From: a virus
Virus record (IMG/VR): IMGVR_UViG_3300012078_000128
Location: 1 to 64,000 of that record
Direction: 5' to 3' (one strand)
Length of the DNA: 64,000 nucleotides
Shown: positions 1-64,000 of the stretch, one piece after another
How positions within the stretch are numbered: the stretch's first letter is position 1
Layout of the letters: each line of letters starts with the position of its first letter
Notes under the pieces: generated by a model
What the model was told of the DNA's origin: nothing
Seen by the model: only the letters and a program-made list of their open reading frames with translations
Database searches by the model: none
Position numbers and translations under genes: made by a program

Positions 1-891
1 ATTACTTTCTAATTCTCCACGTTGCTCCATTAATTGTGCTTCTAATTCACCTTGATCCAGATGTTGTACAATAGACTCAAAGAAACCACCTGTTTTTTCC
101 TTTAAATCTCCTGGTAAAAATCCAATCTCTTCACCAGTTCCAATAGGATTTCTAACAAAATACATTTTTGACTGATTTCCTTTTTCTTTTACATGGAAAA
201 GTCCCATACGAGTAGCTATATAGCTTTTCCCAGAGCCATAAGTGCCAGCAATGAACTTCACAGGAATATCTTTATTCATTAACATATCTAATGCACATTC
301 CTGTAGATCATTTTTTGCCTTAATGAATCTTCTAGGAGGGAGTGACAGATTAACGTGTGTGTCACCATTCCATCTAAACTTATCAAGTGTATTCTTATTC
401 ATATCTCTTAGTATTACATATTGATTAATTAATAAATCGAAATAATTTACGTACTTGTTCTCATAGAATTTTGCTAATTCCTCATTATTTACTTCAACAA
501 ATTTATAACCCTTGTAATCTAAATCAATAGTTTTATCATCCAGTTCGATAACTTGGATGCCATACCCTTTAGCTATATATTTCATATTCCTGTCATATGT
601 AAGTAGGATATAGTCATTTTCAATACAAGCAGAGATAATCTTATTATCTTCATAGCACGAATCTAGACGAACATCATGCACTTGATAGTCTTTGAAATCA
701 AATTCAATACGAGATATATTCTCATCAATATATCTAGAAGCTTTTCTAGCTTTGAATGCACGTTCATTATTTGAACAAATTTTATGCTTATCCAATTCTC
801 TAAGGACGCTATTCAGTAGTACAATGTTATCGTATTCATCTAATAGGTGAGGGTTTTGCATTAGTACGTTTGTGTCTGCAACAAACTTCAT
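1..891 (-). CDS. PIN-domain + PhoH-like P-loop ATPase (YlaK/PhoH family); C-terminus runs off the left edge
   Basis: Own minus-strand translation from ATG at 891. It is absent from the ORF track because the ORF is open at the window edge. MKFVADTNVLMQNPHLL (PIN-like N-terminus); Walker A AGTYGSGKS (codons around 249-223); GFLPGDLKEK motif typical of PhoH. Confidence 0.75.
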   Translation of the reverse strand, partial: MKFVADTNVLMQNPHLLDEYDNIVLLNSVLRELDKHKICSNNERAFKARKASRYIDENISRIEFDFKDYQVHDVRLDSCYEDNKIISACIENDYILLTYDRNMKYIAKGYGIQVIELDDKTIDLDYKGYKFVEVNNEELAKFYENKYVNYFDLLINQYVILRDMNKNTLDKFRWNGDTHVNLSLPPRRFIKAKNDLQECALDMLMNKDIPVKFIAGTYGSGKSYIATRMGLFHVKEKGNQSKMYFVRNPIGTGEEIGFLPGDLKEKTGGFFESIVQHLDQGELEAQLMEQRGELESN

Positions 892-935
892 GGAATGCAC
901 TCCTAGATATTCAATATGATTTTGTAAAAAATAGA

Positions 936-978
936 AGTCGTTACTAACTGATAACATCAAAATTAGTTAGTAACGACT
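936..978. terminator. Perfect 14-bp stem hairpin between convergent-end genes
   Basis: AGTCGTTACTAACT (936-949) pairs with AGTTAGTAACGACT (965-978). It lies just downstream of the HU-like gene stop on the minus strand. Confidence 0.55.
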
Positions 979-1006
979 ATGTATTATTGTTTATATTTTA
1001 AGAGGA

Positions 1007-1285
1007 TTATTTCCCGTTAACTTTATCTTTAATCTTCTGAGAAGGTTTAAACTTAACTGCTAAACTTGCTGCAATATCAAGTTCTTCACCAGTCTGTGGA
1101 TTGCGGCCTTTACGTGCTGAACGTTCTGTTACAGTAAACTTACCGATCTCACCAAGAGGAATGGATCTGCCTTCAACCAGAATGTCCTCAAATACTTTGA
1201 ATACGCTATCCAGAGTCGCGCGAGCATCTTTCTGTGTTACTTCCAATTTTTCTGCTACTGCTTTGATAAATTCTTGTTTTTTCAT
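1007..1285 (-). CDS. HU/IHF-family histone-like DNA-binding protein (SPbeta YonN-like position)
   Basis: 92 aa. MKKQEFIKAVAEK...GKFTVTERSARKGRNPQTGEEL...KFKPSQKIK is the classic HU fold signature. SD GGGAGAAA lies upstream of the ATG. Confidence 0.9.
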   Translation of the reverse strand: MKKQEFIKAVAEKLEVTQKDARATLDSVFKVFEDILVEGRSIPLGEIGKFTVTERSARKGRNPQTGEELDIAASLAVKFKPSQKIKDKVNGK

Positions 1286-1471
1286 AATTAATTTCTCCCT
1301 TGTTTTTCAATATATTTTTGTTTCCACATTCACAGCAAGTGGGACTGTCTTATATGTAGATTTTGTACATCACATGCATAAATTATTTATTATTTTATAG
1401 ATGTATTCTCTCTATATTGTAGACTTTAGAAACGTTGATGTATCAAGGCTTTTAATACTTTTTCGCAACTT

Positions 1472-4141
1472 TCAGCTTAAAATTTCACCTTTTTTGAAGA
1501 TTTCTAACAAACTTTTAGGATGCGTTTCATTTAAAACTGACAAAACTCTGAATAGCAATCCATGTTCTATCGCAATTAGATGCTTCACAAGCCTAAACAT
1601 TGTATCTTCTTTTATTTTCAAACTCTTTATATAATTGAGGTGCTCTCTGAAAGTGGAGTCAATTAATCTGTCTCTTTCTTTCTTATTGGAGTATTTTTTT
1701 GCATATAAACTCTGTGTTTCTCTATCTAATAGACTTATTCTTTTCATAATATTGTCAAATTGTTTCTCATTAGCTCTTTGTCGGGGTTTCTCTAGTAACA
1801 GGCTATCTATTAAAATAGAACTTTCTCTGGTACTATGAATATTTTCTTCAAGGTTTTTAATTAAATAATCCATAGGACAGTCACACATCTTAATGTTTCT
1901 TTCAATAGTTTTACTTTGACTCACATATCTCCAAAACAATGGTTTTTTCTTTCTTTCTTTTATAGACGGGATACTTTCAACATTTTTAATCTCTTTTGTG
2001 ATATCTATTTCATAAAATTTCTTTGCCATATCAATAGCAATTCCACTGAGAATTGTCATAACATCTACTTTTTTTAGTAGATTTTCAACTTTATGTTCAT
2101 CAACACACAAATTATTTTTCAAATCCCAGTAATAGGACATACATAACTGTCCTAAGTTAACGACTTTCCCTATGTCTGTTTGACTATTAGATAGTTGGTT
2201 GTCAATATCATACATATCTTTTGTAGTAAGTTTGTATTTCTTCTTCTGTCCTTCTATATGGTTAATGCATACTTTGTAATTACCAAAGCATTCTTTTGCT
2301 AATGCTAGCAATTTGTCATTATCAAATAGAAGTACAGTATCTGAATCATAATCAGCCCCTGAAAGTATGTCTTGTAATGCAAAGTTAATTGCGTTTACGC
2401 ACACTATGTTAGGTGTTAAGTTGAAGTATTTCTCAATTTCTTTCACTTGTTTATTCTTCACTACCAACACATTAGAAGGGGAGGTGTTAGGATTTCTAAA
2501 GCCGACATACTCTTTGTCAAAATCGAACAAATTAGTATAAACTTCATTATTCTTAAGTGTGTGCTTATTTTCACTTATATCAAATTTACCGATAGCATGT
2601 TTTAGAAATTCTAAAGGATTCCCTAGCATTACACAGTAGTCACCATTCAGTTTGATTTTACCTTTTTTAGCGTGGCTTCTTTGTGAGTATATAAATTGCC
2701 TTCTTACTTTTTTAAAGTTATTTGTTCTAATAAAATCCTTATTGTGTTCATACAAATCTACATAGACCTTATTATTATTGATGATAGTCGCAGATTCTCT
2801 TAGTTTTTGAATGAAAAACAAATCATCATTTTTAAGTCTATCTATATATTCGTATTCGGTTTCTACTAATTTTTTAATATCTTTTTGTTTGATCGGTAGA
2901 CAGTTGACCATTTGGTAAGAGGTTTGCTGTAGCAATCTTTTATCTAAATCTCTGCCTATTTTAGACTCTTTCTCATTTTTACAAACACCAAACAAACTTC
3001 CATCTTCTTTTACTTTAGACCTCCAATAGTTCCACATATCACTATCATTTTTTGTTTTTAAAACGTGTGTAAATTTGAAGACTTTCACACTATTGGGAGT
3101 TGTGATGAGCTCGATATCTTTTGCGAATAACTTATTCCCGAATTTATCGGTTATTTGCCAATCATCATAGTTTATTTCTTTAGGACAATTATTCTTAAAA
3201 AACTCTTGAATGTTACAATTGAAAGCTGCTGACTTGAACATGTGATTCCTTAAAAGCTTCATTGAAGTACCGTCTTCAAAGTGCTTGGAGTCCAATAAAG
3301 ATTGCCCATCAAATAATGAGTTGCTGACAGTTGTTTTTTCTTTGAAGCTGTCCAAGAAACCATCTTTACCTTTTTTTACAACATTGCACACCTGTTCAAA
3401 TTCACTATCTACGTCCTCAATTAGTAAAATTTTATCTGGATTTAAGGTCATAGTAGATTCAATAGATGAACCAACAAGAGATTCATATGCGAGTAAACCA
3501 GCTAAATCAATATTCATTCCTTTTCTTATGGGTAAATTCAATCTTGACCACTTAATCATTTTGTTATATAGCTCTTTTTTGATAAACAAACATTGTCCCG
3601 TTCTACTTTTAGAAGATGACCGTTTATACGCAACGTACTCTGTAGCCTTTGTTTTACCTGTTTTTTCATTTGTTCGGGTAATTTTAAATCCCTCGGTATA
3701 TAAAATCTTTCTTAGATCAGAAGCACTGATTGAATTCCACGATTCATTATTTTCTTCTATGGTGACAAGAAAATCATTAAGTCTTCCTAATGATTCTGGA
3801 TTATTTTCATTATTTATTTTCTTTTTATAGACAATATTGCTTAATTCTTTTGCGGATTTCACTTTCTGTTTGAACTTCACATTAATAATATCGTCACTAA
3901 TATCTTTTTCTCTGTTTTTTAAGTACTTTACATTTAATCCTGAATTTCTAAGCTTAATTAATTCTAGACTGTGCGGTATCATTCCAACGTAGTCATAATT
4001 TATGTAGGAGTCTCGATGCATATGGTTGTAAATATCATTCGCTTCAAGGCTTAAAATATAAACTGGCTTCTCTCTGATCTCTTTTTTCACTAGGTTTATC
4101 CTTTCTCCTATTTCTTTTGATAAGCCTAAAGATATTATCAC
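1472..4141 (-). CDS. yonO: YonO-like single-subunit RNA polymerase (RdRP/two-barrel family)
   Basis: 889 aa ORF next to the HU gene, as yonN-yonO in SPbeta. Motif block GFRNPNTSPSNVLVV...ILSGADYDSDTVLLFDND resembles the R-x-P...SGGDxDGD catalytic block of QDE-1-type RdRPs/YonO; DYDSD is encoded at 2339-2353. The GTG at 4090 with SD GGAGAAAGG is a more likely start than 4141. Confidence 0.7.
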   Translation of the reverse strand: MIISLGLSKEIGERINLVKKEIREKPVYILSLEANDIYNHMHRDSYINYDYVGMIPHSLELIKLRNSGLNVKYLKNREKDISDDIINVKFKQKVKSAKELSNIVYKKKINNENNPESLGRLNDFLVTIEENNESWNSISASDLRKILYTEGFKITRTNEKTGKTKATEYVAYKRSSSKSRTGQCLFIKKELYNKMIKWSRLNLPIRKGMNIDLAGLLAYESLVGSSIESTMTLNPDKILLIEDVDSEFEQVCNVVKKGKDGFLDSFKEKTTVSNSLFDGQSLLDSKHFEDGTSMKLLRNHMFKSAAFNCNIQEFFKNNCPKEINYDDWQITDKFGNKLFAKDIELITTPNSVKVFKFTHVLKTKNDSDMWNYWRSKVKEDGSLFGVCKNEKESKIGRDLDKRLLQQTSYQMVNCLPIKQKDIKKLVETEYEYIDRLKNDDLFFIQKLRESATIINNNKVYVDLYEHNKDFIRTNNFKKVRRQFIYSQRSHAKKGKIKLNGDYCVMLGNPLEFLKHAIGKFDISENKHTLKNNEVYTNLFDFDKEYVGFRNPNTSPSNVLVVKNKQVKEIEKYFNLTPNIVCVNAINFALQDILSGADYDSDTVLLFDNDKLLALAKECFGNYKVCINHIEGQKKKYKLTTKDMYDIDNQLSNSQTDIGKVVNLGQLCMSYYWDLKNNLCVDEHKVENLLKKVDVMTILSGIAIDMAKKFYEIDITKEIKNVESIPSIKERKKKPLFWRYVSQSKTIERNIKMCDCPMDYLIKNLEENIHSTRESSILIDSLLLEKPRQRANEKQFDNIMKRISLLDRETQSLYAKKYSNKKERDRLIDSTFREHLNYIKSLKIKEDTMFRLVKHLIAIEHGLLFRVLSVLNETHPKSLLEIFKKGEILS

Positions 4142-4247
4142 AATCTGATTAAAGGTATTGCAGTTGAAATATGCAATTGTCTAATATATTCCTTGATATC
4201 TTTAGAAATCGTAAATCTACTTTAGCAATAAGTCTATTGGGTTTATC

Positions 4248-4427
4248 TCAATACCCACGTTTCATAGTATTTCTAGCTTCTTGTTTCGTTTCCTTATATG
4301 TATCCCACTCTTTATTAAAATAACCATGTGTCTGATAATGGATGTACAAGTCCATTTCTTCTTGTGTATTTACTTCATGTTCAATCCTATCCTCTAGATA
4401 CCATATAATCTGTTCGTTACTAACCAT
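4248..4427 (-). CDS. Small hypothetical protein (59 aa)
   Basis: Own translation MVSNEQIIWYLEDRIEHEV...KRGY. SD GAGGAG lies 9 nt upstream of the ATG. Below the ORF-track size cutoff. Confidence 0.45.
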   Translation of the reverse strand: MVSNEQIIWYLEDRIEHEVNTQEEMDLYIHYQTHGYFNKEWDTYKETKQEARNTMKRGY

Positions 4428-4601
4428 TTGTCCATTCTCCTCATCATCTCCCTATAACTGAATATCACATCTAATGCCATCTTAGTTACAGATTTTATAA
4501 TTATTCTCTTTTGTGTGTATTCTGTGCATGAGTGCACCTTACACCTTTATATTAGATTTTATAAGAGTATATGTAAAGTTGTTTTTATTAATTATTACCT
4601 A

Positions 4602-4630
4602 TTGACTTGTAGATTTAGCTTATATAGAAT
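4602..4630 (+). promoter_or_regulatory. Sigma-A-type promoter for the helicase gene
   Basis: TTGACT (4602-4607), 17-nt spacer, TAGAAT (4625-4630). Confidence 0.5.
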
Positions 4631-4675
4631 AATAACCAGTGTCAGACATTACCACAAACAAAAGGGGAATGCGAA

Positions 4676-6961
4676 TTGAAAAAAGACGAAGTAATCAAAG
4701 TTAACGCTAAGGTGAAGAAGAAATTGTATCCGAAAGGTAACGAACACAACAATTTTTTCATATATTCAATTTCACCTAATTCAAGCTCTCAAGCTATTGC
4801 TACGCTAAATGAAGAGTATAATAATTTCATTGTAAGTGGAAAGATGCAAGAACTAATTGAAGGAAATACATATGATATTGAAATTATTCCTAGCTGGTCT
4901 AAGAAACATGGAGACGGATATTCTGTTGTAAGTGTAACAAGTGAACGTCCTTCTTCCATAAAAGATCAACAAGAATACGTTCAAAGAGTAATTACAGATA
5001 AACAATACAAAGCTCTCATCAATAAATATCCTGAGCATCCATTGTTAGATATGTTTGAGAACGATGACATCGACTACTCAGATATTAAAGGTATTGGTAA
5101 AACAGCATACCAAAAAATAAAAGATAATTTATTTAATAATATGATAACTAATGATTTGGCGGCAAAGCTAAAAAACATGGGCGTTACTTTCACATCTGCG
5201 AAAGCATTGCTTAACCACTTTGGTAGCTCCGACTTAGTTATACAATTATCCAAAGATAATATTTATCGGTTCTGCGAAATAAAAGGGTTTGGATTTAAAA
5301 AGGTGGACGAGTACGCAATTTTAAGAGGGGATGACCCTATGAGTAAAGGGCGTATCCTAGCTGCTACAAAATATCTACTTGATCAAGATGAGCAAAAGGG
5401 ACACTCTTGGATGTTTAAACAAGAGTTACTTGGACAATTACATGAGTTACTCAAAATTGATGTATTAAAAATAGAAACAATTGTGAATAGCATTCAGAAT
5501 AAGGAATACAATTTATACGTTGATGATAAAAGGGTTGCTTCATATCCTAATTATAAATATGAATTAGCAATAAAAAAGAAGCTGATTCAAATGATTAACA
5601 CGCCATGTAAGACTAAAGGTATTGATTCTGATGAAGTAATTAAAACTTTAGAATTGAAGAACGGCTTCGAATATACTGATGAACAAAAGAATGCAATTCG
5701 ATTAGCTACTAATAACAACATACTGATATTAAATGGGCGAGCCGGTTCAGGAAAAACGTTTACAGTAAAAGGAATTCTTGAAGCTCTCAGAGACTATTCT
5801 TATCATTGCAGTGCATTATCAGGGAAAGCAGCCAAGGTCCTTTCATCTAACGGTCTAACAGCTTCCACTATTCATCGTATGCTTGGTATTAATAAAGAAA
5901 CTGGTGGATTTGCTCATAACGAAAAAATGCAACTACAGCATGATATTGTAATCTTAGACGAATCATCAATGGCTAATATCTATTTAATTTATTCAATTGT
6001 AATTGCACTCAAAGATGACGCTAAAATTATATTTGTAGGAGATAATGGTCAATTACCTTCAATTGGAGTGGGTTCAGTATTCGATGACTTGTTGTCTACT
6101 GGTGTATTACCTCAACAAGAACTCACCAAAATACACAGGCAAGCACAAAAGTCAGGTATATTGTCTGTTGCCAATAGAATACGTACAGGTAATCAAATCA
6201 ATAAACCTTATGAATTTGAGACACAAGTTTATGGAGAGCTTAAAGATATGGTTCTAATCCCTGTGCGAGATAAATCATACATACAGAGCGTGATTCTGTC
6301 TATCTGCGAAAAATACAAGCACAACGACCTATTTGAGTTTCAAGTGTTAACTACAATGAGAGAACGTGGAGATATATCAGTTAAAACACTGAATAATCTC
6401 CTACAACCAATATTTAACCCAAACACAAAAGAGGGGATTAAAAGTGGTTGGTACGAATATAAAGAAGGGGATAAGATCATTCAAAACGGGAACAACTATG
6501 AAGCTAAAATTGAAATTGACGAGTTTAATGAAATGTTGAATGACTCTTTTGAACAAGTAGAAGACGTGGAAGAAAAAGAATCTACAGTAGAAGTATTTAA
6601 CGGTACAATGGGAAAAATTATAAAGATTAACAAAGATAAAGAAAATCAAAACCTTAAAGTCTACATACAATTTGAAGATATTGATGAAGTTGTTGTCTAT
6701 GAGAGAACTGACTTGATGCAAATTGAATTAGCATATGCAATTACCACGCATAAAAGTCAGGGATCAACCTTGAAACACGTTCTATTTGCACTTGATTACG
6801 GCGCATATAAGTTACTTAGCAGAGAAATGGTATATACAGCAATCACAAGAGCGAGTAAAGGTTGCGTAGTAGTTGCGGAAAACAGGGCATTCCATCACGC
6901 TATAGAAAATACAACGGGTGATAACAGAAGAACGTTTTTGAAAGAGTTGTTAAATAGTTAA
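4676..6961 (+). CDS. RecD2-like SF1B DNA helicase
   Basis: 761 aa. Walker A LNGRAGSGKTF, Walker B VILDESSM, C-terminal AITTHKSQGST and TAITRA motifs of the RecD/TraA family. TTG start 8 nt after GGGG. Confidence 0.85.
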   Translation: MKKDEVIKVNAKVKKKLYPKGNEHNNFFIYSISPNSSSQAIATLNEEYNNFIVSGKMQELIEGNTYDIEIIPSWSKKHGDGYSVVSVTSERPSSIKDQQEYVQRVITDKQYKALINKYPEHPLLDMFENDDIDYSDIKGIGKTAYQKIKDNLFNNMITNDLAAKLKNMGVTFTSAKALLNHFGSSDLVIQLSKDNIYRFCEIKGFGFKKVDEYAILRGDDPMSKGRILAATKYLLDQDEQKGHSWMFKQELLGQLHELLKIDVLKIETIVNSIQNKEYNLYVDDKRVASYPNYKYELAIKKKLIQMINTPCKTKGIDSDEVIKTLELKNGFEYTDEQKNAIRLATNNNILILNGRAGSGKTFTVKGILEALRDYSYHCSALSGKAAKVLSSNGLTASTIHRMLGINKETGGFAHNEKMQLQHDIVILDESSMANIYLIYSIVIALKDDAKIIFVGDNGQLPSIGVGSVFDDLLSTGVLPQQELTKIHRQAQKSGILSVANRIRTGNQINKPYEFETQVYGELKDMVLIPVRDKSYIQSVILSICEKYKHNDLFEFQVLTTMRERGDISVKTLNNLLQPIFNPNTKEGIKSGWYEYKEGDKIIQNGNNYEAKIEIDEFNEMLNDSFEQVEDVEEKESTVEVFNGTMGKIIKINKDKENQNLKVYIQFEDIDEVVVYERTDLMQIELAYAITTHKSQGSTLKHVLFALDYGAYKLLSREMVYTAITRASKGCVVVAENRAFHHAIENTTGDNRRTFLKELLNS

Positions 6962-6989
6962 AAGATAATAAGTAATATATTTTAATTTA

Positions 6990-7027
6990 TTTACAGACAG
7001 GGGTTGAAGTTCTAATATAGAAGAGTA
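6990..7027 (+). promoter_or_regulatory. Promoter, class TTTACA-N17-TAATAT with a conserved downstream 20-mer
   Basis: TTTACA 6990-6995, TAATAT 7013-7018. The 20-mer AGTTCTAATATAGAAGAGTA (7008-7027) is identical to 26285-26304. Confidence 0.5.
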
Positions 7028-7260
7028 GGTTCAAAAACTTGTCAAAAACATACATAAATGAACCTACTTGCTTATTCTTCTGATTTAGCTAGTATCAAAA
7101 AGTATCAAATATCAGTAACTTTTGAACCTACCTAGTGTCAAAAGTTATCATTTTTTTATACTTTTTGAACTGGGGGTAGGTTCAAAAGTTATCACTTTTT
7201 TATACTTTTTGACACAGATATATTAGAGATACTATTATACTAGAGATACTATACTATTAT
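7026..7260. repeat. Cluster of dyad and tandem repeats (candidate operator or origin)
   Basis: GTAGGTTCAAAA and its complement occur at 7026, 7062, 7120 and 7177. Two tandem ~38-bp imperfect palindromes (G/T)TCAAAAGTTATCAyTTTTTTATACTTTTTGA lie at 7133-7170 and 7177-7215. AGTATCAAA x2 at 7091 and 7101. TAGAGATACTAT x2 at 7223-7252. Confidence 0.6.
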
Positions 7261-7318
7261 TAAAGATATTGGAATGGTCGCGCGGTAGCAGCTTACCCAA
7301 AAAGAAAGGAGAGAAGTG

Positions 7319-8143
7319 ATGAAAGGATTTCAGAATGACTGGAAAGGGCTATATATCAAAGGTTTTAAATCCTTTGCAGATCTAGTAGAAAAGACGAAAG
7401 TAAAAACAGTAAATAAAGAGGGAGTAAAAACAAAAAAGAAGGTTAATGTTCTTGCTCCATATATTGAATATAGAGAGTTCTATACATATTGCCTTCTTGT
7501 TTTAAATGAGAGACGCAATCAAACTATCTCAGTAAATGTTAGTTTACTATTAGAACAATCCCCTATCAAATTCAGCACAACAAAGAAAAAGAATCGAGAA
7601 TTGTTAGTGGATAGCTTAATGTGTCTAAAAAAAGAAAACATTATTAATACAGCTAATGATTATTCCAAAGAGTATTTGCTTGGTGATAACCTCTTAGAAC
7701 TAAGAGTAAATTATAAAAAACTTTCGGGCAATAATAATACAGAAGATGATTGGAAAGGCTATGAACGAATCCCTTTCGATGCCTTTTTCAAAGCAAAGAA
7801 AATGCAACATCTATATATTTACTATTTGGTTAAACGATATGATCTCGATGGATTCAAATGTTCCTATAGTTATTGGGCAACACTTCTTGATTCTTCTTTG
7901 AGCACGGCTAAAAGGTATTTAGCAGAAGCTGTTGATGAAAAAGTTATATTTGTAAATATCGGAAAATATGAGAATAAATCAAGAGTTAGGCAACAGATGA
8001 ATACATATAAAACTTATTGCTTTAAGGATAAAGAGAAGACAATTCAAACAAAGATTAAAGAGGTTAAAAATGGAATCGATAAAGCGACTATTTGTTCTGA
8101 TGTTAGAAAAGTAGAAAGTTTATATTGCAGTAATCCATTTTAA
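7319..8143 (+). CDS. Hypothetical wHTH-like protein (possible initiator or regulator for the upstream repeats)
   Basis: ORF track 7316..8143. The ATG at 7319 follows SD AAAGGAGAG. The C-terminal segment SLSTAKRYLAEAVDEKVIFV looks like an HTH recognition region. Function inferred from context only. Confidence 0.45.
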   Translation: MKGFQNDWKGLYIKGFKSFADLVEKTKVKTVNKEGVKTKKKVNVLAPYIEYREFYTYCLLVLNERRNQTISVNVSLLLEQSPIKFSTTKKKNRELLVDSLMCLKKENIINTANDYSKEYLLGDNLLELRVNYKKLSGNNNTEDDWKGYERIPFDAFFKAKKMQHLYIYYLVKRYDLDGFKCSYSYWATLLDSSLSTAKRYLAEAVDEKVIFVNIGKYENKSRVRQQMNTYKTYCFKDKEKTIQTKIKEVKNGIDKATICSDVRKVESLYCSNPF

Positions 8144-8315
8144 ACAACAAAATCAAAGGTTGTGAGTCTAATCAGTTGCCTACATATTGTAATTTAAAAA
8201 AGAATAATTATAATATGTTATTTTAAATTTAATTTAAGGCGTTTTAGCAATAACTAATACAATGACACCTGAAATTAATTTAAACGTCACTATCGCTCTC
8301 TAATTAGCTCACAGG

Positions 8316-8362
8316 GACATGCTATAGATTCCGAACTCGGGAAAACTTTGCATGTCTTTTTT
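8316..8362 (+). terminator. Rho-independent terminator
   Basis: GACATGC (8316-8322) pairs with GCATGTC (8350-8356), followed by TTTTTT. Confidence 0.5.
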
Positions 8363-8364
8363 AT

Positions 8365-8453
8365 TTTACATTGAATGTAAATTCAATGTACTTATAAAGT
8401 AACTTACGCATAGGCTTATTTTAGAACAACATCAAATTTACATTCAATGTACA
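8365..8453. promoter_or_regulatory. parC-like palindrome cluster upstream of the actin-like gene
   Basis: 13-bp palindromes TACATT-N-AATGTA at 8367-8379 and 8439-8451, plus a degenerate copy at 8378-8391. Confidence 0.55.
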
Positions 8454-8470
8454 TGAAAGGTGGAGTTAAT

Positions 8471-9319
8471 GTGGAGATATTGGGGATTGACGCAGGTAAT
8501 AGCAACATAAAAGTCGTTGGTAATAAAGGAGAATTAACATTCCCATCAGCTTTAGGTGAGCATAGAGAAAGAAAACTGGTGCAAAAGTTCAGCGAAAATG
8601 ACATTGAATACGAATTTAGAGGAACGAAAGGCTTTGCAGGCACGTTGGCTAAATATGAAAGTCAATTTTCGGTTTCTAAAATGGGGGCTACTAAGGCTCA
8701 CAAGGAGATGTTAATTAGAGTTTTATTAGGAATCACACGTTATTCAAATGGAAACAACTTTAAGATTATCGTAGGCCAACCAATTAGCTACCACATTGAA
8801 GAAGAAAAAAACAAAATGAAGTCAATTTTAGTTGGCTCTCATGAAATTGAAGTAAATGGACAACATAGATTGATAAATATTGAAGATGTAGAAGTTGCAG
8901 CAGAATCGGGATCAGCATTCTGGTCTAATCCAACTAATGGTCTGGTTCGGATACTGGATATAGGAAGTGGAACCGTTAATGTCGCTACACTTATTGAAGG
9001 ACGTTATATAGATAAAGACAGTTTTACAATAACTGATGGTTTAGAAACACTTGTTAGCAACGATTTAAACGCTTTTGCTCGTAAAATTGCAATAGATACG
9101 CTTAAACGATGGGATGAAAACGATTTGGTTTTTTTATGTGGTGGCGGGGCAGAAAAGATGGAGAAATATATAAGAGACCACTATTTTAATACGAAGGTAT
9201 TAAAACCACAACTACAGTACAAAGACAATGATGGGGTAATACAAGGAAAACAATTATCACCGATATATGGGAATGCAGTTGGTTACTTCAACATTGCAAA
9301 GAAACAATGGTCTCAATGA
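8471..9319 (+). CDS. ParM/AlfA-like actin-family partition ATPase (copy 1)
   Basis: Phosphate-1 GIDAGNSNIKV, phosphate-2 ILDIGSGTVNV, adenosine motif LCGGGAE. The GTG at 8471 follows SD AAAGGTGGAG; the ORF track starts at 8447. Confidence 0.8.
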   Translation: MEILGIDAGNSNIKVVGNKGELTFPSALGEHRERKLVQKFSENDIEYEFRGTKGFAGTLAKYESQFSVSKMGATKAHKEMLIRVLLGITRYSNGNNFKIIVGQPISYHIEEEKNKMKSILVGSHEIEVNGQHRLINIEDVEVAAESGSAFWSNPTNGLVRILDIGSGTVNVATLIEGRYIDKDSFTITDGLETLVSNDLNAFARKIAIDTLKRWDENDLVFLCGGGAEKMEKYIRDHYFNTKVLKPQLQYKDNDGVIQGKQLSPIYGNAVGYFNIAKKQWSQ

Positions 9320-9543
9320 GCAAATTTGTAAATAAGGGAGTAAGTTTTAATTTGTCGGATATTGACCAAAAGAAGATGTATGAACATGCTATGAAACGCA
9401 CCAATTTTTCTTCATATGTTAAGCGACTTATTCAACGAGATATGGAAGGTTATAGCTTGTCTAATACCAATGAGCATAAGCCTGTCCAAAGCAAATTAGA
9501 ACCACTCAATTTCAACTCAGATGATATGAAAAGGCTACTCTAG
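9316..9543 (+). CDS. Ribbon-helix-helix adaptor (ParR/AlfB-like)
   Basis: ATGA overlap with the actin gene stop. KGVSFNLSDIDQKKMYEHAMKRTNFSSYVKRLIQRD fits a CopG/Arc-type RHH. Confidence 0.6.
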   Translation: MSKFVNKGVSFNLSDIDQKKMYEHAMKRTNFSSYVKRLIQRDMEGYSLSNTNEHKPVQSKLEPLNFNSDDMKRLL

Positions 9544-9661
9544 AATTTCATCTTTCCCTAATTCCTAAATTCCGTCTTTCCCAAGGTTAGATGAAATATA
9601 TCAAGGGTTTTATACGTTAATTGAAGTCTCGATTATGGGTGAGTAGGGTGCTGTACTATGT

Positions 9662-9695
9662 AAAAACGGGGTAGTTTTCAAACTTTTCACCCCTG
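9662..9695 (-). terminator. Terminator for the minus-strand small gene
   Basis: GGGGT (9668-9672) pairs with ACCCC (9689-9693), with a T-run on the minus strand (9661-9666). Confidence 0.5.
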
Positions 9696-9706
9696 CAAAT
9701 TTAACC

Positions 9707-9853
9707 TTAATCAATGACACGATACTCATATAAAACTTCTAAAGCCTTCTCTAATTGTTCAACTGAAATTCCAGCTTCATGTGCAATAATGTGTTCTTGA
9801 TTTCTTAGTCTTTGCTCATATAGTTTAGTCTTGTCGGAAATGTCGAATAGCAT
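9707..9853 (-). CDS. Small hypothetical protein (48 aa), divergent from the XRE gene
   Basis: Own translation MLFDISDKTKLYEQRLRNQEHIIAHEAGISVEQLEKALEVLYEYRVID. SD AAGGGGAG upstream. Confidence 0.4.
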   Translation of the reverse strand: MLFDISDKTKLYEQRLRNQEHIIAHEAGISVEQLEKALEVLYEYRVID

Positions 9854-9983
9854 ATTATTTTCTCCCCTTGTCCAAAGTATCTTCAATTTGTTTTACAATA
9901 TTTTCAAAATCCTTGTTCATATTAATTCCGTCCTTTGTTGTATGGTATTGATGGTAGTTTGTACAGAAAGGTGAGTGTTATAC

Positions 9984-10391
9984 ATGGTAAAAATTATAGT
10001 TGAATTGGATGAGAAGAAGTATCAGCAAATTAGCGACACAGTAAATATGATTAATCAAAGAAACAAACTTCTTAAGAAGGAAGATCGCTACACAATTGAG
10101 CATTTCATTATTGGTTCTACAATGGATAAATTAGACCTTCTTGATAATATTGTATCTAATCAGCAGCACAATATTGATGAAAAAGTACAATTATTGAACA
10201 GTTTTAAACAAATAGCACAAGAAAAAGGTATAAAACAGGTCGATATATGTAAGAAGTTGGGCATAAGTAAGGGTTTGTTGAGCCAAATCTTCAGTAATAA
10301 GGTAAATATGAGTATGGAAACTTTTTTTAAAATATGGATTGCTCTGGAATGCCCGCCAATACAAAGTTGTTTTACCTTCAAGGAAAAATAA
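9984..10391 (+). CDS. XRE-family HTH regulator
   Basis: C-terminal KGIKQVDICKKLGISKGLLSQIFSNKVNMSMETFFKI is a typical HTH_XRE. The ATG at 9984 follows SD AAAGGTGAG. Confidence 0.7.
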   Translation: MVKIIVELDEKKYQQISDTVNMINQRNKLLKKEDRYTIEHFIIGSTMDKLDLLDNIVSNQQHNIDEKVQLLNSFKQIAQEKGIKQVDICKKLGISKGLLSQIFSNKVNMSMETFFKIWIALECPPIQSCFTFKEK

Positions 10392-10472
10392 AGGTACTAG
10401 GACAAACATCCATAAGCGTAAATTAAACTATATTAAACTATACAGAAAGAAAGTTAGAGGGGGTGAAATAAC

Positions 10473-10676
10473 ATGATTGGATCATTAATAATACTAGGTA
10501 AGGTTGCTACAGTATGCGGGGCGGGATTTGGTATTGCAACAGCATTAGAATGGTTTACAGATATAAAGGTTAAACCTGCTAAGAGTATTGTTCAACTGGG
10601 TTCAAACAACAAAGGGGGAAACGAAAATGACAATAAAATTGAACATCTCAAGCAGAGAGTTAGACAACAAGGTTAA
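10473..10676 (+). CDS. Small membrane protein (1 TM + polar tail)
   Basis: SD AGAGGGGGTG. N-terminal MIGSLIILGKVATVCGAGFGIATALEWF is hydrophobic. Confidence 0.55.
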   Translation: MIGSLIILGKVATVCGAGFGIATALEWFTDIKVKPAKSIVQLGSNNKGGNENDNKIEHLKQRVRQQG

Positions 10677-11145
10677 ACACATTCCATTTAACACGATTCA
10701 TCTTAATGAAAAAAAGAAGAAAACTGAAACTTTTATGAAAGTGAATGTAGGGGAGGTGAAAAACAACAGATTTATAAAAGCAGGCGCGTTAGTATCAGGT
10801 TTAACTATGTCAATGTTACCCAAAGTTGCACATGGAGAAGCTATAGAGACAACAGAAAATGTACAACAAACAATAACTCCAGCAGAAGTATTAGAGTATG
10901 GATTAACAATAGGGAAAATGGGGGTTGGCATAGCAGTAGGAATGTCGATAGTAATGCTCACATTCACAGGAATATTAATGATGCTGAAACAGAAACAAAA
11001 AAGCAAAGAATGGACTTCAGACATTATAAAAGGACTTGTTCACTGTTTAGTTGCTATTCCAGTCGTATTCGCGATTTATTACATTTCAACAAGCCTTTTC
11101 GGAAGCATAGATTTCACAAATCCAACATTCTTAAATACACCCTAA
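10627..11145 (+). CDS. Membrane protein with long leader, signal-like segment and two TM helices (VirB2/TrbC-like topology only)
   Basis: The ATG at 10627 lies 7 nt after SD AAAGGGGGA. FIKAGALVSGLTMSMLPKVAHG-EA is signal-like, followed by two hydrophobic helices separated by KQKQKSKEW. Confidence 0.5.
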   Translation: MTIKLNISSRELDNKVKHIPFNTIHLNEKKKKTETFMKVNVGEVKNNRFIKAGALVSGLTMSMLPKVAHGEAIETTENVQQTITPAEVLEYGLTIGKMGVGIAVGMSIVMLTFTGILMMLKQKQKSKEWTSDIIKGLVHCLVAIPVVFAIYYISTSLFGSIDFTNPTFLNTP

Positions 11146-12260
11146 TCCCCTTCACAGCCATATCTTCATTTACCTTATCCTCTATAACTAATAACGCCTA
11201 TGCAGCATCAGAAAGAAAGTTTTTACAAAAGAATATTGATACTTATAAATCTGACAATAGCTTTATAAATGAGATGAAAAATATTTCAGTTAGCTTTAGA
11301 GAGATTGGAGACAAGTTAAATGGTCTAACAGAATGGTTCAAGCATTTACCAAAGACTATTGAGCAAGGAAGCATGGATCTGATATCTAGTATCTATTCTC
11401 TAGTTGGAAATTTAATACTTAAGACACCTTTGTGGATTTTCGACAATCAATGGTTCAACAATAATACTTATTTATTTAGCATGGTATCTGTAGGGATTGT
11501 TACAGTATTAACTACAATTGAAGGTATTAAGAGGATGCTAAATAAGAAACATGTAAATTTAAAAACAATAATGAAACGTTGGTTTTGGGTAGCTGGACTG
11601 AATACAATTATTCCATTTTTGTTCATTAATACTTTCAGATTATTAAATTGGTTATCAGACAAAATTATAAACTTGAATGGAAATATAATTAAGAACACTG
11701 CTCAGAATGCAACAGCACCTTTCGACTTATTTGTAATGGTTATATTTAGCTTAGTGTTAGTCGGAATTACAATTCCTACATTAATGACAAACAGCCGCAG
11801 ATTCTTCGATCTCATTACATTAGGTATCATAAGTCCGTTGGCGATGACAGCATACATTTTCGATCCATATAAACATTTGTTTACTCAATGGTGGTCAAGT
11901 GTGAAACACCTATCTATGGTTCAGGTTATATATGCTTTCTACTTAATGATTATAGGCTTATTAATTTATGGTATCCCTACACCTGATGACACAATGGGAG
12001 TAGTTTTTAAATTCCTTCTAGTTATTGGAGGCTTTATGAGGCTGATGAATCCTCCTCAGTTTATGAATAAACATCTAGACGGTAGTGGAAGTATTACTGA
12101 TGAATTTGGTAGAGCCAAAAAAACTAAAAAGAGTATCATTGGTAAATTTAGGGAGAGCGTGAAGGTTGTTAAAAATCCAATTAACGCTGTGAAATTCTTA
12201 TCTAAAGGAAAGCAACATAAAGTAGTAACAGGTAATACAAGGATGGACAGATATCATTAA
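11010..12260 (+). CDS. Polytopic membrane protein (VirB6/TrbL-like topology only); start unresolved
   Basis: Signal-peptide-like RKHRFHKSNILKYTLIPFTAISSFTLSSITNNAYA-AS, then at least 5 hydrophobic helices. The only canonical in-frame start (11010) has no SD and overlaps the upstream gene by 136 nt. Confidence 0.5.
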   Translation: MDFRHYKRTCSLFSCYSSRIRDLLHFNKPFRKHRFHKSNILKYTLIPFTAISSFTLSSITNNAYAASERKFLQKNIDTYKSDNSFINEMKNISVSFREIGDKLNGLTEWFKHLPKTIEQGSMDLISSIYSLVGNLILKTPLWIFDNQWFNNNTYLFSMVSVGIVTVLTTIEGIKRMLNKKHVNLKTIMKRWFWVAGLNTIIPFLFINTFRLLNWLSDKIINLNGNIIKNTAQNATAPFDLFVMVIFSLVLVGITIPTLMTNSRRFFDLITLGIISPLAMTAYIFDPYKHLFTQWWSSVKHLSMVQVIYAFYLMIIGLLIYGIPTPDDTMGVVFKFLLVIGGFMRLMNPPQFMNKHLDGSGSITDEFGRAKKTKKSIIGKFRESVKVVKNPINAVKFLSKGKQHKVVTGNTRMDRYH

Positions 12261-12272
12261 GGGGTGAAGAAT

Positions 12273-14450
12273 ATGCTTAACCTTACAATGGAGCACGAAG
12301 AAATAAGTATGGAAGAACGTATGTCAAAAGATTTTTTCGGCGTGCAATATGTGGTTACTAAAGATGGATTAAAAAGTTCAAATTATACCCCATCCCTTAT
12401 AGACAGGGGATGGTTAAGAATGGGATCAGAAGACAACGGATTCAAGTTTACTATGGCTGAAGCTAAATTAGTTAGACCGTATTTCATGCCAATTAGATGC
12501 GATGCTAAAGGATTCTTCATTGAGTACTTGGAAGAGTTGTCTAATGTGCTATATGAGGAAGATGAATACATTACATTTGCGTTCTCATTTCATAAAAAAA
12601 CAAAGTGGAGAGAACAAGCTATAGAGATGTATCAAAGCTATCTTAATGGTGTTGATTATCCGATGGGTAATAAGTATTTCAGACACCTACAGGAAAGTAT
12701 CTTAAATGTGAAGAACAACATACTTAGTAACACAAGTGAACGGGAGTACTCTCAAGATATTGAAGATAAGATTCTCGACAATGGATATAGTATGAATTTT
12801 ATCATCCAGATATATTCAGATAGATGTGATGAACTGATTGATTTGGTGCAATCTATATTTGATCAATATGCTTATTATAATGGGATTAAGATAGGAAATT
12901 GTCCAAAAAGAAACATCCACTACTTTGAGGATAAAAACCAAATCATGAGCAAACAAGAAATATTGTCTTTACTAAGTACTGATTCTGCAATTGCAAGTAC
13001 AGAAGTGAGTGAGAAGAAATCTTTGAGTATAGTTAGTAGTGGAAGCAAGCTTAACGTTGAAATATTGCCCGAAATTGAAGGGAACGTCCCAATTAAGATT
13101 GATGATACATTGGAATGTAAACTGGCTGAAGCGATGAAACGTGTAGGACTGATTAAACAAGCAAGATTATATAACAGTAGTATAAATAGTGGATCAAGAT
13201 TAGTTGTTGTTCAATGTGATGTACCTACTGGTAAGAATTATAGCGATGTAGAAAAGAAGAAGAAAGATATTAGAGTGGCTTTAGGAGTGAAATCATTAGG
13301 TATAGAACAAGGAGAAGCTGCCAACACAATTAAGTTTAGCATTCCACACAATGATCATAGAATTATCTCACTGAGAGAAATGGTGCTAATGGAAGAATGG
13401 GAGAAATTTAGAGAGAAAAATGCATTGAGTTTTGTTTGTGGCATGGATGAGTTAGATAGTCCCGTATTTCTAAGTCTAAGAAAGCTAGCGCATTTACTTG
13501 TAGCAGGAACAACTGGAAGTGGGAAAAGTGTATTCCTAAATCAGATGATATATACGCTGTTAAGTAACCATAGACCAGATGAATTACAGATGTTCTTGAT
13601 TGATCCTAAGAAGATTGAGTTTATGGATTATGAAGGTTTCCCACAAGTACAGAAGGTTGTAACTGACATGAATGAGGCAGGTAATATATGTACTTCGTTA
13701 GTTCTAGAGATGGAAGAAAGATACGATAAGATGAGTAAATTAAGTTGTAGAGAGATTGATGATTATAATACCAAGAGTAAAGATAAGATGCCTTATATTG
13801 TATTTGTAGTCGATGAATTTGCTGATTTAATGACTGTTGCGAGTAAAAGTATAGAAGAATCAATAATGAGACTGGGGCAGAAGGCAAGAGCCTGTGGTAT
13901 ACATTTAATTATTGCTACACAGAGACCAAGTGCTGATATATTAAGTGGAACAATTAAGGCTAATATACAAAATGCTATTAGCTTTAACTTGGGAAGCAAT
14001 AGAAATTATAGAACTGTATTTGATGAGAGTATTCCATTTGATTCACTTCTAGGCATGGGAGATGGTGTTGCGAGAATTGAAAGGTGGAAGAAAGATTTTC
14101 AACGTTTTCAAAGTCCTACTATTCATACTAATAATGATGTTGTATTGGATGCGATAGAAAAGCTAAAGGAATATTACAGTGGATTGGGTAGTGTTGAAAT
14201 GATTGATACACTAGATATAGTTGAAGAGGTTAGTTTAATTGATGAATTGAAGATGATTATTGCTGATACAGGAGAAACTAGAGTAGGCGAGTTAAGGAAG
14301 TTAATGGGGATTAAATCAGAGACAATCGGTGAGTTAATGAGTGAACTGACTAAAGAGGGATGGTTAATGAAGCATAAGAGTAGATCAAAAGGTTATGAGT
14401 TGATTATAAAACAAGATGAATTGGATAAGTGGAAAAATAAGCGTATATAA
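12273..14450 (+). CDS. FtsK/SpoIIIE-family DNA translocase-like ATPase, soluble, with C-terminal winged helix
   Basis: Walker A VAGTTGSGKSVF, Walker B VVDEFADL, ATQRPS motif, and a gamma-like wHTH (ETRVGELRKLMGIKSETIGELMSELTKEGWL). No N-terminal TM segments. The ATG at 12273 follows SD AAGGGG. Confidence 0.85.
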   Translation: MLNLTMEHEEISMEERMSKDFFGVQYVVTKDGLKSSNYTPSLIDRGWLRMGSEDNGFKFTMAEAKLVRPYFMPIRCDAKGFFIEYLEELSNVLYEEDEYITFAFSFHKKTKWREQAIEMYQSYLNGVDYPMGNKYFRHLQESILNVKNNILSNTSEREYSQDIEDKILDNGYSMNFIIQIYSDRCDELIDLVQSIFDQYAYYNGIKIGNCPKRNIHYFEDKNQIMSKQEILSLLSTDSAIASTEVSEKKSLSIVSSGSKLNVEILPEIEGNVPIKIDDTLECKLAEAMKRVGLIKQARLYNSSINSGSRLVVVQCDVPTGKNYSDVEKKKKDIRVALGVKSLGIEQGEAANTIKFSIPHNDHRIISLREMVLMEEWEKFREKNALSFVCGMDELDSPVFLSLRKLAHLLVAGTTGSGKSVFLNQMIYTLLSNHRPDELQMFLIDPKKIEFMDYEGFPQVQKVVTDMNEAGNICTSLVLEMEERYDKMSKLSCREIDDYNTKSKDKMPYIVFVVDEFADLMTVASKSIEESIMRLGQKARACGIHLIIATQRPSADILSGTIKANIQNAISFNLGSNRNYRTVFDESIPFDSLLGMGDGVARIERWKKDFQRFQSPTIHTNNDVVLDAIEKLKEYYSGLGSVEMIDTLDIVEEVSLIDELKMIIADTGETRVGELRKLMGIKSETIGELMSELTKEGWLMKHKSRSKGYELIIKQDELDKWKNKRI

Positions 14451-16086
14451 TATATAGAGTGTGGCTATAATGGAGATACAGCATTGGTATTATTCAAAAG
14501 AATCCCCCCCTCCTATATAGTTTATATAACTGATTAACATGTTGGATATCTGTGAAAGCAGACAATCCTATGTGTTATTTTTTTATCCATAAAACATCGA
14601 GAACGATTTTAAGAGGTTTCATGAGAAAATAAAAGAAATTGGATTATATATAGATGAAATATGGGTTAGAGTGACTTAAATTGGTTGCTTTGACCCATAT
14701 TTTTGTTGGGTTATCGTAAAAGTAGCATAACATTGAGATTTAAGAATGAAAAACAATAAAAGATAGAGAACATGATGAAAATATTTAAAGATGTGGAGTG
14801 TTAAAACGCAGGAGAAATAGTGGTTTGTATCGCAAGCACACGATACGGAAAACGATACAAATAAAGTGAAAAATGGTCTACTGCAAGATAGTCAGCTAGG
14901 CAGTATATCAACCTATAATATGGAAGTTGTTGATGTTTTTATGCCCCCCATAATGACCGAATAATATATGTTATACAGTCATTTATAAATATCTATCTAT
15001 ACAGGGCACACCTTTGCCAACTAACACAGATTTGTAAGAGTGGGGGGAATACGATGCAAGTGTTCGCTTGCATATAATAATCGCATGACAAGAAGGACTC
15101 TAGCTGAAAGTATTACATATCATTCATATCACCAACATCATCATACCTATCTAACTCACATCCTCATACCACCACATCAACATAATACAATATACGAATC
15201 TGTATATCGTATATCCATAATCTACATAACTCCTTTTCTCTATCATCATGTCTGCTATCCTTTGTATATCTAACATCACCTACACAAACACTTCACATAG
15301 TCTATATACTCAAATCTTCTCATATAACATACATAAGGAACTTTTCTTTCTCTCTATACAATCATACTAGGCAACCTGATATGAAGTCTCTAAGCGTCTC
15401 TAAGCAATCCATTTTTCAAATATCAAATATCAAAACTTCATAACAAAAGAATATATAATATATAAATCCAATAATATTCTCTAACACTAGACTGTGTTGT
15501 AAAAAAGTATACTCAAATATAAACAATGTGAAGGCTAACATAATATCATGACTAACCAATATGTAAACCAACGATCCGAATCAACTCAGAACTCAATTAA
15601 ACAAGCACTAACTATATCTTTAATTAATAAAGGAAACATCATCTGAACTTAGTGAAGCAGTACAGAACGCTACTGAATCCAAACTATCCGACATTACAGA
15701 CATAATAGACATCATGCCATATATCGAATATCCATAAAATAAATAATCAAAAATTAAAAATAGATAATGGTATATTCTTTTTTCATTTTCAAGTATTCCT
15801 TTAATTATCTAATGTAAATCTATATAGATCTGCATCATCGTCATAACTACACGTCACACACTAATCAACCACACAATATATACTAGACTAACACACACTA
15901 ATCAAAGCATGTGTCACACTATGCACATGTCATCAATGCATATGCTATACACACATCACATACAAACATATAAGCTATGCTATATACCATGCTAGGTCAT
16001 CTTACTATCATACATAAGCCACACTAATACTTTATACTAACAAACAAAATAACCAAAAGAAAATATATAATATATGAATATAATAC

Positions 16087-16115
16087 TTGTAATATGTTAC
16101 CAATCATGTTATACT
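16087..16115 (+). promoter_or_regulatory. Candidate promoter for the toxin-like peptide
   Basis: TTGTAA (16087-16092), 17-nt spacer, TATACT (16110-16115). Confidence 0.35.
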
Positions 16116-16252
16116 TAGTATAGAAAGTAAGGGGGTTAAGTACATAAGAAAGAAGCACTAGCAGTAATACATATGTTTAAAATAAGTAACAACAATGTAA
16201 CTAATACATAACTAGTGTGTACCGTATCACCTGAAAAGGAGGTGACAAAGTA

Positions 16253-16423
16253 ATGGGAACTGAAATGATTATGCAAATCCTTGTTCTTTCAACTGCTGTA
16301 ATCAATTTGATTGTTGCGATTATTACCTTAATCACAGCACTACAAAGTAAGCAGAAAAAGAAAAAACCTTCTTCTAAATCGTCACGCACGACGAAAAAGA
16401 AAAAGGCTAATCAAAAGAAATAA
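16253..16423 (+). CDS. Type-I-toxin-like small membrane peptide (56 aa: TM helix + Lys-rich tail)
   Basis: Own translation MGTEMIMQILVLSTAVINLIVAIITLITALQSKQKKKKPSSKSSRTTKKKKANQKK. Strong SD AAAAGGAGGTGA 8 nt upstream; terminator immediately downstream. Confidence 0.6.
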   Translation: MGTEMIMQILVLSTAVINLIVAIITLITALQSKQKKKKPSSKSSRTTKKKKANQKK

Positions 16424-16428
16424 ACGGT

Positions 16429-16450
16429 GAAAGGGAAGCAATTCCCTTTC
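16429..16450. terminator. Hairpin terminator
   Basis: GAAAGGGAA (16429-16437) pairs with TTCCCTTTC (16442-16450). Confidence 0.6.
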
Positions 16451-16513
16451 ATAATGTTATACTATGTATCATATCAGTTTAATTCAGAAAAAACAAGAGA
16501 GTAGGTGTTATGT

Positions 16514-16597
16514 ATGATGACAGCCACAATTATCATTTCAGTATTAGGTTTGATTATTTCTTTAGTAGCTTTAGGAATAACCTTGAAGAATAAGTAA
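16514..16597 (+). CDS. Small hydrophobic peptide (27 aa)
   Basis: Own translation MMTATIIISVLGLIISLVALGITLKNK, after AGAGAGTAGGTG. Confidence 0.4.
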   Translation: MMTATIIISVLGLIISLVALGITLKNK

Positions 16598-16668
16598 GCG
16601 AAAACAAAACGTTATGTTCAACACATAATAAAGCGAACTTAAAAGGAAATATTAATTTTAAAACATTA

Positions 16669-16911
16669 TTGCTAGCATTATCACTATTCACTCAACCCAC
16701 TGAATCGGAAACATTAACATGCAAGGTTCAGCCTCTATCGGATTACGGTTTCATACAGGTTAGTAATTGTCCTGAATATGTTTGTGCCAATCCACTCAAT
16801 AAAGCAGACTTCATTGTAATTGAAGACACTAACAACGATTATAAATTAAACGATACTCTTTTCGCTATGTTAAACGAACATGGAGAAGTTAACCACTTAA
16901 TCAAAAGGTAA
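16669..16911 (+). CDS. Hypothetical protein
   Basis: ORF track. TTG start with a weak, distant SD. Confidence 0.3.
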   Translation: MLALSLFTQPTESETLTCKVQPLSDYGFIQVSNCPEYVCANPLNKADFIVIEDTNNDYKLNDTLFAMLNEHGEVNHLIKR

Positions 16912-16948
16912 TTTTAAAATAAAAAATGCAAAAAGGAGATGATATAGT

Positions 16949-17311
16949 ATGCCTGTTAACCTAACTAAGCAATCAACACCAACAAACATTATTATCCATC
17001 ATTCAATCAATGGATCCCAAGACATAGCATATTCTGTGCGCTTGTCTAATTCTTTTCTATATCTCCACACTTCAAAAGGTTTTAATCTATATGAATCAAA
17101 TTACAATGCATCCATTAAAACGGTACTCGATTTACTTAATAATGATATTCTAACTGACAACACAACGAACATCATCATTAAACATTATGAGTACGACAGG
17201 TTGTATTACAAAGAATCATTCAGCATTTTAGAGTGGTTGTATAATAATAAAGAAAATATTAATAATATAATAATTTCGTTAAATACGAAAACTAAATTAA
17301 TTACTAATTAG
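16949..17311 (+). CDS. Hypothetical protein
   Basis: ORF track. SD AAAGGAGATG upstream. Confidence 0.6.
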   Translation: MPVNLTKQSTPTNIIIHHSINGSQDIAYSVRLSNSFLYLHTSKGFNLYESNYNASIKTVLDLLNNDILTDNTTNIIIKHYEYDRLYYKESFSILEWLYNNKENINNIIISLNTKTKLITN

Positions 17312-17322
17312 GGAGGCTTATT

Positions 17323-17439
17323 ATGTTGAGTAACATTCTGAATAAATTAGAACTCAAGTTGGATAGAGCCGATGTATTTTGGATTAGCTTTTTCGGAATA
17401 TCACTGGCACTTTTGTATCTTGTTTTAATTATAAGATAA
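17323..17439 (+). CDS. Small membrane peptide (38 aa)
   Basis: Own translation MLSNILNKLELKLDRADVFWISFFGISLALLYLVLIIR. SD GGGAGG 6 nt upstream. Confidence 0.5.
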   Translation: MLSNILNKLELKLDRADVFWISFFGISLALLYLVLIIR

Positions 17440-17579
17440 TAAATATTAGTTAATTTATATTAAATCTTACTTGTAAAGTTAATATGGTATAACAATCACA
17501 CATAAACAATAAGCAGAACTCTTTGGGTCAGTGTATTAATCTCAAACGTTAACTAAAATCATATTAAGGTCGTGACAAA

Positions 17580-18002
17580 TTGGATGCGTTAAAACTAAAA
17601 TATAAATATTTTATTTTGACACTCGGCAAAAGAGATTATAACGCAATTAGGGAATCATCCTTAAAAATTAAAAGTAATTTATCTTTTAGTAATATAAAAA
17701 TGCTTAAAAATGATAAAATGCTATTCAATGGGGAAATTGACGATAATACCATTATTCACTATGAATATGATTCAGACGGCTTATCGGGCAGAGTATACGT
17801 CAATGTAGATTTCAGATGGAATATTGAAGATTCAAAACTGGATGCGTGGTATACTCTACACGTAGAATATAACAATGAGTATATAAGAGACATACTGATT
17901 GAAATAGGACGGGAACAGTATTTAATTAGGTTAGTGGATAAGGTGCTTAAACAGGCTGCAATTGATTTTAAGGAGTATGACGAACAAGTAACAGTATTCT
18001 AA
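17580..18002 (+). CDS. Hypothetical protein
   Basis: ORF track. TTG start with a weak SD (AAGGT). Confidence 0.45.
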   Translation: MDALKLKYKYFILTLGKRDYNAIRESSLKIKSNLSFSNIKMLKNDKMLFNGEIDDNTIIHYEYDSDGLSGRVYVNVDFRWNIEDSKLDAWYTLHVEYNNEYIRDILIEIGREQYLIRLVDKVLKQAAIDFKEYDEQVTVF

Positions 18003-18080
18003 AAAGTGTTAATTTCTAAAAGAGTACTTTAAAATTGCTTTATATCGGTTATTTGGATGTAAGTTTAAGGAGGAATTGAA

Positions 18081-18488
18081 ATGAATAAAGATAAACAATA
18101 TGTTAAAAAGGTAGAAGGTATTCTTAATAAGGTTAATTTTGAAGAATTAAATCAAGAACCAAAGAAAGAACTGCTTAAAAATGAATTCCACAAGGCATTT
18201 TTAGAAATTTACAGGAAAGAATCTATTGAAGCTTCTGATTGCGTTAAAAACGAAGGGTTTGCTTTTATTCCTGCTCTAATTAAAGACTCAGAATGCAGGG
18301 AATATGTCGGTCTATTGGATGTATGTGTTCAAGATTCTGGAGAGCTGTATGGTGTTACGGTAGTTACAACAGACGGAGTTAAAACTCAAAACGAATCAGG
18401 AGACTTTAATAATTTCATCACTTTCCCATATCAGTATAAGCCACTGATTGAAATAATTGGAGACATTCATACTTCAGCATACTATTAA
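18081..18488 (+). CDS. Hypothetical protein
   Basis: ORF track. Strong SD TAAGGAGGA. Confidence 0.65.
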   Translation: MNKDKQYVKKVEGILNKVNFEELNQEPKKELLKNEFHKAFLEIYRKESIEASDCVKNEGFAFIPALIKDSECREYVGLLDVCVQDSGELYGVTVVTTDGVKTQNESGDFNNFITFPYQYKPLIEIIGDIHTSAYY

Positions 18489-18774
18489 GTTATCTACTAT
18501 ACGTACAGTATTTGTATCAGAACAGATGATTAACCTATCTTCTGAAGAAATACAAAGAATCAACCAAATGATCAAGGATTTTGATAATGAAAAAGATCGA
18601 AAACAATAAATTAAATTAAATGAATTTAAAATTATTTTTGGGATGCTCTACAAATTTTTAATATATACGTTAGAATATATTAAAAACACTATATGTAGTA
18701 TTTACTGAATTTAAAACGTCCGTATATCGGTCTTATTTGAGTTACCAAAAACAAGAATTAATTTTTCGGGATGA

Positions 18775-18804
18775 TTGACTTATGGTGTGGGTATACTTTA
18801 TAAT
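18775..18804 (+). promoter_or_regulatory. Near-consensus sigma-A promoter ahead of the recombinase operon
   Basis: TTGACT (18775-18780), 18-nt spacer, TATAAT (18799-18804). Confidence 0.55.
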
Positions 18805-18850
18805 AGAGATAATAAATCACACGGAAACACTATAAGGAGAGAAACGACAA

Positions 18851-19045
18851 ATGGAAAAGGTAATTAGCTTGGCAGAAGTAAGGCTACAAAAGAAATATAG
18901 TAATTTTTATATGAATGATGAATTTGCGTACCAAATTATGAGTAGTTATCCAGAAGTAGAAGAAAAAGAAGATGAAAGGAAGGATGTTGCTAAAGAAATG
19001 CAGAAGAATTATATGAAAATGCTCACAAAAGCTACTGAAAGATAA
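18851..19045 (+). CDS. Hypothetical acidic protein
   Basis: ORF track. SD AAGGAGAG. Confidence 0.55.
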   Translation: MEKVISLAEVRLQKKYSNFYMNDEFAYQIMSSYPEVEEKEDERKDVAKEMQKNYMKMLTKATER

Positions 19046-19174
19046 TTATTATTTAAAATTACATAAGTTGATAACAAACCAAGTCTAAATGTTAATTCAT
19101 TTGTTAGGATGCATAAAGAGGAATTTACCCAAAATGAGCGACACACGAATTAGATAAAAAGGGGATGAAAAAGT

Positions 19175-20257
19175 ATGCAAACCAATTTTGCTGATTTTAA
19201 ACAAGCCAAAGATAAGCCTAAAAGACGGATGAATGATGGCTTCAATACAGAAGTTTACAATCAAATTATGCGGTTTCTAAGAGATCACGAAGAAGAAAGT
19301 AAGAACACAGCTAAGAACTACGAGAGACATATACGCACTTTCTTTATCCAGACTAAAAATAAGAAAATAGAGCATCTAAAAAAAGAAGACTTATTATTTG
19401 AAACCGAAGAGTTCGAGGATTACAAATATTATATGTTACATGATTTAGGATTGAGCACATCAAGTGTTAGTGTAGCTTTAGCAGCAATAAAAGGTTGTTA
19501 TAAACATTTGCATAATAGAAAGTCCGCCAAAGACGATAAAAAAAGGTTGATTGAAGATATTTCTTTTTTAGATATTAAGCATACAAAAGTAATCAATAAA
19601 TCTTGGGATGGCTTAACATCACAAGAAGTAAAAAAGGTAGCTACTTATATGGGTACTAAAAACAGAACAGGTAAAATCAAACGTGCATTTTTATTATTTT
19701 CATTAGATACGTGTATGCGTGAGGATGAATGTTTAAATGTAACATGGGACGATTTTATTATTAAAAATAATGAAGTAATTGTCAAAACAATTGCAAAAGG
19801 AAAAAAAGACATGCAAAGAAGAATCAGCAGGACGGTTTATAATATCTTATTAGAAATAAAACAAGAAAACGCAAACAAAGTATTTAATATAAGTAGCTCA
19901 ACAGTACAAAGAATGCTACCTGAAATCAGAAAATATCTTAATATTGACCCTAAACAACGCAGAATAGTATTTCATTCAATCCGTAAAGCTGGTGCACAGC
20001 ATATATGGAAAAAGACTAGAGACATTAATCAAGTAAGACGTATGTTAGGTCATGAATCAATAGCTACTACAGAGCTGTATATTGATAAGAATGAAAACTA
20101 TGGAGTATTTGGTGCAGTCTCAGACGAGTTCGAAACAGACGATCAGTTATTCGAAAAGGTATCACACAGAGAATTGTTAAATGCAATTAGAGAGATGAAC
20201 AACGACACAAAATTATTCATAAATCTAAAACTAAAGGAAAGAATGAATCGAAAATAA
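19175..20257 (+). CDS. Tyrosine recombinase/integrase-family protein (SPbeta YopP-like position and size)
   Basis: C-terminal HSIRKAGAQHIW...MLGHESIATTELY carries the H-x-x-R ... H ... Y catalytic residues. Confidence 0.8.
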   Translation: MQTNFADFKQAKDKPKRRMNDGFNTEVYNQIMRFLRDHEEESKNTAKNYERHIRTFFIQTKNKKIEHLKKEDLLFETEEFEDYKYYMLHDLGLSTSSVSVALAAIKGCYKHLHNRKSAKDDKKRLIEDISFLDIKHTKVINKSWDGLTSQEVKKVATYMGTKNRTGKIKRAFLLFSLDTCMREDECLNVTWDDFIIKNNEVIVKTIAKGKKDMQRRISRTVYNILLEIKQENANKVFNISSSTVQRMLPEIRKYLNIDPKQRRIVFHSIRKAGAQHIWKKTRDINQVRRMLGHESIATTELYIDKNENYGVFGAVSDEFETDDQLFEKVSHRELLNAIREMNNDTKLFINLKLKERMNRK

Positions 20258-20263
20258 AATAAT

Positions 20264-20292
20264 TTGCACATAGGCTATATAACTTGTATAGT
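20264..20292 (+). promoter_or_regulatory. Candidate promoter
   Basis: TTGCAC (20264-20269), 17-nt spacer, TATAGT (20287-20292). Confidence 0.4.
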
Positions 20293-20335
20293 AATAATAT
20301 ATTATGATTATGATTGTGAAGGGTGAGAGCAAACT

Positions 20336-21673
20336 ATGAAGCCTAATATGACTAGAGAAATGTTAGAACAAGAATTAATTCAGCCTACTCTAAAATTAAA
20401 ACGTAGGAGAAAAGTAACAGATTCCATAAAAAAACATTTGTTTTCTGAACATGCTCTATTAGAGGGAAACGTACAAAGTTTAATTGCTGACCCAAGAAAT
20501 GAATTACCAAAAGTAGATAATAGAATTTTATTTTTGTTCGCTGAACAAATTTATAAACAAACTCTTGAGGATAAAGTTAATCCAGATCACTATTACAATG
20601 AACATGAAGTGAAATTAGCACGTAAATACTCAGGAAATATTATAAAAAAAGATGAAGTGAGATTACCCTTAACTTTGAACAATTTTATTGAAGTTAACTT
20701 TAATGAATATGTAGGTAAAATCACAATTGAAGATTTAGCAAAACTTAGTTCATCATTGTTGAATTATAATTTTGATATTCAACGTGAAGCAGTAAAAGTT
20801 AAACGTGGTAATAATATTGAGTTAGAAGCTAAATTAGTACAAAAGAATGTAAGAGAGATTAAAAACAATCTTAAAGCAGGAACACAGAAAACTACACAAA
20901 TTGTTATTAATGCATCTGCAGGAACTTCCGACGATGGAGAAGAACTACTTTATAATCCAGAAACATTACAACTTACTATTAATGAAGGTACAATTCTTGA
21001 TATTGTGGATGGTTATCACCGAAGTAAGGCAGCAGAATTAGCACATAACGAAGATCCTTCTATTACTCGTGAATTTACTGTTCTTATGCTTAACTGTACA
21101 GATGATGAAGCTAAAAAATATCAAGGGCAGCTTGCAGAAGCAACACCTATTTCTAGAACACGCCAAAAACAACTATCAAGCAAACGTATGGCTGATGAAG
21201 TTGTTAGAAATATTATGGCACAATCCGATCTTAAGGGACATGTCTCAAGTGACGTGGTAAATCTAAGTAATGCTGAATATGTAACATATGAAATGTTAGC
21301 GCAAAATATTGAAAATTATTTTGATATTAAGTTAAATATGGATGTTCGTAAAGTGAGCGCATATCTTAAAGATTATTTTGATATGTTAGTTGGATCATAT
21401 CCAGACGCTTTCTTAAACAATCCTTCTGAAGTACGAAAAACATCTGTAATTAATGAGAATACAATGTTTGCAGGGTATGTAAAATTAGCTTCAAGAATGT
21501 ATAAGGATAGCATTGACGTAATGAAAGTTATTGATTACATGGAGAAAATTGATTTCAGTCGTCTTAATCCTTTGTGGAAAGAAATCGGGTACTTACAAGA
21601 AGACGGAAAGTTAGGAAACACTGATAGAGCAAAGAAACAGATTGTGGAATATTTTAATAATTTAGAACTATAA
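20336..21673 (+). CDS. ParB/Srx-fold protein with DGxHR motif (DndB/DGQHR-like; YopQ-like position)
   Basis: ILDIVDGYHRSKAAE matches the DGQHR-type ParB-like nuclease-fold signature. 445 aa. Confidence 0.55.
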   Translation: MKPNMTREMLEQELIQPTLKLKRRRKVTDSIKKHLFSEHALLEGNVQSLIADPRNELPKVDNRILFLFAEQIYKQTLEDKVNPDHYYNEHEVKLARKYSGNIIKKDEVRLPLTLNNFIEVNFNEYVGKITIEDLAKLSSSLLNYNFDIQREAVKVKRGNNIELEAKLVQKNVREIKNNLKAGTQKTTQIVINASAGTSDDGEELLYNPETLQLTINEGTILDIVDGYHRSKAAELAHNEDPSITREFTVLMLNCTDDEAKKYQGQLAEATPISRTRQKQLSSKRMADEVVRNIMAQSDLKGHVSSDVVNLSNAEYVTYEMLAQNIENYFDIKLNMDVRKVSAYLKDYFDMLVGSYPDAFLNNPSEVRKTSVINENTMFAGYVKLASRMYKDSIDVMKVIDYMEKIDFSRLNPLWKEIGYLQEDGKLGNTDRAKKQIVEYFNNLEL

Positions 21674-21716
21674 TAGTGTATAATATCACCAAATTAGAGA
21701 GAAGGGAATTCGAGAA

Positions 21717-22700
21717 ATGATGGCAACGGACACAATGTATTACAATCAAGATATAAAAGAAGCTTATATTGAAAACGAATTTGATAATGAAGATACAATA
21801 AAACTTCAAGAAACTCTTTTTAAGAAAACAAAGTCCACGGAAGAATTTTTCGGGAGAGATTTAGCTACTTTTACATTAGATGAAATTGCTATTGCCTTCA
21901 GAAACTTTAACCCTGCAACTATGAACAGCGCAAGTAATCTAAAAAGCAGAATCAAAAGTTATATTAGATGGGCAATAGAACACGGATATAGACAGAATAA
22001 TATGAATCCCTTAGATGGTGTAGTTGGTTGGGAAAGACAATTTGTAGATGAAGTTACAGAAAGACATTTATCATCAGAAAGAATAGCTAATATTCAAGAG
22101 GAATTACCTAATTTTCAAGATGTTGCCTTAATTCAATGTATTTTTGAAGGGGTTTCAGGAGTAGGCCTTTCAGAATTAATTAATATGAACTATTCTGACA
22201 TTAATTTTACGAAAAAAGAGATACACCTTAGAAATGATAAAGGTGAAGACAGAGTTGTCAAAGTCTCTAACGACTGTCTGAACTATTTAAATAGAGCTTA
22301 TAATGAAAGTAATTACGTTAATATTATCAGTGGATCAGAAACCTCATTGATTGAGTGTGGGGAACGCATTTTTAAAAATACTCGCTCTAAAAATACTCAA
22401 TACAAGGAAATATCTAAATTAACTTTACCTAAACGATTAGCTAGAATTAAAGATCTTTATGAATTAGATGAGTTTTCTACAAATTCTTTAACTGAATCAG
22501 GACAAATTAAAATGGCTGTTGATTTATACAAAGAAAATGGAAAACTAGATAAGGAAGAGTTCGAATTAATTTCAGATCAATTTAAAACTAGTAGAATAAA
22601 GTATGATGGATATGATTATGTAAACATTCATAAAATGCGTCATTATATTACTAGAGAGAACATTAAAGAGCTATATAACATAGACATAGAAACACTTTAG
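21717..22700 (+). CDS. Tyrosine-recombinase-like protein with degenerate active site (candidate MrpR/YopR-type repressor)
   Basis: Core-binding-like N-terminus (NLKSRIKSYIRWAIEHGY). The block FEGVSGVGLSELINMNYSDI aligns to the TG-L-R-x-S-E-L box, but the Arg is replaced. Size and position match SPbeta yopR. Confidence 0.5.
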   Translation: MMATDTMYYNQDIKEAYIENEFDNEDTIKLQETLFKKTKSTEEFFGRDLATFTLDEIAIAFRNFNPATMNSASNLKSRIKSYIRWAIEHGYRQNNMNPLDGVVGWERQFVDEVTERHLSSERIANIQEELPNFQDVALIQCIFEGVSGVGLSELINMNYSDINFTKKEIHLRNDKGEDRVVKVSNDCLNYLNRAYNESNYVNIISGSETSLIECGERIFKNTRSKNTQYKEISKLTLPKRLARIKDLYELDEFSTNSLTESGQIKMAVDLYKENGKLDKEEFELISDQFKTSRIKYDGYDYVNIHKMRHYITRENIKELYNIDIETL

Positions 22701-22707
22701 GGGAATA

Positions 22708-22729
22708 CCTTGCATTGGCATTTGCAAGG
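22708..22729 (+). terminator. Hairpin after the repressor-like gene
   Basis: CCTTGCA (22708-22714) pairs with TGCAAGG (22723-22729). Confidence 0.45.
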
Positions 22730-22926
22730 CTACATAAAGAAAGAAATTAATAAAAAATGTTAGAATTATGCAATTTGACTATTAATAATTTTTCAAAATT
22801 AATGGAATATAATATTTAAATTGGATAATTTTAAGTTTTATAGTTCAAATGTACTTGTCTTTTAATAGTAACAATGTTATATTATTAACAAACTACAAAC
22901 AAATGTTCGCATTTCGTTCGTAGCAA

Positions 22927-23187
22927 ATGATTAAAAAGGGGTACAAGTCTTTGAAAAATATAGAATTAGACATTAGAAAACTACCACTAGAAAAAGTTGA
23001 GAAGTATTATGGAGAGATTACACTTGGATTTTCAATGAAATCTAAAATGGAATTTTATGAGTTATGTCAGTTATTAAATGGACAAGGTATGCGAGCTGAA
23101 ATGAACTTTAAAATGCTTAATGGCGATAAACATGAAACTGAAGTACTTGAAATATATGATATTGAATGGGAAAAAGATGATGAATAA
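22927..23187 (+). CDS. Hypothetical protein
   Basis: ORF track. An alternative TTG start near 22957 follows AAAAGGGG. Confidence 0.45.
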   Translation: MIKKGYKSLKNIELDIRKLPLEKVEKYYGEITLGFSMKSKMEFYELCQLLNGQGMRAEMNFKMLNGDKHETEVLEIYDIEWEKDDE

Positions 23188-23477
23188 ACGGTTAGGAAGA
23201 TAAAATTGAATATGCAGCTTTACATACAAACACCTCAGAAGCCATTACAGAACTTATCTAATTATTCTACTTTTACTTCATCTGAGGTGTTTACTTTTAG
23301 AAACAAGAGATTATAGTTAATATAAAAATCTTATTTTTACGAGTCAAAAATAGTATGGATTAACTCCATAATTAAAAGGGGACAGTCGTATGATTGAAAA
23401 ATTGGTATAATTCTTGATTATCAAATATAATTACATTAATATAATAATTTTCTCAATAGATGTAAAGGAGTACCATA

Positions 23478-24071
23478 GTGAAATTAGAAGTAATGTTTAC
23501 TCAACTTGCAATAGCAATTATTCCTGCTACATTATCTTATTTCATAGCAGTTAATACAAACAAAAAAGACCTCAGATTATTAAAAGAACAAAGTGAAATT
23601 GAATTGAAAAAGATTAAACTAGAAGCACAGTTAGAATTAGAAAAAATGAATCGTCAAAAAGAGTTAGAAGTAAAAGAATTCAGAATAAATAAAGATCAAT
23701 CCGTTCTACAATCTATGTTTGATAAATATTCGATTAGCAAAATCAATCTTTTCATTAATAGTCTTGATAGAAATATTGGTATACCTACAGAAGAATTTGT
23801 AGTATTGAATGAATTTATCTCAAGTATAAGGCAACCACAGTATTTGTTGCATAATGAACATATAGAGTTATTAAAGCAAGAGTTTCTATCACATCTGAAT
23901 AGAATGATTGGCTATGGACAATTCCAATCAGAGGAGAAAATAACTACCATCTCTTCTTCAGAAAGAAATTCAATAGATTTCAAATCGAGATTAAGGGATT
24001 TGATGTATAGTTGGGAAGCTTTCATTAAAATAATCCGTACAAAATTACCAGAATTTGATCTGTTGGTTTAG
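23478..24071 (+). CDS. Membrane-anchored coiled-coil protein
   Basis: SD AAAGGAG. N-terminal TM FTQLAIAIIPATLSYFIAV, then a KE-rich coiled coil. Confidence 0.55.
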   Translation: MKLEVMFTQLAIAIIPATLSYFIAVNTNKKDLRLLKEQSEIELKKIKLEAQLELEKMNRQKELEVKEFRINKDQSVLQSMFDKYSISKINLFINSLDRNIGIPTEEFVVLNEFISSIRQPQYLLHNEHIELLKQEFLSHLNRMIGYGQFQSEEKITTISSSERNSIDFKSRLRDLMYSWEAFIKIIRTKLPEFDLLV

Positions 24072-24288
24072 GTTAATTGTGATATTTATAAAGGGGGATA
24101 GATAAGATTAAAGATATCAGCATGGCAATTGCTAAAGGGGCAGTAGGATCAGTACCGTTAATTGCAAACAAACACTGCAACAACGTCAAGCATTGGTGCG
24201 AAAGTAAGTAAGGAACTTAATGGAGTTTTATAGTAAAATAAAGGGCATATACACAGTATTTTCTTTAAAACGATTGGGAGGTTTTTTC

Positions 24289-25008
24289 ATGTGGATTGGA
24301 GAGAAACTAAATAAGTTAAGGAATGATATAGAAAACTCAGAAGGGAACAGAATACAGACAAAAATTAGAGTGTTTAAAATAAGCGAGTACACTTTTAAAA
24401 AGAATTACGATGAATTAAATCAAATATTGACCCGATTTTCTACGGATTGGAATTATGCCCTAGAGATTATGTCAACAGACAATCGTGATAAATTTATTGA
24501 GTTTGGGATGGAAGTGACAAGACTTCTTCATAATTATGTAGCTTCTGCTAAAGCTTTGGTAGATCATACAAGAAAATTCGTTCAAGATGAATATGAAGAT
24601 ACTGATTTTAAAACCGAATATGATGAAAAGATTGAGAATGAATTCGCAAATTCTCAAATTGCTGCATTTATACAAAATCTAAGAAATTTTTGTTTGCATC
24701 GAACTCTGCCCATAACTGGAGCATCAATGAATTTTGACCATGAAAAAGGAATGTCAAACACTGTTGAGTTATTAAAAGCAGATTTAATGCAGTGGAATAA
24801 CTGGAGAAGACTTGGTAACGAATTTTTAGATAGCAAGGATGATCGCTTCAGTTTACTGGAAGTTGTTGACGAGTATTTTAGGAAGGTAGAAGAATTTCAA
24901 GGTTGGTTCGAGATAAAGCAAAGAGAAGTGCACAAAAAGGAACTTGAAGAATTAGAAAAACTACAAGAGGAATGTAATAGCTTATTAGCGCAGTTAACTA
25001 ATAGATAA
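24289..25008 (+). CDS. HEPN-motif protein (Abi-like candidate RNase)
   Basis: The ATG at 24289 follows SD GGGAGG. R-N-x3-H motif (NLRNFCLHR, codons 24682-24699) in a helical context. Confidence 0.4.
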   Translation: MWIGEKLNKLRNDIENSEGNRIQTKIRVFKISEYTFKKNYDELNQILTRFSTDWNYALEIMSTDNRDKFIEFGMEVTRLLHNYVASAKALVDHTRKFVQDEYEDTDFKTEYDEKIENEFANSQIAAFIQNLRNFCLHRTLPITGASMNFDHEKGMSNTVELLKADLMQWNNWRRLGNEFLDSKDDRFSLLEVVDEYFRKVEEFQGWFEIKQREVHKKELEELEKLQEECNSLLAQLTNR

Positions 25009-25139
25009 TTAGATAAAATGTAATTCGAAGAAATTTTATAAGATAGGTTGGGGGCAATTGACATTGACTTGCTATTTAATGGTAATATTTAACAAATCAT
25101 TCATATTTGTTAAATCACTTTAATTAGGGAGGCTTAAAT

Positions 25140-25706
25140 ATGATTACAAAAGAAAAATTAGTAGACTTATACACCAACCAAAAATACACAGATGCAGATA
25201 TTGCAAAACAATATAATTTAGATAGAACTTCAATAGTTCGCCTTCGCCAGAAATTCGATATTCAACCTAATAATTCACTGCTAGAGCAGTCTCTAACAAC
25301 TGTAATCACCAAACTCGAATCTTTAGGGTATCACTGTTTGAATTTAAAATTAAAAGACAAAACTGCCAGTTGTGACTTACTTGTTAACAACAAAATTAAA
25401 GTAGAAGTGACTGCTGCATCCAATTTGAATGGTGATGGAACTTTCAAATTTTCTTTCACTTATCCAGAAAATAAAAATTATATAGAGTCAGACTTCAGAA
25501 TTCAATTACCGAATAAAAAATTCAAAAAACTATATCGCTTGACTTGTGACTATATAATCTGCATTGGAAATCACAACAGTGAAATCTTTTACTGGATAGT
25601 TCCTTCAAATGATTTACCCGATACTTTACAAACTTTATCTTTGACTCCATATGCAAAGAAAAGTAAATACAAGAAATATGAAAATGCGTGGAATTTATTG
25701 AAATAG
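25140..25706 (+). CDS. HTH protein with possible nuclease-like C-terminal domain
   Basis: SD GGGAGG. N-terminal DADIAKQYNLDRTSIVRLRQKF is an HTH. The C-terminus is unassigned. Confidence 0.5.
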   Translation: MITKEKLVDLYTNQKYTDADIAKQYNLDRTSIVRLRQKFDIQPNNSLLEQSLTTVITKLESLGYHCLNLKLKDKTASCDLLVNNKIKVEVTAASNLNGDGTFKFSFTYPENKNYIESDFRIQLPNKKFKKLYRLTCDYIICIGNHNSEIFYWIVPSNDLPDTLQTLSLTPYAKKSKYKKYENAWNLLK

Positions 25707-25906
25707 CTAGTTCATTAATATTGTAATTAATATTAAAGGGGGTTATTACACTGTTCATAAAAGGTGTAAGAGAAGATTATTCAAATAAATATAACAATGA
25801 AAAATATGAGGTTGGCAAAGAATATAAAGGATACACCTATTATTTTACAAATGAAAAATCTATAGGAAGAATTCCTGATGTATTTGATGGTAATGGAACA
25901 GACATC

Positions 25907-26149
25907 TTGAAAATTAGATTTTTGGAGATTGAGTCAATATCTTCACCTTCCAATGGTAGGCAAGGTGATTTCACTAGTAATCATATAAGAGTGTTAAGGG
26001 AAATTCCAATTGAAGAAGTTAAAGCTATATTTAAAGAACACTATAAGGTTGATCGGTTCGATTATGCAGAAAAAGAAGTACGAAAAAATAAGGAGCAAAA
26101 ACGCAAAAGCTTTTATCAGTCTTTAATTTCATTTTTCATACGTAAATAA
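25907..26149 (+). CDS. Hypothetical protein; the reading frame is open upstream to about 25750
   Basis: ORF track TTG start. The upstream in-frame sequence (LFIKGVREDYSNKY...) follows AAAGGGGG but has no canonical start. Confidence 0.3.
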   Translation: MKIRFLEIESISSPSNGRQGDFTSNHIRVLREIPIEEVKAIFKEHYKVDRFDYAEKEVRKNKEQKRKSFYQSLISFFIRK

Positions 26150-26266
26150 AGGTAACAATTCAATTAATGACGTGAACTTAAATGTTAATGTGTAAACATC
26201 ATCATACAGATTTCTTATATGATGATGAAAAACAACAAAAGGAAATAAATAATTTATAATAAATTA

Positions 26267-26304
26267 TTTACATTTCAATTCCAGAGTTCTAATATAGAAG
26301 AGTA
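26267..26304 (+). promoter_or_regulatory. Promoter, same class as 6990-7027
   Basis: TTTACA 26267-26272, TAATAT 26290-26295. The 20-mer at 26285-26304 is identical to 7008-7027. Confidence 0.5.
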
Positions 26305-26454
26305 AAGTTATTAAACATTATATAAAAGGATGTGGTTATGAAAGAGTATTCAGTGCATTAGACGTTCAATAGGGAGAGTAATACATAAGTATTAAGAAGC
26401 ACACAACGCAGTAAATTAAATAAAATATATTGAATAAAAAGGGAGAAATTATTT

Positions 26455-27408
26455 ATGACGACACAACAAATCAACAATACAACTTTAAGACAAGCAGAGA
26501 ATCGAGTAAGTTTAACTGGAGTATTACTTGAAAAAGAAATTAGAGAAAGTAAGCCCAACGCAGCTAAACCGTTTAAAACTGCACGTTTGACTATTGCTAC
26601 TGGAGATACAGAACAACATCAAATAGAAATGTTTGCTATGAAATATAAAAATGATGGCACAGAGAATGGCATGTATAAAGGCATTGAGACAATTGAGAAC
26701 GATTTTAAAAGTGTTGCTGAAGTAGGGGAAGAAAATGCTGACAAAGTGACTACAAATGCAGGTCGTATTCAATTAAACGATTATGTAGGTGGAGATGGAC
26801 AACTAAAATCCTTCCCTCAACTTTCTACTCCTTTTATCAATCGTGTAGAAACATCTGAGACTTATGAGCCTGAAGCAACTTTCTCAGTTGAATGTGTAGT
26901 TGATCGAGTGGTATCAGAAATGGATAAGGAAGGAAACGAAACAGGTAGAGTTAAACTTTTCACGTTCATTCCATTGTACGGTGGGCAAGTAATTCCATTT
27001 GAATTCCTAGTACACAAAGATGGCTCACCTTATGTAGAAGATAATTACACTAAAGGTGATACGGTATCAGTACACGGTCAAATTATCAATAAGAAGTTGA
27101 CTGTTGAATCAGAGAAAGAAATGGGATTCGGACAACCACAAAAAGTAATCAAATATGAAACAACTCGTGAATACTTGGTTCTAGGTGGAACTCCTGTTTA
27201 TGAAGAAGATAGCACCAATACATATAATACAGATGCTATTAGACAAGCCTTAACTGAACGTGAAGTCTATCTTGAAGGACTAAAGAAAAAGAAACAAGAT
27301 AGCGTTAATAATAAACCTACTGGTGGATTTGATGTAGGAAGTAAGCCAAAGGCAGCTAATCCATTTGGTGAATCAGATGTTGGAACAGAAATGGAACTTC
27401 CTTTTTAA
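26455..27408 (+). CDS. Single-stranded DNA-binding protein-like (OB fold, acidic C-terminal tip)
   Basis: N-terminal NRVSLTGVLLEKEIRE...ARLTIATGD is OB-strand-like. C-terminal ...ESDVGTEMELPF mimics the SSB D-I-P-F tip. Confidence 0.6.
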   Translation: MTTQQINNTTLRQAENRVSLTGVLLEKEIRESKPNAAKPFKTARLTIATGDTEQHQIEMFAMKYKNDGTENGMYKGIETIENDFKSVAEVGEENADKVTTNAGRIQLNDYVGGDGQLKSFPQLSTPFINRVETSETYEPEATFSVECVVDRVVSEMDKEGNETGRVKLFTFIPLYGGQVIPFEFLVHKDGSPYVEDNYTKGDTVSVHGQIINKKLTVESEKEMGFGQPQKVIKYETTREYLVLGGTPVYEEDSTNTYNTDAIRQALTEREVYLEGLKKKKQDSVNNKPTGGFDVGSKPKAANPFGESDVGTEMELPF

Positions 27409-27465
27409 TAGGTGATAAAAAGAAAATAAATATTAAAATTAATATTAAAAGGAGATATGTTTTTT

Positions 27466-28434
27466 ATGGCTATTGATTTATTAAATCTTCAACCAACTGT
27501 TGTTTCTAAGGATTTAAGAGGTAAAATTGTTACTTTTTATGGGGAGAAAAAAAGCGGGAAAACTTCTACTGCTGTTAATTTCCCTAAGCATCTGTTACTT
27601 GCGACAGAAAAGGGATACAATGCCCTAAACAATGTTATAGCTCAGCCAATTAATAAATGGTCAGACTTAAAGGCTGTTGTGAAACAACTATCAAAAGATG
27701 AGATTAAAGGTAAATTTCAAACTATTATTCTAGACACAGTTGATATCGCATGGGATTTGTGTGAGAAGTATATCTGTAATCGTGAAGGGGTAGATGAGAT
27801 TGGTAAAATCCCTTTCGGTCAGGGCTACAATTTCATAAAAAAGGAATTTGATGAGGTTTTAAGATCTATTCCTCTTATGGATTTAGGGCTTGTAATGATA
27901 TCACATGCGCAAGATAAGCAATTTACTGATGAGCAAGGGAATGCATACCAAAAAATCGTTACTACATTACCTAAAAATGCTGACAATATTGTTTCACGAA
28001 TGAGTGACATTATTGGATACAGTCGTAATGTAACTAATGAACAAGGTGTAAGTGAAGTTCGACTATTCATGAGAGGAACAACAAGATTCGAAGCAGGTTC
28101 CCGTTGGAAGTACACTCCTGAATCAATTCAATTCACTTATGATAACCTTGTAAAAGCAATTTCCGAAGCTATAGAGAAGCAGGAACAAGAAGATGGGGTA
28201 AAAGCTACGAATGTACATGTTAACGTATATAAAGAACAATCTACAGTAACTTACGAAGAAGTAAAGTCAGAAATTGATTCTATTATTCAAAAATTAGTCA
28301 AAGAACAAAATAACATCCCAAAAATTCAAAAGATCATTGAAACTCATCTAGGTAAAGATCGTAAGCTTCAAGATACAACTGATGAACAGTTAGACATGCT
28401 TACACTTATTTTAGATGATATTAAAGATATTTAG
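27466..28434 (+). CDS. AAA_24/Sak4-like RecA-fold ATPase (YorG-like)
   Basis: Walker A FYGEKKSGKTS, Walker B-like TIILDTVD. The ATG at 27466 is better spaced from GGAG than 27457. Confidence 0.65.
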   Translation: MAIDLLNLQPTVVSKDLRGKIVTFYGEKKSGKTSTAVNFPKHLLLATEKGYNALNNVIAQPINKWSDLKAVVKQLSKDEIKGKFQTIILDTVDIAWDLCEKYICNREGVDEIGKIPFGQGYNFIKKEFDEVLRSIPLMDLGLVMISHAQDKQFTDEQGNAYQKIVTTLPKNADNIVSRMSDIIGYSRNVTNEQGVSEVRLFMRGTTRFEAGSRWKYTPESIQFTYDNLVKAISEAIEKQEQEDGVKATNVHVNVYKEQSTVTYEEVKSEIDSIIQKLVKEQNNIPKIQKIIETHLGKDRKLQDTTDEQLDMLTLILDDIKDI

Positions 28435-28440
28435 AAATAA

Positions 28441-28473
28441 ATAAGGGAAGTGATAATCAATCTTCCCTTATTT
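28441..28473 (+). terminator. Rho-independent terminator
   Basis: ATAAGGGAAG (28441-28450) pairs with CTTCCCTTAT (28462-28471), followed by a T-rich tail. Confidence 0.7.
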
Positions 28474-28499
28474 ATAAATAATATAAAATGAGGTATGTC

Positions 28500-29201
28500 A
28501 TGAGTAAAGAAATTTTAGGTAGTCTACAACTGAACAAAGTTTATCAATTGGATGTTTTAGAGGGAATGAAACTGCTTCCAGATGAATCAATTGATCTGGT
28601 ACTTACAGATCCACCATACCTTATGAATTATAGAAGCAATAGGCGATTAAAAAAACCAAAGTTTGATTACATAAAAAACGACAAAGATTCACATCAATTA
28701 ATTAGCGACTTTGTAGAACTTGTTCACAGTAAAATGAAGAATGATACTGCAATCTATATGTTCTGTAGTTGGCATCATATAGATTTTTTCAAACAGGAAT
28801 TTGAGAAATATTTTAAACTGAAAAATATAATTGTATGGAATAAAAACAATCATGGTTCAGGAGATTTAAAAGCAGCATATGCACCTAAACATGAATTTAT
28901 CCTCTATGGACACAAAGGGCGCTCATTATTTAGAAATAAACGTGTTCCTGACGTGATTGACTGTGCTAAAATATCAAGTTCAAAGCTTACACACCCAACA
29001 GAAAAACCAGTTGAATTACTTAATACATTTATCCTAAACAATTCTGATGAAGGTGATTTAGTTTTTGATGGGTTTGCTGGTACTGGCTCAACTTGTGTAT
29101 CAGCAAAAATAAATAATAGGAAGTTTTTAGCTTTTGAATGTGAAAGTGAATTTGTGGAAGTGGCTAACATTAAATTGGATAACTTAAAGGATGCTAATTA
29201 A
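28500..29201 (+). CDS. Orphan beta-class N6-adenine/N4-cytosine DNA methyltransferase
   Basis: DPPY (VLTDPPYLMNY) precedes HPTEKPVELL and FDGFAGTGST (motif I). This is the N6_N4_Mtase order. No adjacent nuclease. Confidence 0.85.
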   Translation: MSKEILGSLQLNKVYQLDVLEGMKLLPDESIDLVLTDPPYLMNYRSNRRLKKPKFDYIKNDKDSHQLISDFVELVHSKMKNDTAIYMFCSWHHIDFFKQEFEKYFKLKNIIVWNKNNHGSGDLKAAYAPKHEFILYGHKGRSLFRNKRVPDVIDCAKISSSKLTHPTEKPVELLNTFILNNSDEGDLVFDGFAGTGSTCVSAKINNRKFLAFECESEFVEVANIKLDNLKDAN

Positions 29202-29263
29202 AGTATGTCGTAATAAACTAATGAAATAGTACGACATTAAACTGTACTAAAAAGGTGGCCATA

Positions 29264-29830
29264 ATGACAAAGCAATTACTTAGACAAAATACAAGACTAG
29301 TTAAGTGCCCAAAGTGTGAAATAAAACTACCTAAGAATGAAGCTATCCTACATAAGAAAAGATATTATCATGCTGAATGCTATGACCAATTGCTAGTAAA
29401 AGAACGCAAGAAAACAGAAGAAAAGAAGCTTAAACAGCAAGGAAAAGTGCAGAATCAGCACGGATCAAGTTCAGATTATAAATCATTAGTCGAATACATA
29501 TGTAAGGATTTATATGGATGGAATAGACCAAGTGGAATGATTCTTAAACAGATTAAACAGTTCCATGAAGAATACGACTATACATACAAAGGAATGGAGC
29601 TTACACTTAGATACTTCTTCAACATATTGGATAATAAAGTTGATAAAGATAAAGGGATTGGGATTATTCCGTTTGTCTATGAGGATGCTACAAAACAATA
29701 TGCCCAAAAGATAAAAATAGCTAGGGCAACCATGAATGAGGATTTACATAAAATTAATAAGAGAATTGTTAAAGTGTCACCAAAATCAATGAGTAGAGAA
29801 ATAAAACAGATCGATATTGAATCAATTTAG
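29264..29830 (+). CDS. Zinc-ribbon protein upstream of the helicase (possible loader, by position only)
   Basis: CPKCEIKL...YYHAECY. The ATG at 29264 follows SD AAGGTGG. Confidence 0.5.
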   Translation: MTKQLLRQNTRLVKCPKCEIKLPKNEAILHKKRYYHAECYDQLLVKERKKTEEKKLKQQGKVQNQHGSSSDYKSLVEYICKDLYGWNRPSGMILKQIKQFHEEYDYTYKGMELTLRYFFNILDNKVDKDKGIGIIPFVYEDATKQYAQKIKIARATMNEDLHKINKRIVKVSPKSMSREIKQIDIESI

Positions 29831-29846
29831 AAGGAGGAATTGTTTA

Positions 29847-31448
29847 TTGGTACTACAGGATAAAGCAACAATAGCCCAAGTACTAGGAAGTCTTATAAAG
29901 AATCCTTCACTACTTGCTGAAACAGACAAGTATAAGTTAGATAAAAGCGATTTTCCAGAGAAGTTTCATCAAATGATTTTTGCATCAATCTTTAATATCT
30001 TTAACAGGGGTGGTGACTCTATTAGTGTCGTAGATATTGATGGTTTTCTTAGTCAGTATGCAGTACAGTATGAAATTTTTAATCAAAATAGTGGTATTGA
30101 ATACATAGAAAAAATTCAAGAGTTGTCCAACGAGGAAAATTTCCAATACTATTATAATAGGCTCAAGAAGTTTTCATTGATTCGTGAAATGGTTGGAATT
30201 GGCTTCAATATTAGTGATATATATGATGATACGATTCTCAATCCAGTAGAGAAAGATAAGCTCATGAAACAGTTTGATGAGATGTCTTTAAATAGCATTC
30301 TTGAAATATATAAAAATAAAGTAATTGAAATTGAGGAAAAGTTTCAATCAAATGAGGATGCTAAAGGAAGACGTGCAGGTGATGGTGTAATTAAGTTACT
30401 TGACAGAATTACAATAACACCTGAGATTGGAATGCCTATGAATAGTGAGTATCTTAGTTCAATATTCCGAGGGTCTAGAAAACAGAAATTCTATCTACGT
30501 AGCTCAATTACAGGTGGGGGTAAGAGCCGCCATATGATTGGGGACGCGTTGAGATTATCAGCTTTAGGATGGTATGATTCAGATAAAGGTGAATGGATAA
30601 AGAATGAGTTTAGTGAAAGTTGCCTCCTGATTTCGACAGAAATGTTAATTGAAGAACTCCAAACACCTGCATTAGCTTATATTGCAGACGTTGAAGAGCA
30701 CAAGATACTTAGGGGAACAATGAATGAAGAGGAAACAAAACGAGTATATCAAGCTGCTGATATCCTTGAACGTTCAGAACTGTACTTTGAGGAATTACCA
30801 AACTTTAATGTACGCGACATTGAAAGAGTAATTGAGAAAAATATTATAAAAAACAAGGTAGATTATGTGTGGTTTGACTATATGCATTCAAGTGTGGAAA
30901 TGCTTAGTCAATTGTCTAAAAGCAGTGGCATCTCACTTAGAGAAGATCAGATTTTATATCTCATGTCCGATAAACTTAAAGGATTAGCTAACAAACATAA
31001 AATATATCTCATGAGTGCTACACAGCTTAACGGTGATTGGAAAGAAGCCTGGCGTAAAGGTGAAGCAATGGACTCAAATTACCTTCAAGGTAGTAAGGCT
31101 ATCTCTCAAAAGACTGACTGCGCGATGATTGTACTTCCTATTAGCAAAAAAGAACGAGAAGACGTTAAACCTATTATAGAAAAAATGGGGTTTCCCATCA
31201 TTGAGCCAACCCATGTAACCCATGTGTTTAAGAACCGAGGAAATCCAGAGGATTCAGTAAAAGTGTTTGCTAAAATTAATATGGGAACGATGAGAATACA
31301 CGATTTGTTCTGTTGTAATTCAGAGAATGAATATTATCCCATTGAACTAATGGAATTTATCAATCAAGATCTAGAAGAAGAAAATGAGACTGCCACTCAA
31401 GATGAAAAAAAAACTGATTCACAAACTATAAAAAGAGCTGTAAATTAG
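29847..31448 (+). CDS. DnaB-like replicative helicase (YorI-like)
   Basis: N-terminal ATIAQVLGSLIKNPSLL (DnaB N-domain-like), Walker A SSITGGGKSRHM. The TTG at 29847 lies 8 nt after AAGGAGGA. Confidence 0.75.
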   Translation: MVLQDKATIAQVLGSLIKNPSLLAETDKYKLDKSDFPEKFHQMIFASIFNIFNRGGDSISVVDIDGFLSQYAVQYEIFNQNSGIEYIEKIQELSNEENFQYYYNRLKKFSLIREMVGIGFNISDIYDDTILNPVEKDKLMKQFDEMSLNSILEIYKNKVIEIEEKFQSNEDAKGRRAGDGVIKLLDRITITPEIGMPMNSEYLSSIFRGSRKQKFYLRSSITGGGKSRHMIGDALRLSALGWYDSDKGEWIKNEFSESCLLISTEMLIEELQTPALAYIADVEEHKILRGTMNEEETKRVYQAADILERSELYFEELPNFNVRDIERVIEKNIIKNKVDYVWFDYMHSSVEMLSQLSKSSGISLREDQILYLMSDKLKGLANKHKIYLMSATQLNGDWKEAWRKGEAMDSNYLQGSKAISQKTDCAMIVLPISKKEREDVKPIIEKMGFPIIEPTHVTHVFKNRGNPEDSVKVFAKINMGTMRIHDLFCCNSENEYYPIELMEFINQDLEEENETATQDEKKTDSQTIKRAVN

Positions 31449-31465
31449 GGGGTCGCATATACCCT

Positions 31466-32581
31466 ATGGCTATCGACAAAGACGCACTAAAAGAGTCTCT
31501 CACTACTGAGGATATCAATAAAATAGTCATTTCAATGCAAGGTGAAGTTGGTTCTCCAGATCGTTACGGCAATCCTACATATTCTACATGCTGCCACAAT
31601 GGAGATTCCCATAAGCTTTACTATTATTCAAACAGTAAAACATTAAATTGCTATACTAATTGTGGGCATATGGATATATTTGAACTCGTGATTAAAACGC
31701 AAGAGCAAAGAGGGTATACATATAGCTTTCCTGAAGCAATAAAATATATATCAGAAATATCGAACAAATCACCGATCAGCAACAATCTAAAAGAAAAAAA
31801 TAAAAATATAAGTAATGATTTTGATTGGCTAAATCGTTTCAAGCCTAAAGCTAAAATGGATAGTGAATTGAAAGTGTTTGACGAATGTGTGTTAGATGTG
31901 TTTATGCCATATCCACATGAAGAATGGCTCAAAGAAATATCTTATGAAACACAAATGAAGTATGAAATAAAATATCTATTTAGAGATAATGCAATCGTAC
32001 TTCCACACAGAGATCAGAACGGCAATTTGATCGGTATTAGACAGCGCAATTTGAATAAAGAAGACGTTGATAATGGACGTAAATACATTCCCACTACTTA
32101 CAATGGACAGATGTATAACTATGCTACTATGTTCAATCTTTATGGCTTATATCAAAACAAAGAGAACATTAAAAAGTATGGAAAATGCATGATCGTTGAG
32201 GGCGAGAAATCGGTTATGAGACTAGACGATTTCTATAAAGATAGCAACTTCTCTGTTGCAGCTTCAGGTTCTGCACTAAGTAGTTTTCAAAGGGATTTAA
32301 TACTTAGTTGTGGTGTCAATGAAGTGTTCATAGCCTTCGATAAGTTTAGAGCAAAAAAAGAAATAGAAGATGAATATACATATGCTAATAGAGTAATTGA
32401 ATATCAACAAAAACTAATTAAACTTGCACAGATGTTCACACCATTTGTGCAGACTTATATTTTATATGATATGGAAGATAGACTGGCCTACAAAGAGAGC
32501 CCTGTCGATGTGGATCAGGAAACATTTGAATACATAATGAAAAATAAAATTGAAATAAATACTAAGGAGGAAGTTATTTGA
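31466..32581 (+). CDS. DNA primase (zinc finger + TOPRIM; YorJ-like)
   Basis: CCHNGDSHKLYY...NCYTNCG zinc-binding region; TOPRIM-like MIVEGEKSV. Confidence 0.7.
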   Translation: MAIDKDALKESLTTEDINKIVISMQGEVGSPDRYGNPTYSTCCHNGDSHKLYYYSNSKTLNCYTNCGHMDIFELVIKTQEQRGYTYSFPEAIKYISEISNKSPISNNLKEKNKNISNDFDWLNRFKPKAKMDSELKVFDECVLDVFMPYPHEEWLKEISYETQMKYEIKYLFRDNAIVLPHRDQNGNLIGIRQRNLNKEDVDNGRKYIPTTYNGQMYNYATMFNLYGLYQNKENIKKYGKCMIVEGEKSVMRLDDFYKDSNFSVAASGSALSSFQRDLILSCGVNEVFIAFDKFRAKKEIEDEYTYANRVIEYQQKLIKLAQMFTPFVQTYILYDMEDRLAYKESPVDVDQETFEYIMKNKIEINTKEEVI

Positions 32582-32802
32582 AGTATAAGCTTAAAGGTGA
32601 TAATAATTATCTTCAACCATTAGAAACGGTACTTCATAATCGTGGAATTGTTGATGTAGGCACATTTCTTAACTCACGAGAAAACAGTTCAGTAGTAACA
32701 CATTATTCTACAATGAAAAACATTATAAAAGCTGTAGATACTCTACTTAAGCATATTGGGGGTGGTAGTAATATCTGGATCAAAGTCGATCCAGATACGT
32801 GA
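32578..32802 (+). CDS. DHH/RecJ-like exonuclease, N-terminal fragment (YorK-like)
   Basis: TTG start after AAGGAGGA. Ends ...IWIKVDPDT-stop, in the middle of the DHH motif. Confidence 0.6.
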   Translation: MKYKLKGDNNYLQPLETVLHNRGIVDVGTFLNSRENSSVVTHYSTMKNIIKAVDTLLKHIGGGSNIWIKVDPDT

Positions 32803-34313
32803 CTGATGGTATAACTTCGAATGGGCTATTTATCATGTACTTACAAAGAGCATTCCCTAACGTTAAAATTACATATGGTATACCTAAAGGTAAAGAACAT
32901 GGAATCAGAGTTGGAGAAGTACCTGAAGGAACTGATTTAGTTGTTCTTATTGATTCATCTACAAATGACCACAATGTACATAAAGAATTACATAACAAAG
33001 GTATTACTACTATTGTACTTGACCACCATGAGACAGATAAAGAAGAATCACCTTATGCAATTGTAGTGAACAATCAAATGTCACCAAATGCAAATCTTGA
33101 ACACGCAGCAGTAGGAGTAGTATTTAAATTCATACAAGCATTAGATGACAAGCTTAACCTTAATTATGCTGATGATTATCTCGATTTAGTTGCCATCGGA
33201 AACATTGGTGATTCTCGTGATATGAGAGATAAGGAGTTGCGTTATTACGTTACTCAAGGCTTAAATAATATCAAGAACCTATTCATTAAAGCTATACTTG
33301 ATGATGCTTCATATCAAACTCAAGGAATCATTAACATTAGAGCAATCAATTACAATTTGAACCCATATCTAAATGCTTGTATTAGAGTAGGATCACAAGA
33401 TGAGAAAGAATTATTATTCAAAGCTTTATTATCTGATGGAACTGAACAAGTAAAATATAAAGATAAGATGGAATCAATACATAAGAATGCTATTCGTATG
33501 CTTAAGCGTGTAAGGAGACAACAAAACAAGCTCAGAGATAAAAGTGTTGAACTAATTGAACAAAAAATAAAAGATAAAAATCTATTAGACAATAAAATCC
33601 TCATTGTAGATGTATCAGAAATATTAGATAAGAATTTAAGTGGTTTAGTTGCAGGTAATTTGGCTAACTCTAATCATATTAAACGTCCTGTTATGCTACT
33701 TAGATATACAGAGGATAACAAAAAGCTTGGTGGTAGTGCTAGAGGGTTAAACAATAGTTCGATCACAGATTTCAGGAAATTTGTAAGTGAATCAGGTTGC
33801 TTTGAATGGGCAACTGGTCATGATAACGCATTCGGAGCTTTGGTCACACCTGAAAAACTTATTGAGTTCAATAATTATGCTAATGAAAAACTCAAAGATG
33901 TGGAAATATCAGCTAATGTTTACGATGTAGACTTTATACTTTCTGCTAAAGAATTAAATTATTCTCTTTTAAATACATTGCATCAATACGATGATTTATG
34001 GGGGAAAAATATTGAGCAACCTTTGATAGCAATAACTAATATTGAAGTTGAAAAGAGAAATATCCAGTTGCTTGGTAAGTATAAGAATACAATCAAATGG
34101 ACAGTCAATGGTATAGATTACATTAAGTTTTTCACCAATGAAGACGAATGGAAAAGTATTGTTGAGTACGGGGAAGATGGACTTACAGGCACGCTTATAA
34201 TGAATGTATGTGGTAAAGCTAGCGTGAATGAATTTAATGGAGTAAAAACTGGCCAATTAATTATTGAAGATTACCAATTGATTAAAGAGAAAACAAACAA
34301 TTTAGTATTTTAG
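32799..34313 (+). CDS. DHH/RecJ-like exonuclease, main part (YorK-like), in the -1 frame relative to the N-terminal fragment
   Basis: Begins (V)TDGITS, completing a D-x-D...DG-x-TS motif. Also LDHHETD (DHH motif) and GNIGDS. Confidence 0.7.
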   Translation: MTDGITSNGLFIMYLQRAFPNVKITYGIPKGKEHGIRVGEVPEGTDLVVLIDSSTNDHNVHKELHNKGITTIVLDHHETDKEESPYAIVVNNQMSPNANLEHAAVGVVFKFIQALDDKLNLNYADDYLDLVAIGNIGDSRDMRDKELRYYVTQGLNNIKNLFIKAILDDASYQTQGIINIRAINYNLNPYLNACIRVGSQDEKELLFKALLSDGTEQVKYKDKMESIHKNAIRMLKRVRRQQNKLRDKSVELIEQKIKDKNLLDNKILIVDVSEILDKNLSGLVAGNLANSNHIKRPVMLLRYTEDNKKLGGSARGLNNSSITDFRKFVSESGCFEWATGHDNAFGALVTPEKLIEFNNYANEKLKDVEISANVYDVDFILSAKELNYSLLNTLHQYDDLWGKNIEQPLIAITNIEVEKRNIQLLGKYKNTIKWTVNGIDYIKFFTNEDEWKSIVEYGEDGLTGTLIMNVCGKASVNEFNGVKTGQLIIEDYQLIKEKTNNLVF

Positions 34314-34499
34314 CTTTACGCAATAAAAGATAAATGTTAATATAATATTAGTTTATTAAAACGTATGTTGTTTCAGCATACACTTTAATCATAGATGTAA
34401 ATGATTTTCTATATTAAATAGGCAAAAAGGAGAAGTTTAATATTGATATTTAAATGAAATATTTCTAGATTTTAATTTACAGAGCAGAAGAATTGATGA

Positions 34500-35189
34500 T
34501 CACTTCTTCTTGTAATGTGTTAATGATATTGGTTTTTCATTTGGAATATCTATAAATGTTCTATTTTTCATATTAAATTTCTTTGCTTGGTTCACATGGC
34601 TGCCTATTGGTGACAGATGATATGACAAGTTCTCAACACTGAAGAAATTTTTATTTCGATCTCCCTTACAAAGATAAACCGATTCTGTAGCTTTCTCTAA
34701 TTCGTCATGAACCTTCATAATCGTTTGTTCATATAGAGGTTTATCAGTTATATTTTTAGGAATTAATCCTGTACATAAGAAAATACACCCGTTTGACTCT
34801 TGATTTGTACGAATTGCTCTTTCAATCGCAAGGCTATTTGATTTCATTGTCATTAGGTGTGTATTATTATGATTGGCATTAAGATCATCTAGAATTAGAT
34901 ATAGATCAGAAGACGTAGCTTCATAATAAGGATGAACGTTAACAACAGTAAAAGAACCAATTTTAAGATGCTTTAAATCATGATAAGCGATATAAGCACA
35001 ACTATTAACAGTTTTATCTGATTCATTTTCAGTGGCATGACTCGGATTCATTAAGATGAACAATGCGTTAGCTGTATAGTTATTGTCTAACTTACCAGTG
35101 AGGACTGACCTGAAGAAGTACGATGTGCGAGGAATTTTTCTATAATCACATTTGGTAATGTTTGATACATATGAAGGATATTTAACCAA
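34500..35189 (-). CDS. DUF1643-like protein (UDG-superfamily fold suspected)
   Basis: Strong SD GAGGAGGTG with TTG start. FILMNPSHATENESDKTVNSC resembles the DUF1643 MLNPS-x-AD...D-x-T block. Confidence 0.45.
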   Translation of the reverse strand: MVKYPSYVSNITKCDYRKIPRTSYFFRSVLTGKLDNNYTANALFILMNPSHATENESDKTVNSCAYIAYHDLKHLKIGSFTVVNVHPYYEATSSDLYLILDDLNANHNNTHLMTMKSNSLAIERAIRTNQESNGCIFLCTGLIPKNITDKPLYEQTIMKVHDELEKATESVYLCKGDRNKNFFSVENLSYHLSPIGSHVNQAKKFNMKNRTFIDIPNEKPISLTHYKKK

Positions 35190-35290
35190 GATGACACCTC
35201 CTCAAAAATAAAAGTTAATAATATTATAGTTGGACTGTAAGATAATTGGAAGTGAAGTGCTTATTGATAAATAAATTCAATTAACTGGAC

Positions 35291-35707
35291 GTGAGAGTAT
35301 TGATTGAAGCATACAGAGAATTCTTACAGAAGCAAGACGTACTTCCAATGGAAAACTGGAATGTATTTATATCTGAACATCAAATACCTATGCAGCCTAA
35401 TGTGAAAAATCATCCTCACACTATGATAATGAGGCAACAAGGCAAAGATACTGATGGTGGAGTATACGTTTATTTTGATAATGAAACTTGTTTATATATT
35501 GGGGAATCTAAAGTTTTAGGTAGCAGATTTAAGGATCATTATAATGCTTCTTGGAAAACAAACCATAAGTTACATCAATTCTTTAGTCGATATAGAAAGC
35601 CGTTAACAGTAAGATGGATAAAAATTGAAAACGTCTTTGACAGGCGAACAATAGAAGCAATGTTGACTAGGATTTATAAACCAACCTATATTGACTTTAA
35701 AACATAA
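35291..35707 (+). CDS. GIY-YIG nuclease-domain protein
   Basis: GGVYVYFDNETCLYIGESKVLGSRFKDHY fits the GIY...YIG...R...H pattern. Start uncertain (no clear SD). Confidence 0.5.
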   Translation: MRVLIEAYREFLQKQDVLPMENWNVFISEHQIPMQPNVKNHPHTMIMRQQGKDTDGGVYVYFDNETCLYIGESKVLGSRFKDHYNASWKTNHKLHQFFSRYRKPLTVRWIKIENVFDRRTIEAMLTRIYKPTYIDFKT

Positions 35708-35867
35708 GATTTTTCTTGAAGGCAATTAAACTATGGATACACTTTTGGTTATAGGTTTACAGGAGCTATTGTAGCACCTTACAAAGATGAATGTTACCTT
35801 TGTAATGGCACATTAAAAGATAAATATTATAATTTAACTTTGATTTTATTGGGAGGCAAAATTAACA

Positions 35868-36038
35868 ATGTCATTAATGAGGATTTCGGGTACTGATATA
35901 TTCACAAAAGAGTATGGGTCTATTATGTTTGACCCACGTAAGGATGTAGTAAGTATTCATCAAAGGGAAGAATCAATCAAAGTATGTGTTAATGAGGAAT
36001 GTGCAAATATCAGTCGTGAGGATTTAAAAATTAGGTAG
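35868..36038 (+). CDS. Small hypothetical protein (56 aa)
   Basis: Own translation MSLMRISGTDIFTKEYGSIMFDPRKD... GGGAGG lies 11 nt upstream. Confidence 0.35.
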   Translation: MSLMRISGTDIFTKEYGSIMFDPRKDVVSIHQREESIKVCVNEECANISREDLKIR

Positions 36039-36051
36039 GAGGATTTATATT

Positions 36052-36852
36052 ATGATAAATTGCCATTGTCATACTGACTATTCTAACATCAGACTTTTAG
36101 ATGCTTTGCAATCTGTAGAAGAATTAATTATAACATCACATGAAATGGGCATGAAAGGCGTGGCGATTACGGAGCACGAAAGCGTTAGCTCTCATCCGAA
36201 AGCTTTAAGGACGGTAAGAGAACTGAAGAAAAAGAAAATAATCCCCGAAGATTTCACTCTTATTCTTGGAAACGAGCTATACTTATGCCCCGATTTAGAA
36301 TCAGTAAAAGATAATTATAAATCAGGAGAGACTAAGTTTCCCCACTTCTTAGTTTTAAGCAAAGACCTAATCGGACACGAACAGTTACGAACTTTGAGTA
36401 GTCGTGCATGGTCAAGAAGTTTTTACACAGGTCTTATGGAAAGAGTCCCTACACTTTATTCAGACTTAGAGGAAGTAGTTAAACCAAACAAAGGACATCT
36501 TATTGCCTCGTCTGCTTGCTTAGGAAGTGCAGTCAATATTCACTTGTTAGCAATAAAAGAAGCAGAAAAAACCAGTAACCACCCTAAAGCTAATTACCAT
36601 AAACAAGAATTACATAAATTCATTCTATGGTGCATTGATATATTTGGTCAAGATCACTTCTTTATTGAGTTGCAACCTGCATTAAGCGAAGAGCAAGTTT
36701 ACTGTAATAAGAAGCTTGTTGATATTGCTGACCATTATGGACTAAAACGAATAGTAACAACAGATGCTCACTATGGACGACCAGAAGACAGAGACATCCA
36801 TGAAGCTTTTCTTAATGCCAAGCAAGGCGAGAGAGAGGTAGCGCAATTTTAT
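36052..36852 (+). CDS. DNA polymerase III alpha (DnaE-type, YorL-like), exon 1 (PHP domain)
   Basis: INCHCHTDYSNIRLLDA, AITEHES and VTTDAHY are PHP motifs. Polymerase-like sequence ends at ...GEREVAQFY. The ORF-track tail to 36906 reads into the intron. Boundary is +/- about 10 nt. Confidence 0.8.
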
Positions 36853-37310
36853 AGGTTTTGTGAGCGAGAAAACCCACTATTTTTATGGTGGGATGTTAGC
36901 CCATAAATAGACTGTAAGAATGTAGGGAAACTTGCATTTAGCGACTATGTAATTACTCATATAGTCCAACTAAGAAACTGAATTGCTGGAAACTCGTAAA
37001 GCTAGCTAAACTACAACATAGGGATATTTAAACCCAAGTGTGAATGTTGCGAAAGCAGAAAAAATTAGTTAGATGACATAAGGTTAAATCCTACGTGTTG
37101 AACAATCGAAAATCAGCAGCCAAGCCTAGAAATAGGAAGGTTCAACGACTATTCCTCGTGAAGGAAGTACACACAAGCGTGTGGAAGTGGTTTCGCCGTA
37201 CTGGGTAAGGCCAACGGATAAGATATAGTCTGTGCTTGTGCGAAAGCACAAGAAGTTCATAAGAGAACTGCATAGGGATTAGCGAACTTATGTGAACATA
37301 CTCTACATGA
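36853..37310 (+). ncRNA. Group I intron catalytic core (candidate)
   Basis: AAGATATAGTC (37220-37230) matches the J8/7-P7 signature, and AGACT at 36909-36913 can pair with it. GAAA-capped stems at 37048-37057, 37125-37136 and 37235-37252. Further hairpins at 36873-36892 and 36942-36965. No ORF. Confidence 0.6.
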
Positions 37311-37383
37311 TAAAGTCTAAAAAGTTTTAATATTTGTGTATCAAAGTATTGATTTCATACACAACTTGATGTACAATAAGTAT

Positions 37384-37785
37384 ATGAGTAACGAATACAG
37401 ATATTCAAAAACAACTGTATCGTTAATCAATTACCACTTTGTTTTTTGCCCAAGATATCGTCGGAAAATATTTGAGAATTCCGAAGTTGATACTAGATTT
37501 AAAGCCATTGTTTCAGAAATATGTTCTGATAACGAGTGGACAATCCTAGCAATAGAAACAGATAAAGATCACTGTCATCTTTTTGTGAATGTGCAACCTA
37601 CATTTTCGCCCTCTGACATAATGAAGACGATAAAAGGTATATCTTCACGAGAATTAAGACAAGAATTTGAACATCTAAGTAAAATGCCTAGTGTTTGGAC
37701 GCGATCATTCTTTGTTTCAACTGCTGGAAATGTATCTAGTGAAACCATCAAGCGATATGTTGAGAATCAAAGAACAAGATATTGA
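37384..37785 (+). CDS. tnpA: IS200/IS605 Y1 (HUH) transposase TnpA
   Basis: MSNEYRYSKTTVSLINYHFVFCPRYRRKIF, HUH motif HCHLFV, catalytic-Tyr region SSETIKRYVENQ. Confidence 0.9.
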   Translation: MSNEYRYSKTTVSLINYHFVFCPRYRRKIFENSEVDTRFKAIVSEICSDNEWTILAIETDKDHCHLFVNVQPTFSPSDIMKTIKGISSRELRQEFEHLSKMPSVWTRSFFVSTAGNVSSETIKRYVENQRTRY

Positions 37786-37807
37786 TTACGTTAAGGAGGT
37801 GACAGAA

Positions 37808-38926
37808 ATGAAGAAAGCTCATAAAATCAGAATTTATCCGAATACAAGACAGCAAATTCAAATTCAAAAAACATTTGGATGTGTAAGATTCTACTGGAAT
37901 TTTCTATTGGATCAACGAATGACAAACTACAAAAACAAACAAGAAAACAAAAACTATCAAGAAGATAAAACGACATATGCAGCTTTAAAGAAACAAGAAA
38001 CTTATTCTTGGCTAAAAGAAGTGGAAGCTCAACCATTAAGTCAAATTACAATGGATTTGAGAAAAGCATATAAAAATACGTTCACATCTGGATTCGGATT
38101 CCCTAAGTTTAAGAGTAAAAAACACTCGAAAAAAGCATATAGAACAGCTGTGGGGATGAAGGTAAATGGTAGGTATTGTTATGTTTCAAAAGTAGGTTGG
38201 ATAAAAATGGCTGAAACATTACGCTTCAATGGTAAATTGATGAATGTAACAATCAGTCAAACGAAATCCAGAAAATATTTCGCTACTTTGTTAGTAGACA
38301 CAGAGAATTTAACAAAAGAAAAAGTTGAAAATACAATCGGATTAGATTTAGGGCTAACTCATTTCTGTATAACTTCCACAGGAGAAAAGATTGATAATAA
38401 AAAATTCTATCGTTCTCTTGAAAAACGTTTGGTAATTGAACAACGTAAACTATCTAAACGTTTAGAAGTAGCTAAAAAACATAATCGTAAGCTAGATGAT
38501 TGTAAAAACTACCAAAAACAAAGAGTTAAAGTTGCTCGTATACATGAACAGATTGCTAACCAAAGAAACAACTTTTTACACCAACTATCTTCAAAAATAA
38601 CTGACGAGAACCAAGTCATTTGTATTGAAGATTTGATTGTAAAAGAAATGGTTAAAAATTGTACACTATCGAAATCAATTTCTGATGTATCTTGGAGTGA
38701 ATTTGTTAGACAATTACAATACAAGTCAGACTGGAAAGGTCGCACCTTAATTAAGGTAGATAGATTCTTCCCTAGTTCACAAAAATGTTCTTCATGTGGC
38801 CAGATTGATGGCAAGAAAGCATTAGACATTCGTGAATGGATTTGTTCAAATTGTGGCATAGTTCATGATAGAGATATTAATGCAAGTATAAATATTAAAA
38901 CCGAAGGACTTTCGGGGATAGCTTAG
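37808..38926 (+). CDS. tnpB: TnpB (OrfB_IS605) RNA-guided RuvC nuclease
   Basis: The ATG at 37808 follows AAGGAGGTG. RuvC-I IGLDLGLTHF, RuvC-II ICIEDL, zinc finger CSSCG...CSNCG, RuvC-III DRDINASINI. Confidence 0.9.
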   Translation: MKKAHKIRIYPNTRQQIQIQKTFGCVRFYWNFLLDQRMTNYKNKQENKNYQEDKTTYAALKKQETYSWLKEVEAQPLSQITMDLRKAYKNTFTSGFGFPKFKSKKHSKKAYRTAVGMKVNGRYCYVSKVGWIKMAETLRFNGKLMNVTISQTKSRKYFATLLVDTENLTKEKVENTIGLDLGLTHFCITSTGEKIDNKKFYRSLEKRLVIEQRKLSKRLEVAKKHNRKLDDCKNYQKQRVKVARIHEQIANQRNNFLHQLSSKITDENQVICIEDLIVKEMVKNCTLSKSISDVSWSEFVRQLQYKSDWKGRTLIKVDRFFPSSQKCSSCGQIDGKKALDIREWICSNCGIVHDRDINASINIKTEGLSGIA

Positions 38927-38962
38927 TAAATTTAGTGCCGTTAGGTGCTATTACCTAAGAAC

Positions 38963-38983
38963 CCCACGACTTTAGTCGTGTGG
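38963..38983 (+). repeat. IS right-end subterminal hairpin (also the 3' end of the predicted omega-RNA scaffold)
   Basis: CCACGAC-TTTA-GTCGTG(T)GG. A related CCCAC...GTGGG hairpin sits about 20 nt inside the left end (36873-36892). Confidence 0.55.
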
Positions 38984-38991
38984 AGTGTCAG

Positions 38992-41900
38992 GAAGCTTGC
39001 TTTATTCAAAAGGAAGAAGAAATTTATGAACGCATGAATTATCTACCTAAAGAAATTATCATGGAAGCTATTGAAAACACGCTGCTTATTGGCAAGATGT
39101 GCGAAGATTACACTATTGAGCAGCCAACTATTATTCCAAAGATTGAACTTCCTGAATTCGAAATAGAACATCTATTCAAACCTGCTTACGAGAAATATGA
39201 ATACATTGAGAAAACGGCTAATAGTAAATATAAGCAAGATAGGTACGCTATGTATCTCATTGAAAAAGGTTTTCGGGACAAATTAATGAAGCCAGAATTA
39301 ACACATGAAAAATTCCATCAAATTCTTGCTCGAATTAATGTTGAATTAGGTGAGCTTTGGCAACTTAGCGAAGAGCTTAATCAACGGATGACTGACTACT
39401 ACATTTCAGTCAGGCAATTAATATCCATAATTTGGAAAGATGACTGTGGGAATAGTATCGTTCCAGCAGGTAGAGGAAGTTCTTCAGGATTTATTTTGAA
39501 TTTTTTATGGGACATAACTCAGATTAATCCTTTGGAGTATGGTGTAGAAATTCCACATTGGCGACACTTGCACCATAGTCGCCCTGATATTGGTGCATTA
39601 GATATTGACATTGATACTGAATCGAACAAAAGACAAAGAATACTTAAATCACTAAAAAGAAAGTTTGGCGAAGAAAGAATTCTACAGGTTGCTACGTTTG
39701 GCACACAAGGCTCACGTTCTGCCATCCTAACAGCTTGCAGGGGGCTTGGGTTAGATAGTGATATTGGTCTTCATCTTAGTGGCTTAATCCCATTTGAACG
39801 TGGACAAAACTGGAGCATTAAAGATTGTCTGTATGGGAATACAGAAAAAAATAGAAAGCCAGTTAAGGAATTCATAAATGAAATAGATAAATATCCTAAG
39901 CTACAGTCCATGATTGAAAAAGTTGAGGGTAAGATTGATAAACGAAGCATCCATGCAGGTGGAATTATTCTTTTCCCTGAAAACTATGTAAAGTCTAATG
40001 CTATGATGAAAGCACCGAATGGTACACCTATTACTCAATTTTCATTAGATGACTGCCAAAGTGTAGGAAATATAAAATATGATCTCTTAACAATTGAGGG
40101 AGCAGATCGAATAAGAGCTACTTTCGATTTGTTACTAAAACATGGTGAAATTGAATGGAAAGGTTCTTTGAAAGCAACTTATGATTATTACCTACATCCA
40201 GATAACATTGATATGGAAAATCCTGAGCTTTACAAAATGCTCGGTAGTGGCGAAGTAGCTTCACTTTTTCAGTTCAGCACGGAACAGGGTATCCAAGCAG
40301 CGACAAAAACAAAGCCTACTAATCTAATTGAGACAGCAGCAGCTAACAGTCTTATGCGCTTAATGTCTGATTCAGGTGGAGAACAACCAATAGACACATT
40401 CGTAAGATATAAAAATGATATTAGCTTGTGGTATGAAGAAATGAAGAGGCATGGATTAAATGAAAATGAAATTTTAGTCATGGAAGAATACTTATTACCA
40501 CTTTCAGGAATTTCCGATACACAGGAAGTTGTTATGCGACTTGCTATGGATAATCGGATAGCTGGTTTTGATATAATTGAGTCCAATAAATTGCGGAAAT
40601 TAATCGCTAAGCGAGATGAAAAACTCTTAGAAGTAATGGAAAATGAATTTTATTCTAAAGGGCTCTCTCTAGGAAATAGAAAAGAAATTCTTTCGTATGT
40701 TTGGGATGTTCAAATCAAAAGAATGCTTGGTTATGCGTTTAGTATCTGTCACACCATTTCATATTCGATAATTGCTTTACAAGAACTTACTCTTAACTAT
40801 AACTATAATCCTATCTATTGGCAGACTGCATGTTTGTCAGTTAACTCTGGTAGCCTAGAAGTTGATGAAGATACTAAATCATCCACAGGAGCTTACGGGA
40901 AGGTGGCTTCAGCTATTTCTGAAATACAGCAATCGGGAGTTACAGTTTCTTTGCCTGACATCAATAAAGCAGAGTACAGCTTCACTCCAGATGTTGAAAA
41001 CAATAAAATTATATTTGGTTTACGCGGTTTAATTGGTGTCGGAGACTCCGTTGTTGATACTATAATCCAAAACAGGCCGTACACATCATTTGAGGACTTT
41101 TATTCACGTCTATATACTACCAAACTAGTTACCAATTCACATATGGTACAGCTAATTAAAGCTGGCTGCTTTGACGAATTTGATGACCGTACGACAACTA
41201 TGCAGAAATATGTTAATCTCACATTTTCACCAAATAAGAAACTTTCTACTGCTAACCTAAAGAATTTAATCAATCTGAATCTTATTCCAAATAAATATGC
41301 CCTACATATTAGATATTATAAATTTAAAGAACATATTTATTCCCGTTCAATTGGCAAATTGAATGATCGCAAAACTAAAAACCGACTATTCCTTTTAGAT
41401 AATGTATCAACTGAATTTCTAATTGAACATTTCTCAGAGGATTCTATTGTAGATTATCGTGATGGGCAACCTATTATTCTTGAAGCATTGTTTGATAAAG
41501 AATACGACAAGAAAATGGAAGTTATTAAGGAGTGGTTAAAAGAAGATTCAACTCTACACATATATAACAATAAACTTAGAGAACAACATTGGATTGATAC
41601 AACTAAAGGTATTGATAATGTTTCTGCTTGGGAAATGTCGAGTTTATCCTATTATAATTCACCGCATGAATTAGCTAATGTAGATAAAGTTAAATATGGT
41701 ATCAAAGACTTCTACTCACTTCCTGAAAATCCTCTAGTAGTTAATGAATACGAATGGGGCAATCGTAAAATGAAGGAGTTTGATATTTGTCGCATTGCTG
41801 GAACTGTATTGGACAAGGATAAAAATAAACATACTGTTACAATATTGACTACAGATGGAGTTGTCACATGCAAATTTTATGGTAATCAATACAGTAGCTT

Positions 41901-42123
41901 GGACAGACAATTATCAGTAAAAGGCTCAGATGGGAAGAAGCAAGTAATTGAAAAAGGCTGGTTTGTACGTGGCAACCTTGTAATTCTTACAGGTTATAGA
42001 CGTGGCAATCAATTTATACCTAAACGTTACAAAAATTCCGTATATAATACTACAATTGCTTTGATTGACAACGTATTAGACAATGGAGAACTTAGCCTTA
42101 TAACTGAACGAGCAGAAATATAA
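38992..42123 (+). CDS. DNA polymerase III alpha (YorL-like), exon 2
   Basis: Polymerase-like sequence resumes at EACFIQKEEEIY and continues for more than 1000 aa (fingers/palm regions, C-terminal OB-like). The ORF-track GTG at 38980 lies inside the IS right-end hairpin. Confidence 0.8.
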   Translation, partial: EACFIQKEEEIYERMNYLPKEIIMEAIENTLLIGKMCEDYTIEQPTIIPKIELPEFEIEHLFKPAYEKYEYIEKTANSKYKQDRYAMYLIEKGFRDKLMKPELTHEKFHQILARINVELGELWQLSEELNQRMTDYYISVRQLISIIWKDDCGNSIVPAGRGSSSGFILNFLWDITQINPLEYGVEIPHWRHLHHSRPDIGALDIDIDTESNKRQRILKSLKRKFGEERILQVATFGTQGSRSAILTACRGLGLDSDIGLHLSGLIPFERGQNWSIKDCLYGNTEKNRKPVKEFINEIDKYPKLQSMIEKVEGKIDKRSIHAGGIILFPENYVKSNAMMKAPNGTPITQFSLDDCQSVGNIKYDLLTIEGADRIRATFDLLLKHGEIEWKGSLKATYDYYLHPDNIDMENPELYKMLGSGEVASLFQFSTEQGIQAATKTKPTNLIETAAANSLMRLMSDSGGEQPIDTFVRYKNDISLWYEEMKRHGLNENEILVMEEYLLPLSGISDTQEVVMRLAMDNRIAGFDIIESNKLRKLIAKRDEKLLEVMENEFYSKGLSLGNRKEILSYVWDVQIKRMLGYAFSICHTISYSIIALQELTLNYNYNPIYWQTACLSVNSGSLEVDEDTKSSTGAYGKVASAISEIQQSGVTVSLPDINKAEYSFTPDVENNKIIFGLRGLIGVGDSVVDTIIQNRPYTSFEDFYSRLYTTKLVTNSHMVQLIKAGCFDEFDDRTTTMQKYVNLTFSPNKKLSTANLKNLINLNLIPNKYALHIRYYKFKEHIYSRSIGKLNDRKTKNRLFLLDNVSTEFLIEHFSEDSIVDYRDGQPIILEALFDKEYDKKMEVIKEWLKEDSTLHIYNNKLREQHWIDTTKGIDNVSAWEMSSLSYYNSPHELANVDKVKYGIKDFYSLPENPLVVNEYEWGNRKMKEFDICRIAGTVLDKDKNKHTVTILTTDGVVTCKFYGNQYSSLDRQLSVKGSDGKKQVIEKGWFVRGNLVILTGYRRGNQFIPKRYKNSVYNTTIALIDNVLDNGELSLITERAEI

Positions 42124-42150
42124 ATTAAGTTATATATTTCTATAAATATC

Positions 42151-42179
42151 TTTACATATCCGTTGCATAAATCTAATAT
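42151..42179 (+). promoter_or_regulatory. Promoter of the TTTACA-N17-TAATAT class
   Basis: TTTACA 42151-42156, TAATAT 42174-42179. Confidence 0.45.
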
Positions 42180-42389
42180 ATAGATATAAACAAAAAGATA
42201 ATAATTAATATAATTTATGGCGAAAGGTGGTGGTTGCTTTCTTTGTCTAATCTGTCCATCCCATAGTCGTCCGTCACTGTCACAAATAAGCAGCAAGTAA
42301 TTTATTGTTGAGAAGAAGAAAGGGTTTCGTTATTTATTAAATTATCAAAGAAAATTAAAGCAATCATTTCGGCAGTTTCAGTTGTCGTT

Positions 42390-43100
42390 GTGGTACTAGG
42401 TATCATTGCAGGAGTTAATCTACATAGTCTATCACAAGAAAACGAAGAACTAAGAAAGACGAAAGCTACACTGGAGAGTGATGTAGTTAACCAAAAGAAG
42501 AAGATGAGTGAGATTGAAGATCAAGTTGTAGCATTGAATAATTCATTGGAGAAGCAACAAGCAGAAATCAAAAGAGATAAGTTAATAAAAAATGAATACA
42601 GAGAAATGGTTAAGCATCGTGACAAGAAAATTAAAGAGTTACGTAAGCTGAATAATGAGTTATACAACAAGAATCAAAAAGTGAAACAAATAGCTCGGAA
42701 GAATACGTATACGCCTAAGATTCAAACGTCAAATACAACTGTAAGTAACAATAAAAACAACGTAAGTACAAGTACTAGTGTGAGCAAATCTAACAGTGGT
42801 GGAAGTGGTCGCACTATGGTAGTGACCGCATACACGGCAGGAGTAGAAAGCACAGGTAAGAGTTTATCACATCCGAATTATGGTCTAACAGCAAGTGGCA
42901 AAAGGGTTCAAGAAGGCGTGACTTTAGCTTGTCCACGCAGTATGCCATTCGGAACTCAGATACATATTGAAGGCATTGGAACAAGAACATGTTTTGATCG
43001 CGGAGGCGCAATTGGTGAAGGACGTTTAGATGTATATATGAACAGTCTTAGTCAAGCACAATCCTTTGGACGACAAACAAAGAACGTAAAAATTTATTGA
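42390..43100 (+). CDS. 3D-domain (MltA/RlpA-like barrel) cell-wall hydrolase with coiled coil (YorM-like)
   Basis: C-terminal VVTAYTAG...GLTASGKRV...GTQIHIEGIG...DRGGAI...LDVYM is the 3D domain. The frame is open from 42312 and encodes a TM anchor (KAIISAVSVVVVVLGIIAGV), so the real start is probably upstream and non-canonical. Confidence 0.7.
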   Translation: MVLGIIAGVNLHSLSQENEELRKTKATLESDVVNQKKKMSEIEDQVVALNNSLEKQQAEIKRDKLIKNEYREMVKHRDKKIKELRKLNNELYNKNQKVKQIARKNTYTPKIQTSNTTVSNNKNNVSTSTSVSKSNSGGSGRTMVVTAYTAGVESTGKSLSHPNYGLTASGKRVQEGVTLACPRSMPFGTQIHIEGIGTRTCFDRGGAIGEGRLDVYMNSLSQAQSFGRQTKNVKIY

Positions 43101-43161
43101 GCTAAATACTTGTTGATGGACTCATTCCATCAGCAAGTATCAATTACTAAGGAGAAATTAA

Positions 43162-43698
43162 ATGAAAATTGGAATTGACTTAGATAATGTACTTAACAAC
43201 CTTACAAGGGAATGGATTAATACATATAACCTAAATGAAGGCTCTAATATAGCTCTAGAGGATGTCACAGACTATAACATGACCTCTAATGAAGGTATTA
43301 CAACTAATATTTTCAAATACTTCAATGATGAGTTAATGGAACGACTTGTACCACTTCCTGATTCAATTAAAGTTACAGAACAGCTTGGACAGGATCACGA
43401 GCTATTCATCATTACAGCAACTTATCCTGAGAATATGAAGATTAAAATGGAGTGGCTGGCAGAACATTTCCCACATATCCCTAAACGAAATATCATTGTC
43501 ACTTCTCGAAAAGAAATGATTAATATTGATGTTCTAATTGACGATGCACCAGAGAACGTCTATAACTTCAATCAATGGGATCGAGTAATTGTCTTTGATT
43601 ATGCTTGGAATAGGCAAGTAGACGAGAATACCCCACGAGTAAAAGATTGGTCAGAGGTAATGGATAAAATAAATGAGCTTGGAATATACGTACAATGA
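43162..43698 (+). CDS. 5'(3')-deoxyribonucleotidase (NT5C family, YorS-like)
   Basis: MKIGIDLDNVL (HAD DxD motif) and the overall NT5C-like layout. Confidence 0.65.
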   Translation: MKIGIDLDNVLNNLTREWINTYNLNEGSNIALEDVTDYNMTSNEGITTNIFKYFNDELMERLVPLPDSIKVTEQLGQDHELFIITATYPENMKIKMEWLAEHFPHIPKRNIIVTSRKEMINIDVLIDDAPENVYNFNQWDRVIVFDYAWNRQVDENTPRVKDWSEVMDKINELGIYVQ

Positions 43699-43841
43699 GA
43701 TTAATTAAGTATATAAAATATATAAATGAAACTATGAAGTTTAATGAGATACAACGATTCTTATATGGAGCTAAGGATATTAAACTGTTTAGAGATTGTA
43801 GCTATAAACGATTCAAAGAGTTAACAAAAGGAGATAAGTAA
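43695..43841 (+). CDS. Small hypothetical protein (48 aa), translationally coupled
   Basis: ATGA overlap with the upstream stop and TAATG overlap with the downstream start. Confidence 0.35.
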   Translation: MRLIKYIKYINETMKFNEIQRFLYGAKDIKLFRDCSYKRFKELTKGDK

Positions 43842-44344
43842 TGAAACCTAAAACAATTATGACTGTTGAGTTAGTTCTTGAAAATGCTGAATCAATTATA
43901 TTCTTGCAAGATGATATTGGTATGTTTGAAGTAAGTAAACTTGGACGTAAGATTAAACGTTTCACAATGGATAATATTCAAGATACTTATACAGCCCAAG
44001 AAGTGCACATGCAGATTCGTTCTATTGCTAATACAAAGAATTCTTATACATATGAAACCAATGAAGAAAAATTGCCATTCCAACGCATTCTAGAGTCTAA
44101 TGACATTACTCAAGTCATCCTATGGTACGAAGACAAAACGGTAGACACTTTCTATATTGAGTGGCTCAGTGGCTCAGAACACATGAATCCTAAACAAACT
44201 TCTAAAATAAATGAATCAACAGGGGATTTGTATTTATCAATCAGTGATAAAACTACTGTTTTACAATATTTTGGTGAAGCTACAAGTATGAAGGAACAAC
44301 ATCCAATCTGGAAGAAGATTTTTAGATTTGAGGATGAAGAATGA
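43841..44344 (+). CDS. Hypothetical protein
   Basis: ORF track. SD AAAGGAG. Confidence 0.6.
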   Translation: MKPKTIMTVELVLENAESIIFLQDDIGMFEVSKLGRKIKRFTMDNIQDTYTAQEVHMQIRSIANTKNSYTYETNEEKLPFQRILESNDITQVILWYEDKTVDTFYIEWLSGSEHMNPKQTSKINESTGDLYLSISDKTTVLQYFGEATSMKEQHPIWKKIFRFEDEE

Positions 44345-44811
44345 TGAGCTATACAGTAGAAGATATTAAACTAGCTACACATGTAAAGATAAGAGAAACA
44401 ACAGGTGAGTATAAGACATATCCTCTAGAACATCACGAAAATGGCACAATAAAACACACAGGGAAGACACGTGATTATTACCATGTTGATACAGACAACC
44501 TACCTGAACCCACTATATTAGCTGATATTTTCACTGGGCAGATTGAGTATATTATTCCTGAAGAAGAAGTTCCAAGTGAATTCATTATTGATAAGTTAGA
44601 AAATGGCTTTAAGAATTTATATGCAGTCAAGATTCATACGGATGAAATAGGTATGAATCTAATTCAATCCATTGCAGAAAAACTAGACAATATGCGTAAG
44701 CTACAGAGTCTAAAAGAACAAAAAAGATTATTAGAACAGCAAATTAAAGAGGTTTCGAAAGCCAATAAAGATCTTAATAGGAAGTATGAAATATATGACC
44801 AAAAAACTTAA
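44341..44811 (+). CDS. Hypothetical protein
   Basis: ORF track. ATGA-type coupling. Confidence 0.6.
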   Translation: MMSYTVEDIKLATHVKIRETTGEYKTYPLEHHENGTIKHTGKTRDYYHVDTDNLPEPTILADIFTGQIEYIIPEEEVPSEFIIDKLENGFKNLYAVKIHTDEIGMNLIQSIAEKLDNMRKLQSLKEQKRLLEQQIKEVSKANKDLNRKYEIYDQKT

Positions 44812-45202
44812 CCTATTCATTGATTTACCAGAGAAATTTGATGAAGGACACTTATTGCAACTCAAAGTTTTTGAGTATCTGGATATGCGACCAACGAAAT
44901 ACATCAAAGATTATCATATTATTTATCGTCAAGACAAGCTATCTAGCGTTCATATTGAAAAACTAATTAAGGATTGGGCATTGGACGCTAGTGGGTTTCT
45001 CCCATTGAATGATAAGAATATCAGTGTTAATAAAGCTAAATATGCCTGTATAAAGGAATTGGCAGGTGAAGCTGATGAAGCTTTAGTGTTTTTTAACTAT
45101 AAGCTTAACGATTTGGGAAGTAAGATAACAATTGATGTGTGTGATATGCAACATAGGTTGTATTACAGGGTATATAGAGTTGACTATGACAAATTTATAT
45201 GA
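44786..45202 (+). CDS. Hypothetical protein
   Basis: ORF track. Alternative ATG at 44795. Confidence 0.55.
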   Translation: MKYMTKKLNLFIDLPEKFDEGHLLQLKVFEYLDMRPTKYIKDYHIIYRQDKLSSVHIEKLIKDWALDASGFLPLNDKNISVNKAKYACIKELAGEADEALVFFNYKLNDLGSKITIDVCDMQHRLYYRVYRVDYDKFI

Positions 45203-45232
45203 ATATAGAGGGAGAGTAATAGTTGAATTATC

Positions 45233-45520
45233 ATGAAAATTTCATATACAAAACATGCCTTCGAGCGCATGAAACTAAGACAAATTAACAAGCATAATGT
45301 AGTAGATGCATTGCTAACAGGAGCATTTCACTACCAGTCACCTAATACCTATAAAGTCCACTGTGGTGCAGTAGTATTAATCGTTAATGAAAGTAAACGA
45401 GACAACTTCACTATAGTTACTGTGCTACATGGAAAGAAAACAAGTAAGGAAATACAGAAGAAAAAAAAGAAATTTGATTTTGGATATAAAAAAGCCTGTA
45501 AGTTGGCACTTAGTCTTTAA
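45233..45520 (+). CDS. DUF4258-like small protein (toxin-fold candidate)
   Basis: YTKHAFERMKLRQINKHNVVDALLTG resembles the H-A-x-x-R-M-x-x-R-x-I block of DUF4258. Confidence 0.4.
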   Translation: MKISYTKHAFERMKLRQINKHNVVDALLTGAFHYQSPNTYKVHCGAVVLIVNESKRDNFTIVTVLHGKKTSKEIQKKKKKFDFGYKKACKLALSL

Positions 45521-45549
45521 AACCCACTATTAAAAGGAGATGAGTCATA

Positions 45550-45825
45550 ATGGAAACAATTGAAGTATCCATAACAGATAAAGGAATTGTAAAAGAGAAT
45601 GTGGCTATCTATGTAATTGAGCAAGTCCATAATATATATGATGTTGAAAAAGATAGAACTGGATTGCTGAAGGATAATACAACATCATTAGAACTTTTTA
45701 ATCTACTAGGCAAATATCGTTCTATTGCTATCGAAAAAGTTGACACAATTAAAATTGTTGCTTCAGCGACACAACTAAAACATATTGATGATTTAATTCA
45801 TGACATTAAAAGTGAAAAAGTCTAA
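45550..45825 (+). CDS. Hypothetical protein
   Basis: ORF track. SD AAAGGAGATG. Confidence 0.6.
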   Translation: METIEVSITDKGIVKENVAIYVIEQVHNIYDVEKDRTGLLKDNTTSLELFNLLGKYRSIAIEKVDTIKIVASATQLKHIDDLIHDIKSEKV

Positions 45826-46109
45826 TGTTCTATGTGTGCCAAGTTTGCCATAATGCAGTAAACGAAATATATGATAGGTGGGTTTTAGCATTAAAAGACG
45901 ATAAGAAACGTTCAGAGATACGTGGTCATAAAGCATGTATAGATAGTTTTGAAAAGCAGGTACAACACATTAGAAATGAACATAAGGGTAAGCGTAATAT
46001 AACCTTAGAATCCATTTTCAAGGCATTAAATATAGATTTGAGTGATTATCCAGCATTGCCTGATATGAAACTAGATGAATGGAAAAGCCTAAAGCGAGAA
46101 TATCTTTGA
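45825..46109 (+). CDS. Hypothetical Cys/His-containing protein
   Basis: TAATG coupling. CQVCH...HKAC. Confidence 0.55.
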   Translation: MFYVCQVCHNAVNEIYDRWVLALKDDKKRSEIRGHKACIDSFEKQVQHIRNEHKGKRNITLESIFKALNIDLSDYPALPDMKLDEWKSLKREYL

Positions 46110-46134
46110 ATTGATAGAAAATAAATAATAAATG

Positions 46135-46163
46135 TTTACATTAAATGATAAATGTTCTATTAT
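46135..46163 (+). promoter_or_regulatory. Promoter of the nucleotide-metabolism operon
   Basis: TTTACA (46135-46140), 17-nt spacer, TATTAT (46158-46163). Confidence 0.5.
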
Positions 46164-46174
46164 AAATAATATAG

Positions 46175-46188
46175 CGAACATTTGTTCG
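46175..46188. promoter_or_regulatory. LexA (Cheo/SOS) box
   Basis: CGAACATTTGTTCG is a perfect match to the Bacillus consensus CGAAC-N4-GTTCG, 12 nt downstream of the -10 element. Confidence 0.6.
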
Positions 46189-46385
46189 TAATTGTGGTGT
46201 GAATATTGGATACAGTAAAATTAATTGATGATGTTTTATTTAATGCTGATGGTGCAAACAGAGATAATAGATTGCGTAGAATGCTTAGTATTTCAGATAT
46301 AGAATCCATTATTGAGGAGCAATTAATCACACATGTAAAGATAAATAATAATTAAAATATAAGTATATAGATACGAGGTGAGGAA

Positions 46386-46577
46386 TTGGAAATTGAAGAA
46401 TTTATAGAATTCAGTTCAAAAGCTAAAAAGTCTGCTGAAGAACATAACAAAAAAATTGCTTATATAGCCAACGTAGAAGAATTATATGGAAGTATGACTG
46501 AATGGTTACCTGATGACGAAGAAGATCGAAGTTACATAAACGGGGAAAACAATGGTTGGAGTGGTGACGGGCAGTAA
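46386..46577 (+). CDS. Hypothetical acidic protein
   Basis: ORF track. TTG start after GAGGTGAGGA. Confidence 0.5.
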   Translation: MEIEEFIEFSSKAKKSAEEHNKKIAYIANVEELYGSMTEWLPDDEEDRSYINGENNGWSGDGQ

Positions 46578-46646
46578 GCTTAGATGAAATTAAGGGTGTG
46601 GGTGGGCGAATGGGATGGAAGAAGAATAGGGAGAGGATATATACAG

Positions 46647-48968
46647 ATGACAATTATTACAAAAGATCGTGGAAGTTACGTACAAGAAACAGAATTTAGC
46701 GAGGAACGATTCGATAAGTTTTTTGATTGGATTGTTCAAGACTCAGGACAAGAATACGATACAGAAATCCTCAAATCAATTAGAGATAACGTAGTGGAGT
46801 ATGTGAAGACGAGAGAAAAAATTGATGCAACAAAGCTACTTGATCTTATTGTCAGATATTCTAATGACAATATTTCAGCCAAGAATCCACATTTCACTTA
46901 CCTTAGTGCATCTGCATTAAGGCGACATATCTATAAGCAAGCATCTAAGAATCGCGGCTTTGATTATAAACAAGGGTATGGCGACTATTATTCCTTTGTT
47001 GTACAAATGATTGAACAAGGGATTTACGATGAAAGTCTTGTTAAACAGTATAGTGAATCTGAGCTAAAAAAAGCAGGGAAGTTTATAGATAAAACTAAAG
47101 ACAAAAAATTTAGCTATGCAGGACTATATATGCTTAACAATACGTATCTAAAAAAAGGTTATAACAAAGAAATTCTAGAATTGATGCAAGAACGTTTCCT
47201 CACTTGTGCTTTGTATTTGATGAAAGATGAGAAGAAATCGAAACGCCTAGATATGGTTAAAGAAGCTTATTGGGCACTGTCTAACCATTATGTAGGTCTA
47301 GCAACACCAACACTCCTTTCATCTGGTGCACCGCATGGAACACTGTCTTCATGTCATATTGTAACTCCTGATGACAATTTAATCAGTATCATGGATACTA
47401 TGAAACAAGTTGCTCTCTTTAGCCAAAACGGTGCGGGGATTGGCTTGTATGGTGGATTCTTAAGAGCAAGTGGTTCATGGATTAGAGGTTATAAGGGACG
47501 AGCTACAGGTATCTTACACCCATCTAGGTTGCTAAGTGTACTTGCAGAGTATGTAAACCAGCTTGGTAGCAGAGTAGCTGGAATTAGCGTTTATTTACCT
47601 GTATGGCACTATGACATTTTTGACTTTCTTGATTTGCGGCTTAAAACAGGTTCACAAGAAACACGAGCACACTCAATTAAAACAGCAGTCACACTTCCCG
47701 ATGAGTTTATGAGGCGTTTAGAAGACAAGCAAAATTGGACTGTGTTTGATCCTTATGAGTTTAAAAAGAAAATGAGCGTCGATCTTAACCGTCTTTATGA
47801 TAAGAAGAAACTGCTTTCAAATGAAGAACCGAATGAAGAAGACCATGCGTTTACATTTTGGTATCGTAAAGCAGAACAAGATATGTCCTTTGAATTGAAA
47901 AAAGTTGTTAAAACAACTGATATTTATAAATCAATCTTCACTTCAAGAAAAACTGGAGGAACTCCTTATCTATACTTCCATGATACTTCTGCCAGAATGA
48001 ATCCTAATGGACATACTGGAATGCCATTTGGTAGTAATTTGTGCTCAGAAATTATTCAGAACATGGAAGTCGATAAACACATCTCAGAAGACTTAGATGA
48101 AACTGGAATGGTAGTAACTAAAGTAATGGGCGAAGGGCTTGTTACATGTAATTTATCTTCTTTAGTGCTTAATAATGTGTTTGATAAAGAACAAGATGTT
48201 GATTTACAGAGAGTGGTAGACATTCAATTCCGTATGTTGGACAATGTTATTTCATTAAATAGGACAGTCGTACCACAAGCCACGCATACCAATAGCTTGT
48301 ATCGTGCTGTAGGATCAGGCTCTATGGGATTAGTAACATTGATGACATCAAAGGGCATTAAATGGGAATCTCCTGAAGCATCTGAATTTACAGCTGAAGT
48401 GTTTAAGAGCATTCTTAAAGCACAAATTAAGGCATCTGCCAAATTGGCTCAAGAAAAAGGATCTTATCCTTTGTATGAAGGATCTGATTGGGAAACAGGA
48501 GATTTCTTTGATAAACGAGGGTTTGTTTCTGACGAATGGAATGAAGTAAAAAATCTTGCTCGGCAAGGTATGAGGAATGGATATTTAGGAGCCATCGCAC
48601 CAACGTCAAGTAATAGTTTAATTATGAATTCATCACCTTCAATTGATCCTCCATACTCTGTTATTTATAAAGAAGAAAAGTCTGGACTTAACGTTATCGT
48701 TGTCCCTTCAAACTATAACAATCAGACTAAATGGTTCTATAAGTCTGGATTTGAAATGGATGAAATGTGGGCTGTTAACGTTATCTCTGCTGCACAAAAA
48801 TATGTTGATCAAGGCATTAGCCATAACATGCATGTTCCTAAGACAATTAAAGGTTCAGAACTGTTGCGACTTGATATTGGTGCATGGAAAAAACAACTTA
48901 AAACAATTTATTATACGTACACAGAAGACTTCGAACGTGGAGAAGACTGTGTAATGTGTGAAGCATAA
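46647..48968 (+). CDS. nrdE: Ribonucleotide reductase class Ib alpha subunit
   Basis: Active-site GSNLCSEI, C-terminal redox pair CVMCEA, overall NrdE layout. The ATG at 46647 follows GGGAGAGGA; the ORF track starts at 46584. Confidence 0.9.
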   Translation: MTIITKDRGSYVQETEFSEERFDKFFDWIVQDSGQEYDTEILKSIRDNVVEYVKTREKIDATKLLDLIVRYSNDNISAKNPHFTYLSASALRRHIYKQASKNRGFDYKQGYGDYYSFVVQMIEQGIYDESLVKQYSESELKKAGKFIDKTKDKKFSYAGLYMLNNTYLKKGYNKEILELMQERFLTCALYLMKDEKKSKRLDMVKEAYWALSNHYVGLATPTLLSSGAPHGTLSSCHIVTPDDNLISIMDTMKQVALFSQNGAGIGLYGGFLRASGSWIRGYKGRATGILHPSRLLSVLAEYVNQLGSRVAGISVYLPVWHYDIFDFLDLRLKTGSQETRAHSIKTAVTLPDEFMRRLEDKQNWTVFDPYEFKKKMSVDLNRLYDKKKLLSNEEPNEEDHAFTFWYRKAEQDMSFELKKVVKTTDIYKSIFTSRKTGGTPYLYFHDTSARMNPNGHTGMPFGSNLCSEIIQNMEVDKHISEDLDETGMVVTKVMGEGLVTCNLSSLVLNNVFDKEQDVDLQRVVDIQFRMLDNVISLNRTVVPQATHTNSLYRAVGSGSMGLVTLMTSKGIKWESPEASEFTAEVFKSILKAQIKASAKLAQEKGSYPLYEGSDWETGDFFDKRGFVSDEWNEVKNLARQGMRNGYLGAIAPTSSNSLIMNSSPSIDPPYSVIYKEEKSGLNVIVVPSNYNNQTKWFYKSGFEMDEMWAVNVISAAQKYVDQGISHNMHVPKTIKGSELLRLDIGAWKKQLKTIYYTYTEDFERGEDCVMCEA

Positions 48969-48977
48969 TAAAGGAGA

Positions 48978-50072
48978 ATGTCTTTGTCTAATTTCAGAGT
49001 CTATGATGGTGACGCTAATAATAAAGCAACGAAAGTATTTGGTGGTAGATCTAGTGGGATACGAGATTGGGATGATGTTAAATATCCTCAAATGCTAGAC
49101 ATGAACAAGGCATTGTTTGCGGAATATTGGATTGAAGATGAAGTAAAACTTGCAAAGGATATTGAAGAATACAGAAACAAACTTAATCCTTCAGAAAGAA
49201 ATGTGTACAATATTATTTCGGGTAAGTTAAATTGGTTGGATTCTATAGCAACTGACTTCAACTTCATTCTTGGTTATCTATGCACCGATTCCTCTGTTCG
49301 TTCAGTGATATCAATGATTGCGTCCTTTGAACAGTTACACAATAGAAGTTACCAGTACCTAACATCAACGGTACTTAATGACCAAGAAAAGAAACAAGCG
49401 TTTAAAGAAACTCGTGAGATTCCTGAACTTGTGAAGAGAAACAAGCATGTTATCAAACCTATTCAAGACATGGTAGATTCAGCTAAGCTTCACTTACTAA
49501 ACAATGAAGAAACACTTTCTGAAGACCTCTTACAACTTATTTTCAAAGGTCTTGTTGCAAACATGGTTTTAGAAGCCATTTACTTCTCAGGTGGATTTGT
49601 TTACTTCCATTCTTTGGCTAGAGATAACAAGATGATTGGCTCTAACTCCATTATCAGCATGATTAGAGAAGACGAGAATATGCATTCAACATTCTATGGT
49701 ATGCTGGTTCAAATTCTTATGAAGGAAGAACCTCAACTTAACACAAAAGATAACTTTGAATATGCCATAAATTATATTAAAGAAGCAGTTAAGCTTGAAA
49801 AAGAATGGTCGGCTCATATCTTTAAAGATATCGACACGATGTCCATTAAGGAATATCATGACTATGTAGAATATCTAGCTAATCTTCTCTGTCGGAATGC
49901 AGGATTGGAAGAACCATTTGAAGAGAATCTTGAATTAAAATCTAAATGGATTGTTACATATGGGAGTAAGAAACGCAGAGGGAATGAAGACGAAATTGTA
50001 ACACGTACAGATTTCCTTCAAGGTAATGCCATAAACTATGCCCATGAAAGTGGCGAGGATTTTGACTTGTAA
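48978..50072 (+). CDS. nrdF: Ribonucleotide reductase class Ib beta subunit
   Basis: Di-metal ligand region REDENMHSTFY, acidic C-terminal tail. The TTG at 48984 is better spaced from AAGGAG. Confidence 0.9.
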   Translation: MSLSNFRVYDGDANNKATKVFGGRSSGIRDWDDVKYPQMLDMNKALFAEYWIEDEVKLAKDIEEYRNKLNPSERNVYNIISGKLNWLDSIATDFNFILGYLCTDSSVRSVISMIASFEQLHNRSYQYLTSTVLNDQEKKQAFKETREIPELVKRNKHVIKPIQDMVDSAKLHLLNNEETLSEDLLQLIFKGLVANMVLEAIYFSGGFVYFHSLARDNKMIGSNSIISMIREDENMHSTFYGMLVQILMKEEPQLNTKDNFEYAINYIKEAVKLEKEWSAHIFKDIDTMSIKEYHDYVEYLANLLCRNAGLEEPFEENLELKSKWIVTYGSKKRRGNEDEIVTRTDFLQGNAINYAHESGEDFDL

Positions 50073-50469
50073 GAAGCTTGTTTTGTATTATTCAATGACA
50101 GGTAATACAAAGGCACTGTTAGAATACTTTAATCCAAATACATACGACATTAAAGATATTAAATACAATAAAGATATTAAATTAGATGAATATAACACAA
50201 TCATAATTGGCACATCTACTTGGGGAAGGGGTCTTCCCCCAAAGCCATTCTTTGAAATTAGAGATAGTTTGGATCAACTCAAAGATAAGAATATTGCAAT
50301 TTATGGAAGTGGAAGGCAAGAGTTTGTTTACTTCTGTGGTGCAGTAGACTTGTTGAATGAAATGTTGAGTAAAAAGAACAATGTGTTATTTACATTTAAG
50401 TATGAAGGATATCCGCAAGAGAAAAGTAAAATTCAATTCAAACAACTACTGGAGGAATATAAGTTATGA
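50038..50469 (+). CDS. Flavodoxin/NrdI-like protein
   Basis: LVLYYSMTGNTK and GTSTWGRG flavodoxin signatures. The start is uncertain (several in-frame candidates between 50038 and 50062). Confidence 0.7.
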   Translation: MPMKVARILTCKKLVLYYSMTGNTKALLEYFNPNTYDIKDIKYNKDIKLDEYNTIIIGTSTWGRGLPPKPFFEIRDSLDQLKDKNIAIYGSGRQEFVYFCGAVDLLNEMLSKKNNVLFTFKYEGYPQEKSKIQFKQLLEEYKL

Positions 50470-50717
50470 GTGAAATAATCAAGTTTTATAAAGATGGATG
50501 TGCACCATGTAAAATGGTAGATAACTTCCTTAATGACAACAATGTAGAATATAAAAACATTGACGTGTTCGAACAGCCTGAAATTGCAAGTGCATTCGAT
50601 ATTAGTACTGTACCCACTGTTGTGCTAGTAGAAGTTAAGAGCGATTCCTCTACAGAATTAAAACGAACTGTTGGTTATAAGCCTGATGAATTAACAGAAA
50701 TTCTTAGCTTACTCTAA
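50466..50717 (+). CDS. Glutaredoxin/NrdH-like thiol-disulfide redoxin
   Basis: KDGCAPCKMV contains a CxxC. 83 aa thioredoxin-fold size, coupled to the RNR genes. Confidence 0.75.
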   Translation: MSEIIKFYKDGCAPCKMVDNFLNDNNVEYKNIDVFEQPEIASAFDISTVPTVVLVEVKSDSSTELKRTVGYKPDELTEILSLL

Positions 50718-50720
50718 AAA

Positions 50721-51425
50721 ATGAATACAAGGGAGAAACACAAACACATGAAAAATTTAAATGAAGAAAAACAACTTAAATCCACACGTAAGTTCCGTAC
50801 TGGTCAATCTGTATTTGATACAATTGCTAATAAAAAGGTACGCTTCCTAACTTACATTAACTCTGAAACAGCTAAGGTCTCTGTGCTTGTTGATCATGAT
50901 AAAAATACAGGTGTTGTATCGACTAAGAACTATGACGTACTTGTATCTCAATTGGTTGTTGATCGTTCTAAGCGCAAATCGAACAAACCTAGATACCGCA
51001 AGACACCATACCAACAAGTTAGAGAATTTCAAAAGGTGTTCGGTCACCCAGTAGGCGATGTTCCTCAAATGCTTAATCCTGAACGCGAAGCTAAACGTCT
51101 AGCATGGAAAGAAGAAGAAATCCAAGAACAAAAAGATGCTACGACTCTAGTAGATAAAGTCGATGCTCTTATTGACCAATTGTACTTTATCTATGGTGAT
51201 TTTGTTGAAATGGGTGTTGATCCACAACCTTTGTTTGATATTGTGCAGCGAGCAAATATGGGCAAAATTTGGGACGATGGAGTACCTCGATTCCGCGAAT
51301 CAGACAATAAGATTATGAAACCACCTCATTGGGAAGAAAAATTCGCGCCTGAAAAACTTATTGAAAAAGAGTTAGAAAAACAAAAGTATTTTGCACAAAA
51401 GAGATTGACAAAAGAAAATAGTTAA
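50721..51425 (+). CDS. MazG-like all-alpha NTP pyrophosphohydrolase with N-terminal extension
   Basis: YQQVREFQKVFGHP...EEEIQEQKDA...DALIDQLYFIYG fits the MazG/HisE-type helices. Confidence 0.55.
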   Translation: MNTREKHKHMKNLNEEKQLKSTRKFRTGQSVFDTIANKKVRFLTYINSETAKVSVLVDHDKNTGVVSTKNYDVLVSQLVVDRSKRKSNKPRYRKTPYQQVREFQKVFGHPVGDVPQMLNPEREAKRLAWKEEEIQEQKDATTLVDKVDALIDQLYFIYGDFVEMGVDPQPLFDIVQRANMGKIWDDGVPRFRESDNKIMKPPHWEEKFAPEKLIEKELEKQKYFAQKRLTKENS

Positions 51426-51437
51426 TATAATATTATA

Positions 51438-51476
51438 TACAGAGGTTGATATTCAGTTATCTTCCTCTGTATTTTT
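51438..51476 (+). terminator. Rho-independent terminator
   Basis: TACAGAGG (51438-51445) pairs with CCTCTGTA (51464-51471), followed by TTTTT. Confidence 0.7.
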
Positions 51477-51499
51477 AAATTAAAGGAGAATATTATTTT

Positions 51500-52144
51500 A
51501 TGAATTCAGAAGAAAATGTTTATCATTCGTCAGAATTAACCTTACCTTACAATTACAACTACACACCTGAGCAACACTTTTACGACCCTAAGCATAAACG
51601 TTTAGTGCATAAAGCACTACGCACATTAGGTAGTGATCCATATGCATTAGCAAAAAAACATGGCATGGAATATGAAGATTTCGTACAATATGGTAATGAA
51701 ACATTCTGGAAAGCTTGCCATAGCTATTCTTCAACTCACAAGTATAAATTTTCTACATATGCTATAAAAGCTGTTAGATGGCGCATAATGGACTTAATTA
51801 ATTCAGGGTGTGGAATCATTACATATACTAAAAAAGTAAGTGAAGAAGAACGTATTGGACTTTCTAGCTTGGACGAACCTTATGAAGGTAAAGATGGTGG
51901 TGAAACTAGCCTACATGATGTAATACCAGATAATAATACATATGTAGTTGATAGTTTAATTGAGGATTTGAAACATAATGATTACATAAAAGGTTTAAAT
52001 GAAACTCAAAAGAAAGTAGTTAATTTAAAAATAGATAAATATTTAGATACAGAAATCGCGGATATTCTTGGGCTTACTCGACAAAGAATTGGACAAATCG
52101 TAAAAGAAATAAGATTTATGCTTAAAGGAGAAATTGCTGTATGA
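51500..52144 (+). CDS. Sigma-70-family (group 4-like) sigma factor
   Basis: Region 2-like YGNETFWKACHSY...FSTYAIKAVRWRIMDLI; region 4 HTH LDTEIADILGLTRQRIGQIVKEI. Confidence 0.75.
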   Translation: MNSEENVYHSSELTLPYNYNYTPEQHFYDPKHKRLVHKALRTLGSDPYALAKKHGMEYEDFVQYGNETFWKACHSYSSTHKYKFSTYAIKAVRWRIMDLINSGCGIITYTKKVSEEERIGLSSLDEPYEGKDGGETSLHDVIPDNNTYVVDSLIEDLKHNDYIKGLNETQKKVVNLKIDKYLDTEIADILGLTRQRIGQIVKEIRFMLKGEIAV

Positions 52145-52926
52145 GTAGCTTTGATAAGCAGTATCAAAGACTTGTCAAAAACATATTGAATAATGGCTTT
52201 CTAGCTTCAAACAGGACAGTAGATCGCACAAAAAAGGTATTCGGTGAAGTTTTGTACGTAGACTTACAAAAAGAATTTCCCTTGCTAACTGTAAAACATA
52301 CACCAATTAGAACACTTGTTAAAGAAATGTTGTGGATTTACCAACAACAATCAAACGATGTTACTTGGCTTCAAAATAGAAACGTCCGTATTTGGAATGA
52401 ATGGGTAGACGAGAATAATACTATAGGTGAGGCATATGGTGCTCAAATAAAGAAACACAATCAAATGGACAATCTCATCTATGATTTGAAGAACAAAAAT
52501 CAATCAAGACGCATGATGATTAATTTGTGGCAGAATGCTGACTTACATAAAATGCAACTTACACCGTGTATGTTTAATTCAATATGGGATGTTAATAACG
52601 GTTTTCTAAACACTCATGTAACAATTCGTAGCTCTGATGTAGCATTAGGTTTACCTTTTAATGTGGCTCAAATGGCTGTGTTAAACCTTATGTTGGCACA
52701 GGTTAGTAATCTTAAAGCAGGCAAGATGATTTTTGCTATTACGAATGCCCACTTATACGAGCATCATCTTGAACCAATTAGTACTATCTTAAATAGGGAG
52801 CCTTATAAAGCACCAACTGTTAAATTAAATAAGAAGGTTACAGATTTTTACTCATTCGCAGATCAAGATGTAATTCTAGAAAACTATCAATCTCATCCTA
52901 AAATTTCAATGAGGGTGAGTATATAG
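52141..52926 (+). CDS. thyA: Thymidylate synthase
   Basis: SRRMMINLWQ...LTPCMFNSIW (catalytic Cys), RSSDVALGLPFNVAQ, NAHLYEHH. Confidence 0.9.
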   Translation: MSSFDKQYQRLVKNILNNGFLASNRTVDRTKKVFGEVLYVDLQKEFPLLTVKHTPIRTLVKEMLWIYQQQSNDVTWLQNRNVRIWNEWVDENNTIGEAYGAQIKKHNQMDNLIYDLKNKNQSRRMMINLWQNADLHKMQLTPCMFNSIWDVNNGFLNTHVTIRSSDVALGLPFNVAQMAVLNLMLAQVSNLKAGKMIFAITNAHLYEHHLEPISTILNREPYKAPTVKLNKKVTDFYSFADQDVILENYQSHPKISMRVSI

Positions 52927-52934
52927 GGAAAGGA

Positions 52935-53465
52935 TTGTTCAACATAAGTATCTCATTAATCGCATGTGTAGATGAAAACTTAGGGCTTGGTCATGAAAAT
53001 AAACTTCTTACTCATCTACCTAAAGACTTGGCTCACTTTAAGCGACTAACTAAGGGTAATATTTGCATTCAAGGGCGCAATACATATGAATCAATCATGG
53101 CTTACAACAATAAGCCTTTGCCAAATAGAACGAACATGCTACTTACGACACAAGAGAATTACAAAGCTCATCCGTCTGTGTTTGTATACAATTCAATGAG
53201 CGATATTCAACACGAGTATTATAGCTACTGTGACAAGGATACAGAAGTATTCGTGATAGGCGGTGGGGAGCTTTATCGTCAATTCCTCCCAATAGCCGAT
53301 TACATCTATCTGACAGTCATACATCACAAGTTTGAAAATGTTGATACGCATTTCCCACAGTTCCTTCAAGATTCTCGTTGGATGCTACAATGGGAACAGC
53401 GTCACATGAAAGATGATAAACACAGATATGATTATTCTTTTAGAAAATACTCACTTAAACACTAA
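52935..53465 (+). CDS. dfrA: Dihydrofolate reductase
   Basis: ISLIACVDENLGLGHENKLLTHLPKDLAHFKRLT...GRNTYESI and VIGGGELY. Confidence 0.85.
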   Translation: MFNISISLIACVDENLGLGHENKLLTHLPKDLAHFKRLTKGNICIQGRNTYESIMAYNNKPLPNRTNMLLTTQENYKAHPSVFVYNSMSDIQHEYYSYCDKDTEVFVIGGGELYRQFLPIADYIYLTVIHHKFENVDTHFPQFLQDSRWMLQWEQRHMKDDKHRYDYSFRKYSLKH

Positions 53466-53483
53466 ACTAAAGGAGATGTATAT

Positions 53484-54008
53484 ATGACTAATGTTAATGT
53501 AATAGCAATTGAGGGCTGTGACGCAACAGGGAAAACTACTTTGGCCAAACAACTTAGCGATAAACTTAATATGCTTATTGTGAAAGGATCTTCATTTGAG
53601 AATGCTGAATGTGATAACACTCAACTATTCAAACACTTCAACAAAGTAGCTAATGCTTCAAATGTAATCATTGACCGTACTATATACTCTAATAGAGTTT
53701 ACGCCACACTATATGATGATTACGCTATCCTAACAGATGAACAACGTATGCAAATAGAAGACAAATTTAAAAATAAGACACTTGTTTTATATCTTACAGC
53801 AGACGTAGACACAATTATTGATCGTATTAACGTACGTGGGGATGACTATGTTACACCTGATAAAATTCAATCTATTGTAAGCAATTATAATAGTGTAATG
53901 TCTGATGCGATGAACAATGATGTAATTGTACTTACATATAATACAACTGAATGGACTACAAATGGAATTGTAGATGATGTGCAACGATATATGGAATACG
54001 GAGTCTAG
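53484..54008 (+). CDS. Thymidylate/dNMP kinase-like P-loop kinase
   Basis: IAIEGCDATGKTTLAKQL P-loop; DRTIYSN. Confidence 0.7.
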   Translation: MTNVNVIAIEGCDATGKTTLAKQLSDKLNMLIVKGSSFENAECDNTQLFKHFNKVANASNVIIDRTIYSNRVYATLYDDYAILTDEQRMQIEDKFKNKTLVLYLTADVDTIIDRINVRGDDYVTPDKIQSIVSNYNSVMSDAMNNDVIVLTYNTTEWTTNGIVDDVQRYMEYGV

Positions 54009-54009
54009 T

Positions 54010-54231
54010 ATGAACTCAATTATCAATAATGTTCGCACGTTACTTGATAGATACCCAAATAAGTTAACAACTAATAATAAACTTGTGTTGATGTATTGGA
54101 AGGAGTTTGATGATGTATTCATTGACTCTGACCACATTAGCACCAAAGATTTTCTTACCAAAGTAACAATATATGATGATATCATTAACGCCTTAGCCAT
54201 TATCGTATTACAAGGAGAACAGAAATGGTAG
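54010..54231 (+). CDS. Hypothetical protein
   Basis: The ATG at 54010 lies 6 nt after GGAG. The ORF-track start 53974 overlaps the kinase gene. Confidence 0.5.
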   Translation: MNSIINNVRTLLDRYPNKLTTNNKLVLMYWKEFDDVFIDSDHISTKDFLTKVTIYDDIINALAIIVLQGEQKW

Positions 54232-54386
54232 ATAAATGTTCCTTATGCGATATTCCATTAACTGATTCAGATCAATATTTCCAATCCAATACTAAAGCTA
54301 AAGTATGTTCATTTTGCATGGAAGAAATGTGTAATCACAATAAGAAATTGAGTCAATTCAAAGGGGATAGAAATAATGAAAAATAA
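54225..54386 (+). CDS. Small zinc-ribbon protein (53 aa)
   Basis: Own translation MVDKCSLCD...KVCSFCMEEMCNH. SD AAGGAG 7 nt upstream. Confidence 0.45.
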   Translation: MVDKCSLCDIPLTDSDQYFQSNTKAKVCSFCMEEMCNHNKKLSQFKGDRNNEK

Positions 54387-54834
54387 AGAATATGTGACTA
54401 ACCATAATGAAGATGTAGACTTCATTTATAATAAAGTGGACAGGCTGCCAATCAACGGTGATGTTCTATATATTCATACTGTTACTGGTCAGCAAATTGG
54501 CGAGCACGACACAGTAGTTTCATGCGATTATGAAAAAAATACATATAAAACACAGTTCTACACAGTTACAATGCAAGATAAGTTTGATGTTCTTGAGTTT
54601 GATAATAGGGTAAATGTAAATGGTATTACATATGTTAAGGAAAATAACCGCAACTTACTCACATTAATTAATTCACTACAAGATCAATTGGATGCTGTTA
54701 GTGGCAACGTAGTCATGATTGGTGAAGAGTTGAAACAACATAAGCATAATACACATGAAGCATTTAATGATATAGGTGAAGAATTGTCTAGATTTGATGA
54801 AGCATTAGAATCCACAATAAAAGTAATTAAATAA
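54376..54834 (+). CDS. Hypothetical protein
   Basis: ORF track. SD AAAGGGGA. Confidence 0.6.
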   Translation: MKNKEYVTNHNEDVDFIYNKVDRLPINGDVLYIHTVTGQQIGEHDTVVSCDYEKNTYKTQFYTVTMQDKFDVLEFDNRVNVNGITYVKENNRNLLTLINSLQDQLDAVSGNVVMIGEELKQHKHNTHEAFNDIGEELSRFDEALESTIKVIK

Positions 54835-54885
54835 TATACAATAAAACGATAATATAATTACAAAAAGGTTTTTTGGGGGATGTTA

Positions 54886-55047
54886 ATGGAATTCTTAGTA
54901 CTAGGGGTTTTAATATTAGCTTATATAATAGGGATATATAACAACAATAATAAACTTGATTCAGGAAACGTCATTCGTCTCATTGCAGTTGCTTTTGTAA
55001 TGTTATGTACAGCTAGCCTCTATGTGCTCTTAGAAGGGTTAAAATGA
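54886..55047 (+). CDS. Small two-TM membrane protein (53 aa)
   Basis: Own translation MEFLVLGVLILAYIIGIY...IRLIAVAFVMLCTASLYVLLEGLK, after GGGGGA. Confidence 0.45.
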   Translation: MEFLVLGVLILAYIIGIYNNNNKLDSGNVIRLIAVAFVMLCTASLYVLLEGLK

Positions 55048-55175
55048 ATATCACACGTCACGATTATCAAATTGCATTAGCAAATGGTTTAACATTAGAT
55101 CAGTTTCACCGTCTTATCTTTGTACATAGGCTAACAGTAGAAGAGGCTATTTCTATCGTTAAAGAAAATAAGTGA
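55044..55175 (+). CDS. Small hypothetical protein (43 aa)
   Basis: ATGA overlap with the previous gene. Confidence 0.3.
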   Translation: MNITRHDYQIALANGLTLDQFHRLIFVHRLTVEEAISIVKENK

Positions 55176-55318
55176 TATATCAATTAAAAAAAGATGATTT
55201 TAATACAACCAATTAAGCACTCCACAGCAATCACACTGGTTATCGTGATTACGTTCATCTTAATTAAATTATTTAATTGATAATAAATTTAATATGAAAA
55301 GGGGATCTATATGTAAGT

Positions 55319-55876
55319 ATGGCTAAAATCAATCACGGAGCAAGGTTTCAAGAAGACATTCAAAATAGCGCAAACAAGCAAGATGTATGGTTTATGAGAA
55401 TAAAGGATGTACACATACCCTTTAAGCTACGTGGCCAGATTAAAGTAAGTAGAAATGAATACGATAATCTTATGTTCTATGATGGAGTACTCTTTCCAAT
55501 GGAACTTAAAAGTACACAGTCAAAAAGTGTAAGCTTTGATGAAGCTATTATAAAACAACATCAAATAGAAAATTTACAGAAGGCTCATACATATAAAGGT
55601 GTAATTGCTGGCTTTTTAATGAATTTTAGAACATATGACAACGCAACATTTTTCATCCCTGTAGATAGATTTGTAGAATATATGTTAGTCGCACAAAACG
55701 GATTAGAACATAACTATACAGCTAAAGTTAACAAGTCTAGTATTCCATTAGATATTTGTAAGGAAATTGGATACGAATTATTTGGAATTAAGAAACGTAC
55801 ACGTTATCAGTACTATATAAAAGATTTACTTAGCACGTTATCCAGTACATATAATATCAACAAAACACCTCTTTAA
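55319..55876 (+). CDS. RecU-like Holliday-junction resolvase (PD-(D/E)xK)
   Basis: GARFQEDIQNS..., YDNLMFYDGVLFPMELKSTQSKSVSF (D...E-x-K) and IIKQHQIENL match the RecU core blocks. Confidence 0.65.
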   Translation: MAKINHGARFQEDIQNSANKQDVWFMRIKDVHIPFKLRGQIKVSRNEYDNLMFYDGVLFPMELKSTQSKSVSFDEAIIKQHQIENLQKAHTYKGVIAGFLMNFRTYDNATFFIPVDRFVEYMLVAQNGLEHNYTAKVNKSSIPLDICKEIGYELFGIKKRTRYQYYIKDLLSTLSSTYNINKTPL

Positions 55877-55892
55877 TACTGGAGGTGTTTTT
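55863..55892 (+). terminator. Rho-independent terminator
   Basis: AAACACCTC (55863-55871) pairs with GAGGTGTTT (55882-55890), followed by a T-run. Confidence 0.7.
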
Positions 55893-55955
55893 ATTATTTT
55901 TACCCTTTTAAATTTTTTCTTCCTATAGTATAATTAGTATTAACAAAATGGGACG

Positions 55956-57188
55956 GTGAAGTTAATGAAAAAAGTGGTTGTAGACCTAGCAAACATCGTT
56001 ACTGATAAAGTGAAATCATTGATACAAGAAAATCCTTATGGCTATGCAGAAGGAATCAGTTCTGTGGCTCAAGAATTAGAAAGTGTTCGCAAATACAGAA
56101 TGAAAGATTTTGATAATGTTATTGGCTATTTAATTGAAGAAGAATTGAATTTGTTTAAATCTAATACTTCAAATGAAGAAAAAACACAAGGGTCGTTAGT
56201 ATTTGATACAAGCAAAAAGATTCTTGAGGAAGTTAAAGCATTAAGAAGAACACGTAATCGTAAAACAAATAGAGTGGATACAAACATATTGACTCACGCA
56301 CCTTACTTTGCTGGAGGCAGTAAGACACGTAAACAAAAAGCAAAACAGGATGGCTATATAGCACTGGATAAGCAAGGCATTAGAAAATTAACCTATGAAA
56401 ATGATATGGGTATGATGCTAACAATGGTAGATGCTAAGGTATTATTTTCTTTATTCTCTATATGGGAAGATCAGCAATTTTCAGATTGGCTATCCTTTAG
56501 CGAATATCAACTGTTAGATAAAATGGGATCAGGTATTGGTGGAAAGCAATATGCGTTACTCAGAGAATCATTAGAAAAACTCCGAAACACTTCTGTAGTT
56601 TTTAATGAGGCATACAATCATGAAAAAGGAACTCGATATTCTACTGAACGCTTCAAGCTGATCATTGCTGATAAGTTTGTTGTTGAAGAAGATAAAAAAG
56701 GCAAGGTTCTCTCCAAAGAATACTCAATTCAATTTTCAAAACACATTAATACATCAATCCGTAGTGGTTATTATTCATTAGTTAGTTTAGCTATACTTAA
56801 TGAGCTAGAATTAGCAACTGCCCAAGGAATATATTTATTATTAGCTGGAATTGCTGATATGGATCGGAAGGAAAGTTACATTAAACAAAATGAAGAGTAT
56901 GTATTTGACCTGTCTGAATTGTATGAGTCTCTTTTCTTAGAAAATGAAAGCAAACACAATCGGAAGACTGTAGAAAGAGGCTGTGAAGAACTAAAAGAAA
57001 GTGGTGTTATTCAAGATTTCTATTTTAAGAAAGAGGGAAAAAAATATAGCAGTCTTGTGATAACTCTTTCTGATTGGAGTCAGGACATTATTAACAGAAG
57101 AGAAAATACAACTTTAGAAACTGAACAGCTTAGTTTCTTGGAAACTGGTAACTTAAGCAATCAACATAAAAATACTTCAGACAAATAA
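55956..57188 (+). CDS. Plasmid RepA-like replication initiator candidate
   Basis: 410 aa directly upstream of the iteron array. The segment GGKQYALLRESLEKLRNTSVVF resembles the wHTH region of iteron-binding Rep proteins. Alternative ATG at 55965. Confidence 0.5.
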   Translation: MKLMKKVVVDLANIVTDKVKSLIQENPYGYAEGISSVAQELESVRKYRMKDFDNVIGYLIEEELNLFKSNTSNEEKTQGSLVFDTSKKILEEVKALRRTRNRKTNRVDTNILTHAPYFAGGSKTRKQKAKQDGYIALDKQGIRKLTYENDMGMMLTMVDAKVLFSLFSIWEDQQFSDWLSFSEYQLLDKMGSGIGGKQYALLRESLEKLRNTSVVFNEAYNHEKGTRYSTERFKLIIADKFVVEEDKKGKVLSKEYSIQFSKHINTSIRSGYYSLVSLAILNELELATAQGIYLLLAGIADMDRKESYIKQNEEYVFDLSELYESLFLENESKHNRKTVERGCEELKESGVIQDFYFKKEGKKYSSLVITLSDWSQDIINRRENTTLETEQLSFLETGNLSNQHKNTSDK

Positions 57189-57193
57189 ATTTA

Positions 57194-57613
57194 GGGTATG
57201 TTAGGGTACAGTAGAACATAAGTTTACCTTATATTCTTACTATTTCTCCGAAGGGATGTTAGGGTACAGTAGTAATGTTATTTATATTTGTAATAATCTC
57301 ATTTCAAAGGGATGTTAAGGTACAGTATTAGAAATTTTAACGTTTTAATAAAAATATTTTTGCTTCCGTTAAAAACCCTTGATATACAAGGGTTTTTTGT
57401 TTTGTAGCTAAACAAATCAACTTTTTTCTCATGTAAAAGGTACGTTAGGGTACAGTAGTGTTAATTTTAAACCTTTATTGTTGAATTTTATAAAGGGATG
57501 TTAAGGTACAGTAGAACATAAGATCCCCATTTTACAAAAGCAATTCCTAAAGGGATGTTAGGGTACAGCATTTTTTAGCAAATTTGAGGCAAAGGGACGC
57601 TAAGGTACAGTAT
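57194..57613 (+). repeat. Iteron array: seven direct 21-22 bp repeats, consensus AAGGGATGTTARGGTACAGTA
   Basis: Copies at about 57194-57222, 57251-57272, 57307-57328, 57436-57458, 57493-57522, 57549-57569 and 57592-57613, all in the same orientation. Copies 1 and 5 share the extension GAACATAAG. Confidence 0.85.
57371..57397. terminator. Bidirectional hairpin in the middle of the iteron array
   Basis: AAAAACCCTTG-ATATA-CAAGGGTTTTT. Confidence 0.6.
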
Positions 57614-57671
57614 TCACAACTCTATCAAGGTGATGTATATTGGTGAAAATTGATAGAAGGAGGTGTTTGCT

Positions 57672-58994
57672 GTGATATATGAGGATGTTTACCAATTCTT
57701 AATGCGACAAGCTTCATCCAAAGAGTTTGATATTATTCTGAACCTGATTTTACATTCCGATTGGAATTCTAATGTTCGTATAGACTTAGATGATTTGGCT
57801 AAGAAGTCTGGTACTACAAAGCGCTATGTCAAAGATGTAATGCAAAAATTCCAATCTGCACAAAAAAACAAATTCGTTATCAAAAGAAATTCTCACGATC
57901 AATACTGTCCATTTACAATGAATATTGGTAAGTCTTCTCTCTTTTACTCGAAAGGAGACAACTATTGCAAAAAGTTCTCATATCTTTACAGTAAAACTTT
58001 CCAACCACTATCAATTTACGAAAAGCGAATCATGCTTGCAATTGGTAAAATGGTTTCTAAAACAAACCAGACTTCTGTTTTCTTAAAGGTGTCCGATTTT
58101 ATTTATCGAGATGAACTTTCTAGTGGTTTAATTCCAAGCCGCAAAACACTTATATCATCCATATCTAATCTTAATCAAACTTTTAACAATAAGTTAAAGG
58201 TCTCTTTAGTATCCTCTACATTAACAAAAACTGAACTAATTCAAGTTAACTTATCTGAAGACATGATCGAAAATACTGAAAACAATTTTACTGAGCGTTT
58301 CTATTTGCGGAAAACGCTTTTTGAGCATGGATTCGCTAATGTACTTGAGGATGAATACTGCATCGAGATTGAAAAGACTGCAAAGTATATCTTCAACTCA
58401 TTTATTAAGAAAGCTAAAAAGCTTAACATTTCTGGCTTAGTGGATCAGTTAATGTTTATCGCCAGAGACATCTATACTACTTCATTGAAGAAACTAGCTA
58501 ACAATTTAAATTCGCTTGTACAAGATATTGCAGATCCTAAAGAAGTATCTGCTTATTTCAGCGCGGTTGTATTCTCTGTGGTTGCTGAAGAAATGGCTAA
58601 ATACAAGCACCAAGAACAAACTGTTAGCAGCCTTTACAATTCTTTAGCTGTTAATGAAGGTTATGAAGAGATTCAAAAACGAATTGAACTCCTTAATTCT
58701 ATATCAAGTATATTGGAAGAATTTGAAACTGAATGGATCATGTCTCGTGCTAAGACTAATGCTGAACGTAAAACTGATCAGGAACAAGCTATTGAAGCAA
58801 ATGAAAATCTTCGTGAATATATTGCTACATTCCTCACTCCTATAGAATCATTGGTTGGAGAGTGGGGGAACAAAGCTATTGCTTTAGCTGATCGTATCAA
58901 TCCCATGAAAACATTTAGGCAGCAAATTGTAGATTTCTTAACTGTTCATACGGATAGGCTAAAAAATCAAACTGTGGTCTTGCCTCAATTTTAA
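57672..58994 (+). CDS. Second initiator-like wHTH protein downstream of the iterons
   Basis: The GTG at 57672 lies 7 nt after GAAGGAGGTG. N-terminal IDLDDLAKKSGTTKRYVKDVMQKF is HTH-like. Function inferred from context. Confidence 0.45.
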   Translation: MIYEDVYQFLMRQASSKEFDIILNLILHSDWNSNVRIDLDDLAKKSGTTKRYVKDVMQKFQSAQKNKFVIKRNSHDQYCPFTMNIGKSSLFYSKGDNYCKKFSYLYSKTFQPLSIYEKRIMLAIGKMVSKTNQTSVFLKVSDFIYRDELSSGLIPSRKTLISSISNLNQTFNNKLKVSLVSSTLTKTELIQVNLSEDMIENTENNFTERFYLRKTLFEHGFANVLEDEYCIEIEKTAKYIFNSFIKKAKKLNISGLVDQLMFIARDIYTTSLKKLANNLNSLVQDIADPKEVSAYFSAVVFSVVAEEMAKYKHQEQTVSSLYNSLAVNEGYEEIQKRIELLNSISSILEEFETEWIMSRAKTNAERKTDQEQAIEANENLREYIATFLTPIESLVGEWGNKAIALADRINPMKTFRQQIVDFLTVHTDRLKNQTVVLPQF

Positions 58995-59090
58995 GCGGTG
59001 GTTTTCCCATCGCTATTTGTCGTGGCTTAATATATAAAACAGCATAATCCAACCAGCAATTTAACGCTAAACTATTAAATCCATCTTTAA

Positions 59091-59123
59091 AAGACATATC
59101 CAATTTGAGAGATATGTCTTTTT
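59091..59123 (+). terminator. Rho-independent terminator
   Basis: AAGACATATC (59091-59100) pairs with GATATGTCTT (59111-59120), followed by TTT. Confidence 0.75.
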
Positions 59124-59646
59124 GTTTAGTTTTTTACATTAAATTACACTGTGAATATAACTTATTTAGTTGTTATAACAGTTATTGAAGCTGTTTTTCA
59201 TACATTAAGGTTTGTAGATATATAGGAAATATCTGTAATTAGGTTTATTGGAATGTGGTTTAGTAAATACGAGTCTAAATTTATATTCAGGTTGTTGCCA
59301 GATCAAGCTTCATTACATATTTATATGCATAGTACTAAATTATAGAACTTAATCTTTGTACTAAAGATGATTTTGAATTGTTACTAAAAAAGATTCTGAT
59401 GATTATATTGAATGAACAGAAAATGCAACCAGTGAATTATACTTCAAGGAATCAGTAAAAAATTCAAATAAAAATTAAAAAATGTAAAAACTACGTTTTT
59501 AGTAACTTCTCAAAACTATAAATAAATATCTCAATATCACTAGTATTCTCTATTATGAGATACAATAAAAGGTTCATTCAATAACTTCCGATAATTAGCA
59601 TTATGACTATTGATATAATAGAACAAAAATACGAACATAAAATTCA

Positions 59647-60033
59647 CTACTCACCTTCTTTTATAATACGAAATCTCCTACTTTTATTAGACACCTGTTC
59701 TGGATTAATAAAATCTATAGAATATTCAATTACATCATTTATTCTAAGTCCATTTTTCATTGCAAAGGTTTCTACAATATCTAAGAGTTGATCATTATAT
59801 GTTGTTCCAAATGTTTTTCTATCTTTGGGACGTGACTTCTTACTATAGAAAATTTCCCCACGGTTCAGAATATTCATCAATCCATTTTCAATAAGGTAGT
59901 TGTTGTGAGTATTGTATTCATGAGCCATTTGTTCAACCTTATCTAATAATGCTTTACTGATAGTTGTCTTAAATGTAATTCTAGTTTCATCTGTAACATG
60001 GTGCAATTCACCATTTATATTTAACCACATCAA
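59647..60033 (-). CDS. Tandem ribbon-helix-helix DNA-binding protein
   Basis: Two RHH-like units: ITFKTTISKALLDKVEQMAHEYNTHNNYLIENGL and KTFGTTYNDQLLDIVETFAMKNGLRINDVIEYSI. SD GAGGTGA. Confidence 0.55.
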   Translation of the reverse strand: MMWLNINGELHHVTDETRITFKTTISKALLDKVEQMAHEYNTHNNYLIENGLMNILNRGEIFYSKKSRPKDRKTFGTTYNDQLLDIVETFAMKNGLRINDVIEYSIDFINPEQVSNKSRRFRIIKEGE

Positions 60034-60210
60034 AAATCACCTCAAATTTAAAGCCATACAAGCTACTTAACTTGCATGGCTAATACTAATTATCATCTTG
60101 ATATATTAAAACGCTTAGAACAGCTCTATGGACTTCATAATTAAACTCGCTTAAAACACATAAGAAATAACGAATATAACCAACTTTAATTTAAACATTG
60201 ATAATTATTC

Positions 60211-60492
60211 TCATTTATCTTCAGCGTTTTTAATCTTATCTCCTAGTCCTATAATTGGCTTCTTTTTTACAGCAGGTTTTGTCTTTACACTTTTCGTATC
60301 GTTCTCTCCCCTGCTGTTTTGTGCAGAAGGCATTACAAAAAATGTATCGCTCTCTCCTAAGTGAGCTTGATAAAATCTAATCGCATGTCTTATGACTTCA
60401 GCTTTTTTGCTTCTTGGAATTGAATCAATCCACTCAATAATGTCTTTATCTCCAACACCATCTAATGGCAGCCTATACATCATATCCTTCAT
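60211..60492 (-). CDS. Alp7R/ParR-like adaptor of the second actin system
   Basis: Immediately downstream of the actin gene, with its SD inside the actin gene's 3' end. RSKKAEVIRHAIRFYQAH is RHH/HTH-like. Confidence 0.5.
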   Translation of the reverse strand: MKDMMYRLPLDGVGDKDIIEWIDSIPRSKKAEVIRHAIRFYQAHLGESDTFFVMPSAQNSRGENDTKSVKTKPAVKKKPIIGLGDKIKNAEDK

Positions 60493-60494
60493 TC

Positions 60495-61589
60495 TTATTC
60501 ATCACTCTCCAATAGATACACACCGTATCTATAATAACCTTCCACATTACTATTTCCGTTATTGGGAGGAATTGTAACACCTTCTGCAATCTTATCTATA
60601 TAGTCTATAAATAATTCAGCACTTCCCCCTACTAACAATATTTCATCTAAGTCAGTTTGATTTTTCCACTTGCTCATAATGGCTTGTTGAGTCTCTAATG
60701 CAAGCTCACCTACACCTTCATGTAAAGCAGTAGTTAAATCTACAGCATCTCTTAATTTAGATGGTTTATATTCGTACTTAGCAGCGCCTTTATGGAGAGA
60801 TTTATTCTTTAATGTAGCCTCTATTACATCTAACAACTCATAATCATTTACAGGGTGAGATGGATACTTTTTAGTGATAACAGATCTCATATTATCATAC
60901 ACGTCTCTGAACCCTTTAGCTACACTATGGAAGCCCTTCTGTCTTCTTAAAGCATGTACAATATCTAAGTCAATTGTTCCTCCACCTATATCAATGACAG
61001 CGACTTTCATACTTTCATAATCTTCGTTCTCTACCCCACCCTCTTCATCTAAATATCGACCTATAACAGTTGATAGAGCCTGTGGCATCACCTCAACATG
61101 AGCTACTTTGAAGATTCTTAAATCGTCATTGATTCCGACCTCGTGTATACCTTTATTATCTCCTAGAAACACATTAGCGATTTCAGTTTCTGTTGCTGTT
61201 CCAGTTTCAATTGAAGGTACTCCAGTTACAATCAATATCTTTTCTGTTGGTTCTATTTCAAGGTCTACAACCATCTTAGCTAAAATGATTTTTGACATAA
61301 TCTTATATGCTTCAGTGCGGTATCTATTTTCATGGCCATGAGTCTGTTTGATGTCCATTACTTTAGTTATATCATTGCCCCATACATACTGGACATCATC
61401 TATTGTATATACATCAAGATCCATTGAATGGTCATTGATTGACTCACCCACGTTCTTCAAATAAGTAAAAGCACTTGGTTGTGTAAAACTGTATTCTTTA
61501 CCACGTTTGTCTACACTTCTTACTTTAACTAGTCCATTACCTAGATCAATACCTAGAACTCTATCGTATTTTACGTTATTTGAAGACAT
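60495..61589 (-). CDS. Alp7A/ParM-like actin-family ATPase (copy 2)
   Basis: VLGIDLGNGLVKV, AVIDIGGGTIDLD and LLVGGSAE are actin-fold motifs. SD AGGAGGG. Confidence 0.8.
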   Translation of the reverse strand: MSSNNVKYDRVLGIDLGNGLVKVRSVDKRGKEYSFTQPSAFTYLKNVGESINDHSMDLDVYTIDDVQYVWGNDITKVMDIKQTHGHENRYRTEAYKIMSKIILAKMVVDLEIEPTEKILIVTGVPSIETGTATETEIANVFLGDNKGIHEVGINDDLRIFKVAHVEVMPQALSTVIGRYLDEEGGVENEDYESMKVAVIDIGGGTIDLDIVHALRRQKGFHSVAKGFRDVYDNMRSVITKKYPSHPVNDYELLDVIEATLKNKSLHKGAAKYEYKPSKLRDAVDLTTALHEGVGELALETQQAIMSKWKNQTDLDEILLVGGSAELFIDYIDKIAEGVTIPPNNGNSNVEGYYRYGVYLLESDE

Positions 61590-61613
61590 TGAAAACCCTC
61601 CTATTTAACTATC

Positions 61614-61750
61614 TAGCTATATTAAACCATATTCATTAATTATTAGCAACAAAATAGCATTATCATGTCTAATTATTAGCCATAAAATCTAAAAATAGGA
61701 CTCTCTCCTAGTCTATCAATTTCATACTAGCTATTATTCTGCTATATTAA
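61614..61750. repeat. Short direct repeats upstream of actin copy 2 (candidate centromere or operator)
   Basis: TAATTATTAGC at 61638 and 61670. GCTATATTAA at 61616 and 61741. TAGCTAT at 61614 and 61728. Confidence 0.4.
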
Positions 61751-62155
61751 TGTCTAAAATTATGGCTCATTACTTTATACATACTCTATTTTATTAAGCC
61801 TTATTGTATAGTGACCAACAATTATAACCTGAACATTGAATTATAATGTAGAACAGTAATTAATATAGACTAAATTAACACTTAAGTTTAAGAAGTAATG
61901 AAGGACAACATAAACTATAACCTAAATATAGACCTTATTAGATAATGAAATATGATAGTTAATGTATGGCGATGAATAATACGAGCTTGAACTTCTCATA
62001 TATAATTTAGGGCAGTATATATCATGGTGTTTACTTTATGACATCTATTGTATGGTGATAAGTTGATGTAGGTGCGATGTGCGAGTTGTAATGTAGATTG
62101 AAATGGTGTTATAGGTTATAATTGACGTATTATAAAACGTGAAAGGGTGCTTCTA

Positions 62156-62788
62156 ATGGAAGAAGAAGTAAAATTTGAAGTTGATTTTGTCACAATAGGT
62201 GATGCAGCAGAAAAATTAGATGTGCCAGCAGCAACTTTAAGATCATGGACTGAACAGCTAGAAGATTTGAATGTTCATTATGTAAAGAGAAATCAGCGAA
62301 AAGAAAGAATTTATTACGCAAGTGATTTAAAAGTATTTCAATTCTTTAAATCTTTAAAAGCTGAACATGGAAGAAAAACGACAACTAAAGATTTAGCAGC
62401 AATGATAATTTATGAAACTGAAAAAAACGGAACTTATGAATTAAGAACTAGAGAAGATGCACCTGTACCAGAATCTACATTTGATGTTAATGAACTATTA
62501 AATCAAGATAATATGAAAGAGTTAATGGGTTCTAGTAGAGTTCAACAGTTTATGCATGTTATTACTGAAAAATTGAGAGATGAAGTAATTGAAGAAATGC
62601 GTGAAGAACGAAACCAAATGATATTGGAAATGAAAGAAGAGTTTAACGAACAATATAAAGCATTAGACAATCTTAAAGAGCACTTAGATGAGAAAATTGA
62701 AGCCAGAGATCAACAAGTGTTAGAACAGATGAATAAAGCTATAGAAGAAAGCAAAAGAGGGTTCTGGAGTAAGCTGTTTGGTAAATAA
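62156..62788 (+). CDS. MerR-type HTH + long coiled-coil protein
   Basis: VTIGDAAEKLDVPAATLRSWTEQLE...IYYASDLKVFQFF is a MerR-like wHTH. The C-terminal half is heptad-rich. The ATG at 62156 follows AAAGGGTG. Confidence 0.65.
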   Translation: MEEEVKFEVDFVTIGDAAEKLDVPAATLRSWTEQLEDLNVHYVKRNQRKERIYYASDLKVFQFFKSLKAEHGRKTTTKDLAAMIIYETEKNGTYELRTREDAPVPESTFDVNELLNQDNMKELMGSSRVQQFMHVITEKLRDEVIEEMREERNQMILEMKEEFNEQYKALDNLKEHLDEKIEARDQQVLEQMNKAIEESKRGFWSKLFGK

Positions 62789-62803
62789 GAAAGAAGGGCG
62801 ATC

Positions 62804-63112
62804 ATGGCTTTATTTTCACGTAAAATTGAGTGCTTAAATTGTGGTAAGAATTTCAAGGCAAAACGAGAATCTAAAAGGGTAGTTTATTGTTGTTCAACAT
62901 ACGATAATTTAGGTCGAGAACATTGTGAAAGAAACGCTATTAGCGAAGAAGATATAGTAGAACTAGTCAATAAGAGATTTGATAGAGAATTATCTATTGA
63001 GGAAATTGAAGAAGTGGTGGAACACATAGAAATACAAAATAGGTGGCAGTTCAAGATTCGCATAAAAAATGACATTCCCATCATTTTTGGTGATAATTTC
63101 ATCCAGTTTTAG
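62804..63112 (+). CDS. Stand-alone recombinase zinc-beta-ribbon-like fragment
   Basis: IECLNCGKNFKAKR...VYCCSTYDNLGREHCERNAISEEDIVELV resembles the zinc ribbon of large serine recombinases. There is no resolvase catalytic domain. Confidence 0.4.
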   Translation: MALFSRKIECLNCGKNFKAKRESKRVVYCCSTYDNLGREHCERNAISEEDIVELVNKRFDRELSIEEIEEVVEHIEIQNRWQFKIRIKNDIPIIFGDNFIQF

Positions 63113-63342
63113 CTAGGGTGGAATTATTCAACTTGAAATATATGCTTGAGGGAGTCTGATCGTTGATTTATTAGGGTTTATGAGCTTTGTTTAGGGTGGA
63201 AATATAAGGTATAATTTACACAAATTAAGGGGTGGATAGGGGAGGGCGACGTTATAAGAATTGGGATTCTTATAAACTTTTATATGCTTGTTGTTTGTAT
63301 TAAAGAGGGGGAGTTATGATGCTCCACCTCTCATTTTTGTGC

Positions 63343-64000
63343 TTATTTCTTCAAAAGGTCATAAAAACGCTTCAAAATAGTGGCGAATTGTTCACGAGTT
63401 AAATCTTCATGTGGACGTTGACCATTAGTCAATCCAACTTCTTTTAACCATTTCCAAGACTCTGCATGAGAAGGATCTGGTGTATCACCTGATACAATAT
63501 TTTGCTTAGTTTTTACAACTTTATTCAATTCGTCAATTTGTGTTTGTAGCTTTTTAGCTTCACTCACGGATAATTCCTCCTTAGTTTTAACGGGGTCTTT
63601 AGGTTTCGTTGTTGTATTAGATGCTTGTAACTTAGTTAGCAATAATGCGTTTTGTTCAGCAGTTCCTTTGTAATTTTTAATTCCATATTGAGTAGCCAAT
63701 TTAGCACGATTAGCAAAGCTTGAATCCATTTTTTTAGATGCCATATAGTCAACCAAACCAAGGTTTGTTACTGGTTTTGATGTCTGTGTAGGCTTAGAAG
63801 AAGTCTTAACACTGTTAAGTTTATTCAACTCTTGCTGTATATCTTGTAGAGTTGCATTCCATCTGTTCTCGCTCAAAATACGATGGGGACAGAATTTACC
63901 ACTCCAATGTTGGTGAGGTTTGACGCGATCAGTACTCCAACCACGTTTATGAAGCAACTGAGCAACAAATATATTGGCTAGTTTCTCAGCTTTGTGATAA
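63343..64000 (-). CDS. N-acetylmuramoyl-L-alanine amidase (Amidase_2/PGRP) endolysin; N-terminus beyond the right edge
   Basis: HQHWSGKFCPHRIL is the end of Amidase_2. The frame stays open to position 64000 (…YHKAEKLANIFVAQL). Followed by wall-binding-like repeats. Confidence 0.8.
   Translation of the reverse strand, partial: YHKAEKLANIFVAQLLHKRGWSTDRVKPHQHWSGKFCPHRILSENRWNATLQDIQQELNKLNSVKTSSKPTQTSKPVTNLGLVDYMASKKMDSSFANRAKLATQYGIKNYKGTAEQNALLLTKLQASNTTTKPKDPVKTKEELSVSEAKKLQTQIDELNKVVKTKQNIVSGDTPDPSHAESWKWLKEVGLTNGQRPHEDLTREQFATILKRFYDLLKK

Follow-up and report, generated by a model that had tools for sequence, protein, structure and literature searches.

An apparently intact group A IStron, probably of the EfISt1 lineage, in the polymerase gene of an SPbeta-like phage or prophage

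How can a phage DNA polymerase be produced from a gene in which the PHP domain and the remainder of the protein are separated by more than 2 kb of unrelated sequence? The question is raised by a locus in the window, the 64,000-nt stretch of IMG/VR virus record IMGVR_UViG_3300012078_000128 that was analysed, and it concerns the sole YorL-type replicative polymerase within that window, production of which requires a 2.1-kb transposon to leave its mRNA. The favored answer, held at a probability of about 0.88, is that an SPbeta-like phage or prophage carries, within its yorL/dnaE-type polymerase gene, a group A IStron of the EfISt1 lineage that looks intact, and that the 5' 450 nt of this IS200/IS605 transposon are modelled to fold into an IA2 group I ribozyme. 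This reading is carried by the boundaries of the element, the ORF restored upon its removal, the ribozyme match with its covariation, the intact tnpA and tnpB genes and the copies found at many unrelated sites, from which we infer both splicing and transposition. The features of the locus are as follows.

36052..36852, + strand: first exon (267 codons) of the phage DNA polymerase gene, which is yorL/dnaE-like; encodes the PHP domain (Pfam PHP, E 1e-21)
36848..36852, + strand: TTTAT, the site targeted by the insertion and the predicted TAM of TnpB; the final four bases supply the exon side of P1, with U36852 as the U at the 5' splice site
36853..38991, + strand: whole putative IStron, both transposon and intron; 2139 nt, ends set by homology, ORF restored on removal
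36853..37299, + strand: group I (IA2-type) ribozyme as modelled, running from P1 through P9.2 up to and including the GAACAU motif (37294-37299)
36873..36892, + strand: left-end subterminal hairpin CCCACUAU/AUGGUGGG, in the P1 loop, enclosed by helix 36860-36865/36899-36904
36912..36919, + strand: internal guide sequence CUGUAAGA; G36914 pairs with U36852; conserved in all copies
37147..37230, + strand: catalytic core; P7 (37147-37151 with 37226-37230) encloses P7.1 (37152-37166), P7.2 (37170-37183), the P3 3' strand (37190-37194) and P8 (37196-37217); J8/7-P7 (37220-37230) reads AAGAUAUAGUC
37254-37269 and 37271-37292: P9.1 and P9.2
37298..37310, + strand: 5' strand of the closing stem, pairing with 38976-38988 and closing the loop that holds tnpA and tnpB
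37381..37785, + strand: tnpA, Y1 (HUH) transposase, 134 aa (PF01797, E 3e-41, full-length match)
37808..38926, + strand: tnpB, RNA-guided endonuclease, 372 aa (three Pfam TnpB domains)
38890..38991, + strand: right end and predicted omega-RNA scaffold, highly conserved, predicted fold -29.4 kcal/mol; stems at 38901-38915, 38922-38926/38955-38959 and 38934-38939/38944-38949, then the terminal hairpin (38963-38983) followed by AGUGUCAG
38992..39007, + strand: GAAGCTTGCTTTATTC, with which exon 2 begins; guide/target of TnpB as predicted from the IS605/IStron mechanism
38992..42123, + strand: second exon of the polymerase gene, 1043 codons and a stop codon (Pfam DNA_pol3_alpha, finger, HHH_6)

The polymerase gene and the limits of the insertion

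The original prediction held that the PHP-domain ORF starting at 36052 ceases to resemble a polymerase after GEREVAQFY at 36852 and that polymerase sequence restarts at EACFIQKEEEIY from 38992 in the frame of exon 1, and both statements are confirmed. Exon 1 is 65% identical at the amino acid level to residues 1-267 of SPbeta YorL and exon 2 is colinear with YorL residues 268-1305, which upholds the assignment of the host gene as the phage replicative polymerase. Read without splicing, exon 1 runs through 18 unrelated codons to a TAA at 36904-36906, yielding a product of 284 aa; upon deletion of the element in silico, a 1310-aa ORF is obtained that is colinear with SPbeta YorL (1305 aa) and gap-free at the junction. 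Alignment of the joined exons against uninterrupted YorL/DnaE homologues, the means suggested for fixing the junction, agrees with it to the codon, and the uninterrupted SPbeta gene reads TTTTAT/GAAGCC at the equivalent position. Neighboring genes have PHROG matches to a DnaB-like helicase, a primase and a RecJ-like exonuclease, in the order found in SPbeta.

The proposed boundaries at 36853 and 38991 are independently borne out by related copies, in which homology ends between 36852 and 36853 and between 38991 and 38992, with flanking matches of at most 1-3 bases that are either part of the shared TTAT motif or due to chance. The element is preceded by TTTAT and terminates in GTCAG (TTTAT/AGG... 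and ...GTCAG/GAA), and NTTAT precedes 11 of 11 aligned copies. In silico, the ends of the transposon are also the splice sites, and the host ORF is regained when the element is removed. The ORF-free 5' part described previously is present, although it spans 528 nt up to the tnpA ATG and not approximately 460 nt. The order of ribozyme followed by insertion sequence, taken from the outset as IStron architecture, fits the published definition of group A IStrons, which insert after TTGAT, ATTAT or TTTAT and possess the 3' terminus TCAG (PMC4227781); the traits found here are the TTTAT target, the TCAG end, P7.1/P7.2, P9.1/P9.2 and an IS that follows P9.2 plus a GAAC-type motif. Neither blastn nor nhmmer detected a copy in the window beyond this single one, and no terminator-like site was found on the + strand inside the element. 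Exact scans with a 24-mer across the empty site returned 0 matches to an IStron-free allele in viral_contigs and metagenome_contigs, and recent mobility within the phage lineage is thus undocumented.

The group I ribozyme

The covariance search proposed at the outset, conducted with RF00028 (Intron_gpI) on 36840-37300, returned a match at 36877-37252 of 60.8 bits (E 4e-15), above the gathering score of 50. The same model scored 66.4 bits on the L001 copy, which is 78% identical, and an nhmmer profile built without the window sequence gave E 5e-104 at 36971-37298. Rfam scans of the whole window at gathering thresholds and of 36700-39200 at E values up to 10 contained no group I match; however, as the identical model succeeds on the shorter stretch, these misses are a filter artefact. 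Lack of a covariance-model hit had been named as grounds for discarding the intron, and those grounds would be wrongly invoked here, since a routine whole-window scan misses it. That such a scan overlooks a 61-bit group I intron implies that phage IStrons are probably under-annotated.

Across 11 family members, 98.1% of cells in the IA2-type structure are paired, a percentage that is inflated because the structure was drawn partly from the sequences used in testing it; the count of compensatory changes relative to slid controls is not so inflated, and such changes occur in 55 of 139 pairs as against 3-5 in the controls, with none of 500 shuffles reaching 55. Compensatory pairs are distributed over P4, P5, P6, P8, P7.1, P7.2, P9.2 and peripheral helices, while P3 and P7 are invariant and therefore uninformative on covariation. 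All proposed helices form in the window copy, with a single A x C mismatch (36863/36901) in the peripheral helix P1a. The three GAAA-capped stems noted earlier are located at 36920-36937, 37048-37057 and 37235-37252, and the J8/7-P7 signature AAGATATAGTC lies at 37220-37230 as described; taken alone, this signature is not significant (5 sites with at most one mismatch in the window, 2.5 expected). A second intron in the window was considered and rejected, the AAGATATAGTC-like sites at 605, 15610 and 62949 being at chance level and an Rfam search of 15250-15950 being empty. The motif after P9.2 is GAACAU here, GAACAA in 9 of 10 relatives and GAACGA in L012; GAACAU is none of the five published post-P9.2 variants and is one base removed from published variants.

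With regard to the splice sites, Rfam places P1 on the internal UUUUUAUGG (36881-36889), a placement that was rejected as covariation assigns this stretch to the left-end hairpin; the true P1 instead uses the exon's UUAU, and the U36852.G36914 wobble at the 5' splice site and the P1 pairs are invariant in 11 copies. The last intron nucleotide is G38991. A convincing P10 pairing between exon 2 and the guide sequence was not found, as is expected for an element with variable flanks, and the choice of 3' splice site consequently rests on the closing stem and the terminal G. In the window, all 13 pairs of this stem form (-17.8 kcal/mol), and 9-13 pairs form in each of the 11 copies, varying only by Y opposite G, a pattern that cannot count as a genuine test of covariation, since retrieval of the family relied on an exact right-end pattern.

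Transposon genes, RNA ends and a proposed mechanism

An intact Y1 transposase and an intact TnpB had been noted, and the homology searches place both products in IS200/IS605-type families. The tnpA translation contains the HCH motif and the C-terminal Tyr and is 80-87% identical to its relatives at the amino acid level without gaps. The tnpB product matches the ISDra2 TnpB structures 8bf8/8ex9/8h1j at E 4e-67, and its top PDB match is 9yyg, an AI-designed TnpB-like nuclease (E 5e-75), in which the counterparts of the DLG, EDL and HDRD motifs and of CxxC...CxxC align at the residue level; by this alignment, the RuvC D-E-D triad and the zinc finger are intact. Relative to related copies, tnpB is gap-free at about 80% amino acid identity, with changes by codon position of 58/38/168, a third-position bias that indicates purifying selection. 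Exact-protein look-ups gave no record of tnpA or tnpB with the starts chosen here, the Logan gene calls placing the starts elsewhere; a neighboring ORF led to the same contig in SRR6448759. By analogy, TnpB may be expected to perform RNA-guided cleavage.

The ends of the element are also structured. The left-end hairpin displays compensatory changes in three pairs, and the sequence at its 5' foot, GAAAACCCAC, is similar to that at the foot of the right-end hairpin, GAACCCCAC; based on IS608 and ISDra2, it is a candidate TnpA recognition hairpin. The subterminal hairpin reported downstream of tnpB was found again at the right end (38963-38983), where compensatory changes are seen in 4 of 6 pairs of the stem at 38934-38949, and comparison with published systems (PMC10690162; PMC13521648) suggests that this region may serve as an omega-RNA scaffold. 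An omega-RNA extends about 15 nt beyond the right end (PMC13565253), and the flanks equivalent to 38992-39007 are different in every copy.

These features allow a mechanism to be proposed. TnpA would insert the single-stranded element 3' of TTTAT, and transcription of the polymerase pre-mRNA would run through it. Exon UUAU could then pair with the guide GUAA(GA), setting U36852.G36914 at the 5' splice site, while the 13-bp long-range stem (37298-37310 with 38976-38988) would loop out tnpA and tnpB and carry G38991 to the core. Two transesterifications may subsequently join ...FY to EACF..., such that a 1310-aa polymerase could be translated from a junction predicted to read ...CAATTTTAT/GAAGCTTGC... 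Alternatively, the same 3' sequence may adopt the terminal-hairpin fold of the omega-RNA used by TnpB, and as this sequence is shared, splicing and guide-RNA formation are proposed to be mutually exclusive. TnpB with its omega-RNA would cut an IStron-free allele, in which TTTAT is followed by GAAGCTTGCTTTATTC, and recombination would restore or spread the element; precise excision by TnpA would regenerate TTTTATGAAGCT.

A further, rather doubtful extension is that in phage the IStron behaves as a homing intron whose nuclease is guided by RNA. When near-identical phages meet in one cell, whether by co-infection or by superinfection of a lysogen, TnpB carrying the exon-2 guide would cut polymerase alleles that lack the IStron at TTTAT/GAAGCTTGCTTTATTC, and repair from the IStron-bearing genome would convert the cut alleles in the manner of marker exclusion. 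As splicing and omega-RNA folding would compete for 38976-38988, polymerase output might further be tied to TnpB activity. Were this so, the element would be a reprogrammable counterpart to the homing-endonuclease introns of T4, SPO1 and SPbeta, and the recurrence of the EfISt1 lineage in essential phage genes (polymerase, terminase, primase) would be explained. The defined TAM and guide render TnpB homing between co-infecting phages testable. A group A IStron within the window's only YorL-type polymerase gene also offers a clean setting in nature for testing how efficiently IStrons splice when selection is strong.

Relatives, alternative explanations and known systems

The EfISt1-lineage assignment derives from the family to which the element belongs. 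Units 78-81% identical to it follow NTTAT in unrelated genes of Enterococcus species and Paenibacillus nuruki, in viral contigs and in E. faecium plasmids, and mobility at the family level is documented by at least 12 different flanks. The E. faecium plasmid copies are full-length, about 79% identical and align over 100% of the element; judged by species and length, they are probably EfISt1, a group A IStron. The comparison with CdISt1 and BcISt1 offered originally is thus apt as to architecture, but among named relatives, EfISt1 from Enterococcus faecium is the closest. A match in E. durans (L015) begins only at element position 511, has no recognisable left end and is probably truncated. On IMG/VR contigs, close relatives interrupt the genes for the terminase large subunit (L005) and primase (L007), the ORFs of which are restored in silico by removal of the element, and portal and tail genes harbor more distant elements that carry TnpB. 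A TnpB homologue lies downstream of about 1 in 7 sampled P9.1-motif sites in viral contigs; together with the terminase and primase copies, this suggests that phages carry IStrons more often than the searchable literature indicates. The original prediction that it is unusual for an IStron to occupy a phage core gene therefore stands only in part: phage IStrons were reported in 2014 (CbISt3/4 of C. botulinum phage c-st; PMC4227781), but none in a DNA polymerase gene was present in the 2014 survey tables (PMC4227781) or among the loci fetched here. Other YorL-like genes were considered as hosts and rejected, the introns with the motif in L027, L031, L113, L126, L136 and L161 lying outside their polymerase genes. 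Group A (IS605-type) IStrons now extend to a phage replication gene.

Against this background, it is improbable that the insertion is dead, that is, that the ribozyme no longer splices and the split polymerase is a pseudogene of a decaying prophage. The mismatch in P1a would be compatible with decay, and some relatives are visibly decayed (L012 is without part of P2 and P8, and four copies are without tnpA); however, no stop or frameshift interrupts either exon over 1310 codons colinear with YorL, the core helices and junction motifs are all intact, tnpA and tnpB are full length, and the replication and nucleotide-metabolism genes around the element are intact ORFs. Considerably less probable still is a history of two events, in which a resident group I intron was later invaded by an ordinary IS200/IS605 element without the two constituting a single mobile unit. 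Phage genes do contain plain group I introns whose P5 extension is related (phiEF17H), and the P9/P9.1 motif is common to many introns, with no TnpB downstream at 182 of 237 sites. Yet the complete unit, comprising left-end hairpin, ribozyme, tnpA, tnpB and right end, recurs in at least 10 unrelated genes, its ends identical each time, the left end of the transposon is itself the 5' splice site, and none of the 120 best YorL homologues is split at the IStron codon.

Those homologues bear equally on the similarly remote notion that PHP and polymerase parts are separate genes whose products assemble, with the element merely lying between them. Gene callers do return two ORFs, of 284 and 1047 aa, and a PHP part that is normally a gene of its own had been recognised beforehand as fatal to the IStron reading; nevertheless, 119 of the 120 best polymerase homologues are single proteins (1196-1350 aa) with PHP and Pol III alpha in one chain. 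In the YorL alignment, moreover, the break falls inside the conserved block GEREVxxFY/EACF, and the only possible start for the exon-2 ORF alone is a GTG within the right-end hairpin. The inserted, apparently intact IStron is hence the preferred reading.

Among known systems, EfISt1 (PMC4227781) resembles the element in length (2140 and 2139 nt), in the order of IA2 ribozyme, tnpA and tnpB, in its T-rich pentanucleotide target and in its TCAG end. Identity to it is only about 79% at the nucleotide level and about 80% for the TnpB amino acid sequence, so that the element represents a distinct sublineage, and EfISt1 resides in enterococcal chromosome or plasmid genes rather than in an SPbeta-like phage polymerase gene. 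CdISt1 of Clostridioides difficile, the prototype of group A, likewise combines IS200/IS605 Y1 TnpA and TnpB with an IA2 ribozyme and has splice sites that are transposon ends, but it targets TTGAT and not (N)TTAT, resides in bacterial genes including tcdA, and is too distant to surface in DNA searches with the element. CbISt3 and CbISt4 of the Clostridium botulinum phages c-st and D-1873 are phage-borne as well (PMC4227781); unlike the element, they belong to group B: their TnpA is a serine recombinase of IS607, their target is of the GG type (TGGG) and their end reads CGG. They interrupt hypothetical or sensor-kinase genes and no replication gene. For the CboIStron, splicing, TnpB/omega-RNA cleavage and antagonism between intron and guide RNA have been shown experimentally (PMC10690162). 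The ribonucleotide reductase intron of Enterococcus phage phiEF17H (L003) scores 41.9 bits with RF00028 (below 50; E 7e-08), and its peripheral P5 region is 82% identical to the element over about 95 nt. Group I introns with homing endonucleases are known from phages, in SPO1-type DNA polymerase genes and in the SPbeta genes bnrdE and bnrdF. Whereas homing of these classical phage introns is guided by protein to one cognate site, the element described here encodes both a transposase and a nuclease guided by RNA, and insertion can take place wherever a suitable NTTAT is available.

Interruption of the polymerase gene

The original prediction held that the PHP-domain ORF loses its likeness to a polymerase after ...GEREVAQFY (36852) and that this likeness resumes in a compatible frame further downstream, and both Pfam matches and the reading of the ORFs agree. 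The ORF, which begins at 36052 on the + strand, continues past that point for a further 18 codons before it meets a TAA (36904-36906), and the two exons share an identical reading frame. The features are as follows.

36052-36852, + strand: exon 1 of the polymerase gene, PHP domain (Pfam)
36853-38991: IStron, 2139 nt
37381-37785, + strand: tnpA, Y1 IS200-type transposase (Pfam, E 3e-41)
37808-38926, + strand: tnpB, three TnpB domains (Pfam)
38992-42123, + strand: exon 2 of the polymerase gene, DNA_pol3_alpha, finger and HHH_6 domains (Pfam)

Joining 36852 to 38992 yields a 1310-aa protein that is 56% identical to SPbeta YorL (1305 aa) and colinear with it, with no gap at the junction (marked here by a slash: ...GEREVAQFY/EACFIQ... 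in the window, ...GEREVDSFY/EACFVQ... in YorL); the corresponding codon in SPbeta DNA is uninterrupted (TTTTAT/GAAGCC). It might be supposed that the PHP part and the remainder are normally separate genes, but this is not so, because, of the 120 best database homologues, 119 consist of one chain of 1196-1350 aa with both PHP and polymerase domains, the sole split entry being the window's own exon-2 ORF. The nearest homologue is only 62-63% identical, and the relatives that bear names are from Bacillaceae and Paenibacillaceae. Neighbouring ORFs match phage families in the SPbeta order (DnaB-like helicase, primase, RecJ-like exonuclease, 3D-domain protein), followed by a module of ribonucleotide reductase, thymidylate synthase and DHFR, and a 117-kb Logan contig from SRR6448759 shows a matching gene arrangement. 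The RecJ-like and polymerase genes are neighbours in SPbeta (yorK, yorL), whereas here two additional ORFs separate them (34500-35707): a DUF1643 ORF (34500-35189, minus strand) and a GIY-YIG-domain ORF (35291-35707; Pfam E 3e-5, only just over the threshold), which may be a free-standing homing endonuclease beside the intron-bearing gene.

Detection and folding of the ribozyme

No group I match was returned by an Rfam scan of the whole window at gathering thresholds, and a permissive scan of the 2.5-kb stretch 36700-39200 again missed the intron. These early negatives are filter artefacts, because RF00028 (Intron_gpI) matches 36877-37252 at 60.8 bits (threshold 50, E 4e-15) once 36840-37300 alone (461 nt) is searched; the predicted group I ribozyme is thus confirmed by covariance model, on the short stretch only. 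The misses by cmscan were probably caused by its speed filters together with large insertions in P1, P5 and P7, and routine scans of phage windows may systematically under-call group I introns and IStrons. L001, a relative with 78% identity, reaches 66.4 bits against RF00028, and a sequence profile from which the window copy was left out matches 36971-37298 (E 5e-104) and nothing else in the window.

The IA2-type structure, drawn by hand, comprises P1 (its extended loop containing the left-end hairpin), P2, P2.1, P3 to P6 (with a large P5 extension), P7, P7.1, P7.2, P8, P9, P9.1 and P9.2, all of which form in the window copy, where a single mismatch (A x C) falls in a peripheral helix. Across 11 family members, about 80% identical to one another, standard pairs occupy 98.1% of cells, a percentage inflated because the structure was partly derived from the tested sequences. 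Changes on both sides were found in 55 of 139 pairs, against 3-5 when partners were slid by 1-3 columns, and none of 500 shuffles attained the observed values. P3, P7, P9.1 and most of P1 are invariant and therefore uninformative, neither for nor against the structure.

IS genes, right end and mobility

The transposase and TnpB are intact, as had been predicted. In TnpA, the HCH motif and a C-terminal tyrosine are present in the translation. TnpB shows homology to ISDra2 TnpB (E 4e-67), and its DLG, EDL and HDRD motifs, together with the two CxxC pairs, line up in the residue-level alignment with its best PDB hit, which is an AI-designed TnpB-like nuclease. TnpB aligns with five relatives without gaps, third codon positions dominating the differences (e.g., 58/38/168 at positions 1, 2 and 3). 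Judged by sequence, both genes look functional.

At the right end, 38976-38988 pairs with 37298-37310, just 3' of GAAC (13 bp, -17.8 kcal/mol), and this long-range stem would loop out tnpA and tnpB and bring GUCAG beside the core. Its 9-pair core is kept in 11/11 copies, with C or U opposite G as the sole variation, which amounts to consistency and not covariation because the search pattern fixed the right end. The right-end bases of this closing stem also serve as the 3' arm of a terminal hairpin at 38963-38983 (-11.8 kcal/mol). In IS605 elements, that hairpin is the TnpA site and at the same time the final stem of the TnpB omega-RNA. Upstream of the hairpin, 4 of 6 pairs in the stem 38934-38939/38944-38949 are compensatory. 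The layout agrees with the conflict between intron and guide RNA demonstrated experimentally in C. botulinum IStrons (PMC10690162, PMC13521648). A P10 pairing with exon 2 was sought and not found, as expected given that flanks vary, and no terminator-like sites were found on the + strand inside the IStron. That the element splices, transposes and directs RNA-guided cleavage is inferred.

Used as a search pattern, the right-end 24-mer matched 3 viral and 15 genomic loci, mostly in Enterococcus species and one in Paenibacillus nuruki, and the full copies are all preceded by NTTAT and all have different flanks. Virtual splicing restores ORFs for a terminase large subunit (L005), a DnaG-type primase (L007), a SpaA-domain surface protein (L001) and, by likeness judged by eye, a response regulator (L014) and an ABC-type ATPase (L022); since several host ORFs are restored, the ribozyme and IS move as a single unit. 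A decay series, as described in the literature, is seen among L012, L014, L015, L016, L021 and L022: P2 and P8 carry deletions in L012, the P1 loop of L014 has gained 53 nt by insertion, and L015 lacks the whole ribozyme part. Four family copies have lost tnpA and kept tnpB and the ribozyme. On the 90-kb viral contig that also bears L007, a longer variant (L006, IMGVR_UViG_3300044557_000281; about 3.6 kb to the right-end pattern) shares with the family its left end, the 5' portion of the ribozyme as far as the P5 extension, and the last ~110 nt. The interior of L006 is unrelated and without tnpB. L006 is inserted after CTTAT, within an ORF whose resemblance to an integrase is only weak, and may have arisen by nesting or recombination.

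Relation to known IStrons and phage introns

Homology with relatives begins at 36853 and ends at 38991, beyond which 1-3 flanking bases agree through the TTAT motif or by chance. The element is preceded by TTTAT, ends in GTCAG, and its IS part starts past P9.2 and a GAACAU motif. Group A IStrons target TTGAT, ATTAT or TTTAT, end in TCAG, carry an IA2 ribozyme with P7.1, P7.2 and P9.0-P9.2, and have the IS located past P9.2 and a GAAC-type motif (PMC4227781); target, end, ribozyme type and IS position in the window correspond. EfISt1 of E. faecium was 2140 nt in that survey (PMC4227781), against 2139 nt here, and the E. faecium plasmid copies, probably EfISt1, align over 100% of the length at 78.5-78.8% identity. 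The predicted IStron identity of 36853-38991 thus stands, and the element is an apparently intact group A IStron, divergent (about 79% identical) within a lineage that is probably EfISt1.

A 21-nt P9/P9.1 motif, AAGAAGTTCATNAGAGAACTG, occurs at more than 119 viral (IMG/VR) and more than 119 metagenomic loci. Among the 237 motif sites listed (L024-L260), 55 (~23%) have a TnpB homologue directly downstream, 17 of them in IMG/VR contigs; ORFs upstream of these TnpB-bearing sites include portal, lytic tail and tape-measure proteins, with putative element boundaries. Many ORFs upstream of motif sites end in ...FD or ...ID, which fits a TTGAT target. No motif-bearing intron was found in YorL-like genes of the retrieved loci. 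YorL-like polymerase genes of two other viral contigs are broken at other positions, L136 (about 3670-4900) by a 1.2-kb gap near residues 452-456 and L031 (1526-1799, 2980-3172) into three pieces with gaps of about 270 and about 190 nt, and other introns, inteins or frameshifts may account for these breaks. Enterococcus phage phiEF17H (L003, 2942-3252) and seven further Enterococcus phage records have an unannotated group I intron, about 310-360 nt long, in a ribonucleotide reductase gene, which is annotated as two CDSs. The phiEF17H intron scores 41.9 bits with RF00028, below the gathering score of 50. Its P5 extension and window 36981-37075 are ~82% identical, a likeness that suggests recent common ancestry of plain phage introns with the IStron ribozyme.

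The element had been called unusual for a phage core gene. Phage IStrons as such have been known since 2014, when the group B elements CbISt3/4 of phage c-st were reported in hypothetical or sensor-kinase genes (PMC4227781); what stands is the host gene, as polymerase genes are absent from the interrupted genes in that survey's tables (PMC4227781) and no description of an IStron in a phage polymerase gene was found in the literature searched. The window IStron is therefore a known kind of element in a new host gene, the replicative polymerase of an SPbeta-like phage, and provides a natural system in which to test IStron splicing and TnpB homing in phages.

Follow-up and report, generated by a model that had tools for sequence, protein, structure and literature searches.

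What does an element carrying tnpA and tnpB do inside the yorL-like gene for DNA polymerase III alpha in an SPbeta-like phage, and at which DNA would the guide RNA predicted for its TnpB be aimed? A preliminary description of this DNA had proposed that the guide, taken from the first bases of exon 2, would direct TnpB to the intron-less polymerase allele, either in a related or co-infecting phage or in an excised copy. We analysed this locus in the window (the whole stretch of 64,000 nucleotides, positions 1 to 64,000 of IMG/VR record IMGVR_UViG_3300012078_000128), together with related copies of the element and uninterrupted relatives of the gene. The coordinates of all features are collected in Table 1.

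Table 1. Features of the interrupted polymerase gene and of the element within it, in window positions
Feature	Position	Strand	Evidence
Exon 1, yorL-like DNA polymerase III alpha gene (PHP domain, 267 codons)	36052..36852	+	Pfam PHP 1.3e-21
TTTAT: TnpA target motif, predicted TnpB TAM, 5' strand of intron P1	36848..36852	+	last U = 5' splice site
Group A (IS200/IS605-type) IStron, complete, EfISt1 family, 2139 bp	36853..38991	+	end-to-end matches to copies
Left-end subterminal hairpin CCCAC...GTGGG, after invariant AAAA	36869..36892	+	presumed TnpA recognition site
Group I catalytic core (P2-P9), including AAGATATAGTC core motif	36877..37252	+	Rfam RF00028
Candidate internal guide sequence CUGUAAG	36912..36918	+	pairs with TTAT/AG to form P1
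tnpA, Y1 (HUH) transposase, 133 aa, intact	37384..37785	+	Pfam Y1_Tnp 3.1e-41, full profile 1-121
tnpB, predicted RNA-guided nuclease, 372 aa, intact	37808..38926	+	Pfam HTH_OrfB_IS605, OrfB_IS605, Cas12f1-like_TNB
Predicted omega-RNA scaffold = transposon right end = intron 3' terminal region	38894..38991	+	conservation and covarying fold
Scaffold stem-loop SL1	38901-38915
Scaffold stem-loop SL2 (inner stem 38933-38950)	38922-38959
Scaffold stem-loop SL3	38961-38986
Scaffold 3' terminus GTCAG, omega-G	38991
Predicted 16-nt guide GAAGCTTGCTTTATTC, first bases of exon 2	38992..39007	+	first DNA past conserved right end
Exon 2, polymerase gene (1043 codons and stop)	38992..42123	+	Pfam DNA_pol3_alpha, finger, HHH_6

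Ends of the element in the polymerase gene

The product of exon 1 was 65-66% identical to residues 1-267 of YorL from SPbeta, and this homology ended at ...AQFY; without splicing, the reading frame stops at 36904-36906. When the two exons were joined in silico, the flanks ...EVAQFY/EACFIQ... (here and below, a slash marks the junction) were colinear with ...EVDSFY/EACFVQ... of SPbeta YorL, and the spliced polymerase came to 1310 aa compared to 1306 aa for SPbeta YorL. Exon 1 ends in ...GEREVAQFY and exon 2 starts with EACFIQKEEEIYERMNY, while SPbeta YorL reads ...GEREVDSFYEACFVQNVDEIHERMDY uninterrupted. Rejoining the flanks into the YorL-type frame left no duplicated bases, that is, a target-site duplication was absent. 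The carrier of this gene is an SPbeta-like phage with a 118-kb genome.

At the nucleotide level, the element starts with AG (36853-36854) directly after TTTAT and ends in ...GTGGAGTGTCAG (GTGTCAG), where exon 2 follows. For comparison, 14 related copies from Enterococcus, Paenibacillus, Peptostreptococcus and other phage contigs were aligned. NTTAT was present upstream of every one of them (N being T in 5, A in 7, C in 1 and G in 1), with AG..G(C/T)GAGAAAA immediately 3' of it in all 14 left ends, and 12 of the 13 right ends aligned terminated in the same ...GTGGAGTGTCAG, the exception reading ...TCAA and sitting at a contig end. The flanks of the 11 copies that extend past the right end were unrelated to each other. 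YorL colinearity and the copy alignment together fixed the ends exactly where they had been predicted, with TTTAT bordering the left end (NTTAT in the family consensus) and position 38992 as the start of the predicted guide, since exon 2 begins immediately past the conserved right end. The proposed coincidence of the 3' splice site with the scaffold/guide junction was likewise borne out. Since exon homology and the alignment of copies are independent and agree to the base, the coincidence of ends is far beyond chance: as read from the sequence, 3' splice site, transposon right end and predicted scaffold/guide junction all fall on the bond 38991/38992. Neither a solo right end nor a second tnpB copy of the EfISt1 family was found elsewhere in the phage genome. 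Among sequencing runs, no RNA dataset was listed with this sequence, and the sole DNA dataset, a set of contigs from which the record probably derives, showed the occupied form only and no joint across the element.

Family assignment and group I intron

Over its full length the element showed 78-82% identity to copies in Enterococcus, other Firmicutes and E. faecium plasmids, the plasmid copies being full-length (78.5-78.8% identity) with annotated tnpA and tnpB. Group A IStrons target TTGAT, ATTAT or TTTAT and terminate in TCAG (Tourasse 2014, PMC4227781). EfISt1 of E. faecium (Tourasse et al. 2014, PMC4227781) has 2140 bp compared to 2139 bp here, a 5' group I intron (IA2-type in EfISt1; group I by RF00028 here), ORF A (Y1 TnpA) and ORF B (TnpB), and is inserted after ATTAT or TTTAT with TCAG at its 3' end. 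The phage element differs in being ~21% diverged and in occupying an SPbeta-like replication gene rather than an enterococcal chromosomal or plasmid gene; its assignment to the EfISt1 family rests on the E. faecium copies of equal size and make-up. Other phage contigs also carried copies of the family, inside their terminase and primase genes. Terminal inverted repeats were absent, and similar CCCAC...GTGGG subterminal hairpins lie at 36873-36892 and 38961-38986. The stem of the left-end hairpin carries compensatory changes across copies (CCCACTA with TGGTGGG versus CCCACGG with CCGTGTGG), and from its resemblance to the right-end hairpin and by analogy with IS608 and ISDra2 it is presumed to be the TnpA recognition site.

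If the 5' 400 nt of the element contained no working ribozyme, the locus would be a plain IS200/IS605 insertion that kills the polymerase gene and leaves a dead or defective phage. Such a reading agrees with a first Rfam scan of 36000-39600 (3.6 kb), which returned no match, but when 511 nt were scanned alone, RF00028 was matched over the full model (1-253) at 60.8 bits, above the curated gathering threshold of 50 (E 4.7e-15). Moreover, the element ends show the U at -1 and the terminal G, the phage record has terminal repeats and is complete, and the 13 copies for which both ends were mapped, among them the one in the window, are all sense-oriented in open frames, which is unexpected for an IS that does not splice. 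We therefore regard a simple gene-killing insertion as highly improbable.

The 5' splice site of the intron could also be examined in the copies. TTAT/AG was complementary to an invariant CUGUAA in all 14, the pair at the splice site being a U-G wobble, and TGTAAG was invariant throughout; the six pairs of this candidate P1 were kept in 14/14 or 13/14 copies, compared to 21-61% when the pairing was slid. These results are consistent with CUGUAAG being the internal guide sequence that would form P1, which shows no covariation because both of its strands are invariant. A P1 formed instead by GUGAG (36860-36864), just 3' of the 5' splice site, fits the copy in the window; it is unconserved in the family and was rejected.

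TnpA, TnpB and the predicted omega-RNA

Both tnpA and tnpB were found to be intact, with their Pfam domains and catalytic residues kept, and both are under purifying selection. In the translation of TnpA, DHCHLF provides the HxH motif and KRYVENQ the C-terminal tyrosine. Residues 3-368 of TnpB aligned to ISDra2 TnpB (8BF8/8EXA/8H1J; E 4e-67), with the columns for the RuvC D-E-D residues (GLDLG, IEDL, HDRD) and for the zinc finger (CSSCG...CSNCG) retained, and dN/dS of tnpB against 11 copies was 0.05-0.11. Some relatives are derivatives that lack tnpA, and these retain tnpB and the right end. A TTGATT-17-TACAAT promoter-like site is present at 37349-37377, upstream of tnpA; promoter-like sites were not over background (18 versus 12.7 +/- 4.6), and no weight is given to this site.

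Toward the right end, synonymous variation in tnpB fell from 0.27-0.54 to 0.08 over the last 12 codons, and the sequence is frozen from ~38894, such that the last ~98 nt of the element (38894-38991) are almost invariant while neighbouring synonymous sites are saturated. In the consensus fold of this region, 99.7% of cells were paired compared to 30-52% when the fold was slid, and its covariation score was 0.254 compared to 0.115 in shuffles (0 of 500 reached the observed value), with double changes in 7 pairs. Many of the pairs are G-U, indicating that the structure acts at the RNA level. The RNA structure that had been expected at the right end is thus conserved and covarying, and it comprises three stem-loops; no Rfam family matched the scaffold region. 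The pseudoknot between nexus and 3' end that is expected for omega-RNAs is weakly visible: by eye, the SL1 loop GGACU (38906-38910) may form 3-5 pairs with AGU-G-UC (38984-38989), for which a bulge is needed, all bases being invariant. By analogy with ISDra2 (~16 nt) and CseIStron (~18 nt), we infer a guide length of 16 nt. Together with the ~98-nt constrained scaffold, this points to a core RNA of ~115 nt, to which a longer unconstrained 5' part may be added, and it would shorten the RNA of approximately 150-250 nt that had been predicted earlier.

Right-end conservation alone does not prove an omega-RNA, since TnpA, which acts on a DNA hairpin, and recognition of the 3' splice site also demand it. 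The element may accordingly be only a self-splicing intron and transposon by now, with a TnpB that is inactive or has no stable guide RNA and a right end kept for TnpA and for 3' splice-site selection. Three functions overlap on ~100 nt and are inseparable by conservation, the pseudoknot is without clear support, and TnpB activity is not universal, as the TnpB of IS608 was inactive in published assays (PMC10055086). Published data also link efficient splicing to little omega-RNA, and efficient splicing is what one would expect in a polymerase gene that is essential. Against this loss of function stand a full-length TnpB with all aligned catalytic and zinc residues and strong purifying selection across 12 diverged copies; the covariation of SL2, rich in G-U pairs and lying outside the terminal hairpin expected for TnpA; and the derivatives without tnpA, which match the published pattern in that tnpB alone is never lost. 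In our judgement, an element without a functional guide is unlikely. We consider it probable that the insert at 36853-38991, sense-oriented in an essential yorL-like gene, represents an autonomous EfISt1-family IStron of group A whose transcripts would take the splicing and omega-RNA fates of the published mechanism.

Predicted targets of the guide

In the 118-kb genome of the phage, only one site matches the predicted guide perfectly; the closest others have 2-3 mismatches. Among uninterrupted relatives, TTTAT/GAAGC was retained in SPbeta, phi3T-like and several uncultured phages, and the insertion site FY/EACF was conserved; one relative has TCTAT in place of NTTAT and is therefore without the TAM. 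All uninterrupted alleles compared had 4 mismatches each to the 16-nt guide, the first at position 6 or 9 (positions 6, 9, 12 and 13 in the SPbeta type; 9, 12, 13 and 15 in the relative L025). Searches for an exact 28-mer of the joined exons in viral contigs, for a 24-mer of the empty site in metagenome contigs, and for a degenerate polymerase-context pattern of TAM and 12-nt seed in metagenome and viral contigs each gave 0 matches. Of the two targets proposed in the preliminary description, the excised own copy stood; for the gene of a related or co-infecting phage, no perfect empty site was found among viral or metagenome contigs. The only assured guide target is the phage's own excision product.

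It has to be asked whether the guide nevertheless serves mainly against other phages, cutting the polymerase genes of co-infecting SPbeta-like relatives (marker exclusion, or the killing of competitors) instead of restoring the excised copy of its own phage. The conservation of the site in these relatives would suit such a role, as would the family's copies in terminase and primase genes and the known action of this kind by phage intron-encoded nucleases, and a review names 'coinfected phages/plasmids' as a target class of transposon homing (PMC13565253). However, the four mismatches in each compared allele, the relative with TCTAT and the lack of a perfect 12-nt or 16-nt match among viral or metagenome contigs argue against it, and an active-looking TnpA makes restorative homing the default need. 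A mainly phage-directed guide is, for these reasons, rather doubtful.

Discussion

The mechanism that we propose for the element follows the published IS200/IS605 and IStron mechanisms (model of IStron logic: Meers 2023; Zedaveinyte 2023; Tourasse 2014), from which its steps are taken. Transcripts that read through the right end would have two alternative fates. In the first, the ribozyme would ligate ...UUUAU to GAAGCU..., and the polymerase mRNA would be restored. In the second, the right-end stem-loops would be bound by TnpB, and the next ~16 nt (38992-39007) would be kept as the guide. Because splicing separates the scaffold from the guide, splicing and guide maturation would be mutually exclusive; this exclusion and an arrangement of three stem-loops upstream of the guide have been described previously (bioRxiv 10.1101/2023.11.20.567912). 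The TnpB-RNA complex would then cut TTTAT followed by the guide sequence, which is present only where the element is absent, and the occupied site would be protected since the guide is preceded there by GTCAG, not NTTAT. The assured substrate would be the donor joint that TnpA leaves without a scar on excision, a target of TnpB in published work (PMC10055086), and recombination with another phage copy would restore the element. An identical IStron-free allele in a co-infecting sister phage would be cut likewise, resulting in homing. A guide aimed at the insertion-free gene is the published behaviour of the IStron class and not new biology.

Among characterised systems, ISDra2 TnpB-omega-RNA resembles the phage element in the full-length alignment of TnpB with its RuvC and zinc residues, in a guide drawn from the right-end flank and in a TAM that is also the TnpA target, the last two being predictions in the phage. 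In contrast, ISDra2 has no intron, its TAM is TTGAT, and it encodes a ~35-residue C-terminal TnpB tail over the scaffold, while the phage tnpB ends 65 nt before the right end. The CdISt1/CdiIStrons of C. difficile (IS200/IS605-type) share the architecture, including left and right ends that coincide with splice sites, an omega-RNA predicted in the tnpB 3' region and a guide directly 3' of the 3' splice site. They differ in their TAM (TTGAT versus the predicted NTTAT here), and a full-length TnpA, present in the phage element, is missing from all 8 copies of strain 630. In the IS607-type group B CboIStron and CseIStrons (Zedaveinyte et al. 2023; Mortman & Sternberg 2026), the TAM is likewise the 5' splice site and left boundary, the scaffold/guide junction is the 3' splice site and right boundary, and splicing excludes guide maturation; these elements differ in that their TnpA is a serine recombinase, their TAM reads TGGG, their 5' splice site has G in place of U, and they terminate in CGG. 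Phage-borne group B IStrons are known from the C. botulinum phages c-st and D-1873. Experiments on the conflict between splicing and guide have been performed on IS607-type IStrons only, and for the IS200/IS605-type it has been 'hypothesized'.

Phage DNA polymerase genes also harbour homing-endonuclease group I introns, for example those of SPO1 and SP82 encoding I-HmuI and I-HmuII (Goodrich-Blair & Shub 1996, as cited in PMC13565253). As predicted for the phage IStron, these are self-splicing introns in a Bacillus-phage polymerase gene with a nuclease aimed at the intron-less allele; in their case a protein recognises the target, while the IStron would rely on a guide RNA whose sequence comes from the 3' exon, and it can also transpose. 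Tentatively, the IStron may use its exon-derived guide for RNA-directed homing when SPbeta-like phages co-infect a cell, cutting sister IStron-free alleles and dragging along flanking polymerase markers, although we think this has a limited chance of being right. If true, the element would parallel, with RNA as its programme, the homing endonuclease proteins that introns of phage polymerase genes encode, and the recurrence of the family in terminase, primase and polymerase genes of phages would reflect phage-borne spread across Firmicutes genera.

Overall, the known workings of IStrons are unchanged by the phage element. What it offers is a clean, complete phage-borne IStron of the IS200/IS605-type, with TnpA, TnpB, ribozyme and right end intact in an essential replication gene. 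It belongs to the very type for which the splicing/guide conflict is only hypothesised, and a full TnpA is missing from the C. difficile copies studied. With its predicted TAM, guide and splice sites mapped, it would be a convenient model for asking whether the conflict holds in IS605-type elements and whether RNA-guided homing takes place between phage genomes.

The element and the interrupted polymerase gene

Among annotated relatives, the gene split by the element is closest to the DNA polymerase YorL from Bacillus phage SPbeta (65-66% identity across exon 1), and the gene order around it is that of SPbeta, with a RecJ-like yorK upstream and a 3D-domain yorM downstream, in a record that represents a complete virus genome of 118 kb with terminal repeats. 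Exon 1 (...GEREVAQFY) stops at 36852, exon 2 begins with EACFIQKEEEIYERMNY at 38992, and SPbeta YorL runs uninterrupted across this junction (...GEREVDSFYEACFVQNVDEIHERMDY). Since YorL is colinear across the junction, the insert spans 36853-38991, a length of 2139 bp with zero duplicated bases, and the predicted joined polymerase would have 1310 aa, compared to 1306 for YorL. An island at 34500-35707, which separates the polymerase gene from the yorK-like RecJ gene, is absent from SPbeta and carries a DUF1643 gene on the minus strand (7e-11) as well as a gene for a small GIY-YIG nuclease (3e-5); this free-standing homing-type nuclease adjoining an intron-bearing polymerase gene could provide a second mobility route for the region.

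The components of the element are listed in the table. Residues 3-368 of its TnpB align with ISDra2 TnpB (E 4e-67), and the RuvC D-E-D residues and both CxxC pairs are retained. Group A IStrons combine an IA2 intron with IS200/IS605 ORFs, insert after TTGAT, ATTAT or TTTAT and have TCAG as their 3' end (Tourasse et al. 2014, PMC4227781). EfISt1 of Enterococcus faecium is 2140 bp long with an ORF A and an ORF B (PMC4227781), and E. faecium plasmids carry full-length matches to our element (78.5-78.8%) that are annotated as tnpA plus tnpB. Because of these group A traits, the size and ORFs of EfISt1 and the plasmid matches, we file the element on its sequence as a putative group A IStron of the EfISt1 family.

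Features of the element and of the flanking polymerase exons
Feature	Position	Evidence
ORF with PHP domain (exon 1 side)	36052-36906	Pfam
Group I catalytic core	36877-37252	Rfam RF00028, full model; 60.8 bits against curated threshold of 50
tnpA	37384-37785	Pfam Y1_Tnp 3e-41; HxH motif and C-terminal tyrosine present
tnpB	37808-38926	All three TnpB Pfam domains; stop TAG at 38924-38926
Non-coding 3' tail	65 bases past tnpB stop	Terminus TCAG
SL1	38901-38915	RNAalifold
SL2	38922-38959 (inner stem 38933-38950)	RNAalifold
SL3, then GUCAG	38961-38986	RNAalifold
ORF with DNA_pol3_alpha, finger and HHH_6 domains (exon 2 side)	ending at 42123	Pfam

The intron was missed by an Rfam E-value scan of 36000-39600 (3.6 kb) and reached 60.8 bits when 511 nt (36830-37340) were scanned alone; negative Rfam scans over long stretches can overlook phage IA2-type introns. 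A second group I intron, without an ORF, is located outside the window between two minus-strand ORFs of the same phage genome (G000:C1:102684-102973, minus strand; about 1500-1800 of locus L004). It is 70% identical to the IStron ribozyme core (element positions 143-425) and scores 40.7 bits with RF00028, under the gathering score; neither an attached IStron right end nor a tnpB was found with it.

Ends of the element in related copies

Related copies, gathered by a TnpB search (TnpB 79-84% identical), came from several Enterococcus species, Paenibacillus, Peptostreptococcus, Caryophanon, "Listeria phage" contigs and three IMG/VR virus contigs. The final bases of the element, ...GTGGAGTGTCAG, which stop at 38991, form the terminus of 12 right ends; TCAA stands there in one copy, which lies at a contig end, and the flanks are unrelated among the 11 right ends that continue past the terminus. 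Fourteen left ends open with AG..G(C/T)GAGAAAA immediately 3' of NTTAT, with TTAT invariant and the fifth base variable: T (five copies), A (seven), C (one) or G (one). As these ends are in register, they place both ends of the element where the preliminary description had put them and not elsewhere; its observation was right to the base, with TTTAT at 36848-36852, ...GTGGAGTGTCAG at 38991 and GAAGCTTGCTTTATTC at 38992-39007, and the span that it had singled out (38927-39007) comprises the 65 non-coding bases past the tnpB stop and 16 more. The first exon base past TCAG is G in 9 of the 12 copies with a known flank, the flanks being otherwise unrelated; splicing, transposition or TnpB may have a weak preference on the 3' side.

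The 13 copies for which both ends were mapped, among them the one in the window, are all inserted in sense orientation inside a frame that is open across the joined flanks. The IMG/VR contigs L029 (2044-4184) and L030 (2042-4184) carry EfISt1-family IStrons (TnpB 81% identical) that split genes for the large terminase, whose TerL nuclease domain continues over the junction, and a DnaG-type primase; the EfISt1 family has therefore entered essential phage genes repeatedly. Several genomes hold two copies at different sites (L008 and L011 in one Enterococcus MAG, L005 and L015, L012 and L016), and five copies are derivatives of 1.72-1.83 kb that have lost most of tnpA while keeping the ribozyme, tnpB and both ends; the list of multi-copy and tnpA-deleted loci also names L009, L014 and L017. 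These derivatives match the published pattern in which tnpB is never the lost part (PMC13565253).

The right end as a predicted omega-RNA scaffold

Across 12 full-length copies, synonymous sites of tnpB are saturated (dS 1.2-3.0, dN/dS 0.05-0.11). The synonymous difference fraction is 0.27-0.54 along the gene and 0.08 in the last 12 codons, and codons 363-372 are nearly frozen; together with the 65 non-coding bases, the frozen codons make up about 98 nt under constraint (38894-38991). In a 13-sequence alignment, 99.7% of cells were paired in the three-stem-loop fold, compared to 30-52% when it was slid, and seven pairs had changed on both sides; the covariation score was 0.254, compared to 0.115 +/- 0.014 for shuffles, and was reached by 0 of 500. 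G-U pairs are frequent in the variable stem, an indication of a sense-strand RNA rather than of a DNA hairpin alone.

In IS605- and IS607-type elements, the omega-RNA scaffold consists of three consecutive stem-loops immediately 5' of the guide, and the IStron guide begins immediately past the 3' splice site (Zedaveinyte et al., bioRxiv 10.1101/2023.11.20.567912). The right end of our element, as predicted from its sequence, matches this layout; the pseudoknot between the SL1 loop and the 3' end that is expected for an omega-RNA is no more than weakly visible, and an Rfam scan returned no family for the predicted right-end RNA. As to size, the conservation agrees more closely with a core RNA near 115 nt (the scaffold and a 16-nt guide) than with the 150-250 nt proposed in the preliminary description; the RNA may have an unconstrained extension at its 5' end.

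Pairing at the 5' junction

The junction sequence TTAT/AG is complementary to CUGUAA (36912-36917), the pair at the splice site being a U-G wobble. The two sequences are family-invariant, and the six pairs form in 13-14 of 14 copies, compared to 21-61% paired when one side was slid. This pairing makes a good P1 helix candidate; proof by covariation is impossible because both strands are invariant. A nearer partner, GUGAG (36860-36864), was discarded because it matches in some copies only. The loop of the left-end hairpin in this copy holds UUUUUAUGG, which mimics the 5' exon end UUUUAU/AG. In the Rfam alignment, UUUUUAUGG pairs with GUAAGAA (36880-36890 with 36913-36922), the same stretch as the proposed internal guide sequence, and this pairing is a possible alternative to P1 that is poorer in other copies (TTTTAAT). 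An invariant AAAA lies directly 5' of the left-end hairpin (36873-36892) and would presumably fit the IS608 rule for recognition of TTAT-type targets. The 5' junction would have three roles, as the target of TnpA, as the TAM of TnpB and as one strand of P1.

Predicted target of the guide

In IS200/IS605 elements, the target motif (TAM) is the TnpA target beside the left end, the guide derives from the DNA beside the right end, and TnpB cuts the scarless donor joint after excision (PMC10055086). By this logic the predicted target is TTTAT followed by GAAGCTTGCTTTATTC, and the earlier deduction that the guide would be aimed at the unoccupied allele is correct and agrees with published IStron logic. 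The only perfect match to GAAGCTTGCTTTATTC in the phage genome is its own template, which is preceded by GTCAG and not by NTTAT, and the next-best sites have 2-3 mismatches. Another TTTAT lies inside the predicted guide (39002-39006, 10 nt into exon 2), a potential second TnpA insertion site or TAM beside the occupied one.

Among uninterrupted alleles, SPbeta and three uncultured relatives retain the TTTAT TAM and mismatch the guide at positions 6, 9, 12 and 13; L025 retains TTTAT with mismatches at 9, 12, 13 and 15, and L023 reads TCTAT, so that the TAM is lost, with mismatches at 6, 9, 13 and 15. GAAGC right after the TAM position is kept in all of them. ISDra2 requires about 12 matched TAM-proximal bases. 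Permissive binding was noted by Meers et al. (PMC10055086). Four scans of viral and metagenome contig collections returned no perfect empty site, and the sole sequencing run with this DNA (a contig set, probably the source of the record) shows the occupied form only. With the known relatives mismatched and no perfect empty site found, the excision product of this phage itself is the assured target. Homing is plausible where a sister phage is identical but IStron-free; killing of known, more distant relatives, the competitor-killing role put forward earlier, is not supported, as each relative compared carries four guide mismatches. The predicted competition between splicing and guide maturation was correctly deduced, because the 3' splice site coincides with the scaffold/guide junction.

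Relation to published IStrons

Targeting of the unoccupied allele and competition between splicing and guide have already been published for IStrons (bioRxiv 10.1101/2023.11.20.567912; Mortman & Sternberg 2026; review PMC13565253), and co-infected phages are named as a target class in the review (PMC13565253). The experiments used IS607-type elements with a TGGG TAM, and for the IS200/IS605 type the mechanism is put forward as a hypothesis; the IS200/IS605-type copies examined in C. difficile were without a full TnpA (bioRxiv 10.1101/2023.11.20.567912), whereas the present element has tnpA. Phage-borne IStrons in the 2014 survey belonged to group B only (Tourasse et al. 2014, PMC4227781). The interpretation offered in the preliminary description is the textbook reading for IStrons and is supported wherever sequence can test it. 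The element is not surprising; its use lies in offering a complete model of the IS605 type inside an essential phage gene.

Follow-up and report, generated by a model that had tools for sequence, protein, structure and literature searches.

How might a large temperate Bacillaceae phage of the SPβ kind persist in its host when the slot that holds the integration genes of its relatives is filled by something else? The window analysed here (the whole stretch of 64,000 nucleotides) raises this question at an array of direct repeats between two open reading frames, ORF1 and ORF2, which the initial annotation read as a plasmid-type iteron origin. This plasmid-type iteron replicon interpretation is supported by our sequence comparisons and structure predictions, and we consider it likely that this large temperate phage of SPβ type is kept as a low-copy plasmid prophage by an iteron-controlled theta replicon.

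The Iteron Array and the Inter-ORF Region

The proposed replicon comprises the following elements:
55907..55934, +, promoter-like site of ORF1, TTTAAA-16-TATAAT (10/12 consensus matches; a consensus match only)
55965..57188, +, ORF1, replication initiator of the RPA family with a double winged helix, proposed iteron-binding Rep (PF10134; AF2 model; Foldseek)
57192..57327, +, iteron group 1, three direct repeats, beginning 7 nt past the ORF1 stop codon
57328..57438, +, AT-rich central spacer (111 nt, 23% GC), proposed DNA-unwinding element, containing the ORF1 terminator hairpin
57371-57397, +, terminator hairpin, 11-bp stem AAAAACCCTTG/CAAGGGTTTTT followed by a T-run (terminator scan)
57436..57612, +, iteron group 2, four direct repeats, the final two 42 bp apart
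57195-57213, 57253-57271, 57309-57327, 57439-57457, 57495-57513, 57552-57570 and 57594-57612, +, iteron cores (pattern search)
57613..57641, +, promoter-like site of ORF2, TTCACA-17-TATATT with a TG upstream of the -10 (consensus scan)
57672..58994, +, ORF2, unannotated 440-aa protein, conserved replicon partner (AF2/Foldseek; no family)

Repeat finding and pattern search confirmed the seven same-orientation repeats first noticed in the letters: seven copies of GGGATGTTARGGTACAGTA, with 0-2 mismatches, lie between 57195 and 57612, all on the + strand, with a repeat unit of 19-21 bp. Shuffled sequence yields a mean of 0.02 matches per shuffle, seven being reached in 0/100 shuffles, and the pattern search found no further GGGATGTTARGGTACAGTA copy in the 64-kb window outside the array; in particular, no iterons lie upstream of ORF1 within the window. 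The start-to-start spacing (58, 56 / 130 / 56, 57, 42) agrees with the two groups of mostly 56-58 bp that had been described. With at least three directly repeated sites of about 17-22 bp beside a rep gene, the array has the make-up by which iteron clusters are defined. The spacer between the groups, in which no 13-mer-type repeats are known, has 23% GC against a background of only about 31-33%.

The hairpin within this spacer is real, and the bidirectional terminator function first assigned to it is not supported, since the scan scores it on the + strand only and there is no - strand unit needing termination there. Judged from its sequence, it is a unidirectional terminator for ORF1. Three of the iterons sit upstream of it, far from any promoter, and the last iteron of the array abuts the -35 of the predicted ORF2 promoter. 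DnaA boxes are present in the origin of many, but not all, iteron-type theta replicons; here, no TTATCCACA was found at ≤1 mismatch between 51227 and 60020.

The layout had also been called canonical, a description that has to be abandoned. Canonical iteron plasmids have one rep gene; in this locus, the iterons lie downstream of rep and are followed by a second, non-homologous Rep-fold gene.

ORF1, an RPA-Family Initiator

The ORF1 frame is open from 55956/55965 to 57188, giving 407 aa counted from the ATG. In a Pfam profile search it scores 38.1 bits (E 1.7e-9) against PF10134 (Replication initiator protein A), above the curated gathering threshold of 27 bits that we took as the criterion of membership. 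The search for Rep families proposed with the initial annotation was productive for ORF1 with RPA; neither Rep_3 nor RepA_N matched ORF1 or ORF2 in Pfam, ORF1 remained below the cutoff for TrfA (13.5 bits, cutoff 22), and no NCBIfam model matched it. Its homologues form 20 clusters, 19 of them with a precomputed PF10134 assignment; all three clusters named at source are called "replication initiator protein A", and distant homologues (24-27% identity) are annotated as plasmid rep genes. RPA is counted among the double winged-helix initiator domains (bioRxiv 10.1101/2024.09.03.610885).

The AF2 model of ORF1 (pLDDT 86.8, pTM 0.83) points in the same direction. Foldseek matched it, with probability 1.0, to RctB domains 2-3 (E 1e-8), RepE54 (E 1e-5) and Pi (E 8e-5), so that the predicted fold is the tandem winged-helix (WH1-WH2) type of the iteron initiators, preceded by an additional helical domain of about 100 aa at the N-terminus.

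This locus can thus be compared with the theta replicons that use double winged-helix Reps (mini-F RepE/ori2, R6K π, pPS10 RepA, RK2 TrfA, and RctB of Vibrio chromosome 2). It shares with them the predicted Rep fold (RctB domains 2-3, RepE54, π), several same-orientation repeats of about 20 bp by the rep gene, an adjoining AT-rich stretch, and an iteron overlapping a promoter. It differs in that all iterons are downstream of rep and split around the AT-rich spacer and terminator, that DnaA boxes are lacking, that ORF1 carries the extra N-terminal domain, and that the array is succeeded by, and conserved together with, a second non-homologous Rep-fold gene. A matching layout is found among the PF10134 "RPA" initiators, a family whose threshold ORF1 passes and whose members on plasmids of Paenibacillus, Deinococcus and Meiothermus are annotated as "replication initiator protein A". 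On a 35-kb plasmid of Paenibacillus brasilensis, the RPA gene is the sole annotated rep gene and is followed by a 2+3 iteron array, i.e., the same rep-then-split-downstream-iterons arrangement, which differs by having no ORF2. Our literature searches found no experimentally characterised PF10134 member from Bacillota.

ORF2, a Second Initiator-Like Protein

The ORF2 frame is open from 57663/57672 to 58994 and encodes 440 aa from a GTG located 8 nt after AAGGAGG. It has no family in Pfam, PHROG or NCBIfam. In its AF2 model (pLDDT 82.8), residues ~1-200 match RepE54 and the Rep-DUE complexes 8ac8 and 8aan with a Foldseek probability of 0.99-1.0, an E value of only ~0.05-0.1 and a TM of ~0.5. The N-terminal ~200 aa are predicted on this moderate structural match to form a RepE-like tandem winged helix; the C-terminal half (~207-435) is helical in the model, and Foldseek gave no structural match for it. 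Hence, the wHTH-like content first seen in both flanking ORFs corresponds to predicted RepE-type tandem winged-helix domains in both, and calling the two genes initiator-like was sound, for ORF1 by family and fold and for ORF2 by its predicted N-terminal fold.

The ORF2 family is very small, with 13 clusters in a word-indexed search and 56 representatives/clusters in a full scan of 1.84 billion representatives. Intact homologues are also found where there is neither a Rep gene nor an iteron array (loci L009, L013 and L014), and because of these orphans ORF2 may have a role unrelated to iteron origins.

Conservation of the Module and Recognition of the Iterons

The order ORF1-iterons-ORF2 recurs in Priestia (L001), Virgibacillus (L002), the B. 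cereus group (L004/5) and Oceanobacillus (L012), and also in phage-like metagenomic contigs (L006, L007/8, L015). Each conserved locus carries 7-22 iterons on the same strand with a common GGTACAGTA core (TGACAGTA in L007/L008/L015). The phasing is near-identical in most of them: the spacings of the window, 58, 56, 130, 56, 57 and 42, become 58, 57, 123, 57, 57 and 42 in Oceanobacillus, and the terminal 42-bp spacing is also found in L002, L004, L006, L007, L012 and L015. In all six RPA-type loci measured, the largest spacer is AT-rich (19-28% GC, 46-141 nt) and lies between two iteron groups. Except in Priestia L001, RPA-type loci then run from the last iteron through ~20 nt, a GTGTAAATTG-like extended -10 and ~35 nt to the ORF2 start. 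Iteron number, orientation, phasing and the AT-rich spacer are kept at near base-pair precision across homologues that are ~50% identical, which argues for selection on more than one promoter-proximal site. The Bacillaceae ORF1 subgroup (20 clusters) is coupled to ORF2 in every context examined, and relatives of both genes sit on non-phage Bacillaceae (mega)plasmids among housekeeping genes.

Which of the two proteins reads the iterons is best judged from loci in which the components have been exchanged. The Priestia and Niallia ORF2 proteins are 50% identical (E 8e-169); the proteins encoded upstream of their arrays show no relationship (E 0.002 over 53 aa), and the iterons of the two loci are wholly unlike. 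The Niallia-type upstream family, called Rep-like from a sub-threshold Rep3_N match, its position and its iterons, is accompanied by related TTTTCTCCAATTTGTCGTGC-type iterons in 4/4 loci examined, whatever the downstream gene. For two independent upstream Rep families, iteron sequence varies with the family, and the ORF2 helix-turn-helix, with its nearly invariant putative recognition helix, is kept across loci whose iterons share nothing. Because iteron sequence tracks the upstream Rep family and not ORF2, ORF1 is likely the iteron binder, and these comparisons indicate that ORF2 is a swappable partner of the proposed iteron-binding Rep, not itself the determinant of iteron specificity.

The same data bear on the converse assignment, in which ORF2, alone or with ORF1, would recognise the repeats as the true initiator, with ORF1 in the part of an auxiliary or regulatory Rep. 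The four promoter-proximal iterons directly upstream of ORF2 do give a classical iterons-then-rep layout, its RepE-like N-terminus and nearly invariant putative recognition helix would suit an initiator, and Priestia carries one iteron variant ahead of ORF1 and another in the inter-ORF region. However, both Priestia variants share a GGTACG core, the constancy of the ORF2 helix-turn-helix is hard to reconcile with unlike iterons that follow the upstream protein, and RPA replicons with downstream iterons exist without any ORF2. We judge this assignment improbable.

Strand Asymmetry at Related Modules

Origins can be sought in strand asymmetry. On the 1.44-Mb Niallia plasmid pMEGANia, the ORF2-homologue module lies exactly at the switch of GC skew (from -0.10 to +0.10) and of gene strand (coding strand 76% minus to 81% plus). 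On Priestia pFDU301A, the only complete plasmid with an RPA-type module and ORF2, the skew keeps its sign across the module (+0.07 to +0.15); the skew support is therefore drawn from a module with a Rep unlike ORF1.

This lack of a switch in Priestia, together with the absence of DnaA boxes, the last iteron abutting the ORF2 promoter and the existence of ORF2 orphans, would fit an array that is mainly a transcriptional operator, through which a Rep-derived ORF1 regulates ORF2 in a decayed or domesticated replicon devoid of origin function. Yet both ORFs are intact, the array and its spacer keep their layout almost to the base pair between homologues of ~50% identity, three iterons are remote from promoters on the upstream side of the terminator, and the Niallia module does sit at a skew switch. 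We regard an operator-only function as very improbable.

The Putative Partition Cassette and Its Neighbours

Downstream of ORF2, the window continues as follows:
58995..59646, non-coding AT-rich stretch of 650 bp (18-29% GC) between the convergent ORF2 and Arc-like gene; no Rfam family
59647..60033, -, small DNA-binding protein of 128 aa, Arc/ribbon-helix-helix-like (weak match to phrog_582, Arc-like repressor, E 2.5e-5)
60211..60492, -, 93-aa protein directly downstream of the actin gene, putative Alp7R/ParR-type adaptor (phrog_38823, E 1e-16; role by position only)
60495..61589, -, 364-aa partition ATPase of the actin family, Alp7A-like (cutoffs exceeded for ALP_N at 64.5 bits and for Alp7A_like_C at 34.4 bits; phrog_691 partition protein, E 5e-48)
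61590..62146, candidate centromere in the divergent promoter region that separates the actin operon from a MerR-like gene (short 2-3-copy repeats only)

The actin cassette announced downstream on the other strand is indeed there, one of two actin-like partition cassettes in the window, and an Alp7A-type cassette adjoins the replicon in the related contigs L007/L008 too. As in the type II system Alp7A/Alp7R of pLS20, the actin gene scores above the thresholds of ALP_N and Alp7A_like_C and a small gene comes next in the operon; unlike in pLS20, there is no clear upstream centromere array, and the small protein falls only in a PHROG of unknown function.

Type II centromeres are arrays of direct repeats, and the stretch immediately upstream of the actin operon (61590..62146) showed no convincing centromere-type array, so the seven repeats might be taken for the centromere of this neighbouring system instead of an origin. 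This is extremely unlikely: ORF1-iteron-ORF2 occurs without a nearby actin gene in L001, L002, L004 and L012 and beside ParA in L006, and the iterons co-vary with the Rep family.

A Probable Replicon in the Integration Slot of SPβ

The element that carries the replicon is a genuine phage. It is represented by contigs from two independent assemblies (117,007 and 118,042 bp), and just past the window, beside the block on the sister contig, lie an endolysin (Amidase_2), Holin_SPP1, XkdX and tail-fibre-like genes, with a 1078-aa BNR and a 476-aa YadA-head-like protein. Its backbone is SPβ-like (Pol III alpha/YorL 53% identity, YotM 44% identity), and it encodes a repressor of predicted MrpR fold (cf. 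PMC10516654). Megablast of 24 kb returned no SPβ-like record, so that the nucleotide-level similarity asked of a member of the genus Spbetavirus is lacking; the relatedness is visible at the protein level only (44-53% identity). With SPβ (SPBc2, NC_001884), the phage shares YorL, YotM, the MrpR-fold repressor, the RNR, thioredoxin and dNMP-kinase genes, and the overall gene order from replication block to YotM to lysis cassette; it differs in having no nucleotide-level similarity and in the content of one slot, whose left edge is marked by the YotM homologue:
55319..55876, +, YotM-like (RecU-type) Holliday-junction resolvase (Pfam RecU, phrog_843; 44% identical to SPβ YotM along its entire length, E 6e-54)

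By gene order, the replicon block lies between this gene and the lysis genes, i.e., at the position of SprB-attP-SprA, where these genes and cargo genes are replaced by ORF1-iterons-ORF2, the Arc-like gene, the Alp7A cassette, the MerR-like gene and a 102-aa Zn-ribbon ORF. This last ORF (Zn_ribbon_recom) is the sole recombinase-like gene in the slot itself; elsewhere, in the analysed part of the ~117-kb contig (all but ~37 kb, where an integrase may lie), an Xer-like tyrosine recombinase is found at 19175-20257. Every SPβ-like phage examined in a survey of the relatives integrates via a recombinase cassette (bioRxiv 10.1101/2021.11.22.469490). The synteny shows that replicon and partition genes probably replaced integration at the SprB-attP-SprA position, and, because they occupy the relatives' integration-gene slot, a plasmid lifestyle with persistence rather than integration is probable.

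The module could alternatively be the vegetative (lytic) origin of the phage, or serve both purposes. It ends a long + strand block of replication and nucleotide-metabolism genes, and the phage has, as had been stated, its own DnaB-like helicase, primase and Pol III alpha; we know of no described initiator or origin for SPβ-like phages. Against this, neither ORF1 nor ORF2 has a homologue among 50,697 deposited phage genomes, SPβ relatives included, while their relatives are found on non-phage (mega)plasmids; the module adjoins a partition cassette in the integration slot; and control by iterons and Rep is characteristic of the copy-number-limited replication of iteron plasmids. A lytic origin is thus unlikely, albeit the most credible of the alternatives.

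Plasmid maintenance would place this phage beside the known phage-plasmids (P1 with RepA/oriR/incA and ParAB, N15, SSU5, and plasmid prophages of the Bacillus cereus group), which likewise join a tailed temperate phage, a plasmid Rep/iteron replicon and an active-partition cassette. In P1 also, iterons flank or follow the rep gene and lytic growth has a separate replication apparatus. Here, the genes that define a phage-plasmid are virion and lysis genes (on the sister contig) and the RPA Rep, iterons and Alp7A-like actin; the differences are the SPβ-like backbone, the RPA-type replicon with its extra ORF2, the actin-like partition, and an extrachromosomal state that we infer from genes.

Proposed Mechanism

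We propose that ORF1, as an RPA-family double winged-helix Rep, would bind the seven same-strand iterons, its two winged-helix domains reading the 3' half, which is conserved (GGTACAGTA), and the 5' half, which is specific to each lineage. The 111-bp, 23% GC spacer flanked by the groups of three and four iterons would be the unwinding element. The ORF1 transcript is expected to run through the first three iterons and to end at the hairpin 57371-57397. Because the final iteron directly adjoins the -35 of the ORF2 promoter, expression of ORF2 probably depends on Rep occupancy. With low confidence, we assign ORF2 most likely to a step that comes once the origin has been recognised, where it would be a co-initiator, or an adaptor that helps to remodel the origin or to recruit the helicase; copy-number control is an alternative role, put forward with similarly low confidence. 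The plasmid copies would be partitioned by the adjacent Alp7A-like actin cassette, as its homology suggests, and plasmid maintenance would have taken the place of integration in the SPβ SprB-attP-SprA slot.

A wider hypothesis, more tentative and in our view less likely than not, makes ORF2 the founding member of a hitherto undescribed family, the Rep-fold "second initiator" proteins. Bacillaceae megaplasmids and phage-plasmids would then use a two-protein origin, in which an interchangeable iteron-reading Rep recognises the origin and a separate conserved double winged-helix protein, made from an iteron-gated promoter, carries out a downstream step (origin melting or helicase recruitment); the window would hold the first SPβ-lineage phage to have swapped its integration cassette for such a replicon and to live as a plasmid.

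Significance

Our literature searches found no experimental description of an ORF1-iterons-ORF2 replicon type. With this module, a replicon type is defined for large Bacillaceae replicons, megaplasmids of 1.0–1.4 Mb among them. Typing schemes limited to known Rep families would miss ORF2, and the Niallia-type Rep is missed. The components of the module are naturally shuffled: the Rep comes from two families, the downstream partner from at least two, and ORF2 also occurs as an orphan, which allows a direct test of the part played by the second Rep-fold protein in initiation or copy control. Moreover, this compact, predicted low-copy theta replicon of ~3.2 kb could serve as a laboratory tool for Bacillaceae. 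If confirmed, the exchange at the SprB-attP-SprA position would represent a clear case of a model phage lineage changing its lifestyle through the replacement of a module.

Architecture of the iteron module

The module of the window consists of the following elements:

55965-57188, + strand: ORF1, 407 aa, from its most plausible start
57195-57213, 57253-57271, 57309-57327, 57439-57457, 57495-57513, 57552-57570 and 57594-57612, + strand: iteron copies (repeat and pattern search)
57371-57397, + strand only: hairpin with an 11-bp stem, then a T-run (terminator scan)
57613-57641: promoter-like TTCACA-17-TATATT, starting directly after the last repeat (consensus scan)
57672-58994, + strand: ORF2, 440 aa, from its most plausible start, a GTG 8 nt after AAGGAGG

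The iterons are built on a 19-nt core, GGGATGTTARGGTACAGTA, and form seven direct repeats with 0-2 mismatches per copy, all on the + strand. The initial annotation had described seven same-orientation repeats, spaced mostly by 56-58 bp within two groups, and we recovered exactly this arrangement: the spacing is 58 and 56, then 130, then 56, 57 and 42, and dinucleotide-preserving shuffles yield a mean of only 0.02 chance matches. The pattern search found no further copy on either strand of the whole 64-kb window. The two groups are separated by a stretch of 111 nt with 23% GC. The hairpin at 57371-57397 is real, but it had been called bidirectional and the scan calls it on the + strand only. 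No DnaA box is present in the array or within several kb of it, scanning the window for Rfam families and for tRNAs gave nothing, and the 3.2-kb region has no megablast match in phage or plasmid collections.

Other repeats lie on both sides of the module. Two direct repeats of ~20 bp, CACGTTATC(C)AGTAC(T/A)ATATAA, stand 35 bp apart at 55800-55856, inside the 3' end of a YotM-like gene and directly upstream of its terminator and of the ORF1 promoter. On the other side, ORF2 and a convergent Arc-like gene are separated by a non-coding stretch of unusual length (650 bp, 58995-59646), which goes down to 18% GC, matches no Rfam family and has direct and inverted repeats that contain TTACTAAA (59359-59399 and 59496-59515).

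Two proteins with initiator-like folds

ORF1 matches PF10134 (Replication initiator protein A) with 38.1 bits, the Pfam curated threshold being 27; its similarity to TrfA is sub-threshold in Pfam, and no NCBIfam model matches it. AlphaFold2 models it with confidence (pLDDT 86.8, pTM 0.83), and a Foldseek search of the PDB with this model retrieves RctB domains 2-3 (E 1e-8), RepE54 (E 1e-5) and π on iteron DNA (E 8e-5), each with a probability of 1.0. A recent survey counts RPA with the double winged-helix replication-initiator domains (bioRxiv 10.1101/2024.09.03.610885). The ORF1 homologues fall into 20 clusters at 90% identity, 40-54% identical to the query, 19 of them with a precomputed PF10134 assignment; the three clusters named by their source are all called 'replication initiator protein A'.

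ORF2 belongs to no Pfam, PHROG or NCBIfam family. In its AlphaFold2 model (pLDDT 82.8, pTM 0.70), residues ~1-200 form two helix/strand domains that match RepE54 and the Rep-DUE complexes 8ac8 and 8aan (Foldseek probability 0.99-1.0, E 0.05-0.1, target TM ~0.5), and the C-terminal half is all-helical, with no Foldseek match in the PDB or in the viral predicted-structure library. Hence, the proposal that both flanking proteins are initiator-like is correct at the fold level, strongly for ORF1 and moderately for ORF2. Sequence-profile searches of the PDB with either family alignment gave no meaningful match, and hhalign detected no homology between the ORF1 and ORF2 profiles. A word-indexed search found 13 clusters of ORF2 homologues, and an exhaustive profile scan of 1.84 billion 50%-identity clusters retrieved only 56 representatives. 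No homologue of either protein occurs among 50,697 phage records.

Conservation of the module in related loci

The order ORF1, a gap of 0.5-1.1 kb, then ORF2 is kept in the following related loci:

L001: Priestia megaterium pFDU301A, 1.08 Mb
L002, L003: Virgibacillus sp., 158-kb contig
L004, L005: B. cereus-group genomes, 1.17-Mb contigs
L006: metagenomic contig, phage-like
L007, L008: metagenomic contigs, phage-like
L012: Oceanobacillus luteolus
L015: IMG/VR contig, 140 kb

Every one of these gaps contains same-strand iterons, 7-22 per gap, split by an AT-rich spacer (19-28% GC). Their common 3' core is GGTACAGTA, with the variant TGACAGTA in L007, L008 and L015, and the 5' half is lineage-specific. 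The end of the last iteron lies 60-80 nt from the ORF2 start. Except in the Priestia locus, the last two iterons are 42 bp apart, and a GTGTAAATTG-like extended -10 stands between the last iteron and ORF2. In Oceanobacillus, the spacing is 58, 57, 123, 57, 57 and 42, which nearly equals that of the window at a protein identity of 42-50%; such a conservation implies that the array geometry as a whole is under selection.

The Priestia plasmid pFDU301A also carries six copies of AAAAGGTGCAATTAAGGTACGGTAC, 42-43 bp apart, upstream of the ORF1 homologue (11661-11957 of the locus). Another 13 iterons lie between the two genes, and the two families have a GGTACG core in common; unlike Priestia, the window has no iteron set upstream of ORF1. 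A second ORF2-like place in pFDU301A was reported by tblastn. The plasmid pBMB165, which surfaced in the literature search, is a member of the pAMβ1 family, so it was set aside as irrelevant.

Which protein reads the iterons

The same three-part layout is found in the Niallia taxi megaplasmid pMEGANia (L010), with another upstream protein. Indeed, the Niallia and Priestia ORF2 are 50% identical over their full length (E 8e-169), and the upstream protein of Niallia, of 480 aa, has no sequence kinship with ORF1 (E 0.002 over 53 residues) and only a sub-threshold Rep3_N match in Pfam. The 14 Niallia iterons, TTTTCACCATTTCTTCGTGCTT, have nothing in common with the GGTACAGTA type. On the other hand, the ORF2 proteins of the window and Priestia are only 28% identical, yet the iteron core is common to both loci.

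The Niallia-type upstream protein constitutes a family of its own, with six clusters. All of them (from Niallia, Virgibacillus halodenitrificans, Geomicrobium and others) are labelled 'hypothetical' and have no Pfam domain. The four members examined (L010 and L024-L026) are each followed by their own iteron array and then by a second gene. L024-L026 have 8-10 iterons per locus; those of L024 and L026 are Niallia-type, and those of L025 are more divergent. The gene after them codes for 344-369 aa; these shorter proteins were considered as ORF2 homologues and show no homology. In a 35-kb Paenibacillus plasmid, the sole annotated replication gene is an RPA gene, directly followed by a 2+3 iteron array, and there is no ORF2.

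Judging from these comparisons, the iteron sequence goes with the upstream Rep in each of two independent families, and interchangeable proteins fill the slot downstream. From this we infer that ORF1 would be the iteron-binding initiator, and that ORF2 would act without determining iteron specificity.

Possible roles of ORF2

Because ORF2 has an iteron-gated promoter and a Rep-like N-terminus and is paired with different Reps, a role as co-initiator or adaptor, or in copy-number control, is suggested for this putative partner. A search for a conserved non-iteron motif that could be its site returned only A/T-rich 10-mers common to 11 loci. Three loci (L009, L013 and L014) carry an intact orphan ORF2 without Rep gene or iterons, which calls for caution, since ORF2 may have other roles. 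In L014, a 224-kb contig of Peribacillus sp., some nine TGTGRAT motifs come after the orphan ORF2 and a terminator, within 120 bp (9520-9645), and one of these motifs matches the DnaA box perfectly (TGTGGATAA). The locus hints that ORF2 might also accompany an origin of the DnaA-box type.

GC skew at the module in two megaplasmids

In two complete megaplasmids, we compared the 50-kb flanks of the module for GC skew and coding-strand bias. In Niallia pMEGANia (1.44 Mb), the skew passes from -0.10 to +0.10 and the coding strand from 76% minus to 81% plus, which is the classical signature of a bidirectional origin, with the switch exactly at the module. The Niallia-type Rep-like protein is itself located at this GC-skew switch. 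In Priestia pFDU301A (1.08 Mb), the skew goes from +0.07 to +0.15 and the coding strand from 45% to 62% plus, with no clear switch; the sign of the skew is unchanged and gives no support for an origin at that module. The skew is uninformative in the remaining loci, with flanks of at most 10 kb. The skew data support the architecture and the association of ORF2 with an origin, and do not directly support the RPA-type version (upstream Rep of PF10134) found in the window.

A possibly exchangeable partition partner

As the initial annotation proposed, the module adjoins an actin cassette on the other strand, downstream of ORF2:

60495-61589, - strand: actin gene, passing the ALP_N and Alp7A_like_C thresholds

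It is followed by a 93-aa gene in adaptor position, and no convincing centromere array was found upstream of the actin operon. One could then ask if the iterons themselves are the centromere of the actin system. The related loci argue against this, since the partition partner differs among them: in L007 and L008, it is an ALP gene, found downstream and on the opposite strand, and in L006 ParA stands in its place. This pattern fits a replicon-plus-partition unit in which partition systems would be exchangeable.

Another actin-like gene (ALP_N, 78.8 bits, 290 aa) is present at 8447-9319, ~50 kb from the Alp7A-like cassette and near an FtsK/SpoIIIE-like gene (12264-14450). The element thus carries two actin-type systems.

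The module in the genome of an SPβ-like phage

By gene content and order, the window can be assigned to a distant SPβ-like phage. Relevant features are:

19175-20257: Xer-like tyrosine recombinase
21717-22700: MrpR/YopR-fold protein
55319-55876: YotM homologue (44% identity, E 6e-54)

The window encodes a Pol III alpha 53% identical to YorL, a DnaB-like helicase, a primase and a RecJ-like exonuclease, so that the genome does possess its own replication machinery, as had been noted, and also a ribonucleotide reductase (RNR). The SPβ master repressor is MrpR (PMC10516654). The sister contig, a related assembly extending past the right edge of the window, has Pfam domains of thymidylate synthase, DHFR, dNMP kinase and a sigma factor and, just past that edge, an Amidase_2 endolysin, Holin_SPP1, XkdX and large tail-fibre-like proteins. 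Contigs of 117,007 and 118,042 bp come from two independent assemblies, and nucleotide similarity to deposited phages is absent except in a mobile element. The ~36850-38990 segment is 78-80% identical at nucleotide level to short 'Listeria phage LM' records, with parts matching Staphylococcus and Enterococcus phages, and so looks like a mobile element. A transposase-like ORF (phrog_506, 37691-38926) lies there, between the two parts of an apparently split Pol III alpha/YorL-like gene (PHP-domain ORF, 36052-36906; 1047-aa main body, 38980-42123).

Along SPβ, one passes RNR, thioredoxin, ..., the Holliday-junction resolvase YotM, SprB and attP, and then, from attP again, the SprA integrase, cargo genes, holin and endolysin. 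The window has RNR, a thioredoxin-like gene, ..., the YotM homologue, ORF1-iterons-ORF2 and the Arc-like gene, continued by the Alp7A cassette, a MerR-like gene, a 102-aa Zn_ribbon_recom ORF, endolysin and holin. Thus, the replicon-plus-partition block occupies the slot where SPβ has its integration cassette. This cassette was present in all 55 SPβ-like prophages extracted in a survey for which recombinase presence was a selection criterion (bioRxiv 10.1101/2021.11.22.469490). A plasmid-prophage lifestyle is likely, slot occupancy being the main argument, a limited one that covers the contig except for ~37 kb.

The Xer-like recombinase, which might act as a dimer resolvase or as an integrase, also limits this argument. 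It was rejected as the SPβ YopP, its closest relatives belonging to Geobacillus virus E3 and to large Bacillus siphoviruses. Together with a 445-aa phrog_5732 protein and the MrpR/YopR-fold protein, it forms a row (19175-22700) that recalls the lysogeny-management genes of SPβ. Between the partition cassette and the endolysin, at 62147-63112, the MerR-like gene (phrog_3470) precedes the 102-aa ORF, a free-standing recombinase zinc ribbon (PF13408, E 7e-9). Its similarity to SprA is insignificant (E 0.11) and gives no support for an SprA remnant; it could be the relic of a different serine integrase.

Significance of the module

In conclusion, we infer the function of the module from homology, from structure prediction, from comparative anatomy and from a single skew signature, which largely support its interpretation as an iteron replicon. 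An iteron-plus-Rep theta replicon in a likely phage-plasmid would be an already known kind of system. What is new is that a three-part architecture including a second and unannotated protein of predicted Rep fold is conserved, that Bacillaceae megaplasmids exchange its components as modules, and that an SPβ-like phage carries such a module in its integration slot.
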